DNA from: Squalus acanthias
Lineage: Eukaryota
Reading direction: 5' to 3'
DNA length: 64,000 bases
NCBI GenBank assembly: GCA_030390025.1
Contig: CM059432.1
Span: forward strand, 12,090,001 to 12,154,000
Part shown: one piece after another, positions 1 through 64,000 of the stretch
Position numbering within the stretch: position 1 is the stretch's first letter
Layout of the letters: every line of letters begins with the position of its first letter
Notes under the pieces: model-generated
What the model saw: only the letters and a program-made list of their open reading frames with translations
The model's database searches: none
What the model was told of the DNA's origin: nothing
Made by a program: the position numbers and the translations under genes

Positions 1-459
1 TATATCGCCGATCCTTCATCGTCGCTGGGTCAAAATCCTGGAACTCCCTCCCTAACAGCACTGTGGGAGTACCTTCACCACAGGGACTGCAGCGGTTCAA
101 GAAGGCAGATCACCACCACCTTCTCAAGGGCAATTAGGGATAAGGAATAAATGCTGGCCTTGCACACATCCCATGAATGAATAAAGGTCATCATTCCAAG
201 TATATAAATATAGACTGCTTGGAAAGCAAACACACCGGGGCTGTGTTTATACAGTAGCTATAAAGACAGGTCAAATAGATAGCTACAGTGTTGATTGGCA
301 GCCAATAACTTCCTGTTTGTATTCTTTAGCTCTTGAGTTCCACCCTCACCAAAGCGCCAATCCCAGCGGGCAAGTTTTAAATGTTTTGAAAGTCCAGGCA
401 GCAGTGTCCACGCTTTCTAAATGCAACGGGGCAGAGTTTCCACTTGTTTCCGTGAGTAA

Positions 460-3275
460 TAGAAACATAGAAACATAGAAAATAGGTACAGGAGTAGACC
501 ATTCGGTCCTTCGAGCCTGCACCGCCATTCAATGCGTTCATGGCTGAACATGCTACCTCAGTACCCCATTCCTGCTTTTTCGCCATACCCCTTGATCCCC
601 TTAGTTGTGAGTGTTATATCTGACTCCCTTTTGAATATATTTAGCGAACTGGCCTCAACAACCTTCTGTGGAAGAGAATTCCATAGATTCACCACTCTCT
701 GGGTGAAGAAGTTCCTCCTCAGCTCAGTCCTAAATGGCTTCCCCTTAATCCTTAGACTGTGACCCCTGGTTCTAGTTTTCCCTACCATTGGGAACATTCT
801 GCCCGCATCTAATTTGTCTAAACCAGTCAGGATTTTAAATGTCTCTATAAGATCCCCCCTCATTCTTCTGAACTCCAGAGGATACAAGTTCAGTTGACCC
901 AATCTTTCTTGATATGTCAGTCCGGCCATCCCAGGAATCAATCTAGTGAACCTTCGCTGCACTCCCTCAATAGCAAGAATGTCCTTCCTTAAGTTAGGAG
1001 ACCAAAACTGCGCACAATACTCCAGGTGTGGCCTCACCAAGGCCCTGTACAACTGTAGCATCACCTCCCTACTCCTGTACTCAAATCCCCTTGCTATGAA
1101 GGCCATCATTCCGTTTGCTTTCTTGACTGCCTGCTGCACTTGCATTCCCACCTTCAGTGACTGATGTACCATGACGCCCAGGTCTCGTTGCACGTCCCCT
1201 TTCCCTAATCTGCCACCATTCAGGTAATAGTCCGCCTCTCTATTTTTACCACCAAAGTGGATAACCTCACATTTATCCACATTGTACTTCATCTGCCATA
1301 CATTTGCCCATTCACCCAACCTGTCCAAGTCACTCTGTAGCCTCCTAGCATCCCCCTCATTGTTCACACTGCCTCCCAATTTAGTGTCATCCGCAAATTT
1401 GGAGATATTACATTTAATCCCTTCGTCCAAATCATTAATATATAATGTAAACAGCTGGGGTCCCAGCACCGAACCCTGCGGTACCCCGCTGGTCACTGCC
1501 TGCCATTCTGAAAAGTACCCATTTACTCCTACTCTTTGTTTCCTGTGTGCCAACCAGTTCTCAATCCACGTCAACACATTACCCCCAATCCCATGTGCTT
1601 TAACTTTGCTCACCAATCTCTTGTGTGGGACCTTGTCGAAGGCCTTCTGAAAGTCCAAATACACCACGTCTACTGGTTCCCCCCTGTCCACCCTATTGGA
1701 AACATCCTCAAAAAATTCCAGAAGATTTGTCAAGCATGATTTCCCTTTCACAAATCCATGCTGACTTGGACCTATCATGTCGCCACTTTCCAAATGGTCT
1801 GTTATGACATCTTTAATAATTGCTTCCATCATTTTACCCACGACCGATGTCAGGCTGACCGGTCTATAATTCCCTGCTTTCTCCCTCCCTCCTTTTTTAA
1901 AAAGAGGGGTTACATTGGCCACCCTCCACTCCATCGGAACTGATCCAGAGTCTAAGGAATGTTGGAAAATGATCGTCAATGCATCCACTATTTCCAAGGC
2001 CACCTCCTTAAGTACTCTGGGATGCAGACCATCAGGCCCCGGGGATTTTTCAGCCTTCAGTCCCATCAATTTCCCCAATACCTTTTCCCGACTAATAAGG
2101 ATTTCCCTCAGCTCCTCCCTCTTACCAGATCCTCTGACCCCTTTTATTTCCGGCAGGTTGTGTGTGTCCTCCACAGTAAACACCGAACCAAAGTACTTGT
2201 TCAATTGATCTGCCATTTCCTTGTTCCCCATTACGACTTCCCCTGTTTCCAACTGCAGGGGACCTACGTTTGTTTTTACTAACCTCTTTCTTTTTACATA
2301 TTTATAGAAGCTTTTGCAGTCTATTTTAATGTTCTCTGCAAGCTTCCTTTCATATTTTATTTTCCCTGCCCTAATCAAACCCTTCGTCCTCCTCTGCTGA
2401 GTTTTGAAGTTCTCCCAGTCCCCGGGTTTGCTGCTACTTCTGGCCAATTTGTATGCAACTTCCTTGGTTTTAATACTATCCCTGATTTCCCTTGTTAGCC
2501 ATGGTTGAGCCACCTTCCCTTTTTTATTTTTACGCCAGACCGGGATGTACAATTGTTGTAGTTCATCCATGCGATCTCTAAATGTCTGCCATTGCCCTTC
2601 CTGATAGCCCCTTAAATATCGCTTGCCAATTTAACCTCGCCAATTCACGCCTCATACCCTCAAAGTTGCCCTTATTTAAGTTCTGGACCATGGTCTCTGA
2701 CTTAACTGTTTCCTTCTCCATCCTAATGTAGAACTCCACCATACTATGGTCACTCTTCCCCAGGGGGCCTCGTACCACAAGATTGCTGATTAGTCCCTCC
2801 TCATTACACAACACCCAGTCCAGGATGGCCTCCCCTCGAGTTGGTTCCTCAACATATTGGTTTAGGAAACCATCCCTTAAACACTCCAGGAAATCCTCCT
2901 CCACCGTATTGCTTCCAGTTTGAGTAGCCCAATCTATATGCATATTAAAGTCACCCATGATAACTGCCGTGCCTTTTTTGCACGCACCTCTGATTTCCTG
3001 TTTCATACCCTCCCCCACCTCACTACTGCTGTTTGGAGGTCTGTACACAACTCCCACTAACGTTTTCTGCCCTTTGGTGTTCTGCAGCTCAACCCATATT
3101 GATTCCACATCCTCCAAGCTGATGTCCTTCCTAGCTATTGCATTAATCTCCTCTTTAACCAGCAATGCTACCCCACCCCCTTTTCCTTTTATTCTATCCT
3201 TTCTGAATGTTGAATACCCCTGGATGTTCAGTTCCCAGCCTTGATTGTTCTGGAGCCACGTCTCTGTAATCCCAA
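460..3275 (-). mobile_element. CR1 (HER1-like) LINE, 5'-truncated, ORF2 endonuclease+RT with one frameshift near 2600
   Basis: Seen: ORFs 2578-3165 (VYRPP, GDFN, SDH) and 558-2570 ([28 protein letters not shown]); (CTATGTTT)n tail at the left end. Confidence 0.95.
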
Positions 3276-4026
3276 TCCCAATCCCAGCGCGATCTGGGCG
3301 GAATCGGGCGAATCACTGCAAAAAGATTTGGGAATACCAAACGCAAGTGAGTTACGCCCAAAACCACTTGCGGTCGTGCTTTCCGCTGGTTTAAGATTTA
3401 ATTCGCCGGATCAGGCCCCCCCACCAAAACTGGCCACCCCCCCCACACCAGGTCGAAATTGCCAGTTTCCGACTGCGCTGGTTCGGGAAGGCTCTTCATA
3501 TTTGCTCTCATTTCCTGAGGCGCACAGGCGCTAGCAGGCACAGTTTAAACGTTTTTCATATCAAAAAATATTTAATTTACTAAGAAATTGACTAAAGTCC
3601 ACCTATGAAACTATTAAATGGTTCAGGATAGTTTTTCGAAGTCATTTTCAGTGATTTTAACTCAGGTCACTCGCAGGTAGAGGACTGGCGGACAGTGTGG
3701 TTAAAAGTGCTTATTTTTGGTGATAAACCCATTTTCAGCTGTATTCATAAAACTGCACCTGAAAAGTTCCCGGTTGCGCCCAAAGCAGAAGATCGAACCC
3801 CACTACCGAAATAAGCTCTGCTTCAATTTATAAAATGTCCAGGAGGTTCATTAGACTTTCTCAATCAGGCTCGGCAGCATAATGAAGCTTTACTCCACAA
3901 GGTTTGAGGTCAAGGTGGTGCAAGAGAGTCTCCGCCAAGGAGTGTCACGCTGCTCTCCTTCGATGTCAGCTCAGGACATGTCTCTGGAGTTTTACTGTCA
4001 CTTTGGAAACAATGCGCAGGTGTTAA

Positions 4027-4460
4027 TATAAGAACATAAGAAATAGGAGCAGGAGTCGGCCATACGGCCCCCCGAGCCTGCTCCGCCATTCAATAAGATC
4101 ATGGCTGATCTTCAGCCTCAACTCCACTTTCCCGCCTGATCTCCATATCCCTTGGATTCCCCTAGAGTCCAGAAATCTATCGATCTCAATCTTGAATATA
4201 CTCAACGACTGAGCATCCACAGCTCTCTGGGGCAGAGAATTCTAAGATTCACAACTGTCTGAGTGAAAAAATTGCTCCTCATCTCAGTCCTAAATGGCCG
4301 ACCCCTTATCCTGAGACTGTGCCCCCCTAGTTCTAGACTCTCCAGCCAGGGGAAGCAGCCTCTCAGCATCTACCCTGTCAACCCCCTTCAGAACCTTGTA
4401 TGTTTCAATGAGATCACCTCTCATTCTTCCAAACTCCATAAAGTATCGGCCCATTCTACA
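4027..4460 (-). mobile_element. CR1 LINE 3' fragment
   Basis: Seen: RRMRGDLIETYK coding remnant, conserved 3' UTR and CTTATGTT tail. Confidence 0.9.
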
Positions 4461-4989
4461 CAATAACTTCAACAGCAGTAAGATTTCCACGGTCTTGGTT
4501 TGGTGGGCTCCCCACTCCCCCTCTACGCATTCACTGTCTTGCTTATATGATGAGATAGGTTGTACTGTTTGACTGTTCAGTGAGTAGTTAAGCCCACTAT
4601 TATACAATCTTTGCAAGTATCCTTTATGGTTGCATATATATTGGTGGACTAACAGTGTGACAGGCAAGGATACAGATTTCGACTTCACCACACGGGCCCC
4701 AGTTGAAGATATGGAGCTGAGGCTGATTTGAGAAGGGGGAAGAAGTAATTTTTCTTCCTAATTAAGATTATCACAAAGTCACAGCAATGGTCAATTGCAG
4801 AATCCCATAATCACAGGACTGTGGGGAGTTGTGCACGGCATGGGGGGAGGGGGTAAGGAAGAGGGGGGGAAAATAGTCTAAAAGCTAGCAGAAGAAAAAA
4901 CAATCTGTAATTGTTTTTAGAACTTGGGTCAAAAAATGCCACTAACGCCCATAGGAAGTTTTATACTTCTGTTTTCTTCATATTAGTGA

Positions 4990-5392
4990 ATGTTCGATTT
5001 CAAAATTCTCATCCTTGTTTTCAAATCCCTCCATGGCCTCGCCCCTCCCCATCTCTGTAATCCCGTCCAGACCCACAACACCCCCACCCCATCCCCGAGA
5101 TATCTGCGCTCCTCTAATTCTGCCCTCTTGAGCATCCCCTGATTATAATTGCTCAACCACTGGTGGTCGTGCCTTCTGTTGCCTAGGCCCTAAGCTCTGG
5201 AATTCCCTCCCTAAACCTCTCCGCCTCACTACCTCTCTTTCCTCCTTTAAGACGCTCCTTAAAACCGACTTCTTTGACCAAGCTTTTGGTCATCTGCCCT
5301 AATTTCTCCTTATGTAGCTCGGTGTCAAATTTTTTTGTCTTATAATACGCCTGTGAAGCGCCTTGGGACATTTTACTACGTTAAAGTTGTTT
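4990..5392 (+). mobile_element. L2-clade LINE 3' end (further copies about 15915-16590 minus, 27015-27388 plus, 34905-35055 plus)
   Basis: Seen: FKILILVFKSLHGLAP..L and LWNSLP..LR..FKTLLKT remnants; (GTT)n tail in the 27 kb copy. Confidence 0.8.
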
Positions 5393-7439
5393 GGCGTTCA
5401 TTAATGAAAGGGATACCTCATTGCAGTGGAGAGATACTTAAGACATTCAGAATAAAGATCCTGGGGCAGAGAGGAAATTGATTGTTCAATGTGACCTCTT
5501 TAGTCAGCAGTTGAAAATTGTTGAGTCACAGTGATATATCTGGAGCACCACACTGAAGGTGCATCTCCCTCCACAGGAGAGCTTCAAAACACAATATTCC
5601 ATTAATCATCTCATTTTTGCCAGCATGCTCATTTAGTCTCTGATCAATATACACGGCTTCCAGTAAATAGACTGATAACAGCAACAGAATTCCTTCATTT
5701 TTACACTAAACAAATTTAAACATCGTTTTTTTCACATACAGGTTGGACAGTGGGGACTCCAAGTGCAGTGGTTATAGGAACAGGAATAGCCTAGTTACAC
5801 CCTCGAGCATGTTCTGCCATTCAATTAGATCATGGCCGATCTGTGCCTCAACTTCATTTGCCTGCCATTGATCCATATTATACTAGACACGCAACCCAGA
5901 GGTCGAGAGTTCAAATCCCACCAATGCTAAGTTGTGAAAATGAATTCAATAAATCTGGCAATTTGTAGGCCAAGAGCAGATTAAATCACCATGAAAGCTC
6001 CCAGGTTATCGAGAAAAAAAAACTGGTTCACCAACGCCCTTCAAGAAATTGAATCTTACTGCCCTCTGCAGTGGCCTAGCAAGTCATTCAGTTGTAAAGC
6101 TCAGTTAAGGGTGGAGAATAAATGTAACTTTGCCAATGTCACCTACAAATATAAAAAACATAGCATGGAGCAGTCCCAGAATAAGATCTTGGTAGTTGAC
6201 ACTAATCCAATTGAAGTGCCCAATAAACCATTTTTAAAAATTCATTCAAGGGATGTGGGCGTCACTGGCAAGGCCAGCATTTATTGCCCATCCCTAACTG
6301 CCCTTGAGAATGTGGTGGTGAGCCGCCTTCTTGAACCGCTGCAGTCCGTGTGGTGAAGGGACTCCCACAGTGCTGTTAGGGAGGGAGTTCCAGGATTTTG
6401 ACCCAGCGACGATGAAGGAACGGTCGATATATGTCCAAGTCAGGATGGTGTGTGACTTGGAGGGGAACTTGGAGTTGGTGGTGTTCCCATGCGCCTGCTG
6501 CCCTTGTCCTTCTAGGCGGTAGAGGTCGCACATTTTCTGTTTGTAATAATCACGAACAGATCCAGAAAGACTTGGGAGTTTAGTGATATACTGCAGCTGG
6601 GGTTACTATGAAGCAAGGTCTATCGTGCCTATCAGTAATGTATTTACCCACTATGGCATTGTTTTTTTTTAAGAAAGCAATCATTTGGATTCAAGCCCAA
6701 TCAAACGCAAATCCAAATACAGCACCATCATTTAAAGAGAAGAGTTCTGACTGAATCCAAAAACCAAAACTCCCTGATTCAAGGAAGTATTTACCTGAAA
6801 TTCATTCTGCATTTTGCAGGATTCAATTGTCTAAAACTGACTAGTTTTGGCTTTTACTTCCACAAATTTTCTTTGTTCCTTTCCTGAAGATGCTGAGTCC
6901 CGCTGGGATATGGCAGCCATCTGAGACCTTAACCAGGTGGTCATTCTGCAAGTGTGGGCCTATACAATGAGTGGCAGCAGGCTATAAAATACGAGGGACA
7001 TTTCAGACACGCCTAACCCTGTTCTGACACACACATGCACTTTTCAGCAGGGATCACTGATAGCAGTCGGCAACTGAAACCTTCGCTGATTTTCTCTACC
7101 TGGCCCAGGGAACTGAGGCCAAACGAAGCACTCCAATGACTGCACTGGCAGAGATCTGCTAACTAGGCACAGACTGCAACTGAAACCTTGGATTTTCTCT
7201 GAATGGCTCAGTAACATGCCTACCAGTAGTGTATTTACCCACTCAGGAATTGTTTTGTTTTCCTCTTTGTAGCCCACCCAGATGTTGCATTATTCTCAGC
7301 ATAAGAATGGCTTATGCTGCTTTGAAACTGGACATCTGGAGGGGGGGGGGGTGTTACCATTCTCTTAGCCCCCTCCCACATCATATTTTGTTCCCCCTAG
7401 CAGAAGTGTCTATTAAGGGCCTCCATTAACAAGATCACA

Positions 7440-7871
7440 TAGAAAAATAGAAAAATAGGAGCAGGAGTAGGCCATTCGGCCCTTCGAGCCTGCTCTGCCA
7501 TTCAATATGATCATGTCTGATCCTCTATCTCAATACCATGTTCCTGCTCTCTCCCCATATCCCTTGATGCCTTTTGTGTCTTGAAATCTATCTATCTCCT
7601 TCTTAAATATATTCAGTGATTTGGCCTCCACAGCCTTCTGTGGTAGAGAATTCCACAGGTTCACTACCCTCTGAGTGAAGAAATGTCTCCTCATCTCAGT
7701 CCTAAATGTCCTACCCCATATCCTGAGACTGTGACCCCTCGTTCTAGACCCCCAGCCAGGGGAAACATCCAGTCTGTTTAGCCCTGTCAGAATTTTATAC
7801 GTTTCAATGAGATCCCCTCTCATTCTTCTAAACTCTAGTGAATACAGGCCTAGTCGACCCAATCTCTCCAC
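7440..7871 (-). mobile_element. CR1 LINE 3' fragment
   Basis: Seen: ORF 7530-7871 is the CR1 ORF2 C-terminus, followed by 3' UTR. Confidence 0.9.
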
Positions 7872-8671
7872 ATATCAATCGCTTGGGAAATTGTGGGTGC
7901 AAACTCGCCCTATACCACACTGAGACAATTTTTTTTATTCATTCGTGGGATGTGGGCATCACTGGCAAGGCCAGCATTCATTGCCCATCCCTAATTGCCC
8001 TTGAGAAGGTGGTGGTGAGCCCCTTCTTGAACCGCTGCAGTCCGTGTGGTGAAGGTACTCCCACAGTGCTGTTAGGGAGGGAGTTCCAGGATTTTGACCC
8101 AGCAATGATGAAGAATTGGTGATACATGACCAAGTCAGGATGGTGTGGAACTTGGAGGTGGTGGTGTTCCAATGCGCCTGCTGCCCTCGTCCTTCTAGGT
8201 GGTAGAGGTCGTGGGTTTGGGAGGTGCTGCCGAAGAAGCCTTGTTTAAGTGCTTACTTCCAACTATGTTAAAGGGGCATGGTTTGGGATCCAATTTCCTT
8301 TTAAGAAATGAATAGCAATGGGTTTTCTACATACACCATTGAAACAGTGAATCTCACTTGAACCACAAGCTCCAGTCTGACATCCATAGTTTTCTCAAAA
8401 AGCTCAAAAGGTAAACTAGAATGGAACATCGCAATATTACTACCCAGTAAGAGAAGGACCTTTTGTGGCAGATTCTGCTTCTAATTAAGTGTCATTTAAG
8501 GCTAGATATTCAAAATTAAATTGAAGAAATTGTGGAATCGCGTAGCTTTGATCATAGTCTGAAGTTACAGCAGTCTACAAATCAAGTATTACTGTGAAAC
8601 TTCGGTGAAGGGCCAGGTCCAATAGTGTCAGACACCATCATGATCGAAGAGTAGGAAAGAAGACAAATCAA

Positions 8672-9125
8672 GTCATAGAGTCATAACGGCACAGAAGGAG
8701 GCCATTCGTCCCATCGAGTCCGTGCCGGCTCTCTGTAGAGCAATCCAGTCAGTCCCATTCCCCCGCTCTATCCCCGTAGCCCTGCAAGTTTATTTCCCTC
8801 AAGTGCCTATCCAGTCTCCCCTTGAAAACATTGAGTGTCTCCGCTTCCACCACTTCCATCGGCAGCGAGTTCCAGGTCATCACTCGCTGCGTAAAAAAGC
8901 TTTTCCTCACATACCCCTGTATCTCTTGCCCAAAACCTTAAATCTGTGTCCCCTAGTCCTTGTACCATCAACTAGTGGGAACAGCCTTTCCCCGTCTAGC
9001 CTATCCAAACCAGTCATAATCTTATACACCTCTATCAAATCACCCCTCAACCTCCTTTGCACTAATGAAAACAAATCCAGCTTCTCCAACCTGTCCTTGT
9101 AGCTAAGATCCCCCCAACCCCGGAG
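8672..9125 (-). mobile_element. CR1 LINE 3' fragment (same subfamily as 40339-41414)
   Basis: Seen: LEKLDLFSL..RRLRGDLIEVYKIM remnant and TATGACTC tail. Confidence 0.88.
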
Positions 9126-9583
9126 TAGTAATGATTAGGTGACAACAAGATTGGTTTTTGAACATCTATGGATTGTAGGATGAAGGGAAGACAGAGGGAG
9201 ATAAGCAGTTGGAAGTTCTGAAGTCCCGGCAAAGAAAGAAGGAGATGGTTCAATGAGTCAATTACTGTGCCGAATATTGGACGCTTCAATTCACTACACC
9301 ATGCCAAATAGGAGAGGTACTACATAAAGGCCAAAGAGGATAAGAGTATTACAATGAGTCACAATGGGCTTTTCTTGTTCACCTCATGACAGTCACTGAC
9401 ATTGCAGCATTGGGAGAGCCGGGGTAGTGTCTGCCCACACTTGTGGCTGAGGACAATGTATGCCATGACACCACAGAGGGCAAGGACGGAAAATACAGCA
9501 CCTTCAAAATAGCCGGTTTATGAAGATCATATAGAAACAGATTGGTGTATGATCCACAGTAGCAGAACTGATTTAGACACATT

Positions 9584-9717
9584 GGGGCAGTTTCATATCT
9601 CGCCTGGTTTTTATTTCTATTGAAGTTACCTGAAATAAAAATGGGGAGAGATGTAAAATGGGGCGCTAATTCACTGTCGCCCGTTTTACACTATCGCACA
9701 AAGTCAAAATCTACCCC
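9584..9717. mobile_element. Possible tiny Harbinger-like MITE (134 bp)
   Basis: Seen: GGGGCAGTTTC / AAAATCTACCCC weak TIR, flanks ATT/AAT within an AGACAC..GTGACT context, internal GGGGCGCTAA motif. Confidence 0.4.
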
Positions 9718-10674
9718 AATGTGACTAACAGCACCGTGGGGAGTCCCTTCACCACATGGACTGCAGCGGTTCAAGAAGGCGGCCCACCACCACCTTCTGA
9801 GGGGCAGCCGGGGATGGGCAATAAATGCCGACCTTGCCAGCGATGCCCACATCCCGAGAATGATTTTTTTTCTTAAAACGACAACATGCTAGGGAATGAA
9901 AGGACATAAAGGAAGTACACAGTACTACACATCTTGGCATAATCAGAATCCATGAATGACAGGTCATTCAGCATCCTACGAGCTGCTTCAAGTTAGACTT
10001 TCTTTTGTACATGACACTTAGACACGAATGCAAGCTTAAAATAATGATTGTAGAGTGCCACTGAATGAATACATACATCTGTCCCACCTTCCCTACCAGT
10101 AACTCTCTTGGCACATTTGTAAGCAGAACTGTTTCCAGTGGAAGATTTCCCACAGTAGGACGAGGCTGTGGGCGCACAGGTATTTGTCCTGTTTACTTTG
10201 TGGGCCTGATTCAGAGCAACAGGAGTAACACTGAAACAAGAAATAACTGCATGGCGTCTTGCTCAAAAGTTACATTTACACTTTTATATATCTGGTTGTG
10301 AGCCCAATCTCCATGTTGGGGGAAAGCACAATACAGGCAAGCACTGCTTAAAAATAAAATGCAGCGCAGTCCTGTACACATGGGCTGATAGCTCAGGGCT
10401 GCAGCAGCCAGGATTATGTTGGCTCTCAGCAGCTTCTGCCATCAGAGGCTACTATTTAAGTTTGCTGTCCGTGGCCCCTTGGAAGCCCATCTTGTCAGGT
10501 GGGTCTTAGTGGCCCCAGAAACAGTAGCACTGCCTTGTTTATATATTACATGGCTTTATCAGCAGCACTGTAATACAGAATCGCCACATTTAACTCCCTT
10601 CCCAATTCTGCAGTGTGATGATAGCACAATGCCACTAACTAAACCATTCCCCACTGACTTGGGATTGGTCACTT

Positions 10675-11817
10675 CATAGAAACATAGAAAAATAGGAGCA
10701 GGAGTAGGCCATTCAGCCCTTCGAGCCTGCTCCGCCATTCAATATGATCATGGCTGATCCTCTATCTCAATACCACATTCCCGCTCTCTCCCCATACCCC
10801 TTGATGCCTTTTGTGTCCAGAAATCTCTCTACCTCCTTCTTAAATATATTCAGTGACTTGGCCTCCACAGCCTTCTGTGTTAGAGAATTCCACAGGTTCA
10901 CCATCCTCTGAGTGAAGAAATTTCTCCTCATCTCAGTCCTAAATGTCTGACCCCGTATCCTGAGACTGTGACCCCTCGTTCTAGACCCCCCAGCCAGGGG
11001 AAACATCGTCCCTGCATCCAGTCTGTCTAGCCCTGTCAGAATTTTATACGTTTCAATGAGATCCCCTCTCATTCTTCTAAACTCTAGTGAATACAGGCCT
11101 AGTCGACCCAATCTCTCCTCATACGACAGTCCTGCCATCCCAGGAATCAGTCTGGCGAACCTTCGCTGCACTCCCTCTATGGCAAGTATATCCTTTCTTA
11201 GGTAAGGAGACCAATGTCGATTTGTAGAATCCAACATCAGGCTGCACCAAGCAGCCAAAAGGCACGTTTACTTTGCACCGCCGGCTTTGGGAATATTGTA
11301 CAATACAGTAGTGTCTCCCATCACCACTCTCCCCCCATTTAGATTGAGCCCTGGGATGAGAGGGTTGTCCTATGAGGAGAGATTGCGTAGATTGGGCCTA
11401 TACTCTCTGGAGTTTAGAAGAATGAATGGTGATCTCATTGAAACATATAAAATTCTTAGAGGGCTTGACAGGGTAGATGCTGAGGGGCTGTTTGTCACTG
11501 GCTGGACAGCCTAGAACTACGGGTCATAGACTCAGGATAAGGGGTCGGCCAGTTAGGACTGAGTTGAGGAGAAATTTCTTCACTCAGAGGGTTGTGAATC
11601 TTTGGCATTCTCTACCCCAGAGGGCTATGGATGCTCAGTCGTTGAGTATATTCAAGACAGAGATCGATCTTTTTTTGGACACTAATGGAATCAAGGGATA
11701 TGGGGATAGTGCGGGCAGGTGGAGTTGAGGTTGATGATCAGCCATGATCTTATTGAATGGTAGAGCAGGCTCGAGGGGCCTTATGGTCTACTCCTGCTCC
11801 TAATTCTTATGTTCTTA
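10675..11817. mobile_element. Two oppositely oriented CR1 3' fragments (10675-11213 minus; 11340-11817 plus)
   Basis: Seen: ORF2 C-terminal peptides and tails on opposite strands about 125 bp apart. Confidence 0.9.
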
Positions 11818-11997
11818 TTTACTTTTCCATCAGGCACTAATCTCCATCAAGCATTGGGACAGATGCAGAGCTGCAAAATCTGGGGACAGTTCCTGTAAGA
11901 AAGAGTGGTTCTCCCCGTTGCCTGAACAAAGCGAGTCGGTCCGCTGAACATCCCTAATCGCAGCCGACAGGGAGTGAATGTCGCATTTACCTCCCAA

Positions 11998-12290
11998 ACC
12001 TGCGACCTCTATCACCTAGAAGGACAAGGGCAGCAGGCGCGTGGGAACACCACCACTTCCAAGTTCCCCTCCAAGTCACACACCATCCTGACTTGGAAAT
12101 ATAATCGCCGTTCCTTCATCGTCGCTGGGTCAAAATCCTGGAACTCCCTCCCTAACAGCACTGTGGGAGTACCTTCACCACACGGACTGCAGCGGTTCAA
12201 GAAGGCGGCTCACCGCCACCTTCTCAAGGGCAACTAGGGATGGGCAATAAATGCTGACCTTGCCAGCGACACCCACATCTCGCGAATGAA
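11998..12290 (+). mobile_element. 3' end of another CR1/L2-group LINE family (copies 1-185 plus, 6241-6530 minus, 7937-8242 minus, 9725-9865 plus, 61802-61875 minus)
   Basis: Seen: repeated SFIVAGSKSWNSLPNSTVGVPSPHGLQRFKKAAH..LLKGN-stop followed by a GAAT-type tail. Confidence 0.75.
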
Positions 12291-12521
12291 AAAAAAAGCT
12301 GCACTTTTACAACACAAAAAACACCTTAAATTGCAATCCCCTCAGAAAACCTGTTTCCAACAACTCAGTTTAGTTCATCAGAGTTATTGGCTATTAAATA
12401 CGGGACAGAGGCTAAGAAATGTGGTGCAGCATTTAGATGTTAGGAAACTACCTCAGCTTTTTTTAAATTTACTGACCACTTGCATTGGTAAAGGTGCGCT
12501 GTTGGTCAGCGCCTGCTCATC

Positions 12522-13320
12522 AGGAACATAGGAACAGGAGGAGACAATTCAGCCCCTCGAGCCTGTTCTGCCATTCAATGAGATCATGGCTGATCTGCGA
12601 CCTAACTCCATATACCCGCCTTTGCCCCGTATCCCTTAAAGGCCTCTGGTTAACAGAAAGCTATTAATCTCCGATTTGAAATTAACAATTGATCTAGCAT
12701 CAATTGTCGTTTGCGGAAGAGAGTTCCAAACTTCTACCACCCTTTGTGTGTGGAAGTGTTTCCTAATTTTACTCCTGAAAAGTCTGGTGCTAATTTTTAG
12801 ACTATGCCCCCTAGTCCTAGACTCCCCAACCAGCGGAAATAGTTTCTCTCTATCTACCCTATCTGTTCCCCTTAATATCTTGAAAACTTCGATCAGATCA
12901 CCCCTTAACCTTCAAAATTCTAGGGAATACAACCCTAATTTGTGTAATCTCTCCTCGTAACTTAACCCTTGAAGCCCGGGTATCATTCTGGTAAACCTAC
13001 GCTGCACTCCCTCCAAGGCCAATACATCCTTCCTAAGGTGTGGTGCCCAGAACTGCTCACAGTACTCCAGGTGTGGCCTAACCAGGGTTTTGTATAGCTG
13101 CAGCATAACTTCTACCCCCTTGTATTCTAGTCCTCTAGATATAAAGGCCAGCATCCCATTAGCCTTTTTGATTATTTTCTGTACCTGTTCCTGACATTTT
13201 AATGATCTATGTACCTGGACACCCCCCTCCCCCAAGTCTCTTTGGACCTCCACTGTTTTTAGCCTTTCACCATTTAGAAAGTACCCTGTTCTAGACTTTT
13301 TAGGTCCAAAGTGGATGACC
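12522..13320 (-). mobile_element. CR1 LINE 3' fragment
   Basis: Seen: [20 protein letters not shown] remnant in ORF 12912-13352. Confidence 0.9.
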
Positions 13321-13429
13321 ACTTCTTCATTGGTAAGGCTAATGATCTGCATGTAAAGTGGGGAAGGGTGAAAAAGAGGTTAAATTATAACATCTGTTGA
13401 GTGCAGAGCTGCCATTTAAAACCACCCAC

Positions 13430-13563
13430 CTGTGTGAAGGAAACTTTTTGGTTAGAGTAGAGATGATTAGATTTTCAACGAGCTGATCTGTTTCAGTTAC
13501 AAGGTCTGCTGCTGAGGATTTTGTTTGCACTCGCTTTTCAATCCTTAACGCTTCCCTGATTAT
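13430..13563 (-). CDS. IMPA2: Inositol monophosphatase 2, second coding exon (IIREALRIEKRVQTKSSAADLVTETDQLVENLIISTLTKKFPSHR)
   Basis: Seen: 134-nt exon between pyrimidine-rich acceptor TTTATCTTTGTTCGAAG and donor AG|GTGGGT. Known: the K..AADLVTETD..VE.LIIS.L...FPSHR pattern is IMPA2-like rather than IMPA1-like. Later exons were not found and probably lie left of the window. Confidence 0.93.
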
Positions 13564-13944
13564 CTTCGAACAAAGATAAATATGTATGAACATTGTTGTA
13601 GGCACTTTCTTTAGCTGTTACATTAAGTTACATTTATTTGTTTCCTCCTATTCCACCCCCATCCCCCCTCCACCTCTGAAGATTCTCATACTGAGTATTT
13701 TTTCATGGGCACCAGACACTCTCCACTAGGTGTTAGTCGTGGCGAATTTTTCCTTGGGGGTAAGGCAGTCTGAAATGCCACCGCCATTTAAATGAACGGA
13801 CTCACATTGCACTGCACCTAGTAGATCCCTCCATGCCGAAAACCCATGGAACGACCAAAGGGGGAAATAGAGATGTGGAAGTGGCAGATCTTCAGGAAGC
13901 AGCTGCAAAGATAATGGGCCATAATTTGTTGTCAAAATAACAGC

Positions 13945-14655
13945 GAGGGGGGTCGGAGGGAGGGGGGGGGGTCAGAGGGAGGGGGGTCAGAGGGAGGGGG
14001 GTTCAGAGGGAGGGGGGTTCAGAGGGAGGGGGGTTCAGAGGGAGGGGTCGGAGGGAGGGGGTCAGAGGGAGGGGGGTCAGAGGGAGGGGGGGGTCAGAGG
14101 GAGGAGAGGGTCGGAGGGAGAGGAGGGAGGGGGTCGGAGGGAAGGGAGGGTCGGAGGGATCGGAGGGAGGGCAGGTTGGAGCAGGGGGTCGGACGGAGAG
14201 GAGGGAGGGGGGGTCGGAGCAGGGGGTCAGACGGAGGGGGAGTCGGAGGGAGGGGAGGGTCGGAGGGAGAGGAGGGGGGGTCAGAGGGAGAGGAGGGGGG
14301 AGTCGGAGGGAGAGGGGGTCGGAGCGGGAGGGTCAGAGGGAGGGGGGGTCGGAGCAGGGGGTCGGACGGAGGGGGGGGTCGGAGGGAGGGGGGGGAGGGG
14401 GGTCGGACGGAGGGGGGGTCAAGGGAGGGGAGGGAGGGGGGCCGGACGGAGGAGGGGTCGGAGGGAGAGGGGCCGGACGGAGGGGGGGTCGGAGGGGGGG
14501 GGTCGGCGGGAGAGGGGGTCAGAGGGAGGGGGGGTCGGAGCGGGAGGGTCGGAGGGAGAGGAGGGGGGGTCGGAGGAAGGGGGGGGTCGTCGGACGGAGG
14601 GGGAGTCGGAGGGAGGGGGGGGGGAGGGGGGTCGGACGGAGGGGGGGTCGGAGGG
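13945..14655 (+). repeat. G-rich low-complexity minisatellite (GGAGGGAGGGGGGTC variants)
   Basis: Seen: about 710 bp of degenerate tandem units with G runs of 3 or more, in IMPA2 intron 1. Confidence 0.95.
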
Positions 14656-15054
14656 CACCCGGTGCCTGTGGAATTGTATCCGAATGAGGAGTTGATAAAA
14701 ATTGGTGAAGAAAAAACACATTAAGCCTTCTTTGCCAAAACCATTTTGTAGTTTAAAGCATGTCTAATTTTTTTTGAAGATACTAGCAGACCTCTTGACA
14801 TTGTTGACAGTAAATTAAATGAAACAAATTTTATAACAGGATCGTTATGCCATAACATGTAATGTTTTTTTCTACAACTAAAACTGGATTTAACTTTGTT
14901 CCATTCAAGCAACAAATGTGCATATCCTGAGGTCAATTATTGTTGGTAATGGATATTTGCCGATTTAACGCTGCTCGTTAATCCCCATTTGCCCTCCAAA
15001 GGTCAGAGGAAATCCTCAGGAAGTGACAGGCCATTTTTTGTTTAAAACTACTGA

Positions 15055-15702
15055 CAGCAAGCAATTAGGAAGGCAAATGGTATGTTGGCCTTTATTGCAA
15101 GGGGGTATAAGAGTAAGGAAGTCTTGCTGCAATTATACAAGGCCTTGGTGAGACCACACCTGGAGTACTGAGTACAGTTTTGGTCTCCTTACCTAAAGAA
15201 GGATATACTTGCCTTAGAGAGGTTCACCAGATTGATTCCTGGGATGAGAGGGTTTTCCTATGAGGCAAGATTGAGCAGAATGGGCCTATATTCTCTGGAG
15301 TATAGAAGAATGAGAGGTGATCTCATTGAAATATGTACAATTCTTAGGGGGCTTGACAGGGTAGATGCTGGGAGGCTGTTTCCCCTGGCTGGAGAGTCTA
15401 GAACTAGGGGGCATAGTCTCAGGATAAGGGGTCGGCCATTTAGGACTGAGATGAGGAGAAATGTCCACACTCAGAGGGTGATGAATCTTTGGAATTCTCT
15501 ACCCCAGAGTGGTGTGGATGCTCAGTCGTTGAGTATATTCAAGACAGAGATCGATAGATTTTTGGACACTAAGGGAATGTAGGGATATGGGGATAGGGCG
15601 GGAAAGTGGAGATGAGGCTGAAGATCAGCCGTGATCTTATTGAATGGCGGAGCAGGCTCGAGGGGCCGAATGGCCGACTCCTGCTCCTATTTCTTATGTT
15701 CT
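15055..15702 (+). mobile_element. CR1 LINE 3' fragment
   Basis: Seen: ORF2 C-terminal remnant (ORF 15232-15582) and tail. Confidence 0.9.
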
Positions 15703-17329
15703 TTACTGATTTGCACCCCCTCGCTCCCCACTGTGGTTGCACCTATGCTGCACAACAGTCAATTCTATGGTTTCAAGCAGGTCTCCAATTGAAGAAATAC
15801 GAAAACGAATAATGCATTTACTTTTTAAATCTCAAGGGTGGGGGAGCGGGGTGGGGTGGGGTGGGGGGGTGGGTTTCAGATGACTTCCTCAGGGCACTTC
15901 CTCAGTATAACAACAACTTACATAAAATGTCCCAAGGTGATTCACAGGGGTGTTATCAAACAAAATTTGACACCGAGCCACATAAGGAGATATTAGGGCA
16001 AATGGCCAAAAGCTTGGTCAAAGAGGTAGGTTTTAAAGAGTGCCTTAAAGGAGGAAAGAGAGGTAGAGAGGCGGAGAGGTTTAGGGAGGGAATTCCTGAG
16101 CTTAGGGCTGAGGCAGCTGAAGGCACGGCCACCAATTGTGGAACGATTAAAATCGGGGATGCGTAAGAGGCAAGAATTGGAGGAGCGCAGCTATCTCGGA
16201 GGGTTGCAGGGCTGGAGGAGGCTACAGAGATAGGGAGGGGCGAGGCCATGCAGGGATTTGAAAACAAAGAGGAGAATTTTAAATCGAGGCCATTGCAGGT
16301 GATTCATTGGCTACGACTGGATAAATAAGAATGGGACCAGGCGAGTGCAGTCCCACCCAGCTGGATGTTGGAGGAGGATAGCGTGGTCCACCGTGTCAAA
16401 GGCTGCAGACTGGTTGAGAAGGAATAGTTTACCATGGTCACAGTCACATAGGATGTCATGTGTGACTTTGATAAGAGCCATTTCAGTAATGTGGCAGGGG
16501 CGGATTCAAACATGGAGTTGCGGGAAAGGTGGGCATGGATGCGGGAGGCGACGGCACGTTCAAGGACTTTGGAGAGGAAAGGGAAGTTGGAGATGGGGCA
16601 GTCTGCACTGGAGTGTCAGCCTAGAATTTGTGCTCAAGTCCCTGGAGTGGGTCTTGAACCCACAGCCTACTGACTCAGAGGCGAGGGTGCTACCCACTGA
16701 GCCAAGGCTGACACCTGAGGGTCTCCGTCACTTCAACCATCAAAAGGTATTGCAGGTGTGCAATCATTCACCAGTGTCCATTCTGCTCTATTAAAATATA
16801 CTCTATGGGGATGTCTTGAAACAGCAGTTTTGGCCTTCATGTTAAATTACTGGTAGCATTTGTCATGCAGAACACAAGAATATCCGAACACTCCTGGTCA
16901 ATAAACACTGGATGACATTTGAACTGAAGCGTTCATAACTGTGGCACAGTCATTGAAAGTTTAAGTGGCATTTCCTATGTCACTATATAAACATAGTCTA
17001 CAAACAGCTCTTAAATGCTCTTCGAAAGAGCCGGTGCAGACTCGATGGGCCGAATGGCCTTCTTCTGCACCGTATTATTCTATAACACCTTTAAGCAGGC
17101 AGGTTAACACAAATGTCTGTAATTTCTATAAATTTTAAACAGTAAATCTAATCTCAGGGTTCAAATGCCTTAACTTCATCCTCACCGACCCGTCAACATC
17201 AGGAAAACGTCAGGAAGATTTAGATATGACTAAAAACGACTTGGAGATTACAATCCCATTTAACCACAGGAAATGCAAACAGAAAATGCTGGAAATGCAC
17301 ATCAGGTCAGTCAGCACCTGAACAAGCCT

Positions 17330-17710
17330 CCTGATCCTTGGCCACATGGAGCGGGGAGTGGGGGCGCGGGCAAGTCGGTGGACCTTCTCGTGGGTCTTCA
17401 CCTTGGCCTGGTCAAGGTGGCCATCTATAGGTCCAGGATGGACCTGGCCCAGGCGTGGGGGGGATGGCGGGCAGGGGGTGGGGTTGTCGCTCTGCTGCCT
17501 GCCTCGCTTCTGCGGTCTTATCTGCGCCCGGGTGGCTCTAGAGGGGTGGCGTACGGTGTCCACCAGCCTTCCATGAGCGGTGGGCTCCGCAGGGCCTGGA
17601 GTATATATAGTGGACACAGGTGGCAATATTATTATTTAGTTTTATAAGTTTCCTTTGTTCTTATGATTAACTTCTTATTAGTTGTGCCTCTTTAAAAAGG
17701 GGGGCACATT
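17330..17710 (+). mobile_element. Tx1/L1-clade LINE 3' fragment
   Basis: Seen: DLLVGLHLGLVKVAIYRSR and CLPRFCGLICARVALE remnants followed by a T-rich UTR. Recalled similarity to Tx1 ORF2 C-termini. Confidence 0.55.
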
Positions 17711-18040
17711 TACTTGTTTTTAGTTGAGGTCACTGGGGCAACCCAGTGCATCCTTACAGGTTATTTAGAAAAGGCATCTAAACAAGAAAGAAAGGTTATA
17801 AAAACAGAAAATGCTGGGAACACTCAGCAGGTCAGGCAGCATCTGTGGAGAGAGAGAGAAACAGAGTTAACGTTTCAGGTCGATGACCCTTCGTCAGAAC
17901 TGGAAAAAGTTCGAGATGTAACAGGTTTTAAGCAAGGGCAGGGGCGGGGAAAGCGGGGCGGAGGGGAGGAAAGCACAAAAGGGAAGGTCTGTGATAGGCA
18001 GGAGAGATTAAATGACAAAAATGACCCGATCAATCACAGA

Positions 18041-18204
18041 CAATATTCCCTCTAGTTTTTTCTTGGGCTGTGCGGCCCCTTTAACGGGCTGTGCGGGCCA
18101 TTCAAAATTCCCCGAATGCGCGGTTTATCCATTTAAAAGCCGGTGAGCCGGCTGTGCGGGATCTCCAGACCGCCGTGCAGCCGCGCAGCTTAAAGAGAAC
18201 ATTG
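18041..18204. mobile_element. hAT-type MITE (164 bp)
   Basis: Seen: CAATATTCCCTCTA / TTAAAGAGAACATTG TIR and exact 8-bp TSD ATCACAGA. Known: an 8-bp TSD with CA..TG ends is typical of hAT. Confidence 0.85.
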
Positions 18205-18300
18205 ATCACAGACCTTCCCTTTTGTGCTGTCCTCCCCTCCACCCCCACTGTCCCTGCCCCTGTACTTGCTTGAAACCCGTTACATCTCTTAACATTTTCC

Positions 18301-18337
18301 AGTTCTGACGAAGGGTCATCGACCTGAAACGTTAACT
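18301..18337 (+). ncRNA. Minimal hammerhead ribozyme-like motif (Penelope-associated type)
   Basis: Seen: AGTT-CTGACGA-A-GGGTC-ATC-GACCT-GAAA-CG-TT-AACT, i.e. stem I AGTT/AACT, core CUGANGA and GAAA, stem II, palindromic ACGT in place of stem III. An identical copy lies on the minus strand at 17865-17901. Confidence 0.7.
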
Positions 18338-18814
18338 CTGTTTCTCTCTCCGCAGATGCTGCCTGACCTGCTGAGCATTTCCAGCATTTTCGGTTTGATA
18401 TTTCAGATTTCCAGCATCCGCAGTATTTTGCTTTTGAAGAAAGAAAGGTTAATGTTTTGAGTGTGGAACCTTTCTATCTGAAATATTAACCTTTCCGGTT
18501 GCGCTCACAATGCCAGCCTATCTATCCGTCTCTTTCTGGTGCTGAATGACCGACTGCATTTTTATGTTTTTATTTCAGAGTTCCAGTGTCTGCAGTTTAA
18601 AATAATCAAAGCACTTTAAGGAAAAAGTTCCTTTAAGAGTCGGGTGGATCAAGGTTCCAATTTTTAAACCAAAATGAACAAGTCTCACGCCAAGTGATTC
18701 AGAATGGACAGATCGACCCTCAGGTTTTCAGACATTTTTATTCATGTGGAGGTTTGTGGCCTGTGATGGCCCATTTTTACAAAATTTACATTTTACCATT
18801 TTCTGATTTCCATA

Positions 18815-19300
18815 TTGCAAAATGACATAGAGGCACTGGAGAAGGTGCAAAACAGATTTACATGTACGATACCAGAACTGAGAGGTTATAACAATCAGGA
18901 AAGACTGAACAGGCTGGGGCTCTTTACTCTAAAAAAGAGAAGGCTGAGGGGTGACCTGATAGAGGTCTTTACATTTATGAAGGGGTTCGATAGGGTAGAC
19001 GTAGATATGTTTCCAAAAACTAGGGCCCATAAATACAAGATAGTCACTAATAAATCCAATGGGGAATTCAGGAGAAACCATCGAGTGGTTGGAATGTGGA
19101 ACTTGCTGCTGCAGGGAGCGGTTGAGGCGAATAACACAGATACATTTAAGGGGAAGCTAGATAAACACATGAGGGAGAAAGGAATAGAAGTTTATGCTGA
19201 TAGGGTTAGATGAAGTAGGGGTGGGAGGAGGCTCGTGTGGAGCATAAACACCGGCACAGACCAGTTGGGCCGAATGGCCTGTTTCAGTGCTGTACATTCT
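18815..19300 (+). mobile_element. CR1 LINE 3' fragment
   Basis: Seen: ORF 18815-19213 is a degenerate ORF2 C-terminus. Confidence 0.88.
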
Positions 19301-19493
19301 ATGTCATTTTTCTCCTGCAGCATGCTGCCAGTTCCCAGCGGCACATTAGAAGGCCAATCGGATAGGGAGGCATGTGGTTTGTATTGTCCAATGGCACCTC
19401 TTGGGACCCATTAAAGGTTGGATCCTGGACACTAATGAAGATGCAGAGTCCACTGCCTTTATACTGACAATGTACCGTTAGTAGGAATACCAT

Positions 19494-20341
19494 GGCCAGA
19501 ATTTTGCCGGCGCTTAGGGGGCAGGTTTGGAGGCAGGACATCCGGCAAAATCGCAAAAATTGACAGCGGGTCAGAAACCCGCTGTCAACCCGCCTCCAAT
19601 CAATCTTCCCAAGTGTCGGGTCCCCAATTTGCAGCAGGCGGGAAGAGGATTATAGCCACTTAACTGCTTGTTAACAGGTTGTTATCAGGCAGTTAACAGG
19701 CTTTTTCCAATTTTGACACTTCTACTGCGGGCTTCCCGACGTCCGGACACCACGCCAGGTAAGTGTGGCGTGTTGTGAGTCTGCTGTAATGTTTCTGCAT
19801 TGATGACAGCTGCAGAAGTGGTGTGAAGGATCCAACGGCGCACTGGTGAGTTTCAGAGGTAAGAAAATGTTGGGAGATTCATTTTTAATGCATTTAGACT
19901 TTTCTGTAGGTAACAGGTTTTGAATTGTATGTGTAGTCCCACCTCATTGGGAGAACCTCTCTCACCAGTGACACATCGCTTCCGTAACCTCACTTGCAGC
20001 TGCCATCTGTTCTAGCCTAAGGAGGGAGTCACTGGAGAGTCTGGGTGCAAGAGCTCATGTTTGTACAGTGAATGTCAGTGTTTGCAGCACCTCAATGCTG
20101 TCAAACACTGAAAAATCAACTGTCAAAAAAAATTGTGCGTGGTCCCTTTAAGAAAACCGGCAGATGCCACGTCATCAAATTACCTCATCTGACACCGGCT
20201 TCCTCTTAATTGGCTGGAGGGTGGGCTTAACAAGGCCAATTGACATAAAATTACATTTGTGAGCCGGATGTAGTTGGGGCGGGACTGGAACCTGGAAGGC
20301 AGCTAACCCTCCCAAGCTGCCCGAAGCATAAAATTGCAGCC
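19494..20341. mobile_element. Harbinger-like MITE, second family (about 850 bp)
   Basis: Seen: GGCCAGAATTTT / AAAATTGCAGCC imperfect TIR, flanks CAT/TAT. Shares colinear internal blocks with 33666-34504. Confidence 0.65.
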
Positions 20342-20484
20342 TATGTGTCTGTTGCCATTGCAAATTATCATGTGGAAAAAAGAAATCGACGCCACATGAA
20401 TCTCTAGATTGGACGACAGTGGAATTCATTTAGAAGTATCCATTATTTTCCACACAATTTCAGCCTTCCAATTAAACAATCTTA

Positions 20485-23040
20485 CATAGAATTACATAGA
20501 ATTTACAACACAGAAACAGGCCATTCACCCAACTGGTCCATGCCGGTGTTTATGCTCCACACGAGCCTCCTCCCACCCCTCTTCATCTCACCCTATCAGC
20601 ATATCCCTCTATTCCCTTCTCCCTCATATGCTTATCTAGCTTCCCCTTAAATGCATCTGTGCTATTTGCCTCAAATGCTCCCTGTGGTAGCGAGTGTCAT
20701 ATTCTAACCACTCTCTGGGTAAAACAAGTTCCTCCTGCATTCCCTATTGGATTTATTGATGACTATCTTATATTTATGGCCCCTAGTTTTGGACTCCCCC
20801 ATAAGTGGAAATATTTTCTCTATGTTTACCCAATCAAACCCTTTCATAATGAGACTCCATGGATGAATAAAGCCATAAGGGAACAATTGAGGGTAAGGAA
20901 AGAGGCATACATTAAGTACATAGACAGCAGGGGAGTGCATGATAAGAGAGAATACAAAAAGATTAAGAGAGAAGTCAAAAAAACAATTAGGGAGGCAAAG
21001 AGGAACTATGAAATTAAATTATCAAGGAACATAACACAAAATAGTAAAATATTTTACAGGCACATCAATAAAAAAAGGATGGTTGGGATGGGAATAGGGC
21101 CATTCAGGGATAGTCAGGATAATACCACAGGTAACGATAGAGAGATGGCAGAAATATTAAATAATTATTTTGCTTCAGTATTTACCAGGGAGATAGAACA
21201 GGTGGGCATGACATTGGATGATGAGATTAGTAATGAGATAAGTGCATTTAAAATAAAAGAGAAACTAAATAAACTAATCAAATTCAAAGAGGATAAAACC
21301 CCTGGTCCGGATGGATTGCATCCACACATTTCAAAAGAATCCAGGGAAGAGACAGCAGAGGCATTACCACACATATTTAATAATTCGTTAGAAATAGGTG
21401 TAGTGCCAGAGGACTGGCGGATAGCTAACATAATACCTATATTTAAGAAGGGAGATAGAACATGTCCATGGAATTATAGACCAGTCAGCTTAACATCGGT
21501 GGTAGGAAAAATGATGGAAACCCTCCTAAAGGAGAAAATAGAAGAACATCTAGAAACCAAAAACATAGTAATGAATAGTCAGCATGGATTTCAAAAGGGA
21601 AAGTCTTGCTTGACCAACCTCATTGAATTTTTCAAAGAGGTAACAGAGAGAGTGGACAATGGTAATGCAGTAGATGTAATTTATCTGGATTTTCAAAAGG
21701 CCTTCGATAAGGTACCCCATAATAGACTGATGAACAAGGTCAGAGAATGCGGAGTCAGGGGACAAGTAGCAGAATGGATTGCTGGCTGGCTTCAGGACAG
21801 AAAGCAGAGAGTAGGAGTAAAGGGTAGCTATTCACAGTGGCAGAAGGTGGGTAGTGGTGTTCCACAAGGATCAGTGCTGGGACCACTGCTGTTCACAATT
21901 TACATTAACGATTTAGACTTGGGAATCAAAAACACAATTTCTAAATTTGCAGATGACACCAAATTGGGAGGCTGGTCAATACTGAGGAGGACTGCAACAA
22001 ATTACAGGAGGACATTAATAAACTTGCAGAATGGGCATATAATTGGCAAATGAAGTTCCACACAGATAAATGTGAGGGATTACATTTTGGTAGGAAGAAT
22101 AGGGAGGTCACTTATTACTTGGAGGGTGCGAGTCTAGGTGGGGTAGAGGAACAAAGGGATCTAGGAGTACAAATACACAAATCACTAAAAGTTCTGACAC
22201 AGGTTAGCAAGGCCATAAAAAAGCAAACCAAGCACTAGGGTTTATTTCTAGAGGGATAGAATTGAAAAGTAGGGAAGTTATACTAAACCTGTATCGAACC
22301 TTGGTTAGACCACACTTCGAGTACTGTGTACAGTTCTGGTCACCATATTATAAAAAGGATATATAGGCACTGGAGAGGGTGCAGAGAAGATTTACAAGGA
22401 TGATACCAGAAATGCGAGGGTATACATATCAGGAAAGGATGAGGAGTGACCTAACAGAGGTCTTTAAAATTATGAAAAATGTTGATAAGAGTAGATACAG
22501 AGAGAATGTTTCCACTTGTGGGGAAGAGCATAACTAGAGGCCATCAATATAAGATAGTCACCAAGAAATCCAATAAGGAATTCAGAAGAAAATTCTTTAC
22601 CCAGAGAGTGGTGAGAATGTGGAACTCGCTACCACAGGGAGTGGTTGAAGCGAATAGTATAGATGCATTTAAGGGGAGGCTAGACAAGCATATGAGGGAG
22701 AAGGGAATAGAGGGTTATGCTGATAGAGTTAGATGAGGAAAGACGGGAGGAGGCGAGTGGAGCATAAACACCGGCATGGACTGGTTGGGCCTGAATTGCC
22801 TGTTTCTGTGCCGTATATCCTATGTAATAATCTTAAAGGCCTCGATCAGGTCACCCCTCAGTCTTCTCTCTTCTAGAGAAAAGAGCCCCAGCCTGGTTCA
22901 ATCTTTCCCGCTAGTTATAACCTCTCCGTTCTGATACCATCCTTGTGAATCTTTTTATTGCTCTTTCTCCAGTGCCGCTATATCCATTTTATAATATGGA
23001 GAGCAGAACTACGCACAGTCCTCCAAAGCGTGGTCTAATC
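20485..23040. mobile_element. Plus-strand CR1 (about 20850-22826, RT ORF to 22053) nested in a minus-strand CR1 fragment
   Basis: Seen: RT motifs in ORF 20659-22053; the minus-strand copy resumes after 22826 (..ctttcataat / aatcttaaaggcctcgatcagg..). Confidence 0.88.
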
Positions 23041-23817
23041 TTCTTTCTGACTTCAATTAAGAGCATTCATTGCAACCGTCACTTTAATTTTATCGGGGCA
23101 TAACATCTATTACACAAACTATACAAGGCTGTCGTTTAATCTCAAGGTCTCGGTGACATTCATGAAGCACTCGAGCTTTGCTGATGATTGATGAAGTCAT
23201 CTGAACGAGGAAACGAGCTTGTCGCACCCAGTTTTTTTTAAAGCAGGTAGCTCGACCTCCTTCCTGTTTTAAAGTCTTTGAATTTTCTGCAAAAGCTATT
23301 TGCGGAAATGCAGACAGGAGGCCAGCTACTGATCTTACAACATTTAAGATTTGCAGAAGCATCATGTACACAGACACCCCCCATTACTGAATTGGAAATG
23401 TCAATGGGATACAGTGCAATTCCTGCAACAAACTCCCCACCCCCTTGACGTACAGTTGCTTACAACAAACCCTGTTTTTAGTGTTTAAAATCGAGGTGTT
23501 TTTTTTACAAATTTAAGCAACCAACCGATTAGAAAATTGGCCAGCAGCCAAAACCGGCGTTTCATTTCATTTTTGGACCGTTAACGTAAAGTCATTAGAC
23601 AGACCACCCCCCTCCTAAAAAAAATTGCAGAAGGAATTGTTTGGACCCAAATTGCATAGTAAAAAAAATTAATGAAAATAAGCCAAGGCGACATGTCCTG
23701 TCCTGCCCTGCTGAATCGGCCTGGTAATCGGCTCCGGACCCGCTGCAGCTCCGCACAGGCTCGGCTGCCTCCCTGTTGCCATTTGGATACTTTCTTCCCT
23801 CTGCTTTGGAGACTCAC

Positions 23818-23904
23818 CTGTCCGGCCTCCAGCGCTACCTGCACCGCCGCTTGCAGGCACTGTTCCAGCGGCTGCTGGCAGCTCCTCTCCCCCGACCCTG
23901 CCAT
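23818..23904 (-). CDS. IMPA2: Inositol monophosphatase 2, first coding exon (MAGSGERSCQQPLEQCLQAAVQVALEAGQ)
   Basis: Seen: ATG at 23904, 29 codons, ending at consensus donor CAG|GTGAGT (phase 0). Known: resembles the vertebrate IMPA2 N-terminus (..WEECFQAAVQLALRAGQ). Joins in frame to the exon at 13430-13563. Confidence 0.9.
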
Positions 23905-24664
23905 CGCCCTTCTCCCTGGCGGCGGATCCGCTTCTTTGCTGTAGTTTGGTGAGGGTGGATGGGTGGCTGTCCCTCTCTCTCTCACACAGTCTCTCTGCTG
24001 CTCTCTAGTGTGTGTCCCAGCGATCAGCCCTGCACCCTCATTGTTCAAGCAGAACATTTCAGCTTCAGTCCTCCACAACATCTGCTGTGTTTGCCCCTCC
24101 TTCCCAAATGTTCCCAATCGCCCCCCCCCCCCAAATGTTCCCAATCCCCCCCCATGGCATCTGCCAACCTCTCACCGCATTTCCTGATTCGGTTCATTAC
24201 TGGGGCTCAAAGTGTGAGGGAGCTTTGCAATCATAGAATGGTTAGATAGACTTACATTTATATAGCGCCTTTCACGACCACCAGACGTCTCAAAGCGCTT
24301 TACAACCAATGAAGTACCTATGAGGTGTAGTCACTGTTGTAATGTGGGAAACGCGGCAGCCAATTTGCGCACAGCAAGCTCCCACAAACAGCAATGTGAT
24401 AATGACCAGGTAATCTTTTTGTGATGTTGATTGAGGGATCAATATTGACCAGGACACCGGGGATACCTCCCCTGCTCTTCTTCGAAATAGTGGCCACGGG
24501 ATCTTTCACGTCCACCTGAGAGAGCGGACGGGACCTCGGTTTAACGTCTCATCCGAAAGACGGCACCTCCGACAGTGCAGCGCTCCCTCAGCACTGCACC
24601 ATGTCAGCCTAGATTTATGTGCTCAAGTCTCTGGAGTGGGACGCGAACCCACAACCTTCTGACC

Positions 24665-26735
24665 TTACCGCACGAAAGAAGGCCGTTCGGCCTGTCGAGC
24701 CCGTGCCGACTCTCAGCTAGTCCCACTCCCCCGCCCTTTCCCCGTAGCCCTGCAAATTGCTTTCCTTCAGATACTTATCCAACTCCCTTTTGAAAGATAA
24801 GATTGAGGCTGCCTCCACCACCCTTTCAGGCAGAGCATTCCAGATCTTAACCACTCGCTGCGTAAAAAAGTATTTTTAATGTCGCCTTTGGTTCATTTGC
24901 AATGAAACTGGAAATTAGATTGCAACACCGTCAGCTGAACAGAACTGAAAGCTGGTTGTGTGGGTGGGGTGGGCTGGTGGGTGTTTGTAAATAGATATTG
25001 GGCCAAAAATTGATGCCGCTACGCGAGAGGTTTAGCTGTTATTTTGGGGGTGTGTAAGATTCATAGCTTTCACAGCACGTATGTGAAACTTATGAATGGA
25101 AGATGGTGTGCTGCCATTGGCTCTAACTGAGTCATGTGATCCCACAGCTCGCACGAATTCACTACGCCGGTGGGATACGCAAGCACTGCCCAGCTGATGT
25201 CTAGAACATCAAGTTCGTGCGAGCTAGATCTGAAAAAGCCAACGCGGAGTGAGAGATCGCGCCTGCTCCTTACCCCCGCGGGAACAGAGCGAGATCAATT
25301 TCTGGGCCATTAGTTGCCTTTTCCCTCTGCCTTTATCTCTGTAAATAGTGAAAGGTTTTGATAGAGTGGATACAGAGAGAGTGTTTCCACTTGTGGGGAA
25401 GAGCATAACTAGAGGCCATCAATATAAGATAGTCACCAAGAAACCAAATTAGGGAATTCAGAAGAAACTTCTTTACCCAGAGAGTGGTGAGAATGTGGAA
25501 CTCGCTACCACAGGGAGTGGTTGAAGCGAATAGTATAGATGCATTTAAGGGGAGGCTGGATAAGCATATGAGGGAGAAGGGAATAGAGGGTTATACTGAT
25601 AGAGTGAGATGAGGAAAGACGGGAGGAGGCTCGAGTTGTGCATAAACGCCGGCGTGGCCTGGTTGGGCCGAATGGCCTGTTTCTGTGCCGTATATCCTAT
25701 GTAAGTGGAAGTGCTTCACAGATCTAACAGCAGGGCCGAGAGCAGCGTTGTATCGCTGCAATCCACTGCAGATTAAATTCTGCTAACTGCCTAGTGATTC
25801 CATCACATCGAATCCTTCAGTGACCCTTGGGTTTCCAGCTCCTGATCCCTTGTCAAAATGTTTCTGTGTAGCTTTAAGCGTTATCCTACATGGTGTCAAA
25901 AACTAAATACAGTATAAAAAGCATGGCCATACAGTGAGGGTGGTGGTATTTTGCTTGCATCTAGTGGCGCTGTCATGCATAATAGTGATCCACACGCAAA
26001 GTCGGTTGTCAATTTATACCTGATTGGTTTAAATATCATATTCATAAAACAACAACACATCACACCTATGAATGATCAAATAGAATCATAGAATGATACA
26101 GCACAGAAGGAGGCCATTCAGCCCATCGTGCCTGTGAAAGCGCTCTCCAAATAGTCCCATTCCCCTGCCCTTTCCTCACCCCTTCAAGCATTTATCCAAT
26201 TCCCTTTTGAAAGTTACTATTGAATCTGCTTCCACCGCCCTTTCAGGCAGTGCCTCCCAGATCATGACAACTCGCTGCGTAAAAAAAAAAATCTCAGATC
26301 ACCTCTGGTTCTTTTGCCAATTACCTTAAATCAGTGTCCTCTGGTTTTCGACCCTTCTGCCACTGGAAACAGTTTCTCCTTATTTACTCTGTCAAGACCC
26401 TTCATGATTTTGAACACCTCTATTAACTCTCCCCTTAACCTTCTCTGCTCTAAGGAGAACAAACCCAGTTTCTCGAGTCTCCCCACATAACTGAAGTCCC
26501 GCATCCTTGGTACCATTTTAGTAAATCTCATAGAATTATAGAAATTTACAGCACAGAAGGAGGTCATTCGGCCCCTCTTGTCTGTGCCAGCCGACCAAGA
26601 GCTATCCACCACCCTTTCAGGCAGTGCATTCCAGATCGTAACAACTCACTGCGTAAAAAAAAACCTCCTCAGCTCACCTCTGGTTCTCCTCTGCACCCTC
26701 TCCAAGGCCTTGACATCCTTCCTGAAGTGTGGTGT
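24665..26735. mobile_element. Cluster of short CR1 3' fragments (24665-24900 minus, 25345-25703 plus, 26080-26735 minus and nested)
   Basis: Seen: FFTQRVV..WN.LP remnants and CR1 tails. Confidence 0.8.
25000..25308. mobile_element. Short Harbinger-like MITE (309 bp)
   Basis: Seen: 15-bp TIR GGGCCAAAAATTGAT / ATCAATTTCTGGGCC (2 mismatches) with exact 3-bp TSD ATT. Confidence 0.7.
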
Positions 26736-27754
26736 TCCTAAAGCTGAAAAGTATCATCTTTGTTTTTAAGAAAAGCTTATAATTGACCTTGGGATGTGTC
26801 TAACCACTGGATCCAGGTCAGTGGACAGCCAGATGCAGAGCTGTGACATCTGTTGCAAGGACACCTGCAGCTACCAGGCAGCACAGGACTTGCACATTCA
26901 GTGATAGTAACGGTCAGTTGTTGCCTGAAACTTGGCTCTACCTTCTTGTACGCATGTTGCAATTCTGACCTTTGCGGACAGTGCTGTGAAATTGGCTCCC
27001 GGTCCGGCAACGCCTCAATTTTAAAATTCTCATCCTTGTTCTCTGTAGCCCCCTCCGCCCCTACAAGCCTTTAAGAACTCTGCGCTCCTCCAATTCTGGC
27101 TTCTTGCGCATCCTTGATTTTAATCACTCCAAACTTGTCGGCCGTGCCTTCAGCTGCCGAGGCCCTAAGCTCTGGAATTCCCTCCCTAAACCTCTCCGCC
27201 TCTCCGCCTCTCCCTCCTCCTTTAAGACGCTCCTTAAAACCTACCTCTTTGACCAAACTTTTGGTCATCTGTCCTAATATCTCCTTTTGTAGCTCGGTGT
27301 CCAATTCTGTCTGATTAAGCTCCTGTGAAACGCCTTGGGACGTTTTACACCGTTAAAGGTGCTATATAAATGCAAGTTGTTGTTGTTGAATGATACAGAG
27401 TACGATGCAGCACTGCCTCCACTTCAGCAGCCATCAAATAGGGGGAGGCTGGGGTCGGTCAGGTGCTGGATAGCTCTGTCACTTTCCTAATGGGTCGAGA
27501 TACCTTCTGAGCTTTTCCAAAGGCTTTTGGAATTTTTTTGTCCCCTTATTCTGATGCTCCCCTTTATTGACCCTTTTCCTTTAAATTTCACTTGCACGCA
27601 ATTTTCTGTTTCCACCACGAGTGTACTCCCTGCACCCATCCTGAAGCTACGCAAATAAACTACCCTCATAAAACTGGGTGTAAACGATACGCTTTCATTT
27701 GAGTCTGTCTAAAACCCACCACTTTCTTGGAAAATTTGTGTGAGTATACCTTGT

Positions 27755-28222
27755 GTCAGCCTGTGTCTCAGTGGGTAGCACTCTCTCGCCTCTGAGTCAG
27801 AAGGTTGTGGGTTTGAGTCCCACTCCAGGGACTTGAGCACAAAAAGCTAGCCTGACACTCCCAGTGCAGTGCTGCGGGAGTGCTGCACTGTCGGAGGTGC
27901 TGTCTTTCAGATGAGACGTTAAACCGAGGCCCTGCCTGCTCTCTCAGGTGGACGTAAAAGATCCCGCGGCACTATTTCAAAGAAGAGCAGGGGAGTTAGC
28001 CCCGGTGTCCTGGCCAATATTTTTCCCTCAATCAACATAACAAAAAAAAACAGATTACCTGGTCATTATCACGCTGCTGTTTGTGGGAGCTTGCTGTGCG
28101 CAAATTGGATGCTACATTACAACAGTGACTACGCTTCAAAAGTACTTAATTGGCTGTAAAGCACTTTGAGACGTCCGGTGGTCGTGAAAGGTGCTATATA
28201 AATCCAAAGTCTTTCTTTCTTT
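27755..28222 (+). mobile_element. DeuSINE (SacSINE1/AmnSINE1-related); other copies 24248-24663 minus, 28816-29272 plus, 49741-50143 plus, 42710-42945 minus
   Basis: Seen: tRNA-like head and central CTTTCRGATGAGACGTTAAACCGAGG..AAAGATCCC..GGCACT..CCCGGTGTCCTGGCCAA block. Known: matches the Deu domain as I recall it. Confidence 0.8.
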
Positions 28223-29619
28223 TAGTCAGAAGCCATGTCCTACTTCATTATCTAATTCCATATCCCCAAGTTTGTACGCAGCGACGATGAGATATATAGT
28301 GGCAAGATCATGTGCTGGCATTTTCGGATCATGTATTTATTTACTGTACAGTCTTGTTTCTGTAAATGCGTTATTGATATAGGTTTTAGAAGCTATTAAT
28401 GCTGTTATTTAACCTATATTTGTGTGACAACCAAAAGAAGAGAACTGCTATTCTGTTGCATCATCGAAACAATTCATCCGTTGGATGCAAAGTCAGCCGG
28501 AAAGGCAGGCTGATTGAAGAAAATCAAATCCCACATATTATGTGTTTTGTTTGAATGATAGTGGGACCTGTTGACAAAGACAGTATATATGGAAAACATG
28601 CAACTTGCCTACTCAGTCATAAATATGTTAAGCTGCTACTTTTAATTTAATCCTTTTTTTAAATTTTAATTCCCACCCATCTGTCGCCTTTCACAGTAGC
28701 ATGTGCCACTTACGGGTGAGAGAGAAGGATGAGACTAAACTCTGTTTTAATCACCATCATGATATTTCTTTCAGATGGTGGGATAGTAAGTGTGCAGCAG
28801 TGGGCTCTACACTATAGGTAGCACCCTCGTCTCTGAGTCAGAAGGTTGTGGGTTCACAGTCCCACTCCAGAGACTTGAGCACATAAATCTAGGCTGACGC
28901 TCCCAGTGCAGTGCTGAGGGAGTGCTGCACTGTCAGAGGTGCCGTCTTTCGGATGAGAGGTTAAACCGAGGCCCCGTCTGCCCTCTCAGGTGGACGTAAA
29001 AGATCCCGCGGCACTATTTCGAAGAAGAGCAGGGGGAGTTCTCCCCGGTGTCCTGGGGCCAATATTTATCTCTCAATCAACATCACTAGAAAAACAGATT
29101 ATCTGGTCATTATCACATTGCTGTTTGTGGGAGCTTGCTGTGCGCAAATTGGCTGCCGCATTTCCTATATTACAACAGTGACTACACTTCAAAAGTACTT
29201 CATTGGCTGTAAAGCACTTTGAGACGTCCGGTGGTCGTGAAAGGCGCTATATAAATTCACATCTTTCTTTTTACTTGGTATAATAGCATCTGAAAGAAAC
29301 ATCAGCGTTGTGCCATTTGAATGCTGTAGGACTTTTAATATTTGTGGTTATTATGTTTTTAAAGTTTTTTAAATGTCTGTTACATGCATTTTAAAGGAAC
29401 AGTAAAGGATTGTGAAATTTCAGTGATATTATCACCATAGCAAACTTAAAATTTTATTCTTTTTACAATTCGGCCTTATCTGTCAAGTTTTAAATCCATC
29501 ACCTGCCTATATTTGTTAGGAGATACATGGGTGCTGTAAAAGTTGAAAATTGCTCCTACAGAGTCTCTCTTCGCCACTTTGACAATGTAGGCAGTTCTGA
29601 CTGAGGGCCACTTCTGTTC

Positions 29620-30557
29620 AGTGTGTATATCAATGATTTGGATATAGGCATAGAGGGCGTGGTGTCCAAATCTGCTGTTGATACCAAAATAGGAGACCAA
29701 AAGAAGCTGTAAAGGAATATTGATAAAATGGGCTGAAAAATGGCAGCTTAAATTCAAGGTAAGTGTGAGGTGATGCATTTTGGTAAAAAAACAACAACAG
29801 TATTATATTCTGAATTGAAGTAGGTTTTCTGGTGTGGAAGAACAGAGGGATTCGGAGCTACAGATTAAAGGCAGCACCTCGGGTTGGTTGACAAGGCTGT
29901 AAGAAAGCTAATAGAATTCTAGGTTTTTATCACAAGAGGTATAGAATATAAAAGTCAAGAGGTAATGATGAGCCTATATAAAACTTTAATATGACCTCAG
30001 TGAGAGTACTGAGCGCAGTAATGGGCTCCACACTATGTGAAGGATCTTGAGGCTTTAGAGAGGATACAATGCAGATTCACTAGGATGCTGCCTGGTATGA
30101 GGAAATACAAATACGGCGAAAGACTTTGAAAAATTGGGTCTTTTATAAATTAGAATAATGCAAATTATGGAGCAATATGATAGAAGGGTTTAAAATTATG
30201 AAAGGATGGGACAGGGTAGATAGAAGCAGAGTGTTTCCAGTAGTTGAGGTCAAGATGAGAAGTCAAAGATACAAGATTAAATGTAAAAGATTTAGAACAG
30301 AGGGCAGGAGAAACTTCCTTACACAGAGAGTTGCAAGGATGCGGAGTTTACTTCCAGGGTTAGTGGTCGAGAAGGAAACTGTCAACCTTTAATATATGGA
30401 TTGGATTGGGGGATGATGGAAAGGGGTTGAAGGGGTATGGGAGCAGGGTGGGTAAATGTGATTGGAACTATTTGCTCATGTGGAGGATAAATGCCAACAC
30501 AGACTGGTTGGGCTGAGCGGACTGTTTCCATCTTGTCACTTCTATGTATTTCTATGT
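29620..30557 (+). mobile_element. Old degenerate CR1 fragment
   Basis: Seen: decayed RT C-terminal motifs (ORF 30177-30392) and CTATGTATTT tail. Confidence 0.75.
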
Positions 30558-30902
30558 AGGCATTGCTACCCTCATCTTGCAACAGCGTAACCACTTACTC
30601 ACCCTGGGCAATGCCACGTGAGATTGCTAGCCTTTAAAGAAAACGCCCACGCTGACTGGTTGGGCTGAATGTCTTGTTTCCGTGTTCTTAGATTTCTGTG
30701 TATCTCACCCATTTTATATATAAAGGCAGGAACTACATTGCCAGAAATGCTGGTCATGGCGTTAGCACATATGCTGCAAGTCAGGAAAAAATATTAGATC
30801 ATATTTTCACCTAGATTTGCAAGTCTTAAAAGCCCCTCCATTATCTAATCCTAATTTACCAGTATCTCTAAAAGAACTGGTCATTGGGAATTTTTTTTTT
30901 TA

Positions 30903-31310
30903 ATTCATTCACGGGATGTGGACATCACCGGCAAGACCAGCATTTATTGCCCATCCCTGATTGCCCTCGAGAAGGTGGTGGTGAGCTGCCTTCTTGAATA
31001 AAATTGAGTGGCTTGCTAGGCCATTTCAGAGGGCAGTTAAGAGTTAACCACATTGCTGTGGGTCTGGAGTCACATATCGGCCAGACCGGGTAAGGGCAGC
31101 AGATTTCCTTCCCTAAAGGACATTAGTGAACCAGATGGGTTTTTACGACAATCCGGTAGTTTCATGGTCACCATTACTGATACTAGCTTTTTATTGCAGA
31201 TTTATTCAATTAACTGAATTTAAATTCCCCAGCTGCTGATGGTCACGTCTCTTGATCATTAGTCCAGGCCTCAGGATTACTAGTCCAGTAACATAACCAC
31301 TATGCTACCG
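30903..31310 (-). mobile_element. tRNA-derived SINE sharing its tail with the LINE family at 11998-12290 (decayed copy about 5880-6150 plus)
   Basis: Seen: minus-strand head GGTAGCATAGTGGTTATGTTACTGGACTAGTAATCC and tail TTCAAGAAGGCAGCTCACCACCACCTTCTC..CACATCCCGTGAATGAAT. Confidence 0.7.
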
Positions 31311-31576
31311 TACCCCTGTTGGCAACATAATGACGTTTACAGATTCCGTCAACAAATGTCTTGTGTCTCCCGAAGGAGTTACTGAGGCTGACTGCAAATG
31401 AAATTAACTGTCATACACAAGGGATGATTCAGCATCAACTTTATGTGTTCATTCAGCTTTCTTGCCTCATCACTCTCAGCGATACTCAACGGTGAGTTTG
31501 CACAATGTTGTTGTAAAGCACTCACCGCTTGAACAGAAATGTTCAAACAAATAAACTGCCTTTAGCTCCTCCTAAA

Positions 31577-33033
31577 AACATAGAAAAATAGAAAAATAAG
31601 AGCAGGAGTAGGCCATTCGGCCCTTCGAGCCTGCTCCGCCATTCAATATGATCGTGGCTGATCCTCTATCTCAATACCATATTCCCGCTCTCTCCCCATA
31701 CCCCTTGATGCCTTTTGTGTCTAGAAATCTATCTATCTCCTTCTTAAATATATTCAGTGACTTGGTCTCCACAGCCTTCTGTGGTAGAGAATTCCACAGG
31801 TTCACCACCCTGAGTGAAGAACTTTCTCCTCATCTCAGTCCTAAATGTCCTACCCCATATCCTGAGACTGTGACCCCTCATTCTAGACCCCCCAGCCAGG
31901 GGAAACATCCTCCCTGCATCCAGTCTGTCTAGCCCTGTCAGAATTTTATACGTTTCAATGAGCTCCCCTCTCATTCTTCTAAACTCTAGTGAATACAGGC
32001 CTAGTCGACCCAATCTCTCCTCATACGACAGTCCTGCCATCCCAGGAATCAGTCTGGTGAACCTTCGCTGCACTCCCTCTATGGCAAGTATATCCTTTCT
32101 TAGGTAAGGAGACCAAAACTGCACACAGTACTCCAGGTGTGGTCTCACCAAGGCCCTGTATAACTGTAGTAAGACATCCTTGCTCCTGTACTCAAATCCT
32201 CTTGCAATGAAGGCCAACATACCATTTGCCTTCCTAACTGCTTGCTGCACCAGCATGTTTGCTTCCAGTGACTAGTGTACAAGGACACCCAGGTCCCTCT
32301 GTACATCAACATTTCCCAATCTAACACCATTTAAATAATACTCTGCCTTTCTGTTTTTCCTACCGAAGTGGATAACTTCACATCCACATCATGCTGAAAG
32401 TGACTGACTAAGTAATCCAGGTTCAAAACTAACCACTCTAAATCTAGGCCCTTCCTATAAAATTTGCACCAGTTGCAGCATTATTTGGCTCGACAATCCT
32501 CAGACAGAGCTATTAATTGACTAATTTGGCCTCTCTGCCAATAATGAGGCCTGCCAAATGGGCAGCTAGAAACTGGAATAGCACTACACCGCCTCCAGTA
32601 TAGCGCAACAAGAAACCAGTGTAGATCTTCAACTCAGTGTCATGCTGCACAGTATGAAACTGCCCGACCTCAAAATCATGAGGGGGTCTAGATAGAGTAG
32701 ATAGGGAGAAGCTGTTCCCATTGGCGGAAGGGCCGAGAACTAGAGGACACAGATTTAAGGTGACTGACACAAGAACCAAAGGCGACATGAGGAAAAACTT
32801 TTTTACGCAGTGAGTGGTTAGGATCTGGAATGCACTGCCTGAAAGGGTGGTGGAGGTAGACTCAATCATGGCTTTCAAAAGGGAATTGGATAAGTACCTG
32901 AAGGAAAATTTTTTGCAGGGCTACGGGGAAAGGGCGGGGGAGTGGGACTAGCTGGAGTGCTCTTGCAGAGAGCCGGCACGGGCTCGATGGGCCGAATGGC
33001 CTCCTTCTGTGCTGTAACCATTCTATGATTCTA
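31577..33033. mobile_element. CR1 fragments (31577-32385 minus; 32670-33033 plus)
   Basis: Seen: ORF 31744-32256 is an ORF2 C-terminus; tails present. Confidence 0.88.
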
Positions 33034-33596
33034 TTTACCAGCTTAAGTCCAACTTGTGCCCTTGGACCAGTCTATTTGCACCATTATGTAGATTTATGTG
33101 TCACGCTTGCAACCCTGTTATCCTAAATGGTGCTCTAAATTTGGCAGGAAAATAGAGTAAGTATACTTGTTGGCATGTGAGCACTTAATACCAAAGTCCT
33201 TAATCTGACAAGGGCATTCGAATGAAGTCCTGCCCATTGAGAGAGTTGTTTCAACTTTCCTTTCTGCTGAGCTCTGCAGGGTCCCTGTAGCTGAGAGTTA
33301 ACCTCACTCTCCAGTGCAAGTTTTCTTCCCCTATAGAAATGGGGATGTTTTGTCTGGATTGCTGGCCCTCTTTCACATTGTCCTGATATGACCGCTTCAA
33401 ATGTCACTAAGGTGAATACGCTTCTGTGACTAAATTATCTTTTCATGATGCCCATTCCCATTAAAATGTTTTGCCAAACTGAGTATGGCACTGTTGCTCA
33501 GTTTAAAATCGTTCCATCTATGAGGCATGGCTTGAAAACTATATTATTTAACAGATACTTCATTATAGATTAGGGCCAACAATCAGAAGCTAGTTC

Positions 33597-34895
33597 TAAA
33601 AACAGAAAATGCTGGAAACACTCAGCAGGTCAGGCAGCATCTGTGGAGAGAGAAACAGAGTTAACGGGTGCGATCTTGCCAGCCCTGGGGAGGCGGGTTT
33701 GGAGGCGGGATTGCTGGGAAAATGGCAGAATCTGGGGATGGGTACCCATCTCGCCCCCAACCTGCCTCCGTGCCATCTTCCCAGGAGGCAGGTACCCGAC
33801 CCGTGCCGGGTCCCGTCTCCTCGAGGCGGGAAGGGGATTAGTGCCAATTAACTGCCTGTTAACAGATAGTTTAACAGGCAGTTTTTTGGCTAATCCCTAT
33901 TTTGAACCCTAAAGTGTGGGCTTCCCGACAGCGCCGAACCTCGCCAGGGTCAGCGAGGCGAGCCGTGGGTCTGCGGGGGTCGGAGGGGCCGAAATGTCCG
34001 GTGTGCAGGTGAGTGATGAGTGCAAGTGTGGAGAGGTAAGTGTGTGAGGTGACTCTAAAGTGTTTTAATAAGATTACTTACCTTTGTTTCTTCCTCCAGG
34101 CTTCATCCCTTTAGGCTGCGGAGCTGCCTCATCTCACCGGCAGAGATGACAGAATGGCCGCTGTATTCTTAAATGCAGCAGCCTTCTGCTCAGAAAAGCT
34201 TTCTAAGTGAGTCTTGAGTAAAGGACCCAACTTAGAAGACAGATTGTCAGTGTTTGACGGCTTCACAGAGCTGTCAAACACTGACAATTCATCTGTCAAA
34301 AAATCTTGACAGATGAAACGTCATACGCTGACGTTCTCTGTAACCGGCTTTCCCTTAATTGGCCTGCTAAGCCCTCTGGGAGGGCTTAACAAGGTCAATC
34401 AAGAGAAAATAGCATGGGTTGGCTGGATGTCGATGGAGGCGGGACTAAAACCCGACAAGCAGCTTTCCCGCCTCCATCACGTCCCCATTGATAAAATCAT
34501 CCCCAAGGTGTCAGGTTGATGACCTTTCCTCAGAACTGGAGAAATGTAACAGGTTTTTAAGCAAGTACAGAGGCAGAGAGATGGGGGAGGGGATGAAAGA
34601 ACAAAGGGGAAGGTATGTGATCGGGTGGGAGGCAGGAGGAGAGATTAAATGATAAAAGGGATGATGGTGCGAGGCAAAAGGAGATGGTAATGGGACAAGT
34701 AAAGAAACAAAAGATGGGTCCAGAGGAGGTGTAAATGGGAATATCAGGATCATCTCCAACAGCTGCCGTCCTTAAAAATGGGGACAGAGGTTATGATCTG
34801 AAATTGTTGAACTCAATGTTTAACTCAAGATAAGCTCAAGGAACAGCACCTCATCTTTCGATTCGGCACTTTACATCCCGAGTTCAACAATTTCA
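33597..34895 (-). mobile_element. Penelope-like element 3' end/pLTR (family A) with endonuclease C-terminal remnant, interrupted by a MITE
   Basis: Seen: minus strand 34791-34820 encodes NIEFNNFRS-stop; an inverted piece at 34832-34894 encodes KLKEQHLIFRFGTLHPEFNNF. Known: E..I..L.TL.P.GLN is the conserved end of PLE GIY-YIG domains. Confidence 0.75.
33666..34504. mobile_element. Harbinger-like MITE, second family, inserted into a Penelope-like repeat
   Basis: Seen: GGGTGCGATCTT / AAAATCATCCCC ends, flanks AAC/AAG, host repeat resumes on both sides. Shares blocks TAACTGCYTGTTAACAG, GGGCTTCCCGAC, CTGTCAAACACTGA and GGGCTTAACAAGG with 19494-20341. Confidence 0.7.
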
Positions 34896-35473
34896 TTGTT
34901 TTCAGTCCCCGCCAAACCGACTCCATCCCTCTCCCTGGCAACTGTCTGAGGCTGAACCAGGCTGTTTGCAACATTGGTGTCGTATTTGACCCCAAGGTGA
35001 GCTTCCGACCACATATCCGCGCCATCACTAAGACCGCCTACTTCCACCTCCGTAACTGCCTGAAAGGGTGGGTGGAGGCTGACTCAATCGTGGCTTTCAG
35101 AGGGGAATTGGATAAGTACCTGAAGGAAAAAAAATTGCAGGGCTACGGGGAAAGGGCGGGGGAGCGGGACTGGCTGAAGTGCTCTTGCAGAGAGCTGGCA
35201 CGGGCTCGACGGGCCGAATGGCCTCCTTCTGTGCTGTAACCAGTCTATGATCCGATAATAGTTAGCCAACACATCCATCCTCAGGGCACACCACCTTCCC
35301 ACGCCAATTGGAAAGCCAACAGACGCGTCATTACCCGATTAGATAGTCTCGACTGTCTTTTTTTCCCCCATCTCCAATATTTTTATAACTAGTAAACAAA
35401 ACTGTTCACAGAAAAAAACCATTTTTTAATACCTCTGATTTTTATTTCCTGGGTTGTTCGCAGCAGTGGCAAC

Positions 35474-35613
35474 CAATGCTCCCTCTAATATTTTTCCGTG
35501 CGCGGTCCCTTTAAATTTGCTGCGCGGTAACTCTTCCAGCGGCAGCAGCCGGTGAGCGGCCTGGGCAGGACCTCGCGATTGATGCGCGACCGCGCCTCTT
35601 AGGGGGAACATTG
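35474..35613. mobile_element. hAT-type MITE (140 bp), related to 18041-18204
   Basis: Seen: CAATGCTCCCTCTAA / TTAGGGGGAACATTG TIR, 8-bp flanks GTGGCAAC/ATGGCAAC, shared AGCCGGTGAGC block. Confidence 0.8.
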
Positions 35614-35699
35614 ATGGCAACCCTAAATGCATAGACCAGTTGGGGCGAATGGCCTGTTTCCTGTGCTGTACAATCTATAGGGGGTAATTTTAATATAAC

Positions 35700-37370
35700 C
35701 TGCCGGACAAGAGACCCACAGGATTTGGTGGACAGAGCTTGGAGACAGAGCTGGGAGATCGCAAACAGAGTGGATCGCCAGCAGAGTGGAGGAATTTTGT
35801 GAGCACAGGAATTCAGTGGAGGAGGAAGAAGGCGGTGGAGACGTCTGACTGAAAAGGAGGAGTGGAGCCACAGAACCCAAGGTCTCTAAGTTAATAGGCA
35901 CAAGAGCGGACCTGCGGGAGAGCGAGAGGAGCGGCCGCAGATCAAAGTAGGCCCGAGAGCCCGGAGGGAGCGCGAGTGTCAGGGAGTGAGGTAAGTGACG
36001 TTAGCGCAAGGGAAGGAGCTGATTGGTGAGTAGTTGGTGAGTGTTTTTTTGTCTTAAGTTTACTTCTGTTAAGTTACTTAATAGTCTATTAAGTAGAGGC
36101 ATGGCAGGGCACCTTGGTCCCGTGGAATGCACATCTTGTGCCATGTGGGGACTCCAGGATGCTTCCCGTGTCCTGGACAACCACATGTGCAGGAAGTGTC
36201 GTCAGCTCGAGGAGCTATTTGGCTAGAGTTGAGAAACAATAGAGGTGCCATTACACTACTAGGTGCATTCTATAGGCCGCCAACTAGTGGGAAGAATATA
36301 GAGGAGCAAATTTGCAGGGAAATTACAGAGAGGTGCAAGAACTATAGAGTAGTGATAATGGGGGACTTCAACCGTCCCAATATAGACTGGGATAGTAATA
36401 GTGTAAAGGGCAGAGAGGGGGAAGAAATCCTGAAGTGTGTTCAGGAGAACTTTCTTGATCAGAATGTTTCCGGCCCAACGAGGAAGGAGGCATTGCTGGA
36501 TCTGGTTCTGGGGAATGAGGTGGGCCAGGTAGAGCAAGTGTCAGTAGGGGAACATTTAGGGAACAGTGATCACAGTATCATAAGGGTTAGATTAGCTATG
36601 GAAAAGGACAAAGAGCAAGCTAGAGTAAAAATACTTAATTGGAGGAAGGCCAATTTTCAGCGGGTTGAGAATGAATCTGGCCCGGGTAAATCAAAGTGTT
36701 GAATCAAAGATTGGCAGGCAAAACTGTAATCGAACAACAGGCTGCCTTTAAAGAGGAGATGGTTCGGGTACAGTCGAGGTACATTCCCACTAGGGGGAAA
36801 GGTAGGACAACCAAAGCCAGAGCTCATTGGATGATGAAAGAGATAGAAAGTAAGATGAAGCAGAAAAAGGGGGCGTATGACAGATGTCAGGGTGAGAATA
36901 CAAGTGAGAACCAGGCTGAATATAAAAAGTTCAGAGGGGAAATGAAAAAGGAAATAAGAGGGGCAAAGAGAGAGTATGAGAATAGATTGGCAGCTAACAT
37001 AAAGGGGAATCCAAAAGTCTTCTATAGGCATATAAATAGTAAATGGGGAGTAAGAGGAGGGGTGGGGCCAATTAGGGGCCAAAATGGAGACCTACACATG
37101 GAGGCAGAGGGCATGGCTGAGGTACTAAATGAGTACTTTGCATCTGTCTTTACCAAGGAAGAAGGTGCTGCCAAAGTCATAGTGAAAGAGGAGGTAGTTG
37201 AGATATTGGATGGGATAAAAATTGATAAAGAGGAGGTACTAGAAAGGCTGGCTGTACTTAAAGTAGGTAAGTCACCAGGACGAGATGGGATGCATCCTAG
37301 GATGCTGAGGGAAGTAAAGGTGGAAATTGTGGAGGTACTGGCCATAATCTTCCAATCCTCCTTGGATACT
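35700..37370 (+). mobile_element. CR1 5' portion: 5' UTR, ORF1 zinc-finger start fused by deletion to ORF2 endonuclease/tether
   Basis: Seen: MAGHLGPVECTSCAMW..HMCRKCRQLEEL from 36101, then IWLELRNNRG..FYRPP..GDFN..SDH and SPGRDG. Known: the CxxC..CxxC N-terminus of CR1 ORF1. Left boundary uncertain. Confidence 0.8.
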
Positions 37371-37422
37371 AGAGTTAGAAACTAGGGTTGCCTAAAAATA
37401 TATATGGTTATGCGAATGAAAC

Positions 37423-38560
37423 TGTATCGCAAATAATAGTGTTCAAATGATTGTATTAGTGCTCGAGACAAGTAAGGGGTTAATGTATAAGTTGTGTTTT
37501 ACTGGAACGGTGTAAGTTTTGTTTTCCTGGAGGCTGGTATTAGACTTTGAGACAAAATGCCTTCAGTTAGTTAGATTAGATGAGGCATAACATCCCATAG
37601 TATGGCCTTGTCAGCTAACAGGCTAGCTGTCTGTTGTTTGTAAGTTTAGGATTTTGACTCTGTTGTTTTGTCTTTAATTTGGCCAATGAAGGCCCAACCC
37701 ATGTTTCTTCCATTGTTACTAATAACCATATTATAATGCTAAGGTAGAATTTGAAGTTTGTTTAACAGAACTGCTTGCGAAGATAATTAAAAGTTAATTA
37801 GTATAAAGGACATGGACTGGAAGGAATTTATGGGAGTTAAGGTACCATCTCAGTCTGTTAGATTAAAGGGGAGATAATTTGGATGGCGGCTGGTTGAATA
37901 AGACAGCTCTGGCTTGGGCCTCTGATTTAATGGCCCAAAGCTGTGCCTGGTACACGCACTGGCTGCACCAGGGGGGACAAGACAGGATGAGATAAGAGAC
38001 TATTGCTTTGGAAGGAAAGGGCCGGATGAGATAAGGGAGGACAGTCCTCAACATGCTGTAAGGCCATGATTGGTCAAGTACAGAAAGCATGTGTAATGGT
38101 TGTGAAGACCCCTTGAGGGAGGGTCTTCATCGGTAGGTTTAGACAAAGAACTCGACATGCCATTGAGCACCTTGTTTTAAGGGGAACCTCTATTGGTTAA
38201 ATGGTCTTGTCCATTATTCTACCTCAGGCCCACCCCTAAAATGAGAATAAAAGGAAGAGCTAAAGAACTCTTAGCTCAGACCGTGGAGTGAGGGGCTCCC
38301 AAGAGTGGAAATGGTGGTCTAACACTCTTCAGAGAGTGGACCCATGCGGACCCTAGTCTAACATTCTTGTGTAGTTCAGAGAAAGAGAGAGAGAGAGACA
38401 TACGTGAAACAAGAAGGAGAATGAATAAGAAGAGTTGTTTGTGCACGCCAGCCGTCTGTCCGATCGGGTCCGGTACCAGCTGCTTGTCACGGTCGTATGT
38501 TTTTGCTGTATAACTAGTGTGTTATATTCCATCCTAAACTCTGAATAAACACAGTATACA
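37423..38560 (+). mobile_element. Possible solo LTR-like sequence
   Basis: Seen: TGTAT...ATACA ends, ATTGG boxes, GAATAAAAG TATA-like motif near 38245 and AATAAA near 38544. No TSD found, and the right end overlaps a CR1 start. Confidence 0.35.
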
Positions 38561-41500
38561 GCAAGCAATTAGGAAAGCAAATGGTATGTTGGCCTTTATT
38601 ACAAGAGGATTTGAGTATAAGAGTAAAGACATCTTACTGCAATTATATCGGGCCCTGGTGAGACCACACCTGGAGTATTGTGTATAGTTTTGGTCTCCTT
38701 ACCTAAGGAAGGATATATTTGCCATAGAGGGAGTGCAACGAAGGTTCACCAGACTGCTTCCTGGAATGGGGGGATTGTCCTGTGAGGAGAGATTGAGTAG
38801 ACTAGGCCTATATTCTCTAGAGTTTAGAAGAATGAGAGGTGATCTCATTGAAACATACAACATTCTTACAGGGCTTGACAGTGTAGATGCAGGGAGGATG
38901 TTTCCACTAGCTGGGGAGTCTAGAACCAGGGGTCACAGTCTCAGAATAAGGGGTCGGCCATTTAGGACTGAGATGAGGAGAAATTTCTTCACTCAGAGGG
39001 TGGTGAATCTTTGGAATTCTCTACCCCAGAGGGCTGTGGAGGCTCAGTCGTTGAGTATATTCAGGACAGAGATCGATAGATTTTTGGATATTAAGGGAAA
39101 CAAGGGATATGGGGATAGTGCAGGAAAGTGGAGATGAGGTAGAAGATCAGCCATGCTCTTATTGAATGGCGGAGTAGGCTCAAGGGGCCAAATGGTCGAC
39201 TCCTGCTCCTATTTCTTATGTTCTTATGTACCCACCATATTGGTTTGCACTCGATCCTGTTTACCAGAGATACGCGAATCTCTACAACGGGGTGCTACCA
39301 GAGGACTGGAGAATTGCAAATGTTACATCCTTGTTCAAAAAAGGGTGGAGGGATAAACTCAGTAACTACAGGCCAGTCAGTTTCACCCTCGGTAGTAGGG
39401 AAGCTTTTAGAAACGATAATCCTGGACAAAATTAACAGTCACTTGGACAAGTGTGAATTAATTAAGGAAAGCCAGCACGGATTTGTTTAGGGCAAATCGT
39501 GTTTAACTAACTTGATTGAGTTTTTTGATGAGGTAACAGAGAGAATTGATGAGGGCAATGCGGTTGATGTGGTGTACATGGACTTTCAAAAGGTGTTTGA
39601 TAAAGTGCCACATAATAGGCTTGCCAGTAAAGTTGAAGCCCATGGAATAAAAGGGACAGTGGCAGCATGGATGCGAAATTGATTAATTGACAGGAAACAG
39701 AAAGTAGTGGTGAACGGTTGTTTTTCGGACTGGAGGAAGGTACACAGTGATGTTCCCCAGGGGTCAGTTCTAGGACCACTGCTTTTCTTGATATATATTA
39801 ATGACTTAGACAGGGCACAATTTCAAAATTTGCAGATGACAAAACTTGGAAGTACAGTGAACAGTGAGGAGGATAGTGATAGACTTCAAGAAGACATAGA
39901 CAGGCTGGTGGAATGGGTGGACACGTGGCAGATGAAATTTAACGCAGAAAAATGCGAAGTGATACATTTTGGTAGGAAGAATGAGGAGAGGCAATATAAA
40001 TTAAAGGGTACAATTCTAAAGGGGGTGCATGACCAGAGAGACCTGGGGGTATATGTGCACAAATCGTTGATGGGCAGGTTGAGAAAGCAGTTAAAAAAGC
40101 ATACGGGATCCTGGGCTTCATAAAGAGAGGCATAGAGTACAAAAGCAAGGAAATTATGATGAACCGTTATAAAACACTGGTTCGGCCTCAACTGGAGTAT
40201 TGTGTCCAATTCTGGGCACCGCACATTAGGAAGGATGTGAATGCCTTAGAGAGGGTACAGAAAAGATTTACAAGAATAGTTCCAAGGATGAGGGACTTCA
40301 GTTATGTGGATAGACTGTTGAAGCTGGGGTTGTTCTCCGGAATTGGCTTAAGGACAGAAAACAGCGAGTTGTGGTAAATGGCTGTTTTTAAGACTGGAGG
40401 ATGGTAGACAGTGGTGCTCCGCAAGGGTCAGTGCTGGGGACACTGCTTTTTTTGATACATATAAATGACCTGGATATTGGAATACGGAGTAGAATTTCTA
40501 AATTTGCCGATGACACCAAACTTGGGGGTGTGGCAAACAGTGATGATGATACCAATCAACTGCAACAGGACATAGAAAGGCTAGCAGAATGGGCAGACAA
40601 GTGGTAGATGGAATTTAATACAGAGAAGTGTGAGGTGATGCATTTTGGCGGAAGGAACAGGGAGAGGCAATATACACTTAATGGCACAGTTTTAAAGAGT
40701 GTACAGGGACAGAGGGACCTGGGAGTTAATGTGCATAGGTTCCTGAAGGTGGCGGGACATATTGAGAGAGTGGTTAGCAAAGCATATGGGATCTTGGGCT
40801 TCATAAATAGAGGTATTGAGTACAAAAGTAGAGAAGTTATGCTGAAACTTTATAAAGCGCTGGTTAGGCCACAACTGGAGTATTGCGTCCAGTTCTGGTC
40901 ACTACACTTTAGGAAGGATGTGAAGGCCCTTGAGAGGGTGCAGAGGAGATTTACCAGAATGGTTCCGGGGATGGGGGGATCTTAGCTACAAGGACAGGTT
41001 GGAGAAGCTGGATTTGTTTTCATTAGAGCAAAGGAGGTTGAGGGGTGATTTGATAGAGGTGTACAAGATTATGACGGGTTTGGATAGGCTAGACGTGGAA
41101 AGGCTGTTCCACTAGTTGATGGTACAAGGACTAGGAAACACAGATTTAAGGTTTTGGGCAAGAGATACAGGGGGGATGTGTGGAAAAACTTTTTCACGCA
41201 GCGAGTGGTGTCGACCTGAAACTCGCTGCCGACGGAAGTGGTGGAAGTGGAGACACTCAATGTTTTCAAGGGGAGACTGGATAGGCAGTTGAGGGAAATA
41301 AACTTGCAGGGCTACGGGGATAGAGCGGGGGAATGGAACTGATTGGATTGCTCTACAGAGAGCTGACACGGACTCGATGGGCTGAATGGCCTCCTTGTGT
41401 CGTTATGACTATGACTCCTAAGAGCAGAGAAGGTTGAGAGGAGATTTGATAGATGTGTTCAAAATCATGAGGGGTCTAGACAGAGTAGAGAGAGAGAAAC

Positions 41501-41787
41501 TGTTCCCATAGGCGGAAGGGTCGAGAACCAGAGGACACAGATTTAAGGTGATTGGCAGAAGAACCAAAGGCGACATGAGGAAAAACTTTTTTACGCAGCA
41601 AGTGGTTAGGATCCGGAATGCACTGCCTGAAAGGGTGGTGGAGGCAGACTCAATCGTGGCTTTCAAAAGAGAATTGGATAAGTACCTGAAGGGAAAAAAA
41701 TTTGCAGAGCTACTGGGAAAGGGCGGGGGAGTGTGACTAGCCGAAGTGCTCTTGCCTCCTTCTGTGCTGTAACCATTCTATGATTCT
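38556..41787 (+). mobile_element. Three plus-strand CR1 copies (38556-39228; 39280-40338 resuming 41415-41787; nested 40339-41414)
   Basis: Seen: RT motifs; the nested copy is flanked by a CTCC duplication and the host reads LGLFS/.EQRRLRGD across it. Confidence 0.88.
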
Positions 41788-41929
41788 AACTTGGGTTTTA
41801 CACACTGCATAATAGTCAAAGGAGAGTAAAATCAAGCGGGGTGTAAAACCAACTTTGCACTAGATCTCTTCAATTTCCCGACGGGCAGCTTGGCCCCCTT
41901 CCACAAGTCTATGTAGGCTGCAATTTGCT

Positions 41930-42270
41930 CCTCTTAGCGGCAGATGGCGCTGACCTCCCTGAACAACAACTCCTCCCCTCCCCAGTGCTGTGCGCTCTCC
42001 CACCGAGAGGTGGCGCCCACTCTCCGCCCACCCGGGGAGCCGCAGGTTATTCCTCCCGGCGGCAGGGGGCGCGGCCGCGCACCGAGACCCGAAGCCTGGG
42101 TGCCTAGCAACGAGAGCTGGGCGGCCTGAGGCCTGGCTTTACTCTCACTCCGTGCGCCGGCTCTGATGGACATCCCGCCGATACACAGGTGTCTGCAGGT
42201 GAGTGAAGTGACGGAGGGGCTCGCACCTGAACCTCCAGCGGCCGCGGTCCCTCTGAGACCGGGCACCCAG
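41930..42270 (+). promoter_or_regulatory. CpG-rich candidate promoter and first exon of an unidentified plus-strand gene
   Basis: Seen: non-repeat-like CpG-rich patch with three co-oriented CTCF-like motifs (41937, 42003, 42059), X-box-like GGTGCCTAGCAAC (42099-42111) and consensus donor CAG|GTGAGT at 42198/42199. Function is inferred. Confidence 0.55.
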
Positions 42271-42403
42271 ATCGGAGTTATACTGCCGAAAGTGTCACTT
42301 GACAATTCCCTGATATCACCTGCTATGGGATAAATAAAAGACTTTCTTTACAAAAGTCACAATAGCAATAGTATGGACACTCATCAGTGTGTTTAAAAAA
42401 TGA

Positions 42404-42701
42404 TGTGGAGATGCCGGTGTTGGACTGGGGTGGACAAATGTGAGAAGTCGCACAACACCAGGTTATAGTCCAACAGCTTTATTTGAAATCACAAGCTTTC
42501 TGAGCGCTGCTCCTTCGTCAGGTGAAGTGAAGAGATGCATATAGGCACAGCATATATAGTCATATAGTGTTCTCTGACTATATATGCTGTGCCTATATGC
42601 ATCTCTTCACTTCACCTGACGAAGGAGCAGCGCTCCGAAAGCTTGTGATTTCAAATAAAGCTGTTGGACTATAACCTGGTTATGTGCGACTTCTCACATT
42701 T
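42404..42701. mobile_element. Fold-back Penelope-like pLTR insertion (family B): 127-bp arms, 12-nt loop
   Basis: Seen: 42436-42562 is the reverse complement of 42575-42701 with 3 mismatches. Flanked by direct repeat TTTAAAAAATGA (42392-42403, 42699-42710). PLE assignment is inferred from the hammerhead motif and architecture. Confidence 0.75.
42612..42648 (+). ncRNA. Minimal hammerhead ribozyme-like motif (Penelope-associated type)
   Basis: Seen: TCAC-CTGACGA-A-GGAGC-AGC-GCTCC-GAAA-GC-TT-GTGA, i.e. stem I TCAC/GTGA, 5-bp stem II, palindromic AGCT. The mirror copy on the minus strand (about 42489-42525) has one stem II substitution. Confidence 0.75.
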
Positions 42702-44183
42702 AAAAAATGACTTTCATTTCTATGGTGCTTTTCACGCCCTCAGGGCAGCGCAAAGCTCTTTACAGCCAATGAAGTACTTTTTGAAGTGCAGTCACTGTTG
42801 TAATGTAGAAAACACGGCAGCCAATTTGCGCACAGCAAGCTCCCACAAACCAACGATAATGGCCAGATAATCTGCTTTAGTGATGATTGAGGGATAAGTA
42901 TTGGCTAGGACACCGGGGATAACTCTTCAAAATAGTACTGTGGGATAAGAACATAAGAAATTGGAGCAGGAGTAGGCCATAATGCCCCTTCAGCCTGCTC
43001 CGCCATTCAGTAAGATCATGGCTGATCATAGACCTCAACTCCACTTTCCCGCCCTGATCTCCATATCCCTTGATTCTCCTGGAGTCCAAACATCTATCAA
43101 TCTCAGCCTTGAATATACTCAAAGATTCAGCATTCACAGCCCTCTGGGGCAGAGAATTTCAAAGATTCACAACCCTCTGAGTGAAGAAATTCCTCCTCAT
43201 TTCTGTCTTAAATGGCCTACCCCTTATCCTGAGACTATGCCCCCTAGTTCTAGACACTCCAGCCAGAGGAAAAAACTCTCCGCATCTACCCTGTCAATCC
43301 CCTTCAGAATCTTGTATGTTTCAATGAGATCACTGCTCATTCTTCTAAACTCCAGACAGTATAGGCCCAATCTACTCAATCTCTAATCATAGGACAGCCC
43401 TCTCATCCCAGGAATCAATTTAGTGAACCTTCGTTTCACCGCCTCCAAGGCAAGTATATTCTTCCTTAGATAAGGAGACCAAAACTGTGCACAGTACTCC
43501 AGGTGTGGTCTCACCAAGGCCCTGTACAATTGTAGCAAAACTTCCTTACTCTTGTACTCCAACCCCCTTGCAATAAAGGCCAACATGCCATTTGCCTTCC
43601 TTATTGCTTGCTGTTCCTGCATGCTAGCTTTCTGTGTTTCTTGCACAAGGACACCCAAATCTCTCTGAACACCAACATTTAATAGTTTCTCACCATTTAA
43701 ATAAAATTCAGTTTTTCTGTTCTTCCTACCAAAGTAAATAACACCACATTTCCCTACATTATACTCCATCTGCCACCTTACTGCCCACTCACTTAGTCTA
43801 TCTATATCCCTTTGCAGACTCTTTGGGGGAAAAATTAGGTCGCGCCCCATTTGGGGCGCAAATATCGTCTGGACGCAAATATTAGCGCCTGGCGCTAATT
43901 ATCGCCACTGACTGGAAACTTCACTTTTACCGCCCCGGGAGGTGAGTGGAGCGCTAAATCAGGTGCTGCACACCTGTCTTAAGGCGCAAAGGCCGAGCAG
44001 TGAGGCGCTAACTCAGCGCGCGAGCGCAGCACAGCTGCTGCCAGTTAGCGAGGGAACACAGACACACTGGCGCCGGCCACTTCTTAAAGCGGGGGGGTCC
44101 AACTTGCTCCCCAGCCACACCCTGCTCATTGCAGCCTTGAATCTCGGCCTGGAGAGACCTGTGAATCCATTTTGCTGCCAAGG

Positions 44184-46003
44184 ATGGAGAGGGAGAGAGA
44201 ACGAGCTCATCGCTTCACCGAGCGGGCCTTGGATGCTCTGGTTGGCGCGGTGGAGCGCAGAAGATGTATACTCTTCCCTGAGAGTGGCAGGAGGCCTTTG
44301 CCACGCGAGTTCAGAAGAGTGTGGAGGGAGGTGGCTCAGAGCGTCTCCTCCAGGAGCATGGTGCCCAGGACCCATACTCAATGCCGCAAAAAGTTCAACG
44401 ACCTCACTCGGGTCGTCAGGGTGAGTGGCTTTTTCTCAATACCTCTCCATCCCTCCATCTCAACCTCACTCTATGGCCAGAGGGTCTTAAAACCCCAATG
44501 CACAACACTCATCCAACACCTATGGCCCTTTCATGAAACACACACACACATTCCACACTTTGCATACAGTAAGGGCTATTCACCTATGGGAGGCACATCA
44601 GGCAAGACCATGGCTGCATACAGTAAGGGCTATTCACCTATGGGAGGCACATCAGGCAAGACCATGGCTGTATATTTACTCAGATGCTGTCCTTTTTCTT
44701 GCAGGCCAAGCTGGCGCATAATCGGAGACAGCAGCAACGGACAGGTGGAGGGCGGCCTCAGCTGCAACCCCTCAGCGATCTTGAGGAGCGCGTCCACAGG
44801 ATTGTGGCAAGCCGGGTGATCGGTCCCGTCGCCACTGGAGACGCCGACCCCGTTCTGGACAGCAATGGTAAGGTCATCACCTTTTTGTCCTCTGTCCTTC
44901 CACTTGTCCCTCACAACACCAGCCTTTGACACTTTCAATCCAACTTGCTAACTCGCTGCACTTATTCCTCCCTTACTGCCACCCTGTCCTCACGCTAAAG
45001 CCACTCTTGTACCTCCCTGCTTTCAGATGGTGATTCACCAGCTGAGGAGACGGGCCCTGAAGCTGCCACTGGGAGTGAAGCTGCAGCCGAGGAGGAAGAG
45101 GAAGCCGGAGCATCAGTGCCACCCTCTCCCGAGGAAGCCCATGCCCACACTGGGAACACGCCTTCCCTGGAGGGGAGCAGGGGGGAAGGGTCTGATGAGG
45201 GTGAAGCTCCAGGACCCAGCGGGCTGCAGCAACGCCATGGGGGTAGGGAAGAACGGGGGCCTTCTCCCCAGAGGGAGAGTATGCCAGACACTCCTACTGC
45301 AATGGACGCAGAGGAGGAGCGGCTGATCGCAGAAATGAACACCCAGGCGGTGGGCATGCACACTGAGCTCATGGGTGCAGTGGGAAGGGTGCCCGAATGC
45401 ATTGAGTCACTGGCAAGGAGTGTGGAGCACTTCGCTGTAGCACAGGCGGATGCCACACTAACGCTTAGTGCTGCAATTCAGTCACTGGCTGCCGTGATCC
45501 CATCTCTGACTGCTCTCATGCAGACTCAGATTGAGGCCACGCGAGCACAGACTGCTGCCAACCTCGATGGTTCGTTCACATGTCCCCGGGGCTGTCACCG
45601 CGCCGCAGCAGGCCAGCAATCTGTTCTCCAGCAGATTGCTCCGGATACTGAAGTGCTGCCCCGTGGGAGTGCCAGTGTGTCGGGCGAGCAGGGAGTTGCT
45701 GTCCTCTCTCACGATGACAGCATTCCTGCTGCCAACACTGTCACTTCTCCACTGCACTTGCCACCGCCTGTAGGACAGACTGCTGCTGCCCATGCAGAGT
45801 TGGTGCAGTCTGCAGCCGGGCCCTCCAGGCCCAGAACTGGTCAAGGCCGTCCTTCAGGGGCATCTGCAGTGTCAGGGTCTGACGAGCAGCAGCCTTCCAC
45901 CAGCCTTGCTGCAGCCACTGAGGTCCCATTACGGAGGAGCAGTAGGGTTAGAAGGGGGGAAGTGCGCAAGGGAAGGAGATCACCCTCGAAGGGCAAAAAG
46001 TAG
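44184..46003 (+). CDS. Harbinger Myb/SANT-like DNA-binding protein (NAIF1/MSANTD-like), 3 exons: 44184-44420, 44705-44867, 45027-46003; 458 aa
   Basis: Seen: ATG 44184; donors GTGAGT (44421) and GTAAGG (44868); acceptors ..TTTTTCTTGCAG (44704) and ..CTGCTTTCAG (45026); phases 0 and 1 give an open 1377-nt CDS ending in TAG. Known: RFTERALDALV..WREVA..RTHTQCRKKFNDL plus a downstream TGGG motif match Harbinger Myb-like partners. Confidence 0.88.
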
Positions 46004-46313
46004 GAGGTGTGACAAAATGCTGGTCATTTTTTTATTAAAGGTCGAGGTTCGTGGTCCAACTTTTGTTTAGTGTTTTGGACATTATCTCCAGGTTGTGAGA
46101 ACCAGTTATGTTATTGACTTTTTTTGTGTTTATTTCTATGAGTTTGTCATGAGGAATTGACACACACAGAGTTTGTAAAATAAATAAGTTTCTGTATTCA
46201 AAATATACATGGTTGGTGGTTGGAATTATTGGTGCCTTGGCCGGCTTAGGGGTTGCGTGCTGGGTTCATTGATGTTGTTAGCAATGGCAGAAGCCATTTC
46301 CACAGCAGGGGCC

Positions 46314-47472
46314 CTAGAAGCGGCTTGCTATCAGCCGTTGACGGACGGCCCTTGCAGTTTGACCATTGTGGGCCGCCCTCCCGCCTTGGTGCTGCTGATG
46401 ATCATCCTCCTCGTCCTCTTCCTCCTCTTCCTCCTCCTCCTCTGGTGGTGCTCCAAGGCCTGGTGGCATTGGCTGGGTCCTGAGGATTGCCATGTTATGC
46501 AACATGCAGCACACAACTACGAAGTTGGATACTCGCTCAGGCGAGTACTGCAGGGCTCCTCCAGAATGGTCGAGACAGCGGAACCGTTGCTTCAGCACGC
46601 CGATTGTGCGCTCAATTATGTTCCTGGTAGCTTGATGGCTCTCATTGTACCGCAGCTCAGCAGGGGTGTTGGGCGTACGGAGCGGTGTCATCAGCCAGGT
46701 GCTCAATGCATACCCCTTGTCCCCGAGAAGCCAACCAACTGGCTGATGCGGTGCCTCAAAGTTCTCCCACAGTAGTCTGGCGCAGGATAAAAGCATCGTG
46801 GCAGCTGCCAGGATAGTGGGCATTGACAGCGAGTATCAGCTGTCTGTGGTCACAGACCAACTGAACATTCAAGGAATGGAACCCCTTTCTGTTCCGGAAT
46901 TCCTCGGCATTCTCATGTGGAGCACGCAAAGCCACATGCGTGCAGTCAATGGCGCCCTGCACCATGGGGAAGCCCGCTATCCTCGCAAAGCCCAGAGCGC
47001 GGTCACGCTGCTTGTCTGGGGTCATGGGGAAAGAGATGAACTCTCGTCTCCTTTTAAAGAGGGCATTTGTGACCTGCCGGATGCAGCAATGCACCGCGAA
47101 CTGGGAGATATTGGCGAGGTCCCCAGCAGCAGCTTGAAATGAGCCAGTAGCGTAGAAGTTGAGAGCCACTGTGACCTTCACTGCCACCGACAGAGACGTT
47201 CTGGACCTCAGTTGAGGCTGCAGATCTGGCTGCAGCAGGTGGCAGAGCTCAGTGACCACCTCCTTGCTGAATCGCAGCCTTCGCAAACACAGCTCCTCAG
47301 ACATATGAATGTAGGAGAGATGTTCACGATATACCCTGGGAGGGTAAGCTCTCCTGTACATACGCCTGTTGGCCCTCCTCCGTCTGGCCATCATTGCCAC
47401 TCTCTCTCTGCGTCTCTGTGTCCTCCGATTCAGCTGGAGCAGGACGACGCCCCCAATCAGTGCAGCCCCCAT
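46314..47472 (-). pseudogene. Harbinger (HARBI1-like, DDE_Tnp_4) transposase with a single frameshift near 46765-46775
   Basis: Seen: ATG at 47472; two overlapping ORFs give [52 protein letters not shown], then [39 protein letters not shown]. Known: catalytic D-D-E motifs of Harbinger transposases. Confidence 0.93.
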
Positions 47473-48059
47473 AGTCTCTTTGCAAGCAAAGTAATGAAGG
47501 ACAGCAACCAAAGTAGCAGCGAAGTTATGATCAGTAGGCAAAACTACCTCACAAAGTGTTGAGTCAATGCAGAAGTCTCTCTTTCTCTCTCTCCGAATCT
47601 CTCTCTCTCTCTCAGAACGAGTGGTGCGAAAATGTCCACCACAGAAAAAGACAGGAAGAGGCCCCCTTTAAATAGCGCCCCCCCCCCCCAGCCCCACAGC
47701 GATTGATAGTGTTCCAGTCTTCCGGTCGTTGGATGCGCCAGGCGGTAAGGCAGGGGGCGCCACTCAATTTCCACTCCGGGGCGCCACAAGGGCGTTGCAC
47801 CATGGAATGACGTCACAATCTGCGCGCGCAGGTGGTCGCAGCGGTAAGGTTTAGCGCCGCCGCACAATCTCTAGTTAAGTTCCCGAGCGGCGCAAACATC
47901 GCTGCGCCCGGGCGTTAGCGGCTTTGCGCCCCATTAGCGCCCTCTTAAGGCGCTAACGGGAGGCGCAACCAACTGAATTTTTACCCCTTTGTGTTCTCCT
48001 CACTGATTACTGTCCCACCTAGCTTTGTATTGTCAGCAAACTTGGATACATTACACTTG

Positions 48060-48795
48060 GGGGAAAAAATTGAATTGCGCCCCTTTTGGGGCGCTAACTT
48101 CGCCGGGGCGCTAAAAGTAGCGCCCCGAAAAAATTAGCACCCCTGCGGCCGAAATTCACCGGTAGCGCCCCAAGAGGGAAGCAGGGTGCTACTGGAAGCA
48201 CCCTGCCACCCTCTTGGGGCGCTGCGAGTGAATTTCACAGTGGCGCTGCGGCACATCACACCGCGGTACTGCAGGCCTTCCTCTCCTTAAAGGGGAGGGG
48301 CCTTGCGCAGCGCGACCTGGGGCCCAGCTGGGCCACCAGGGATCGGAGTGCCGGCAAAAGAGCCTGGCACTCAAGAGAAGTGTCGGGCTCACGGAGCGCA
48401 GCCGGCACTCCGCGGGCGGGGCTTCAGAGGAGGCCGGGGACGGCAGAGGGGGCAGGTGCTGGCAGGTGGCCAGCAACAAAAATGGCCGCCTGACATCTTC
48501 CCTTTAATTAGTACCGCCCCGACCGCAGGTAGGCCCCTCTGACCCCGTCGGACATAGCCCGGTGGTAAGTCAGGGGGCGCTACCGAAGATCGTGGCTGGG
48601 GTGTGAGCGGGGCGCTGCGCACGGCGATGACGTCATCGTTGGCGGCGGGGCGCTAACAGTTACCGCCGCCGCTAACCTCCCGCTGAATTTCGCGGGAGGT
48701 GTTGGTGGCACCGCGCCCAGGCGCTAGTTGCTTTGCGTCCTGTTAGCGCCCTCTTAGGGCGCTAACAAGGCCCAAAGCAACCGAATTTTTAGGCC
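48060..48795 (+). mobile_element. Non-autonomous Harbinger MITE (736 bp), subfamily N1
   Basis: Seen: termini GGGGAAAAAATT / AATTTTTAGGCC, TSD TTG, subterminal sequences similar to both ends of 43825-47987. Inserted in the same CR1 copy 72 bp from the large element. Confidence 0.88.
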
Positions 48796-50520
48796 TTGGT
48801 CCCTTCATCTAGGTCATTAATATAGATTGTAAATAGCTGAGGCCCCAGCACTGATCCTTGCGGCACCCCACTAGTTACAGCCTGCCAACCTGAAAAAGAC
48901 CTATTTATCCCTACTCTCTGTTTTCTGTTCGTTAACCAATCCTCTATCCATGCTACTATATTACCCCCAACCCCATGAGCCCTTATCTTGTGTAATAACC
49001 TTTTATTTGGCACCTTATCGAATGCCTTTTGGAAATCCAAATATACTACATCCACTGGTTCCCCTTTATCTACCCTGCTAGTTACATCCACAAAAAACTC
49101 TAATAAATTTGTCAAACACGATTTCCCTTTCATAAAACCATGTTGACTCTGCTTAATCATGTTATGATTTTCTAAGTGCCCTGATACCACTTCTCTAAGT
49201 TTGCAGACGACACAAAGCTGGGTGGGCATGTGTGCTGTGAGGAGGATGCAGAGAAACTCCAGTATGATTTGGACAGATTGGGTGATTGGGCAGATGCATG
49301 GCAGATGCAGTATAATGTGGATAAACGCGAGGTAAGCATGCAGGTGCAGCAGGCGGTTAAGAAGGCAAATGGTATGTTGGCCTTCATAGCGAGAGGATTC
49401 GAGTATAGGAGCAAGGATGTCTTGCTGCAGTTGTACAAGGCCTTGGTGAGACCACACCTTGAGTACTGTGTGCAGTTTTGGTCACCTTATCTGAGGAAGG
49501 ATGTTCTTGCCATGGAGGGAGTGCAGTGAAGATTTACCAGACTGATACCTGGGATGGCAAGAATGACGTATGAAGAGAGATTGGGTCGATTAGGCTTATA
49601 TTCGCTAGAGTTTAGAAGAATGAGAGGGGATCTCATTGAAACTTATAAAATTTTAACAGGACTAGACAGACTTGATGCAGGAAGGATGTTCCCGACACTC
49701 ATCATTATGAAAGGGTATTAAGGGTTATGGAACCCAAGGCGAAGGTTGTGGGTTCAAGTCCCACTCCAGAGACTTGAGCACAAATATCTAGGCTGACACT
49801 CCAGTGCAGTACTGAGGGAGTGCTGCACTGTCGGAGGTGCCGTCTTTCGGATGAGATGTTAAACCGAAGCTCTGTCTGCTCTCTCAGGTGGACAGAAAGG
49901 ATCCCATGGCACTATTTCAAAGAAGAGCAGGGGAGATATCCCTGGTGTCCTGCCCAATATTTATCCCTCAGTCCCAATATCAGAAAAAACAGATTATCTG
50001 GTCATTATCACATTGCTGTTTGTGGGAGCTTGTGTGCAAATTGGCTGCCACGTTTCCTAAATTACAACAACGACCACACATCATAAGTACTTCATTGGCT
50101 GTGAAGTGCTTTGGGATGTCCTGAGGTTGTGAAAGGCGCTTATAAAGGCTTTGTCAGGGGGAGATCATGTCTAACCAATTTGATTGAATTTTTCGAGGGG
50201 GTGACTAGGTGTGTGGATGAGGGTAGTGCAGTTGATGTTGTCTACATGGACTTCAGTAAGGCTTTTGACAAAGTCCCACATGGGAGACTGGTCAAGAAGG
50301 TAAGAGCCCATGGGATCCAGGGCAATTTGGCACATTGGATCCAAAATTGGCTTAGTGGCAGGAGGCAGAGGGTGATGGTCGAACGTTGTTTTTGTGACTG
50401 GAAGCCTGTGTCCAGTGATGTACTGCAGGGATTGGTGCTGGGTCCTTTGCTGTTTGTAGTGTACATTAATGATTTAGATATGAATGTAGGAGGTATGATC
50501 AGTAAGTTCGCAGATGACAC

Positions 50521-53500
50521 CAGGTGGGAGAAATGGGTTTTGCTTCCTGGGACACTGGCACCAGTACTGGGACAGGAGAGAGCTGTTCCGTTGGGACGGA
50601 CTTTACTTGGCCGGTGCTGGGACTAGAGTCCTGGCGAATCGAATAACTAGGGCTGTAGAGAGGGCTTTAAACTAATTAGTGGGGGGGGAGGTTTCAAGAG
50701 AGCAAAAAATAAAAATGTCAGCAGAGAAGGCAATAGAGCAAAGTAGCAGTAAGGTAATTAAAAACCAGAGCGTGTCAGGAAGGGACAGAATATATAAAGA
50801 TAAAGGTAAAGTAGTAAAGGGGGTAAAAGCAGGAATAAATTGTCACAAAACATATTTAAAAGTTCTTTATCTGAATGCACGCAGCATTCGTAACAAAATA
50901 GACGAGTTGACGGTACAAATAACTACACATGGGTATGATCTGGTGGCCATTACAGAAACATGGCTGCAAGGTGACCATGACTGGGAACTAAACATCCAGG
51001 GGTATTTGACTATTAGGAAGGACAGACAGGAAGGAAAGGGAGGTGGGGTGGCTTTGTTCATAAAGGATGGAATCACGGAAAGGGCAACACGGTGGCATAG
51101 TGGTTAGCACTGGTGCCTCACAGCGCCAGGGACCCGGGTTCGAATCTGACCTCGGGTGACTGTCTGTGTGGAGTTTGCACATTCTCCCCGTGTCTGCGTG
51201 GGTTTCCTCCGGGTGCTCCGGTTTCCTCCCACAGTCCAAAAATGTGCGGGTTAGGTTGATTTGGCTATGATAAATTGACCCTTAGTGTTAGGGGGGGGAT
51301 TAAATATGTGGGGTTATGGGGATAGGATGGGATATGTTAGGGGGAATTAAATACGTGGGGTTACGGGGGTAGGGTGGGATATGTGTACTGTGGGGATTAA
51401 AGCAGGGACAGGGTACTGGATTTGGATGATCAGCCATGATCGTATTGAATGGTGGAGCAGGCTCGACGGGCCGAATGGCCTACTCCTGCTCCTAGATTCT
51501 ATGTTTCTATGTTTCTATGAATTACTGCAATAGTGAGAAATGATATTGGGTCAAAGGACCAGGATAGTGAAACAGTTTGGGTGGAGATAAGGAATAATAA
51601 GGGGAAAAAGTCACTAGTGGGCGTAGTCTATAGGCCTCCTAACAGTTGCAACTCAATTGGTCGGAGTATTAATCAGGAAATAGTTGGGGCTTGTAATAAG
51701 GGAACAGCTATAATCATGGGAAATTTTAACTTTCATATTGACTGAACAAATCAAATTGGGCAGGGCAGCCTTGAGGAAGAGTTCATAGAGTGCATTAGGG
51801 ATGGGTTCCTTGAGCAGTATGTTACTGAACCAACCAGGGGGCAGGCAATCTTAGATCTGGTCCTGTGTAATGAGATAGGATTAATAAAAAATGTCCTAGT
51901 AAAGGATCCCCTTGGAATGAGTGACCATAACATGGTTGAATTCCAAATTCAGTTGGAGGGTGAGAGAGTTGGATCTCAAACCAGCGTACTAAGCCTAAAT
52001 AAAGGAGACTATGAAGGTATGAGAGCAGAGTTGACTAAAGTGGACTGGGAAAATAAATTAAGGTGTAAGACGGTACAGGAGCAGTGGTGTACATTCAAGG
52101 AGGTATTTCACAACTTTCAAGAAAAATATATTCCACTGAGGAAAAAGGGGCGTAAAAGAAAAGACAGCCATCCGTGGCTAAGTAAAGTAATAAAGGATAG
52201 TATCCGACTGAAAACAAGGGCATATAAAGTAGCCAAATCCAGTGGGAGGATAGAAGATTGGGAAGCATTTAAAAACCAGCAAAGAATAACTAAAAGATTA
52301 ATTAAGAAAGGAAAGATAGATTATGAAAGTAAACTAGCAAAAAATATAAAAACAGATAGCAAGAGTTTCTACAGTTATATAAAAAGAAAAAGGGTGGCTA
52401 AAGTGAATGTTGGTCCCTTAGAGGACGAGACCGGGAAATTAGTAGTGGGGAACATGGAGATGGCAAATATGCTGAACAAATATTTTGTATCAGTCTTTAC
52501 AGTAGAGGACACTAAAAATGTCCCAACACTGGACAAACAAGGGGCTATAGGGGGGAGGAGCTAAACACGATTAAAATCACTAAGGAGATGGTATTCGGTA
52601 AGATAATGGGACTTAAGGCGGATAAATCCCCTAGACCTGATGGCTTACATCCTAGGGTCTTGAGAGAAGTTGCGGTAGGGATTGCGGATGCATTGGTGGT
52701 AATTTTCCAAAACTCCCTGGATTCAGGAAAGGTCCCAGCAGATTGAAAAACTGCTAATGTAACACCTTTATTTAAAAAGGGAGGTAGACAAAAGGCTGGA
52801 AACTATAGACCAGTTAGCCTAACATCTGTGGTTGGTAAAATGTTGGAGTCCATTATTAAGGAAGCAGTAACAGGGCATTTGGATAAGCATAACTTAATCG
52901 GACAGAGTCAGCATGGTTTTATGAAGGGGAAATCATGCTTGACAAATTTGCTCTAATTCTTTGAGGACGTAACAAACAAGGTGGATAAAGGGGAATCAGT
53001 GGATGTGGTGTATTTGGACTTCCAAAAGGCATTTGACAAGGTGCCACACAAAAGATTACCGCACAAGATAAAAAATCACAGGATTGGGGGTAATATACTG
53101 GCATGGGTGGAAGATTGGCTATCTAACAGAAAACAGAGAGTTGGGATAAATGGTTCATTCTCGGGTTGGCAATCAGTAACTAGTGGTGTTCCGCAGGGGT
53201 CAGTGCTGGGACCCCAACTCTTTACAATCTATATTAACGATTTGGAGGAGGGGACCAAGTGCAACGTATCCAAGTTTGCAGACGATACAAAGATGGGAGG
53301 GAAAGCAGTGAGTGAGGAGGACATAAAAAACCTGCAAAAGGACATAGACAGGCTAAGTGAGTGGGCAGAAATTTGGCAGATGGAATATAATGTTGGAAAG
53401 TGTGAGGTTATGCACTTTGGCAGAAAAAATCAAAGAGCAAGTTATTATCTAAATGGAAAGAAACTGCAAAGTGCTACAGTACAAAGGGATCTGGGTGTCC

Positions 53501-54217
53501 TGGTGCATGAAACACAGAAGGTTAGTATGCAGGTACAGCAGGTGATCAGGAAGACCAATGGAATCTTGGCTTTTATTGCAAGGGGGATGGAGTATAAAAG
53601 CAGGGAAGTCTTGCTTCAGCTATACAGGGTACTGGTGAGGCCACACCTGGAATACTGCGTACAGTTTTGGTTTCCATATTTAAGAAAAGATATACTTGCT
53701 CTCGAGGCAGTTCAGAGAAGGTTCACTCGGTTGATTCCGGATATGAGGGGGTTGACTTATGAGGAAAGGTTGAGTAGGTTGGGCCTCTACTAATTGGAAT
53801 ACAGAAGAATGAGAGGCGATCTTATCGAAACATATAAGATTGTGAGGGGGCTTGATCGGGTGGATGCGGGGAGGATGTTTCCACTGATGGGTGAGACTAG
53901 AACTAGGGGGCATAATCTTAGAATAAGGGGCTGCCGTTTCAAAACTGAGATGAGGAGAAACTTCTTCACTCAGAGGGTAGTAAATCTATGGAATTTGCTA
54001 CCTCAGAGAGCCGTGGAAGCTGCGACATTAAATACATTTAAAACGGAGATAGACAGTTTCCTAGCTGATAAGGGAATTAAGGGTTATGGGGAGCGGGCAG
54101 GGAAGTGGACGTGAGTCTAGGTTCGGATCAGCCATGATCCTATTGAATGGCGGAGCAGGCCCGAGGGGCCATATGGCCTACTCCTGCTCCTACTACTTAT
54201 GTTCTTATGTTCTTATG
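50521..54217 (+). mobile_element. Long CR1: ORF1 esterase C-terminus plus disrupted full-length ORF2, containing a SINE insertion
   Basis: Seen: GFCFLGHWHQYWDRRELFRWDGLYL..AVERALN-stop at 50526-50675, then YLNARSIRNK, ITETW, VYRPP and FADD with several stops/frameshifts, and a CTTATGTT tail. Known: the SGNH-esterase DGLHL motif of CR1 ORF1. Confidence 0.92.
51082..51518 (+). mobile_element. tRNA-derived V-SINE (HE1-like) with CR1-derived tail
   Basis: Seen: A box TGGCATAGTGG, B box GGTTCGAATC, V-domain TGTGGAGTTTGCACATTCTCCCCGTGTCTGCGTGGGTTTCCTCCGGGTGCTCCGGTTTCCTCCCAC, CR1 3' UTR and (CTATGTTT)n tail. Confidence 0.88.
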
Positions 54218-54276
54218 AAAACACGAAAATTGGTGGAGTGGTAAATAGCGAGCAGGGAAGCCTCAGTCTACAGGAC

Positions 54277-57200
54277 ATAGAAACATAGAAACATAGAAGA
54301 TAGGAGCAGGAGTAGGCCATTCGGCCCCTCGAGCCTGCTCCGCCATTCGATGAGATCATGGCTGATCATCTAAACTCACTACCCTGTACCTGCCTTCTCC
54401 CCATATCCCTTAGCTTTAAGAAATATATCTAACTCAACCTTGAATATATTTAATGACTTCGCCTCAACTACCTTCTGTGGTAGAGAATTCCACAGGTTCA
54501 CCACTCTCTGGGTGAAGAAATTCTTCCTCATTTCTGTCCTAAATGGTTTACCCGTTATCCGTAGATTATGACCCCTGGTTCTGGACTCTCCGACCATCGG
54601 GAACATTCTTCCTGCATCTAGTTTGTCCAGACCTGTCAGAATTTTATATGTTTCGATGAGATCCCCTCTCATTCTTCTATACTCCAGCGAGTATAAGCCC
54701 AATCGACCCAATCTCTCCTCATATGTCATTCCTGCCATCCCAGGTATCAGCCTTGTGAATCTTTGCTGAACTCCTTCCATGGCAAGAACATCCTTCCTCA
54801 GATAAGGCGACCAAAACTGCACACAGTACTCAAGGTGTGGTCTCACCAAGGCCCTGTACAACTGCAGCAGGACGTCCCTGCTCCTATACTCAAACCTTTT
54901 CGCTATGAAGGCCAACATACCATTTGCCTTCTTCACCGCCTGCTGCACCTGCATGCTTACTTTCAGCGACTGGTGCACAAGGACACCCAGGTCTTGTTGC
55001 ACTTCCCCTTCTCCTAATCTATTGCCATTCAGATAATAGTCTGCCTTTCTGTTTTTGACACCAAAGTGGATAACCTCGCACTTATCCACATTATATTGCA
55101 TCTGCCACGCTTCTGCCCACTCACCCAACCTGTCCAGATCATCCTGGAGTTTCTCGGTATCCTCCTCGCAGCACACACTCCCACCCAGCTTTGTGTCATC
55201 CGCAAACTTGGAGATATTACATTTAATTCCCTTATCTAGATCATTAATGTATATTGTGAATAGCTGGGGTCCAAGGACCGATCCCTGCGGTACCCCACTA
55301 GTCACTGCTTGCCACTCGGAAAAAGACCCATTAATTCCTACTCTCTGCTTTCTGTCCGCCAACCAGTTCTCTATCCAAGTCAATACCTTGCCCCCAATCC
55401 CATGTGCCTTAACTTTACCCGCTAATCTCTTATGCGGGACCTTATCGAAAGCCTTTTGAAAGTCCAAATACACCACATCCACTGGTTCTCCCTTATCTAT
55501 TTTCCCAGTTACATCCTCAAAAAATTCCAGTAGATTAGTCAAGCACGATTTACCTTTTGTAAATCCATGTTGACTTTGTCCGATCCTGTCACTGTTTTTC
55601 AAATGCTCAGCTATTACATCCTTTATAATGGACTCTAGCATTTTCCCCACTACCGATGTCGGGCTTACCGGTCTGTAATTCCCCGCTTTCTCTCTACCAC
55701 CCTTTTTGAATAGTGGGGTAACATTAGCTAGCCTCCAATCCATGGGTACAGTTCCAGATTCCATCGAATGTTGGAAGATGATCAGCAATGCATCTACTAT
55801 TTCTAGGGCCACTTCCTTAAGTACCCTAGGATGTAGATTATCAGGCTCTGGGGATTTATCGGCCTTCAATACCATCAATTTCCCTAATACCATTTCCCTG
55901 CAAATACTGATTTCTTTCAGTTCCTGCCTTTCATCAGACCGTATGTTCTCCAACATCTCTGGGAGGTTATTTGTGTCCTCCTTTCTGAAGACAGAACCAA
56001 AATATGCATTTAATTGGGCTGCCATTTCTTTGTTCCCCATTATAACTTCCCCCGCTTCTGACTGCAAGGGACCTACACTTGATTTCACTAATCTTTTTCT
56101 CTTCACATATCTATAAAAGCTCTTACAGTCAGTTTTTATGTTCCCAGAAAGCTTACTTTCATATTCTATTTTCCCCTTCTTAATTAATCCCTTTGTCCTC
56201 CTTTGTTGAATCCTAAACTGCTCCCAATCCTCAGGGCTACCGCTTTTTCTGGCCAATTTATATGCCTTCTCCTTGGATCTTATGCTATCCCTAATTTCCC
56301 TTGTTAGCCACGGTTGAGTCACCCTTTTTGTTTTATTCTTATGCCACACTGGGATGAACAAATTCTGTAGTTCATCCATGCAGTCTTTGAATGTTTGCCA
56401 TTGCCTATCCACAGTCAACCCCTTGAGTGACATTTCCCAATCAATCCTACCCAATTCGCGCCTCATACCATCGTAGTTTCCTTTATTTAAATTCAGGACC
56501 CTAGTCTCTGATTCAACTACTTCACTCTCCATCCTAATGAAGAATTCTATCATATTATGATCACTCTGACCCAAGGGGCCTCGTACTACAAGATTGCTAA
56601 TTAATCCTTTCTCGTTACATAATACCCAGTCTAAGATGGCCTGATCTCTGGTTGGTTCCTCGACATATTGTTCCAGAAAACCATCTCGTAAACATTCTAG
56701 GAATTCCTCCTCCACAGTATTTTTACTAATTTGGTTAGCCCAATCTATATGTAAATTAAAGTCACCCATGATGACTGCTGTGCCCTTACTGCATGCTTCT
56801 CTAATTTCCTTTTAATGCCGTCCCCAACCTCCGTATTACTGTTTGGAGGTCTATATACCACTCCCACTAACGTTTTCTGCCCCTTGTTATTTCTCAGTTC
56901 TACCCATACAGATTCCGCATCATCAGAGCTAATATCCTTCCTTTCAATTGTGTTAATCCCCTCTTTAACCAGCAATGCTACCCCACCTCCCTTTCTTTTT
57001 TGCCTATCTTTCCTAAATATTGAATAACGCTGGATGTTGAGTTCCCAGCCTTGACCACCCTGGAGCCATGTTTCTGTAATCCCAATCAAATCGTATTAAT
57101 TTACCTCTGTTTGCGCAGCTAATTCATCCACCTTGTTCCGAATGCTCCTTGCATTAAGACACAAAGGGGGAAAAATTCAGCTGCTTGCGCCTCCCGTTAG

Positions 57201-57969
57201 CGCCTTAAGAGGGCGCTAATGGGGCGTAAAGCAGCTAACGCCCGGGCGCAGCGCCGCCCACGCCTCCCGAAAAATTCAGCGGGAGGTTAGCGGCGGCGGC
57301 AGCCGGTAGCGCCCTGTGGCGCTGCGCCGCCGGCGATGACGTCATCACCGTGCGCAGCACCCCGCTCGCGCCCCGGCCGTGATCTTCAGTCGCGCCCCCT
57401 GATTTACCGCCAGACGCTATGTCCGACGGGTTCAGGGAGGCGTACGTGCGGCCGGGGCGGCGATATTTAAAGGGGAGGTGGCAGGCGGCCATTTTTGTTG
57501 CTGGCCGCCTGCCAGCACCTGCCCCCGTTGCTGTCCCCGGCCCCCGTGAAGCCCCCCCACCGTGAAGTGCCGGCTGCGCTCCAAGAGCCCGGCACTTCTC
57601 TTGAGTGCCGGGCTCTTTTGCTGGCACTCCCGATCCCTGGGGGCCCAGCTGGGCCCCGGTTCGCGCTGCGCAGGGTCCCTCCCGTTTAAGAAGGGGAGGA
57701 AGGCCTGCAATACCGCGGCGCGACGTGCCGCAGCGCGTGGCGCTGCGGCACGTAGCGCCAGGATATTCCCTCGCAGCGCCCCAAGAGGGATGCGGGGTGC
57801 TTCCAGTGGCGTCCCGCTTCCCTCTTGGGGCGCAACCACTGAAGTTCCGGCGCGGGGCCGCTAATTTTTTCGGGGCGCTAAAAGTCGCGCCCCGGCGAGG
57901 TTAACGCCCCAAATGGGGCGCGACTCAATTTTTACCCCAAAGCCTTCAGGCTTGTTTTTTTAACGCTTT
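54277..57969 (-). mobile_element. Young CR1 with nearly intact ORF2 (796-aa ORF 54379-56769, one frameshift near 56810), interrupted by a MITE
   Basis: Seen: EN and RT motifs; CAGGAC duplication at 54271-54276 and 57970-57975. Confidence 0.95.
57166..57938 (-). mobile_element. Non-autonomous Harbinger MITE (773 bp), subfamily N1, inverted
   Basis: Seen: termini GGGGGAAAAATT / AATTTTTACCCC, TSD AAA, interrupts a CR1 endonuclease region. Interior is the diverged reverse complement of 48060-48795. Confidence 0.92.
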
Positions 57970-58821
57970 CAGGACGATATAGACGGGTTGGTTAGATGGG
58001 CAGAACAGTGGCAAATAGAATTTAACCCTGAAAAGTGTGAGGTGATGCATTTTGGGAGGACTAACAAGGCAAGGGAATACACAATGAATGGTAGGACCCT
58101 AGGAAGGACAGAGGATCAGAGGGACCTTGGTGTGCATGTACATAGATCCCTGAAGGCAGCAGGACAGGTAGATAAGGTGGTTAAAAAGGCATATGGGATA
58201 CTTGCCTTCATTAGCCGAGGCATAGAATATAAGAGCAGGGAGGTTATGATGGAGCTGTACAAAACGCTAGTTAGGCCACAGTTGGAATACTGTGTGCAGT
58301 TCTGGTCACCACACTATAGGAGGGATGTGATTGCATTGGAGAGGGTGCAGAGGAGATTCACCAGGATGTTACCTGGGCTGCAGCGCTTCAGCTATGAAGA
58401 GAGACTGGACAGGCTGGGGTTGTTTTCCTTAGAGCAGAGAAGGCTGAGTGGGGACCTGATTGAGGTGTACAAAATTATGAGGGGCATAGATAGGGTAGAT
58501 AGAAAGGAACTTTTCCCCTTAGTAGAGGAGTCAATCACCAGGGGGCATAGTTTCAAGGTAAGGGGCAGGAGGTTTAGAGGGGATTTGAGGAAAAACTTTT
58601 TCACCCAGAGGGTGGTTGGAATCTGGAACTCACTGCCTGAAAGGGTGGTAGAGGCAGGAACCCTCACAACATTCAAGAAGCATTTAGATGAGCACTTGAA
58701 ACGCCATAGCATACAAGGCTACGGACCAAGTGCTGGAAAATGAGATTAGAATAGACAGGGCTTGATGGCCGGTGCGGACACGATGGACCGAAGGGCCTCT
58801 TTCTGTGCTGTATGACTCTAT
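57970..58821 (+). mobile_element. CR1 3' part; continuation of the copy at 50145-50520 and 54221-54276
   Basis: Seen: ..SKFADDT / KIGGVVNSEQGSLSLQD / DIDGLVRWAEQWQ.. reads through the three pieces. Confidence 0.9.
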
Positions 58822-59713
58822 GGGGGAAAAATTCAGTTGGTTGCGCCTCCCGTTAGCGCCTTAAGAGGGCGCTAATGGGGCGCAAAGCAACTAGCGCCCG
58901 GGTGCGGCGATGTTTGCGCTGCTCGCGAAATTAACTAGACATTTTGCGGCGGCGCTAAACACTACCACCACGATCTCCTGCGCCGGCAGATCGTGACGTC
59001 AGTCGAGTGCGCAACACCCCGGTAGCGCCCCGGAGCGGATATTGAGTGGTGCCCCCTGCCTTACCGCCTGCCGCCAGCAACGACAGGTTGAGGGAAGCGT
59101 TTTGCAGTCAGGAAGGGACTGGGGGAGCGCTATTTAAAGGCGACCGCGTCCTGCCTTTTTTTGTTGGTGACATTTTTGAACCACGCATTCTGAGAGAGAG
59201 CGAGAGAGACTTCTGGAGAGATTCAACACTGTGTTAAGAGTTTTGGGTACTGAGCAGCACTTTGCAGTTTCATTTTGATTTGCCCTTCCTTGTATCGATT
59301 TAGAAGAGACTGTGGGGGCTGCACTCTGAGCTCTTTCCCTGGTACTCTCCATTGTTCTTTCCAGCAGATTTGATGTAAAGGTCTCTCCAGGCCGAGATTC
59401 AAGGCTGCAATGAGCAGGATGTGGATGGAAAGCAAGATCAACCCTCCCCTTTAAGAACTGGCCCGCGCCATTGTGTGTGTGTTCCATTGCTGACTGACAT
59501 CACATGAGCTTCGCCAGGGCTCTGAGGTAGCGCCTCGCTCCTCGGCCTTTGCGCCTTAAGACAGGTGTGAAGCGCCTGAATTAGCGCTCCAATCACCTCC
59601 AGGGGCGATAAAAGTCAAGTTTGCAGTCGGTGGCGATAATTAGCGCCAGGTGCTAATCTTTGCGCCCGGCCGATAATTGCGCCCCAAATGGGGCGATACT
59701 GAATTTCTCCCCC
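58822..59713 (-). mobile_element. Internally deleted derivative of the two-gene Harbinger (892 bp)
   Basis: Seen: termini GGGGGAAAAATT / AATTTCTCCCCC, flanks TAT/TAA. Left part resembles the reverse complement of about 47520-47987 and right part that of about 43825-44190 (e.g. GGTCTCTCCAGGCCGAGATTCAAGGCTGCAATGAGCAGG). Both ORFs are absent. Confidence 0.88.
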
Positions 59714-59729
59714 TAAGTCTTTTTCTTTA

Positions 59730-61523
59730 TAGATGGAGTTAAGATGCAGATCAGCCATGATCTAATTGAATGGCGTAACAGGCTCAATGGGCTGAATGGC
59801 CTCCTCCTGGTCCTATGTTCCCATCATAAGATGGAGGGAAAGTTGGGATTGGAGCAGGGAGGGGAGGAATTTAGGGAAGAGAGCGCAGGCACAGTCCAAG
59901 AGAGAGGATTTTATAAGGCTTTTGAAGATAGGGAGAGAGGTGTCAAGGCAAAAGTAGTTAAGGAAGAGATTTCCAGAGTGCTGGTGGGAGAATGGAGAGG
60001 CCAGGGAGTGAGCAGCAGACTGGGTTCAGGTGATGCAAGCAGGAAGGTATGATTGGAGTGATTAGAGAAGCTGGGATTGTTTTCCTTAGAGCAGAGAAGG
60101 TTAAGGGGAAATTTAATGGAGATGTTCAAAATTATGAAGGATTTTGACAGAGTAAAGAAGGAGAAACTGTTTCCTGTGGCAGGAGGTTCGGTAACCAGAG
60201 GACACAGATTTAAGGTAACTGGCAAAAGAACCAGAGGAGATGAGAATTTTTTTAATGCAGCGAGTTGTGCTGGAACACACTGCCTGAAAGTGTGGTGGAA
60301 GCAGATTCAATAATAACTTTCCAAAGGGAATTGAATATATACTTGAAAAGGAAAAACTTAGTGCTATGGGGAAAGAGCAGAGGAGTGGGACTAATTGGAT
60401 AGGTCTTTCAAAGAGCCGGCACAGGCTCAATAGACTGAATGGCCGCCTGCTATGCTGAATGATTCTGAGTTCCTCAGTAGGATGGGGACTGAGGTGGTGG
60501 AAGGATTTATAAATCCATAAATTCCTTCATGGACTGGCAGAGGTGTAATTAAAAAAAATGGATGTTGTGCCAAAGAAGGAGGTATTAGGAGGGATGACTA
60601 AAATCTTGGTCAAAGAGATGGGTTTTAAAGAGGGTCTTAAAGGAGGAGAGGGAGGTTGAGAGGCGGAAGTGCTTAAAGAAAGAAAAAATTGAATTTCTAG
60701 CACCTTTCACGGCCTCAGGATGTCCCAGAGCGCTTTACAGCCAATGAAGTGCTTTTGAAGAGTAGTCACTGTGTAATGTAGGTAGGGAATTCTCAAGCAC
60801 AGGGTCTAGGTAGAACATAAGAACATAAGAAATAGGAGCAGGAGTAGGCCAATTGGCCCCATTCAATAAGATCATGGCTGATCTGATCCTAACCGCCAAT
60901 CTACTATCACAGAACCATCTCCTGAACCTAACAGAATTGGACACACGAAATAGGAGCAGGATCAGGCCACACGGCCCCTGGGCCCGCTACGCTACCCACA
61001 GGGCCATGACCGATCCGAACCTAGACTCATGTCCAAATTCCTGCCTGCTCCCCGTAACCCTTAATTCCCTTTACTTCTAGGAAACTGTCTATTTCTGTTT
61101 TAAATTTATGTAATGATGTAGCTTCTACAGCTTTTTGGGGCAGCATATTCCATGGACCTACCACCCTAAAGGCACGGCCATTCATAATGGGGCAAAGGAA
61201 GGGAGGATGCGATAAAGGCCAGAGTCGGAGCCATAGAGAGTCATGGAGTTATACAGCACAGAAAGAGGCCCTTCGGCCCATCGTGTCCGCGCCGGCCATC
61301 AAGCCCTGTCTATTCTAATCCCATTTTCCAGCACTTGGTCCGTAGCCTTGTATGCTATGGCGTTTCAAGTGCTCATTTAAATGCTTCTTGAATGTTGTGA
61401 GGGTTCCTGCCTCTACCACCCTTTCAGGCAGTGAGTTCCAGATTCCACCCACCCTCTGGGTGAAAAAGTTTTTCCTCAAATCCCCTCTAAACCTCCTGCC
61501 TCTTACCTTGAAACTATGCCCCC
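59730..61523. mobile_element. Mixed short CR1, L2 and SINE fragments
   Basis: Seen: CR1 3' remnants at about 60055-60465 (plus), 60811-61170 and 61230-61523 (minus); L2 and SINE tails in between. Confidence 0.75.
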
Positions 61524-62120
61524 TGAGTTTGGGGGATGGGTTGTAGGGCTGGAGCATTATTACATAGATAGGAAAGGCTGATCATTTTAAATTGGAGGGG
61601 CTGGGGACCGGTTGCCAATGTAAGTCAGCAAGGACAGGAGTGATAGGTGAGTAGGAATAGGAGCTGAAGTTTACAGATGGTGGAGGATGGGAGCCCGGCC
61701 AGGAGAGCATTGGAATAGTCGAGTCTGGTGCTGCAAAAAGGATGAATGAGGGTTTCAGCAGCAGATGGGCTGACTCGGGTGAAGGCAAGTGATTTTTAAA
61801 AATTCGTTTATGGGATGTGGGCGTCGCTGGCAAGGCCAGCATTTATTGCCCATCCCTAATTGCCCTTGAGAAGGTCTTATGGAAGTGGAAGTAGGCGGTG
61901 TTTGTGATGGAGAGGATGTAGATTTGGAAGTTCCAGCTCAGGATCAAATACGTTTCTGAGATTGTGAACAGTCTGGTTGAGCCTGAGACGGTGGTCAAGG
62001 AGGGGTTTGAAATCGGTGGAAAGATTTGGAGTTTGTGGCGAGGGGCAAAGTCGATGGCTTCGGTCTTCCCGATGTTTAACTGGAGGAAATTGAGGTGCAT
62101 CCAAGACTGGATGTTGGATA

Positions 62121-63277
62121 ATAAGAGATTAGCGTGTAAAGTTAAGGCACATGGGATTGGGGGCAAGGTATTGACTTGGATAGAGAACTGGTTGGCGGAC
62201 AGAAAGCAGAGAGTAGGAATTAATGGGTCTTTTTCCGAGTGGCAGGCAGTGACTAGTGGGGTACCGCAGGGATCGGTCCTTGGACCCCAGTTATTCACAA
62301 TATACATTAATGATCTAGATAAGGGAACTAAATGTAATATCTCCAAGTTTGCAGATGACACAAAGCTGGGTGGGAGTGTGTGCTGCGAGGAGGATACCGA
62401 GAAACTCCAGGATGATTTGGACAGGTTGGGTGAGTGGGCAGAAGCGTGGCAGATGCAATATAACATGGATAAGTGCGAGGTTATCCACTTTGGTGTCAAA
62501 AACAGAAAGGCAGACTATTATCTGAATGGCAATAGATTGGGAGAAGGGGAAGTGCAACGAGACCTGGGTGTCCTTGTGCACCAGTCGCTGAAAGTAAGCA
62601 TGCAGGTGCAGCAGGCGGTGAAGAAGGCAAATGGTATGTTGGCCTTCATAGCGAAAGGGTTTGAGTATAGGAACAGGGATGTCCTGCTGCAGTTGTACAG
62701 GGCCTTGGTGAGACCACACCTTGAGTACTGTGTGCAGTTTTGGTCGCCTTATCTGAGGAAGGATGTTCTTGCCATGGAAGGAGTTCAGCGAAGATTCACA
62801 AGGCTGATACCTGGGATGGCAGGAATGACATATGAGGAGAGATTGGGTCGATTGGGCTTATACTCGCTGGAGTATAGAAGAATGAGAGGGGATCTCATCG
62901 AAACATATAAAATTCTGACAGGTCTGGACAAACTAGATGCAGGAAGAATGTTCCCGATGGTCGGAGAGTCCAGAACCAGGGGTCATAATCTAAGGATAAC
63001 GGTTAAGCCATTTAGGACAGAAATGAGGAAGAATTTCTTCACCCAGAGAGTGGTGAACCTGTGGAATTCTCTACCACAGAAGGTAGTTGAGGCCAAGTCA
63101 TAAATATATTCAAGAATGAGTTAGATATATTTCTTAAAGCTAAAGGTAACAAGGGATATGGGGAGAAGGCAGGTACAGGGTACTGAATTTGGATGATCAG
63201 CCATGATTTCATCGAATGGCGGAGCAGGCTCGAGGGGCCGAATGGCCTACTCCTGCTCCTATCTTCTATGTTTCTAT
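62121..63277 (+). mobile_element. Young 5'-truncated CR1 nested in a minus-strand L2 fragment (61875-63620)
   Basis: Seen: near-identical to the reverse complement of about 54290-55430. Flanking L2 RT remnants IQSWMHLNFLQLNIGKTEAI and LLNLSAAFDVVD. Confidence 0.9.
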
Positions 63278-64000
63278 AAGCAGACTGACGACACAGTGGT
63301 AGGTTCGAGAGGGGTGGTGAAGAGGTAGAGCTGGGTGTTGTCAGCGTACATGTGGAAGCTGATCCCATGACCGTAGATGATGTTACTAAGGGGCAACATG
63401 TAGATGAGGAAGAGGAAGTGCCTTAGGGGATTCCTGCGGGGCGAGAGGAGAAGCCAGTGCTGCAGATGGTCTGGCTACAACTGGATAGGTAAGAGTGGAA
63501 CCAAGTGTGGGCAGTCCCACTACGCTGGACAACAGAAGAGATGGCGCAGTCGACCACATCAAAGGCTGCAGAGAGGTTAAGGAGGGATATTGTACCATGG
63601 TCACAGTTATAGAGGATATCATTGCATGGGATAATACAGTGAGTCACCTTGAGCAACTTCATGGGAGATCAGCATATGTCTATATAATTAATGTAAAACT
63701 ACTTCACAGTGCAAATATACTCCCAGATACAATCCAAGTTTAGAAGGACAAATCTATAATTGCACTTAGATGTTTCTCAGTTTAAATGGATATAGTATGA
63801 AAATTTTACACATCGACTACTATGCTTAATCAAAGTACTAGTAACAGCACTGATTTAATAACTAGAGGATGGATTTGCTTTGTCAAAGCAAGTGACAAAG
63901 ATTAGAATATTCTGTCCCTTCTAAGGAAAGTTGGGATTGACTAGTATGGTAATTTGCAACACATGGCCTAAGGGCCAAACCTAGACCTCAAGATCTTTCA

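Follow-up and report, generated by a model that had tools for sequence, protein, structure and literature searches.

The window analyzed here, a 64,000-nucleotide stretch of DNA from Squalus acanthias, contains a full-length two-gene PIF/Harbinger DNA transposon, E1, inserted in a LINE. The account that we favor, and regard as reasonably probable when taken as a whole, is that this full-length element pairs an open Myb-like gene model with a transposase gene whose frameshift is likely private to the copy or to a small sub-lineage, and that, as one member of a shark family of very high abundance, it is probably non-autonomous. For an elasmobranch Harbinger family, E1 offers the full anatomy: the ends, both genes, the derivatives, and the target motif.

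Ends and Insertion Site of the Element

E1 spans 4163 bp (43825–47987, forward strand) and is bounded by 12-bp terminal inverted repeats (TIRs) at 43825–43836 (forward) and 47976–47987 (reverse), which agree at 11 of 12 bases and begin exactly at 43825 and 47987, with the target-site duplication (TSD) TTT outside each (43822–43824 and 47988–47990); the chance of such an arrangement, with the ends fixed, is ~3e-8. The duplication is recognized both by flank comparison and by empty sites in other copies of the host LINE, whose reverse-transcriptase frame (43383–49481, reverse strand) is split by E1 and by a smaller element, E2; the RVT_1 match of this frame is observed, and the LINE itself is one that we take to be CR1-like. 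When E1 and E2, a MITE, are each cut out with one 3-bp copy, the host aligns without gaps to three other CR1 copies in the window (296–315 bp, 74–81% identity), and public contigs contain joints that skip 4166 bases, that is 4163 + 3, or E1 plus one copy of the TSD. An earlier note on this DNA had placed TIRs and a TSD at 43825–47987 and called the element a two-gene PIF/Harbinger, and both statements are borne out: E1 carries the features of PIF/Harbinger in the broad sense (PHIS), with a DDE_Tnp_4 domain and its D-D-E residues, a second gene of the Myb/SANT type, TIRs, and a 3-bp TSD.

Inside the TIRs lie GGCGC-rich subterminal regions (43837–44024 on the left and 47625–47975 on the right) with a palindrome conserved among E1–E4, which may be where the Myb protein binds. 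An AT-rich spacer with AATAAA/ATTAAA hexamers on both strands (46004–46313) separates the two genes, which are convergent.

The Myb-like Gene

The first gene is predicted to have three exons: exon 1, with the Myb/SANT domain (44184–44420), exon 2 (44705–44867), and exon 3 (45027–46003), which encodes an acidic, low-complexity stretch and a basic C-terminal tail, all on the forward strand. The earlier note's open Myb/SANT gene of 458 aa holds up as a predicted model, with no stop; its two introns, 284 and 159 bp long, have GT..AG borders, and the first contains a perfect 54-bp tandem duplication (44561–44668, forward strand). The profile Myb_DNA-bind_5, which the note had proposed as a check, matches with E 1.9e-9, and P0121 is a homologue of the gene; the homologue search with exon 1 gave one match among 174 candidates. 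The predicted exon 1/2 junction is spanned by an alignment to a Narcine protein (48% over 82 aa). Exon 3 had no homologue among 8000 candidates, and an open frame of its length arose in 1 of 2000 simulations. None of the 15 joints listed, out of 264 in contigs of public runs, is a splice joint. Contigs of two runs that we guessed to be RNA, X8 and X13, pass through the Myb splice sites unspliced and so may be DNA. A single-sequence fold of exon 1 (pLDDT 52.8, three helices) is too weak for use.

The Transposase Gene and Its Relatives

The second gene, intronless and of ~386 codons, encodes a DDE_Tnp_4 transposase on the reverse strand (46314–47472), as recognized from its profile match, homologues, and catalytic triad (D176, D252, and E288, all encoded). 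It is frameshifted at 46756–46766: the break lies at ~46757–46766, and E1 has 76 nt in a spacing that is most often 78 nt among homologues (62 of 91), a net loss of 2 nt that is also indicated by contig comparison and that brings in a premature stop after residue 238. DDE_Tnp_4, the other profile check that had been suggested, matches in two pieces (profile 1–65 and 69–158). The small indel near 46770 that the earlier note had named as the sole break in an otherwise complete set of DDE motifs is thereby upheld, as is its view that the copy stands one frameshift short of a complete two-gene system. With its frameshift and stop, E1 lacks the pair of intact reading frames that defines an autonomous, active element.

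In the tree, the E1 transposase falls in a clade (support 0.99) of which 37 of the 45 other members are named, and all of these are sharks or rays; by this placement the lineage is chondrichthyan, in agreement with the earlier claim. The same clade holds shark and ray proteins annotated as "putative nuclease HARBI1" (Pristiophorus japonicus, Heptranchias perlo), which are automatic annotations, many without part of the triad, and which are at most 66% identical to E1 over the whole protein and at most 72% over the core, so that none is near-identical. The 343-aa transposases of teleosts are ~39% identical and belong to a different clade. P0170, a protein whose beginning resembles that of HARBI1, is only 38% identical to the E1 transposase, whereas shark transposase-like proteins reach 72%.

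Abundance and Age of the Family

The family is very abundant: in run X1, 106,255 contig pieces match at 90% identity or more along the whole E1 stretch. The ratio of summed contig depth to single-contig depth, ~20,000, is not a copy number and is used only in support of the words "very abundant". Near-identical forms occur in at least seven organisms, known by code only; in the runs labelled B–G, 0.57–0.67 of the sampled E1 words are found, corresponding to 1.2–1.8% divergence. Runs X19 (share 0.08), X20 (0.05), and X23 (0.00) are not counted as evidence, and the family's absence from X21, where 257 raw reads aligned, all partially and mostly on a CT microsatellite, is uninformative, as the LINE flanks are likewise uncovered.

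E1 differs from the dominant forms of the family by 0.2–1.8% (at least 0.22%, and up to 1.1–1.8%), which, with the mutation rate of the epaulette shark taken over its confidence range, translates into roughly 1.5 to more than 100 million generations. E1 is thus young in sequence, yet likely more than 1 million generations old at shark mutation rates, and of the "recently active" family proposed in the earlier note the youth in sequence stands, while activity that is recent in years is a possibility. The further proposal that an autonomous consensus could be rebuilt "almost directly" from this copy was overstated: E1 has substitutions of its own, some of them non-synonymous, and the family includes diverged subfamilies. 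We conclude that E1 probably represents an ordinary member, itself non-autonomous, of this very abundant family in sharks. A bolder extension, which we think rather improbable, is that intact autonomous copies remain and that the family is transposing in living sharks, as a natural vertebrate two-protein transposase that recognizes a ~15-bp palindromic target by its flanks, accepts almost any central triplet, has made thousands of copies, and may have spread among several shark or ray species; if true, the family would be a site-selective transposon usable as it stands and would have driven the expansion of shark genomes.

Origin of the Frameshift and Alternative Readings

The frameshift likely arose in the E1 copy itself or in a small sub-lineage. 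Copies without it, for which the earlier note had proposed a search, do exist: two X1 contigs, which are DNA, and the single contig of X8 that crosses the break have two extra letters behind 46757 that restore the frame. A different history, unlikely in our judgment though deserving of attention, is that the frameshift is old and shared, with E1 in a transposase-dead subfamily that multiplied on transposase supplied in trans by a minority of intact copies. It would accommodate the X13 contig that crosses the site without the insertion present in X8, and also the low depth of that insertion in X1, at least 408 of 87,063 among the indels listed; another in-frame indel may, however, lie in the six indel rows beyond those listed, and X1 depth at 46757 is 87,063 compared with ~571,000 for its bin, a drop that would follow if an indel at this point set most copies apart from E1. 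The letter that E1 has at 46766 accounts for only ~384 of 230,736 X1 depth, so that its local haplotype is rare, and, of the five transposase differences from the majority form among the 40 of 260 rows listed, four are synonymous, which suggests an enzyme functional in the lineages until late; both points count against an old, shared frameshift. The break might instead be an assembly error in an intact autonomous element: it touches a 3-base run, the rest of the E1 genes is open, and in-frame contigs exist. We find this improbable, as the near-private substitution 9 bp from the break resembles real local change and the adjoining LINE frame is open for at least 270 aa, implying that indel errors are infrequent here.

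Compatible with the favored account of a frameshift private to E1 or its sub-lineage, and quite doubtful in itself, is the idea that the coded organisms owe their near-identical copies to horizontal spread while the family was young and active, and not to a burst that preceded their divergence. The divergence in runs B–G is close to E1's own distance from the dominant forms, and transfer of a marine Harbinger is published (in the portion of PMC8437027 consulted); on the other side, the transposase sits within a group of shark and ray proteins and has no foreign sister, slow shark mutation would leave close relatives sharing a consensus, and the codes by which the carriers are known do not give their kinship. 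That the gene pair might be a domesticated HARBI1/NAIF1-like locus and not a mobile copy is suggested by the open Myb frame and by the database names of the homologues, but it has next to no probability given the intact ends, the TSD, the LINE insertion, the very many copies, the broken transposase, and the distance from P0170 noted above; copy number and empty sites already refute it, barring shark-wide orthology with dN/dS well below 1.

Related Elements and Target Site

Three further elements in the window share the ends of E1. E2 (48060–48795, forward strand; TSD TTG), recognized from its ends and empty sites, is non-autonomous and lies in the same CR1 copy; E3 (57166–57938, reverse; TSD AAA), also non-autonomous, is 81% identical to E2; and E4 (58822–59713, reverse; TSD TAT/TAA) is an internal-deletion relative of E1 (76–83% identical), the last two being recognized from ends and alignment. 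All four lie in AC[AT]C-NNN-G sites, and all four agree with the Harbinger3_DR target flanks at 8–9 of 12 positions, a small sample with two sites in one LINE copy, and together they show the extended target preference, 15 bp in vertebrates, that reaches past the TSD; 0.5% of 63,980 window positions reach a score of 8, and a differently ended element, E5, scores 5. The TWA duplication of PIF/Harbinger in the narrow sense (Han et al. 2015) is absent, the sites having TTT, TTG, and AAA, with TAA on only one side of E4, and the CWG of the NuwaI group occurs at none of the four, although E1 has the NuwaI feature of a TIR of 12–61 bp starting with GGG together with a Myb/SANT ORF2. Of the NuwaII target C|TNA|G, the flanking C and G are present at all four sites and the TNA core on only one side of E4; one member in that group's table, SENKUSHA1 (PMC4482050 Table S7), is given the target C|NNN|G. 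We reject a novel target rule for E1–E4, because their flanks agree with those of Harbinger3_DR and the entry for SENKUSHA1 already shows such a relaxed 3-bp core. A TSD core this loose between conserved flanks offers a good setting for asking what in the target is recognized by the proteins.

Proposed Mechanism

By analogy with Harbinger3_DR and Ping/Pong, the Myb protein would bind the GGCGC-rich subterminal palindromes, bind the transposase, and carry it into the nucleus, where the DDE enzyme would excise the element and insert it at a ~15-bp palindromic target, AC[AT]C-NNN-G, whose middle 3 bp would become the duplication. E2–E4 were likely mobilized by the same proteins. The transposase made from E1 itself would be 238 aa long and would retain just the first D of the catalytic triad; the copy could presumably move only with intact transposase supplied in trans.

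Comparison with Known Harbinger Systems

Harbingers are already in print for shark genomes, as a line in repeat summaries of elasmobranchs in the sections seen of PMC8455134 and PMC12498223, so that a "first Harbinger in sharks" is rejected; a teleost survey called for tests of other cartilaginous fish (PMC9179366). Our literature search found no paper describing the E1 family, which may be catalogued in Repbase or Dfam, both outside that search. In the excerpts of PMC2836001 and PMC9392472, both proteins are required in the two-protein mechanism of Harbinger3_DR and Ping/Pong, and a zebrafish relative has been reconstructed and has transposed in human cells (as cited in PMC3016246 and PMC2836001), so that E1 opens no new mechanism. 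The domesticated vertebrate genes HARBI1 and NAIF1, which go back to the gene pair of such elements (PMC9392472), are single-copy host genes without TIRs and are not E1's closest lineage.

Harbinger-Snek of sea kraits, set beside E1 by description, resembles the E1 family in being a two-gene vertebrate Harbinger that has reached very high copy number and is accompanied by non-autonomous derivatives; unlike here, a horizontal origin is argued for it in the passages seen of PMC8437027. SENKUSHA1 of fugu (NuwaII_TRub), also compared by description, has a target, C|NNN|G, that all of E1–E4 fit, with a 17-bp TIR, a length of 2224 bp, and no ORF2 listed. Harbinger3_DR of zebrafish, which is NuwaI-2_DRer in Han et al. 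2015 (PMC4482050 Table S5), shares with E1 a length of ~4.2 kb (4204 versus 4163 bp), a 12-bp TIR starting with GGG, the DDE_Tnp_4 and Myb_DNA-bind_5 domains, a 3-bp TSD, and similar extended palindromic target flanks, a likeness by described features rather than by direct sequence comparison; the two differ in TSD core (CWG versus TTT/TTG/AAA/TAW in E1–E4), in transposase length (343 versus ~386 aa), and in that of the Myb protein (221 versus 458 aa).

Element boundaries, host LINE and related copies

The full-length two-gene Harbinger element, E1 (43825-47987, 4163 bp), has 12-base inverted ends matching at 11 of 12 positions, with TTT on both sides, and is inserted in the reverse-transcriptase frame (RVT_1 profile match) of a LINE copy that we take to be CR1. 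The same LINE copy harbors, after a gap of 72 bp, the shorter element E2 (48060-48795, 736 bp; TSD TTG), whose ends are related to those of E1; the LINE reverse-transcriptase sequence has, over this distance, two good target sites. Once both elements are removed, with one 3-bp copy each, the LINE frame is open throughout. The emptied LINE aligns without gaps to three other LINE copies of the window, those that match it best (296-315 bp, 74-81% identity); three weaker matches that span the insertion sites have 2-12 gap letters. Among the contig joints listed for the public sequencing runs, those skipping 4166 bases (4163 + 3) occur in four contigs of run X1 and in one each of X8 and X13, and those skipping 739 bases (736 + 3) in nine X1 contigs and one X13 contig. 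These joints fix the boundaries of both elements and the 3-bp duplication, bearing out the TIRs and TSD described in the earlier note; the contigs that carry them are most likely paralogous LINE copies and not excisions of the E1 locus.

Two further elements, E3 (57166-57938) and E4 (58822-59713; a deletion relative of E1, 76-83% identical), share termini and subterminal palindromes with E1, the palindromes of E1-E4 having a mean column identity of 83-85%. The motif GGCGCTA, with 25 of its 32 occurrences in the window falling within E1-E4, likely marks putative Myb sites. The observed/expected CpG ratio is 0.85-1.0 at the element ends (43825-44044, 47628-47987 and E2-E4), whereas the flanking LINE has 0.15-0.29 and the whole window 0.46; it stays high at the ends even of the older E3 and E4.

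The Myb gene

The plus-strand three-exon Myb/SANT gene of 458 aa (44184-44420, 44705-44867 and 45027-46003), previously claimed to be open, is indeed so in a model whose canonical GT..AG introns are predicted, and exon 1 matches Myb_DNA-bind_5 in a profile search (E 1.9e-9). Splice joints were absent among the 15 listed of 264 joints, and X8 and X13 contigs pass through the splice sites unspliced. One of 174 candidates, a Narcine protein, is homologous to exon 1 (48% over 82 aa, in an alignment extending past the first exon junction); no homologue of exon 3 was found among 8000 candidates, and a frame of its length arose by chance in 1 of 2000 first-order simulations. The C-terminal tail of exon 3 is basic and plausibly constitutes a nuclear signal, and loose contig ends near 45887-45920 (118 and 78 contigs) point to subfamilies with another Myb tail. 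Intron 1 contains a perfect 54-bp tandem duplication (44561-44668) with a donor-like GTAAG in each unit.

The transposase and its frameshift

The intronless transposase gene (47472-46314, minus strand) is convergent with the Myb gene and matches DDE_Tnp_4 in two consecutive pieces. As had been claimed, its DDE motifs are present (D176, D252 and E288, numbered with X at the break) and its reading frame is broken by a small indel: the first frame reaches a stop after residue 238, leaving only the first catalytic D. The stretch between two anchor residues is 76 nt long here, whereas homologues have 26 codons in 62 of 91 cases and 25 codons in 14 of 91, so that, measured against the commonest length, the likeliest reading of the sequence is a 2-nt net loss.

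We think it probable that this frameshift is private to the E1 copy or to a small lineage, because depth at the break lies far under the bin mean, the window letter at 46766 is nearly private, and, among 40 listed of 260 difference rows, the transposase has five majority differences, four of them synonymous (two of six in the Myb gene). The same three observations weigh against a frameshift common to a dead subfamily, which we hold to be unlikely, but which is favored by the scarcity of the repaired form: two extra letters behind 46757, restoring the frame, are carried by the single X8 contig that crosses it and by at least two X1 contigs, the insertion accounts for only 408 (at least) of 87,063 in X1 depth, and, among the indel rows listed, the X13 contig across 46757 is without it. 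That the frameshift is instead an assembly error seems to us less probable again. With its frame broken, the E1 copy could be a source of Myb protein, if expressed, and not of working transposase.

Family size and age

At least half of the sampled E1 words occur in 18 of the 23 runs listed, under seven organism labels and in one unlabelled run; X15 and X23, which share an organism label and a study, hold 0.59 and 0.00 of these words, respectively. When contigs or reads of four runs were aligned to the window, X1 contributed 106,255 pieces at ≥90% identity (19,163 at 99% and over, 36,282 at 95-99% and 50,810 at 90-95%), with a depth that is even across both genes and about doubles toward the ends, a pattern that numerous short derivatives would produce.

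Among the 40 difference rows listed of 260, 35 lie in E1; in X1, 18 of these represent the majority form, nine of them at more than 80%, counts that place a floor of 0.22% on the divergence of E1 from the dominant family forms; the long pieces listed differ by 1.08% (18/1673) in X8 and 1.81% (40/2214) in X13. At the epaulette shark rate of 7e-10 per base per generation (95% CI 1.4-14.1e-10; PMC10587355), this corresponds to about 3 to 26 million generations, or 1.5 million with the fastest rate and lowest divergence, figures that are a rough bound, as the pedigree rate is from another species and subfamily difference, not decay, probably accounts for some of the distance. It is fair to call E1 young in sequence; the proposal of a recently active family, if recency is meant in years, goes beyond these figures, and younger copies may exist.

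Lineage

The transposase is matched best by proteins of sharks and rays that automatic annotation calls "putative nuclease HARBI1". In a midpoint-rooted FastTree phylogeny without labelled Repbase or Nuwa transposases (247 fetched proteins plus the window, reduced to 99 by a 330-460 aa filter and to 96 after three were dropped for coverage), the window transposase falls inside a clade with support 0.99, outside which lie the teleost, amphibian and sturgeon proteins; all of its named members (37 of 45) are sharks or rays, in keeping with the chondrichthyan family proposed in the earlier note. The closest whole-protein identity is 66% (Pristiophorus), and a protein that starts as what we take to be HARBI1 proper is 38% identical and below the tree's length filter.

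Some "putative nuclease HARBI1" proteins of this clade (P0019/P0028/P0070, P0004/P0005 and the P0124 cluster) are conserved like host genes (Pristis versus Scyliorhinus 89%, Mobula versus Narcine 79%, and one 90% cluster with five shark species), some having a broken triad; they are candidate cases of further Harbinger transposases having been domesticated in cartilaginous fish.

Target sites and comparison with known Harbinger systems

The motif AC[AT]C-NNN-G is present at all four insertions (E1-E4) and at 0.38% of window positions. Compared with the flanks of the zebrafish Harbinger3_DR target, AAACACCWGGTCTTT (PMC3016246), the four sites match at 8, 8, 9 and 9 of 12 positions, a score of ≥8 being reached by 0.5% of 63,980 window positions. 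E5 (25000-25308) is a MITE of 309 bp whose ends differ from those of E1-E4 and whose ATT duplication departs from their target motif; it scores 5 on these flanks and probably represents another Harbinger-type family. A terminus-like motif at 19511 (minus strand) resembles the E5 ends, and no partner end was found for it.

The duplicated cores of E1-E4 are TTT, TTG, AAA and TAT/TAA, and E1 thus fails the TWA and CWG definitions included among the subgroups of Han et al. 2015 (PMC4482050), whose supplement table lists Harbinger3_DR as NuwaI (4204 bp, 12-bp TIR) and gives C|NNN|G as the target of fugu SENKUSHA1. E1 belongs to the superfamily but, strictly, to no subgroup that is defined by its TSD. 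The repeats listed for the whale shark include PIF-Harbinger (PMC8455134), Tourist/Harbinger is given as the commonest DNA transposon type of the grey reef shark (PMC12498223), and Harbinger is reported absent from the elephant shark (PMC9179366). No description of E1's family was found in the literature searched, the Repbase and Dfam catalogues lying outside that search; E1 is a real, well-built element of an already known kind.

A two-protein mechanism is known from Harbinger3_DR and Ping/Pong (PMC2836001, PMC9392472, citing Sinzelle et al. 2008). By analogy, E1 would work like Harbinger3_DR: the Myb protein would bind the element ends and import the transposase into the nucleus, and the transposase would excise the element, which would be reinserted with a 3-bp duplication at a target defined by its flanks.

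Follow-up and report, generated by a model that had tools for sequence, protein, structure and literature searches.

Eight Harbinger-type insertions from four sequence families can be delimited in a 64-kb window of Squalus acanthias DNA (the whole stretch that was analysed), and they occupy a loose palindromic site of 15 bp, a choice that likely stems from a symmetric transposase pair reading the six bases on each flank. The preference was probably inherited from an ancestor shared with the zebrafish element Harbinger3_DR.

Insertions and their boundaries

The insertions, with terminal inverted repeats (TIRs), target-site duplications (TSDs) and reconstructed empty sites, are as follows.

43825–47987, minus strand: element A, full-length Harbinger, 4163 bp; TIRs of ~12 bp with 11/12 positions paired; TSD TTT/TTT; site AGACTC-TTT-GTGTTC
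48060–48795: element B, non-autonomous, 736 bp; TSD TTG/TTG; site TTACAC-TTG-GTCCCT
57166–57938: element C, non-autonomous, 773 bp; TSD AAA/AAA; site AGACAC-AAA-GCCTTC
58822–59713: element D, internally deleted relative of A, 892 bp; TSD TAT/TAA; site TGACTC-TAW-GTCTTT
9584–9717: MITE, 134 bp; TSD ATT/AAT; site AGACAC-AWT-GTGACT
19494–20341: non-autonomous element of a second family, 848 bp; TSD CAT/TAT; site GAATAC-YAT-GTGTCT
25000–25308: MITE, 309 bp; TSD ATT/ATT; site ATAGAT-ATT-AGTTGC
33666–34504: relative of the 19494 element, 839 bp; TSD AAC/AAG; site AGAGTT-AAS-GTGTCA

The first-pass annotation had quoted six reconstructed empty sites, all letter-correct in the sequence; the Harbinger-type element at 33666–34504 was absent from its list.

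Element A interrupts a CR1 reverse-transcriptase copy. Its empty site, which reads GAACAC-AAA-GAGTCT in the transposase sense, aligns collinearly with seven CR1 paralogs, and contigs from all four sequencing runs jump 4166 bases at this point (4163+3). Element B lies in the same CR1 copy at a spacing of 72 bases, and contigs jumping 739 bases (736+3) occur in three of the four runs. Deleting both elements with one TSD each gives an open CR1 reverse-transcriptase frame again. Contigs matching the A and B stretch number 73,870 and 105,197 in two runs, and most matching contigs are 90–99% alike. Element C is inverted relative to B, to which it is 81% identical, and lies in a CR1 endonuclease region whose empty site reads KALCLNARSIRNKVDEL in frame. 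Element D sits at the 3' tail of a CR1 copy, and its ends are 83% and 76% identical to those of A. The 33666 element is 65–75% alike to the 19494 element and lies within a short host repeat, where its empty site is collinear with two paralogs, at 17795 and 18396. The 3-bp duplication is thus confirmed by empty sites, through reading-frame restoration and contig joints.

Empty sites fix the boundaries of A, B, C and the 33666 element; those at 9584, 19494 and 25000 are without an empty-site control. The non-coding elements at 9584, 19494, 25000 and 33666 are placed in PIF/Harbinger by TIRs and a 3-bp TSD only. A scan for TIR pairs that was blind to flanks returned 608 pairs, and the best 45 of these 608, which were inspected, include five of the eight elements together with boundary variants and chance pairs. 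Ends of the weaker elements (9584, 19494, 33666) were set by eye; the left TIR of the 9584 MITE is degenerate (leave-one-out score -4.7). Twelve of the 16 element ends begin GGG. TIR candidates at 35680, 41790–41920, 23542, 428, 5971 and 56883 were discarded for want of a convincing partner end.

Coding capacity of element A

Element A carries two convergent genes.

46314–47472, minus strand: DDE_Tnp_4 transposase gene, in two pieces (Pfam PF13359, E 1e-13 and 1e-20)
44184–46003, plus strand: Myb/SANT-like gene (Pfam PF13873, E 1.5e-9)

The transposase gene is split by a frameshift near 46760 into pieces of 238 and 148 codons, to which the tblastn query P0001 is 73% and 63% identical in two frames. 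The catalytic motifs GAIDCTH, LLGDKGY and IERTIG are retained in this frameshifted copy. The predicted exons of the Myb/SANT-like gene (44184–44420, 44705–44867 and 45027–46003) are separated by GT-AG introns and give 458 open codons.

The nearest transposases are shark and ray proteins that automatic annotation has named "putative nuclease HARBI1", up to 72% identical, from sources that include Pristiophorus, Heptranchias, Heterodontus, Mobula, Narcine and Carcharodon. The window protein is nested among them with strong support in a midpoint-rooted tree built without the Harbinger3_DR protein. Identity to three named teleost matches is only 39–47%. A metagenome scan with the transposase found four distant loci (38–43% identity), which were left aside as none has a usable TIR pair, and one with the terminal pattern found no matches. 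Neither a PDB sequence search nor the literature searched gave a solved structure of a relative.

The target-site signal

Harbinger3_DR prefers the 15-bp sequence AAACAC-CWG-GTCTTT (Sinzelle et al. 2008, as relayed in PMC3016246, PMC3432063 and PMC2836001). Flanks of the eight window sites agree with AAACAC/GTCTTT in 63 of 96 positions, where the element-free part of the window itself would predict 27.6 (P ~2e-14). Among all 4096 hexamers, the two zebrafish half-sites rank 3rd and 11th as fits to the 16 shark half-sites, bearing out the resemblance proposed in the first-pass annotation.

Counts over the 16 half-sites are C 13 and T 3 at -1, A 11 at -2, C 9 and G 5 at -3, A 14 at -4, G 9 at -5, and A 9 and G 4 at -6. 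The strongest positions are A at -4 and C at -1; positions -1, -2 and -4 pass Bonferroni correction. The best-fitting half-site is AGACAC, with the degenerate form R-R-A-S-A-C. Information over -6 to -1 exceeds that of 5000 out of 5000 random draws, and the signal is confined to ±6, positions -7 to -12 being uninformative (P 0.50). C precedes and G follows the TSD at six of the eight sites (13 of 16 half-sites). Within sites carrying the C-nWn-G core, agreement with zebrafish persists further out, where 39 of 60 positions match against 18.1 expected (P 2e-8).

A tighter pattern put forward earlier, ACWC-nnn-GT on either strand, fits five of the six sites first quoted against a background of 0.09%, but fails at 57166 and fits five of eight overall. 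The 25000 MITE had been set aside as a misfit; it has 5/12 zebrafish matches and lacks the C...G core, yet it agrees with the looser A-N-N-Y / R-N-N-T at all four positions.

The central TSD is relaxed, as had been suggested: none of the 16 copies is CWG, one in 16 fits TWA (the TSD of the PIF/Harbinger group in the narrow PHIS sense of Han et al. 2015) and one in 16 fits TNA, while the central base is A or T at all eight sites (P 0.008). In the four sites that can be oriented, a small sample, the central base is A in the transposase sense each time. Four of the eight TSD pairs carry one mismatch. These mismatches (4/24 positions) were rejected as a mechanistic trait, since they do not stand out from decay (P 0.08 assuming 7% divergence and 0.21 assuming 10%).

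Comparison with known systems

Extended target preference is stated to be a property of the PIF/Harbinger superfamily (PMC2836001), spanning 9 bp in plants and 15 bp in vertebrates. The window elements belong there by their DDE_Tnp_4 gene, Myb/SANT second gene, TIRs with a 3-bp TSD, and extended preference (n=8). Precise excision is a further trait of the superfamily. What the first-pass annotation proposed is only partly new, a known habit of the transposon group in a new host.

Harbinger3_DR, called NuwaI-2_DRer in Han et al. 2015, is tabulated at 4204 bp with a 12-bp TIR, DDE_Tnp_4 and Myb_DNA-bind_5. Element A shares its size of ~4.2 kb, TIR length, DDE_Tnp_4 and Myb proteins and 3-bp TSD, and the window sites share its near-palindromic 15-bp target and central A/T. 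In contrast, the shark TSD is not CWG, position -5 is mostly G, and the Myb-like ORF is predicted at 458 aa rather than 221 aa. The window transposase falls in a shark/ray clade, and the likeness to Harbinger3_DR described here is one of architecture and target. The NuwaI group, which includes Harbinger3_DR, usually has GGG-starting TIRs, two ORFs and a length of ~4.5 kb; these features recur here, unlike the NuwaI TSD of CWG.

In the NuwaII group, the fugu element SENKUSHA1 targets C|NNN|G and cichlid families target C|CWG|G (PMC4482050 Table S7). The window elements share the C and G on either side with these, a comparison limited to the bases adjoining the TSD, and differ from most of NuwaII in the rarity of TNA TSDs. 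The free centre of SENKUSHA1 is an earlier published case of a relaxed TSD between kept flanks.

Plant PIF/mPIF and Ping/mPing likewise combine preference beyond the 3-bp TSD, a two-gene autonomous element and MITEs moved in trans, but with a 9-bp preference and a TTA/TAA TSD (PMC2836001, PMC6327408). Among 21 distinct mPing insertions in yeast, counted by eye, A at -4 occurs in 12 of 42 half-sites, C at -1 in 11 of 42, and both C and G in only one of the 21. The shark motif is thus not superfamily-wide. With the maize PIF consensus, CWC-TTA-GWG, the window sites would agree in 36 of 48 positions, where 16 are expected.

Origin of the preference

The target comprises the half-site R-R-A-S-A-C on both sides of a free n-W-n centre, and insertion there gives a 3-bp duplication; a symmetric transposase pair would read six bases on each side of the staggered cut. 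The reader is probably the transposase and not the Myb-like protein, non-coding copies may be mobilised in trans by A-like or related enzymes, and reading of the flanks and of the TSD could change separately. We infer that the likeness between shark and zebrafish flanks reflects conservation by descent; the G at -5, where zebrafish has A, is a counterpoint. A broader proposal, plausible if tentative, is that animal Harbinger transposases have kept a base-reading module for the palindromic 6+6-bp flank since the split of sharks and bony fish, with the three duplicated bases at the centre evolving independently of it.

The preference might instead be real but convergent, the enzyme picking deformable DNA of alternating purines and pyrimidines with no shared base-reading residues. 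Registers shifted by -2 and +2 score 55 and 48 against 63 in the true register and 23–30 at others. Part of the signal is therefore an alternation of AC/GT, at which an enzyme reading DNA shape could arrive independently. The free TSD centre and the low identity to the named teleost matches point the same way, and Sleeping Beauty target choice is governed mainly by DNA structure (PMC3016246). Convergence is nevertheless rather unlikely: the signal is strongest at individual bases of fixed offset, the true register scores highest, the zebrafish half-sites rank near the top of all hexamers, and mPing, a distant superfamily member, does not share the preference.

Site choice by the Myb-like protein, or by a DNA-binding protein of the host, is considerably less probable. 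Harbinger transposition requires both proteins; of the two, the Myb-like one is known to bind DNA, whereas the transposase has no obvious binding domain (PMC2836001). What the Myb-like protein is reported to bind, however, is the element end (PMC2836001); the signal mirrors itself around the cut and stays within ±6, as expected from contacts of two catalytic subunits; and the motif is common to four families with differing subterminal sequences.

An artefact of cherry-picking, boundary placement or CR1-rich base composition is very improbable, even though the sample is eight sites, six of them chosen by a reader aware of the motif and four in one family group within 16 kb. Four TSDs are mismatched, empty-site controls are missing for three elements, one CR1 copy hosts both A and B, and D lies in a CR1 tail. 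Against this, the window itself served as background, and empty sites fix the ends of A, B, C and the 33666 element. The five best TIR pairs, ranked without flanks, match zebrafish at 39 of 60 positions against 17.3 (P 3e-9), and the four perfect-TSD copies at 30 of 48 against 13.8 (P 7e-7). With 48060 and 58822 removed as possibly non-independent, the remaining six reach 46 of 72 against 20.7 (P 3e-10); for the pair outside the first-pass fits (25000, 33666) the figure is 12 of 24 against 6.9 (P 0.02). Where homologous CR1 positions are compared, the score is 8 for the occupied copy and 4–6 for every one of the 11 ungapped empty paralogs (one gapped paralog of site B was excluded); at 33666 the occupied site scores 7 against 6 and 6.

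Strength of the preference

Flank information is ~7.8 bits after small-sample correction, and sites of typical occupied quality (at least 8/12 matches with an A/T centre) occur once per 329 bases. With ~8 bits and an acceptable site every few hundred bases, this is a preference and not a site-specific integrase; the "sequence-selective integrase" of the first-pass annotation, whose interpretation as a whole is partly supported, was an overstatement. The near-unique target of such an integrase is not what the window holds; the preference is loose. The signal does span 15 bp, but an integrase that is guided or strictly site-specific, with a 15-bp target close to unique, is hardly credible, given that no occupied site reaches 10/12 matches while six unoccupied window sites do, that only two of eight sites fit ASWC-nWn-GWST, and that decay, which blurs a motif, is too slight among contigs 90–99% alike for 3–7 mismatches in 12. 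The overall bias of the loosely reading transposase pair would be roughly 8–9 bits, leaving millions of usable sites per gigabase of genome.

Implications

For the specialist the result is tidy rather than surprising, and it yields no site-specific tool. It offers a plain explanation for the apparent homing of Harbinger elements to CR1 tails and satellites. No Harbingers were found in elephant shark, and a check of other cartilaginous fish was urged (PMC9179366); in Squalus acanthias, by contrast, they are abundant. If a kept flank-reading module is the right account, TSD-based groups such as CWG, TNA and nWn would each be a variant of a single, older flank code, and shark/zebrafish chimeras could reveal which residues determine the specificity for flank and for centre. 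If the pattern is general, the 15-bp vertebrate Harbinger preference would extend from one zebrafish family to several cartilaginous-fish families, suggesting that specificity for the flanks can be separated from that for the TSD, and that classification by TSD only misses the more stable character.

Harbinger-type elements and their boundaries

CR1 LINE fragments dominate the repeat-rich DNA of the window, and several hold Harbinger insertions. Eight elements are delimited within the window by TIR-like ends, GG...CC termini, and a 3-bp flanking repeat (TSD).

Harbinger-type elements, each with GG...CC termini and a 3-bp repeat
9584-9717, element
19494-20341, element
25000-25308, element
33666-34504, element, absent from the first-pass annotation
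43825-47987, element A
48060-48795, element B
57166-57938, element C
58822-59713, element D

The six empty sites reconstructed in the first-pass annotation are letter-for-letter correct against the sequence. Mutual similarity places the eight elements in four groups (A/B/C/D; 19494/33666; 9584; 25000). B and C form a pair, 81% identical, with ends common to A, and D is a relative of A with an internal deletion. The four A/B/C/D members lie inside 16 kb (43825-59713), two only 72 bases apart in the same CR1 copy; the clustering might reflect local transposition or just an abundance of copies.

Excision of A and B, along with a single triplet per element, leaves an open CR1 reverse-transcriptase frame in gap-free alignment to paralogs, excision of C restores a CR1 endonuclease frame, and the 33666 empty site is collinear with two paralogs. 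The boundaries of 9584, 19494, and 25000 stand without an empty-site control. In four public runs, joints skipping 4166 bases (4163+3, element A) occur in 5, 7, 1, and 1 contigs, and joints skipping 739 bases (736+3, element B) in 9, 11, 6, and 0. The joints adjacent to these at B mostly come to 739 as well once intervening letters are included; in one case the net is 740. The contigs probably represent CR1 paralogs rather than alleles.

A shared extended target site

All target-site statistics are drawn from the 64-kb window (n = 8 elements). Over the 16 half-sites, read toward the element, counts outside the TSD are C13/T3 at -1, A11 at -2, C9/G5 at -3, A14 at -4, G9 at -5, and A9/G4 at -6. 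After Bonferroni correction, -1, -2, and -4 remain significant; -3, -5, and -6 individually do not, and -7 to -12 are flat. Against the flanks AAACAC / GTCTTT of zebrafish Harbinger3_DR, the eight sites score 8, 9, 5, 7, 8, 8, 9, and 9 of 12, a total of 63 where 27.6 are expected (P = 2e-14), bearing out the resemblance that had been proposed. Subsets that lower selection or dependence are still significant (P = 3e-9, 7e-7, and 3e-10), and the two sites not previously counted as fits give P = 0.02 for zebrafish-flank matches. Occupied copies reach a score of 8, compared with 4-6 for every one of the 11 ungapped empty paralogs at the corresponding CR1 positions. Of the 4096 hexamers, AGACAC fits the half-sites best, and the two zebrafish halves come 3rd and 11th. 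The 25000 MITE, said not to fit, does fail the motif first described, but it carries in full the looser A-N-N-Y / R-N-N-T, as do six of the eight sites including it (background 1.85%, P = 1e-9). Within the limits of eight sites, the extended target site is a genuine and robust signal.

The TSD itself is relaxed, as had been claimed: none of 16 copies is CWG and one is TWA, with A/T at the centre of all eight sites (P = 0.008). One mismatch in each of four of the eight TSD pairs is compatible with decay. At B, the best-supported empty form reads TCG, against TTG at either end of the element in the occupied copy; this agrees, anecdotally, with the preference for A/T at the centre.

Looseness of the preference

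The proposed sequence-selective integrase survives as a loose flank preference but not as a site-specific enzyme: corrected flank information totals 7.8 bits over both sides, and the window offers one site with at least 8 matches plus A/T at the centre per 329 bases. None of the eight occupied sites reaches 10 of 12 matches, a score attained by six unoccupied ones, and ASWC-nWn-GWST fits only two of the eight. Shifting the register by two bases still yields high scores (55 and 48), so AC/GT alternation makes up part of the pattern.

Genes of element A and transposase relatives

Predicted genes in element A
44184-46003, plus strand, Myb_DNA-bind_5 protein gene, three exons predicted, GT-AG introns, open over 458 codons
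46314-47472, minus strand, DDE_Tnp_4 transposase, two frames, break near 46760

The Myb-like gene of A is predicted to be intact, whereas a frameshift breaks the transposase. Contig depth extends across all of A in each of the four public runs, so many full-length relatives exist. Among the best 120 of 212 homologs of the N-terminal transposase piece, the closest are shark and ray proteins (56-72% identical), followed by a sturgeon homolog (50%) and three named teleost matches (39-47%); with elasmobranch relatives nearest, the host is probably a shark or ray. In a tree of the window piece and 31 of the 120 (rooted at the midpoint for display only), the window protein nests inside a well-supported elasmobranch clade. 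Short end branches join distant species in two pairs, Mobula-Narcine P0004/P0005 (84% identical) and Carcharodon-Chiloscyllium P0010/P0017 (85%), which may reflect either domestication of the genes or slow evolution of the families.

Run X10 (labelled organism D), queried with 43780-48840, holds low-depth pieces near-identical to A (750 bases with 1 difference, 209 with 0); two other runs under an identical organism and study label contain almost none of A's words. A mixed sample, expression differences, or horizontal transfer might each account for this.

Other features of the window

D occupies the 3' tail of a CR1 copy (58803-58822). A second TIR-like start, at 35680, follows another CR1 tail (35661-35700) without a convincing partner end; among the eight tails found by one motif, this makes one sure case and one doubtful. 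Behind a further CR1 tail, the low-copy segment 41790-42330, possibly a truncated element, has subterminal hairpin words resembling the 9584 MITE and a TIR-like word near 41917. A short element at 42420-42700 has a central spacer between long inverted arms and ends not of Harbinger type. A degenerate tandem repeat of ~700 bases, G-rich on one strand, spans 13940-14660. CR1 segments 54450-55433 and 62121-63104 (984 bases each, 98% complementary, inverted, 6.7 kb apart) represent either a young subfamily or a local duplication.

Relation to known systems and origin of the preference

The elements belong to the PIF/Harbinger superfamily, and their target selection works like that of Harbinger3_DR, although they fail the TSD definitions of NuwaI, NuwaII, and narrow PIF/Harbinger. 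In the accessible text of the sources, the extended preference of PIF/Harbinger is 9 bp in plants and 15 bp in vertebrates (PMC2836001), and the zebrafish target is given as AAACACCWGGTCTTT (PMC3016246, PMC3432063). Accessible portions of PMC4482050 file Harbinger3_DR under NuwaI (CWG) and list C|TNA|G for turtle, Xenopus, amphioxus, and plant families and C|NNN|G for fugu SENKUSHA1; the flank logos in its figures may already display the outer positions. The available parts of PMC6327408, PMC6850418, PMC8151067, and bioRxiv 10.64898/2026.05.26.728016 give only the 9-bp statement and TWA TSDs, and those of PMC9179366 report that no Harbingers were found in elephant shark. A literature search, with most subscription journals and Repbase outside its scope, returned no shark or ray Harbinger target logo.

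Two transposase subunits would each contact one half-site and make a 3-nt staggered cut, an arrangement consistent with a signal that is symmetric around the cut and extends to ±6. According to PMC2836001, transposition requires both proteins, with the Myb-like one binding the TIRs; the literature search found no statement of which protein reads the target, and together with a PDB sequence search it found no solved structure of a relative.

The likeness to zebrafish might instead be convergent shape reading, which we consider rather unlikely. The fixed single-base positions agree, and mPing is without them (by-eye count over 21 distinct yeast insertions, supplement 3). On these two grounds we prefer descent: the target preference was somewhat more probably inherited from a common ancestor with Harbinger3_DR, as a loose preference in target choice and not the property of a site-specific integrase.
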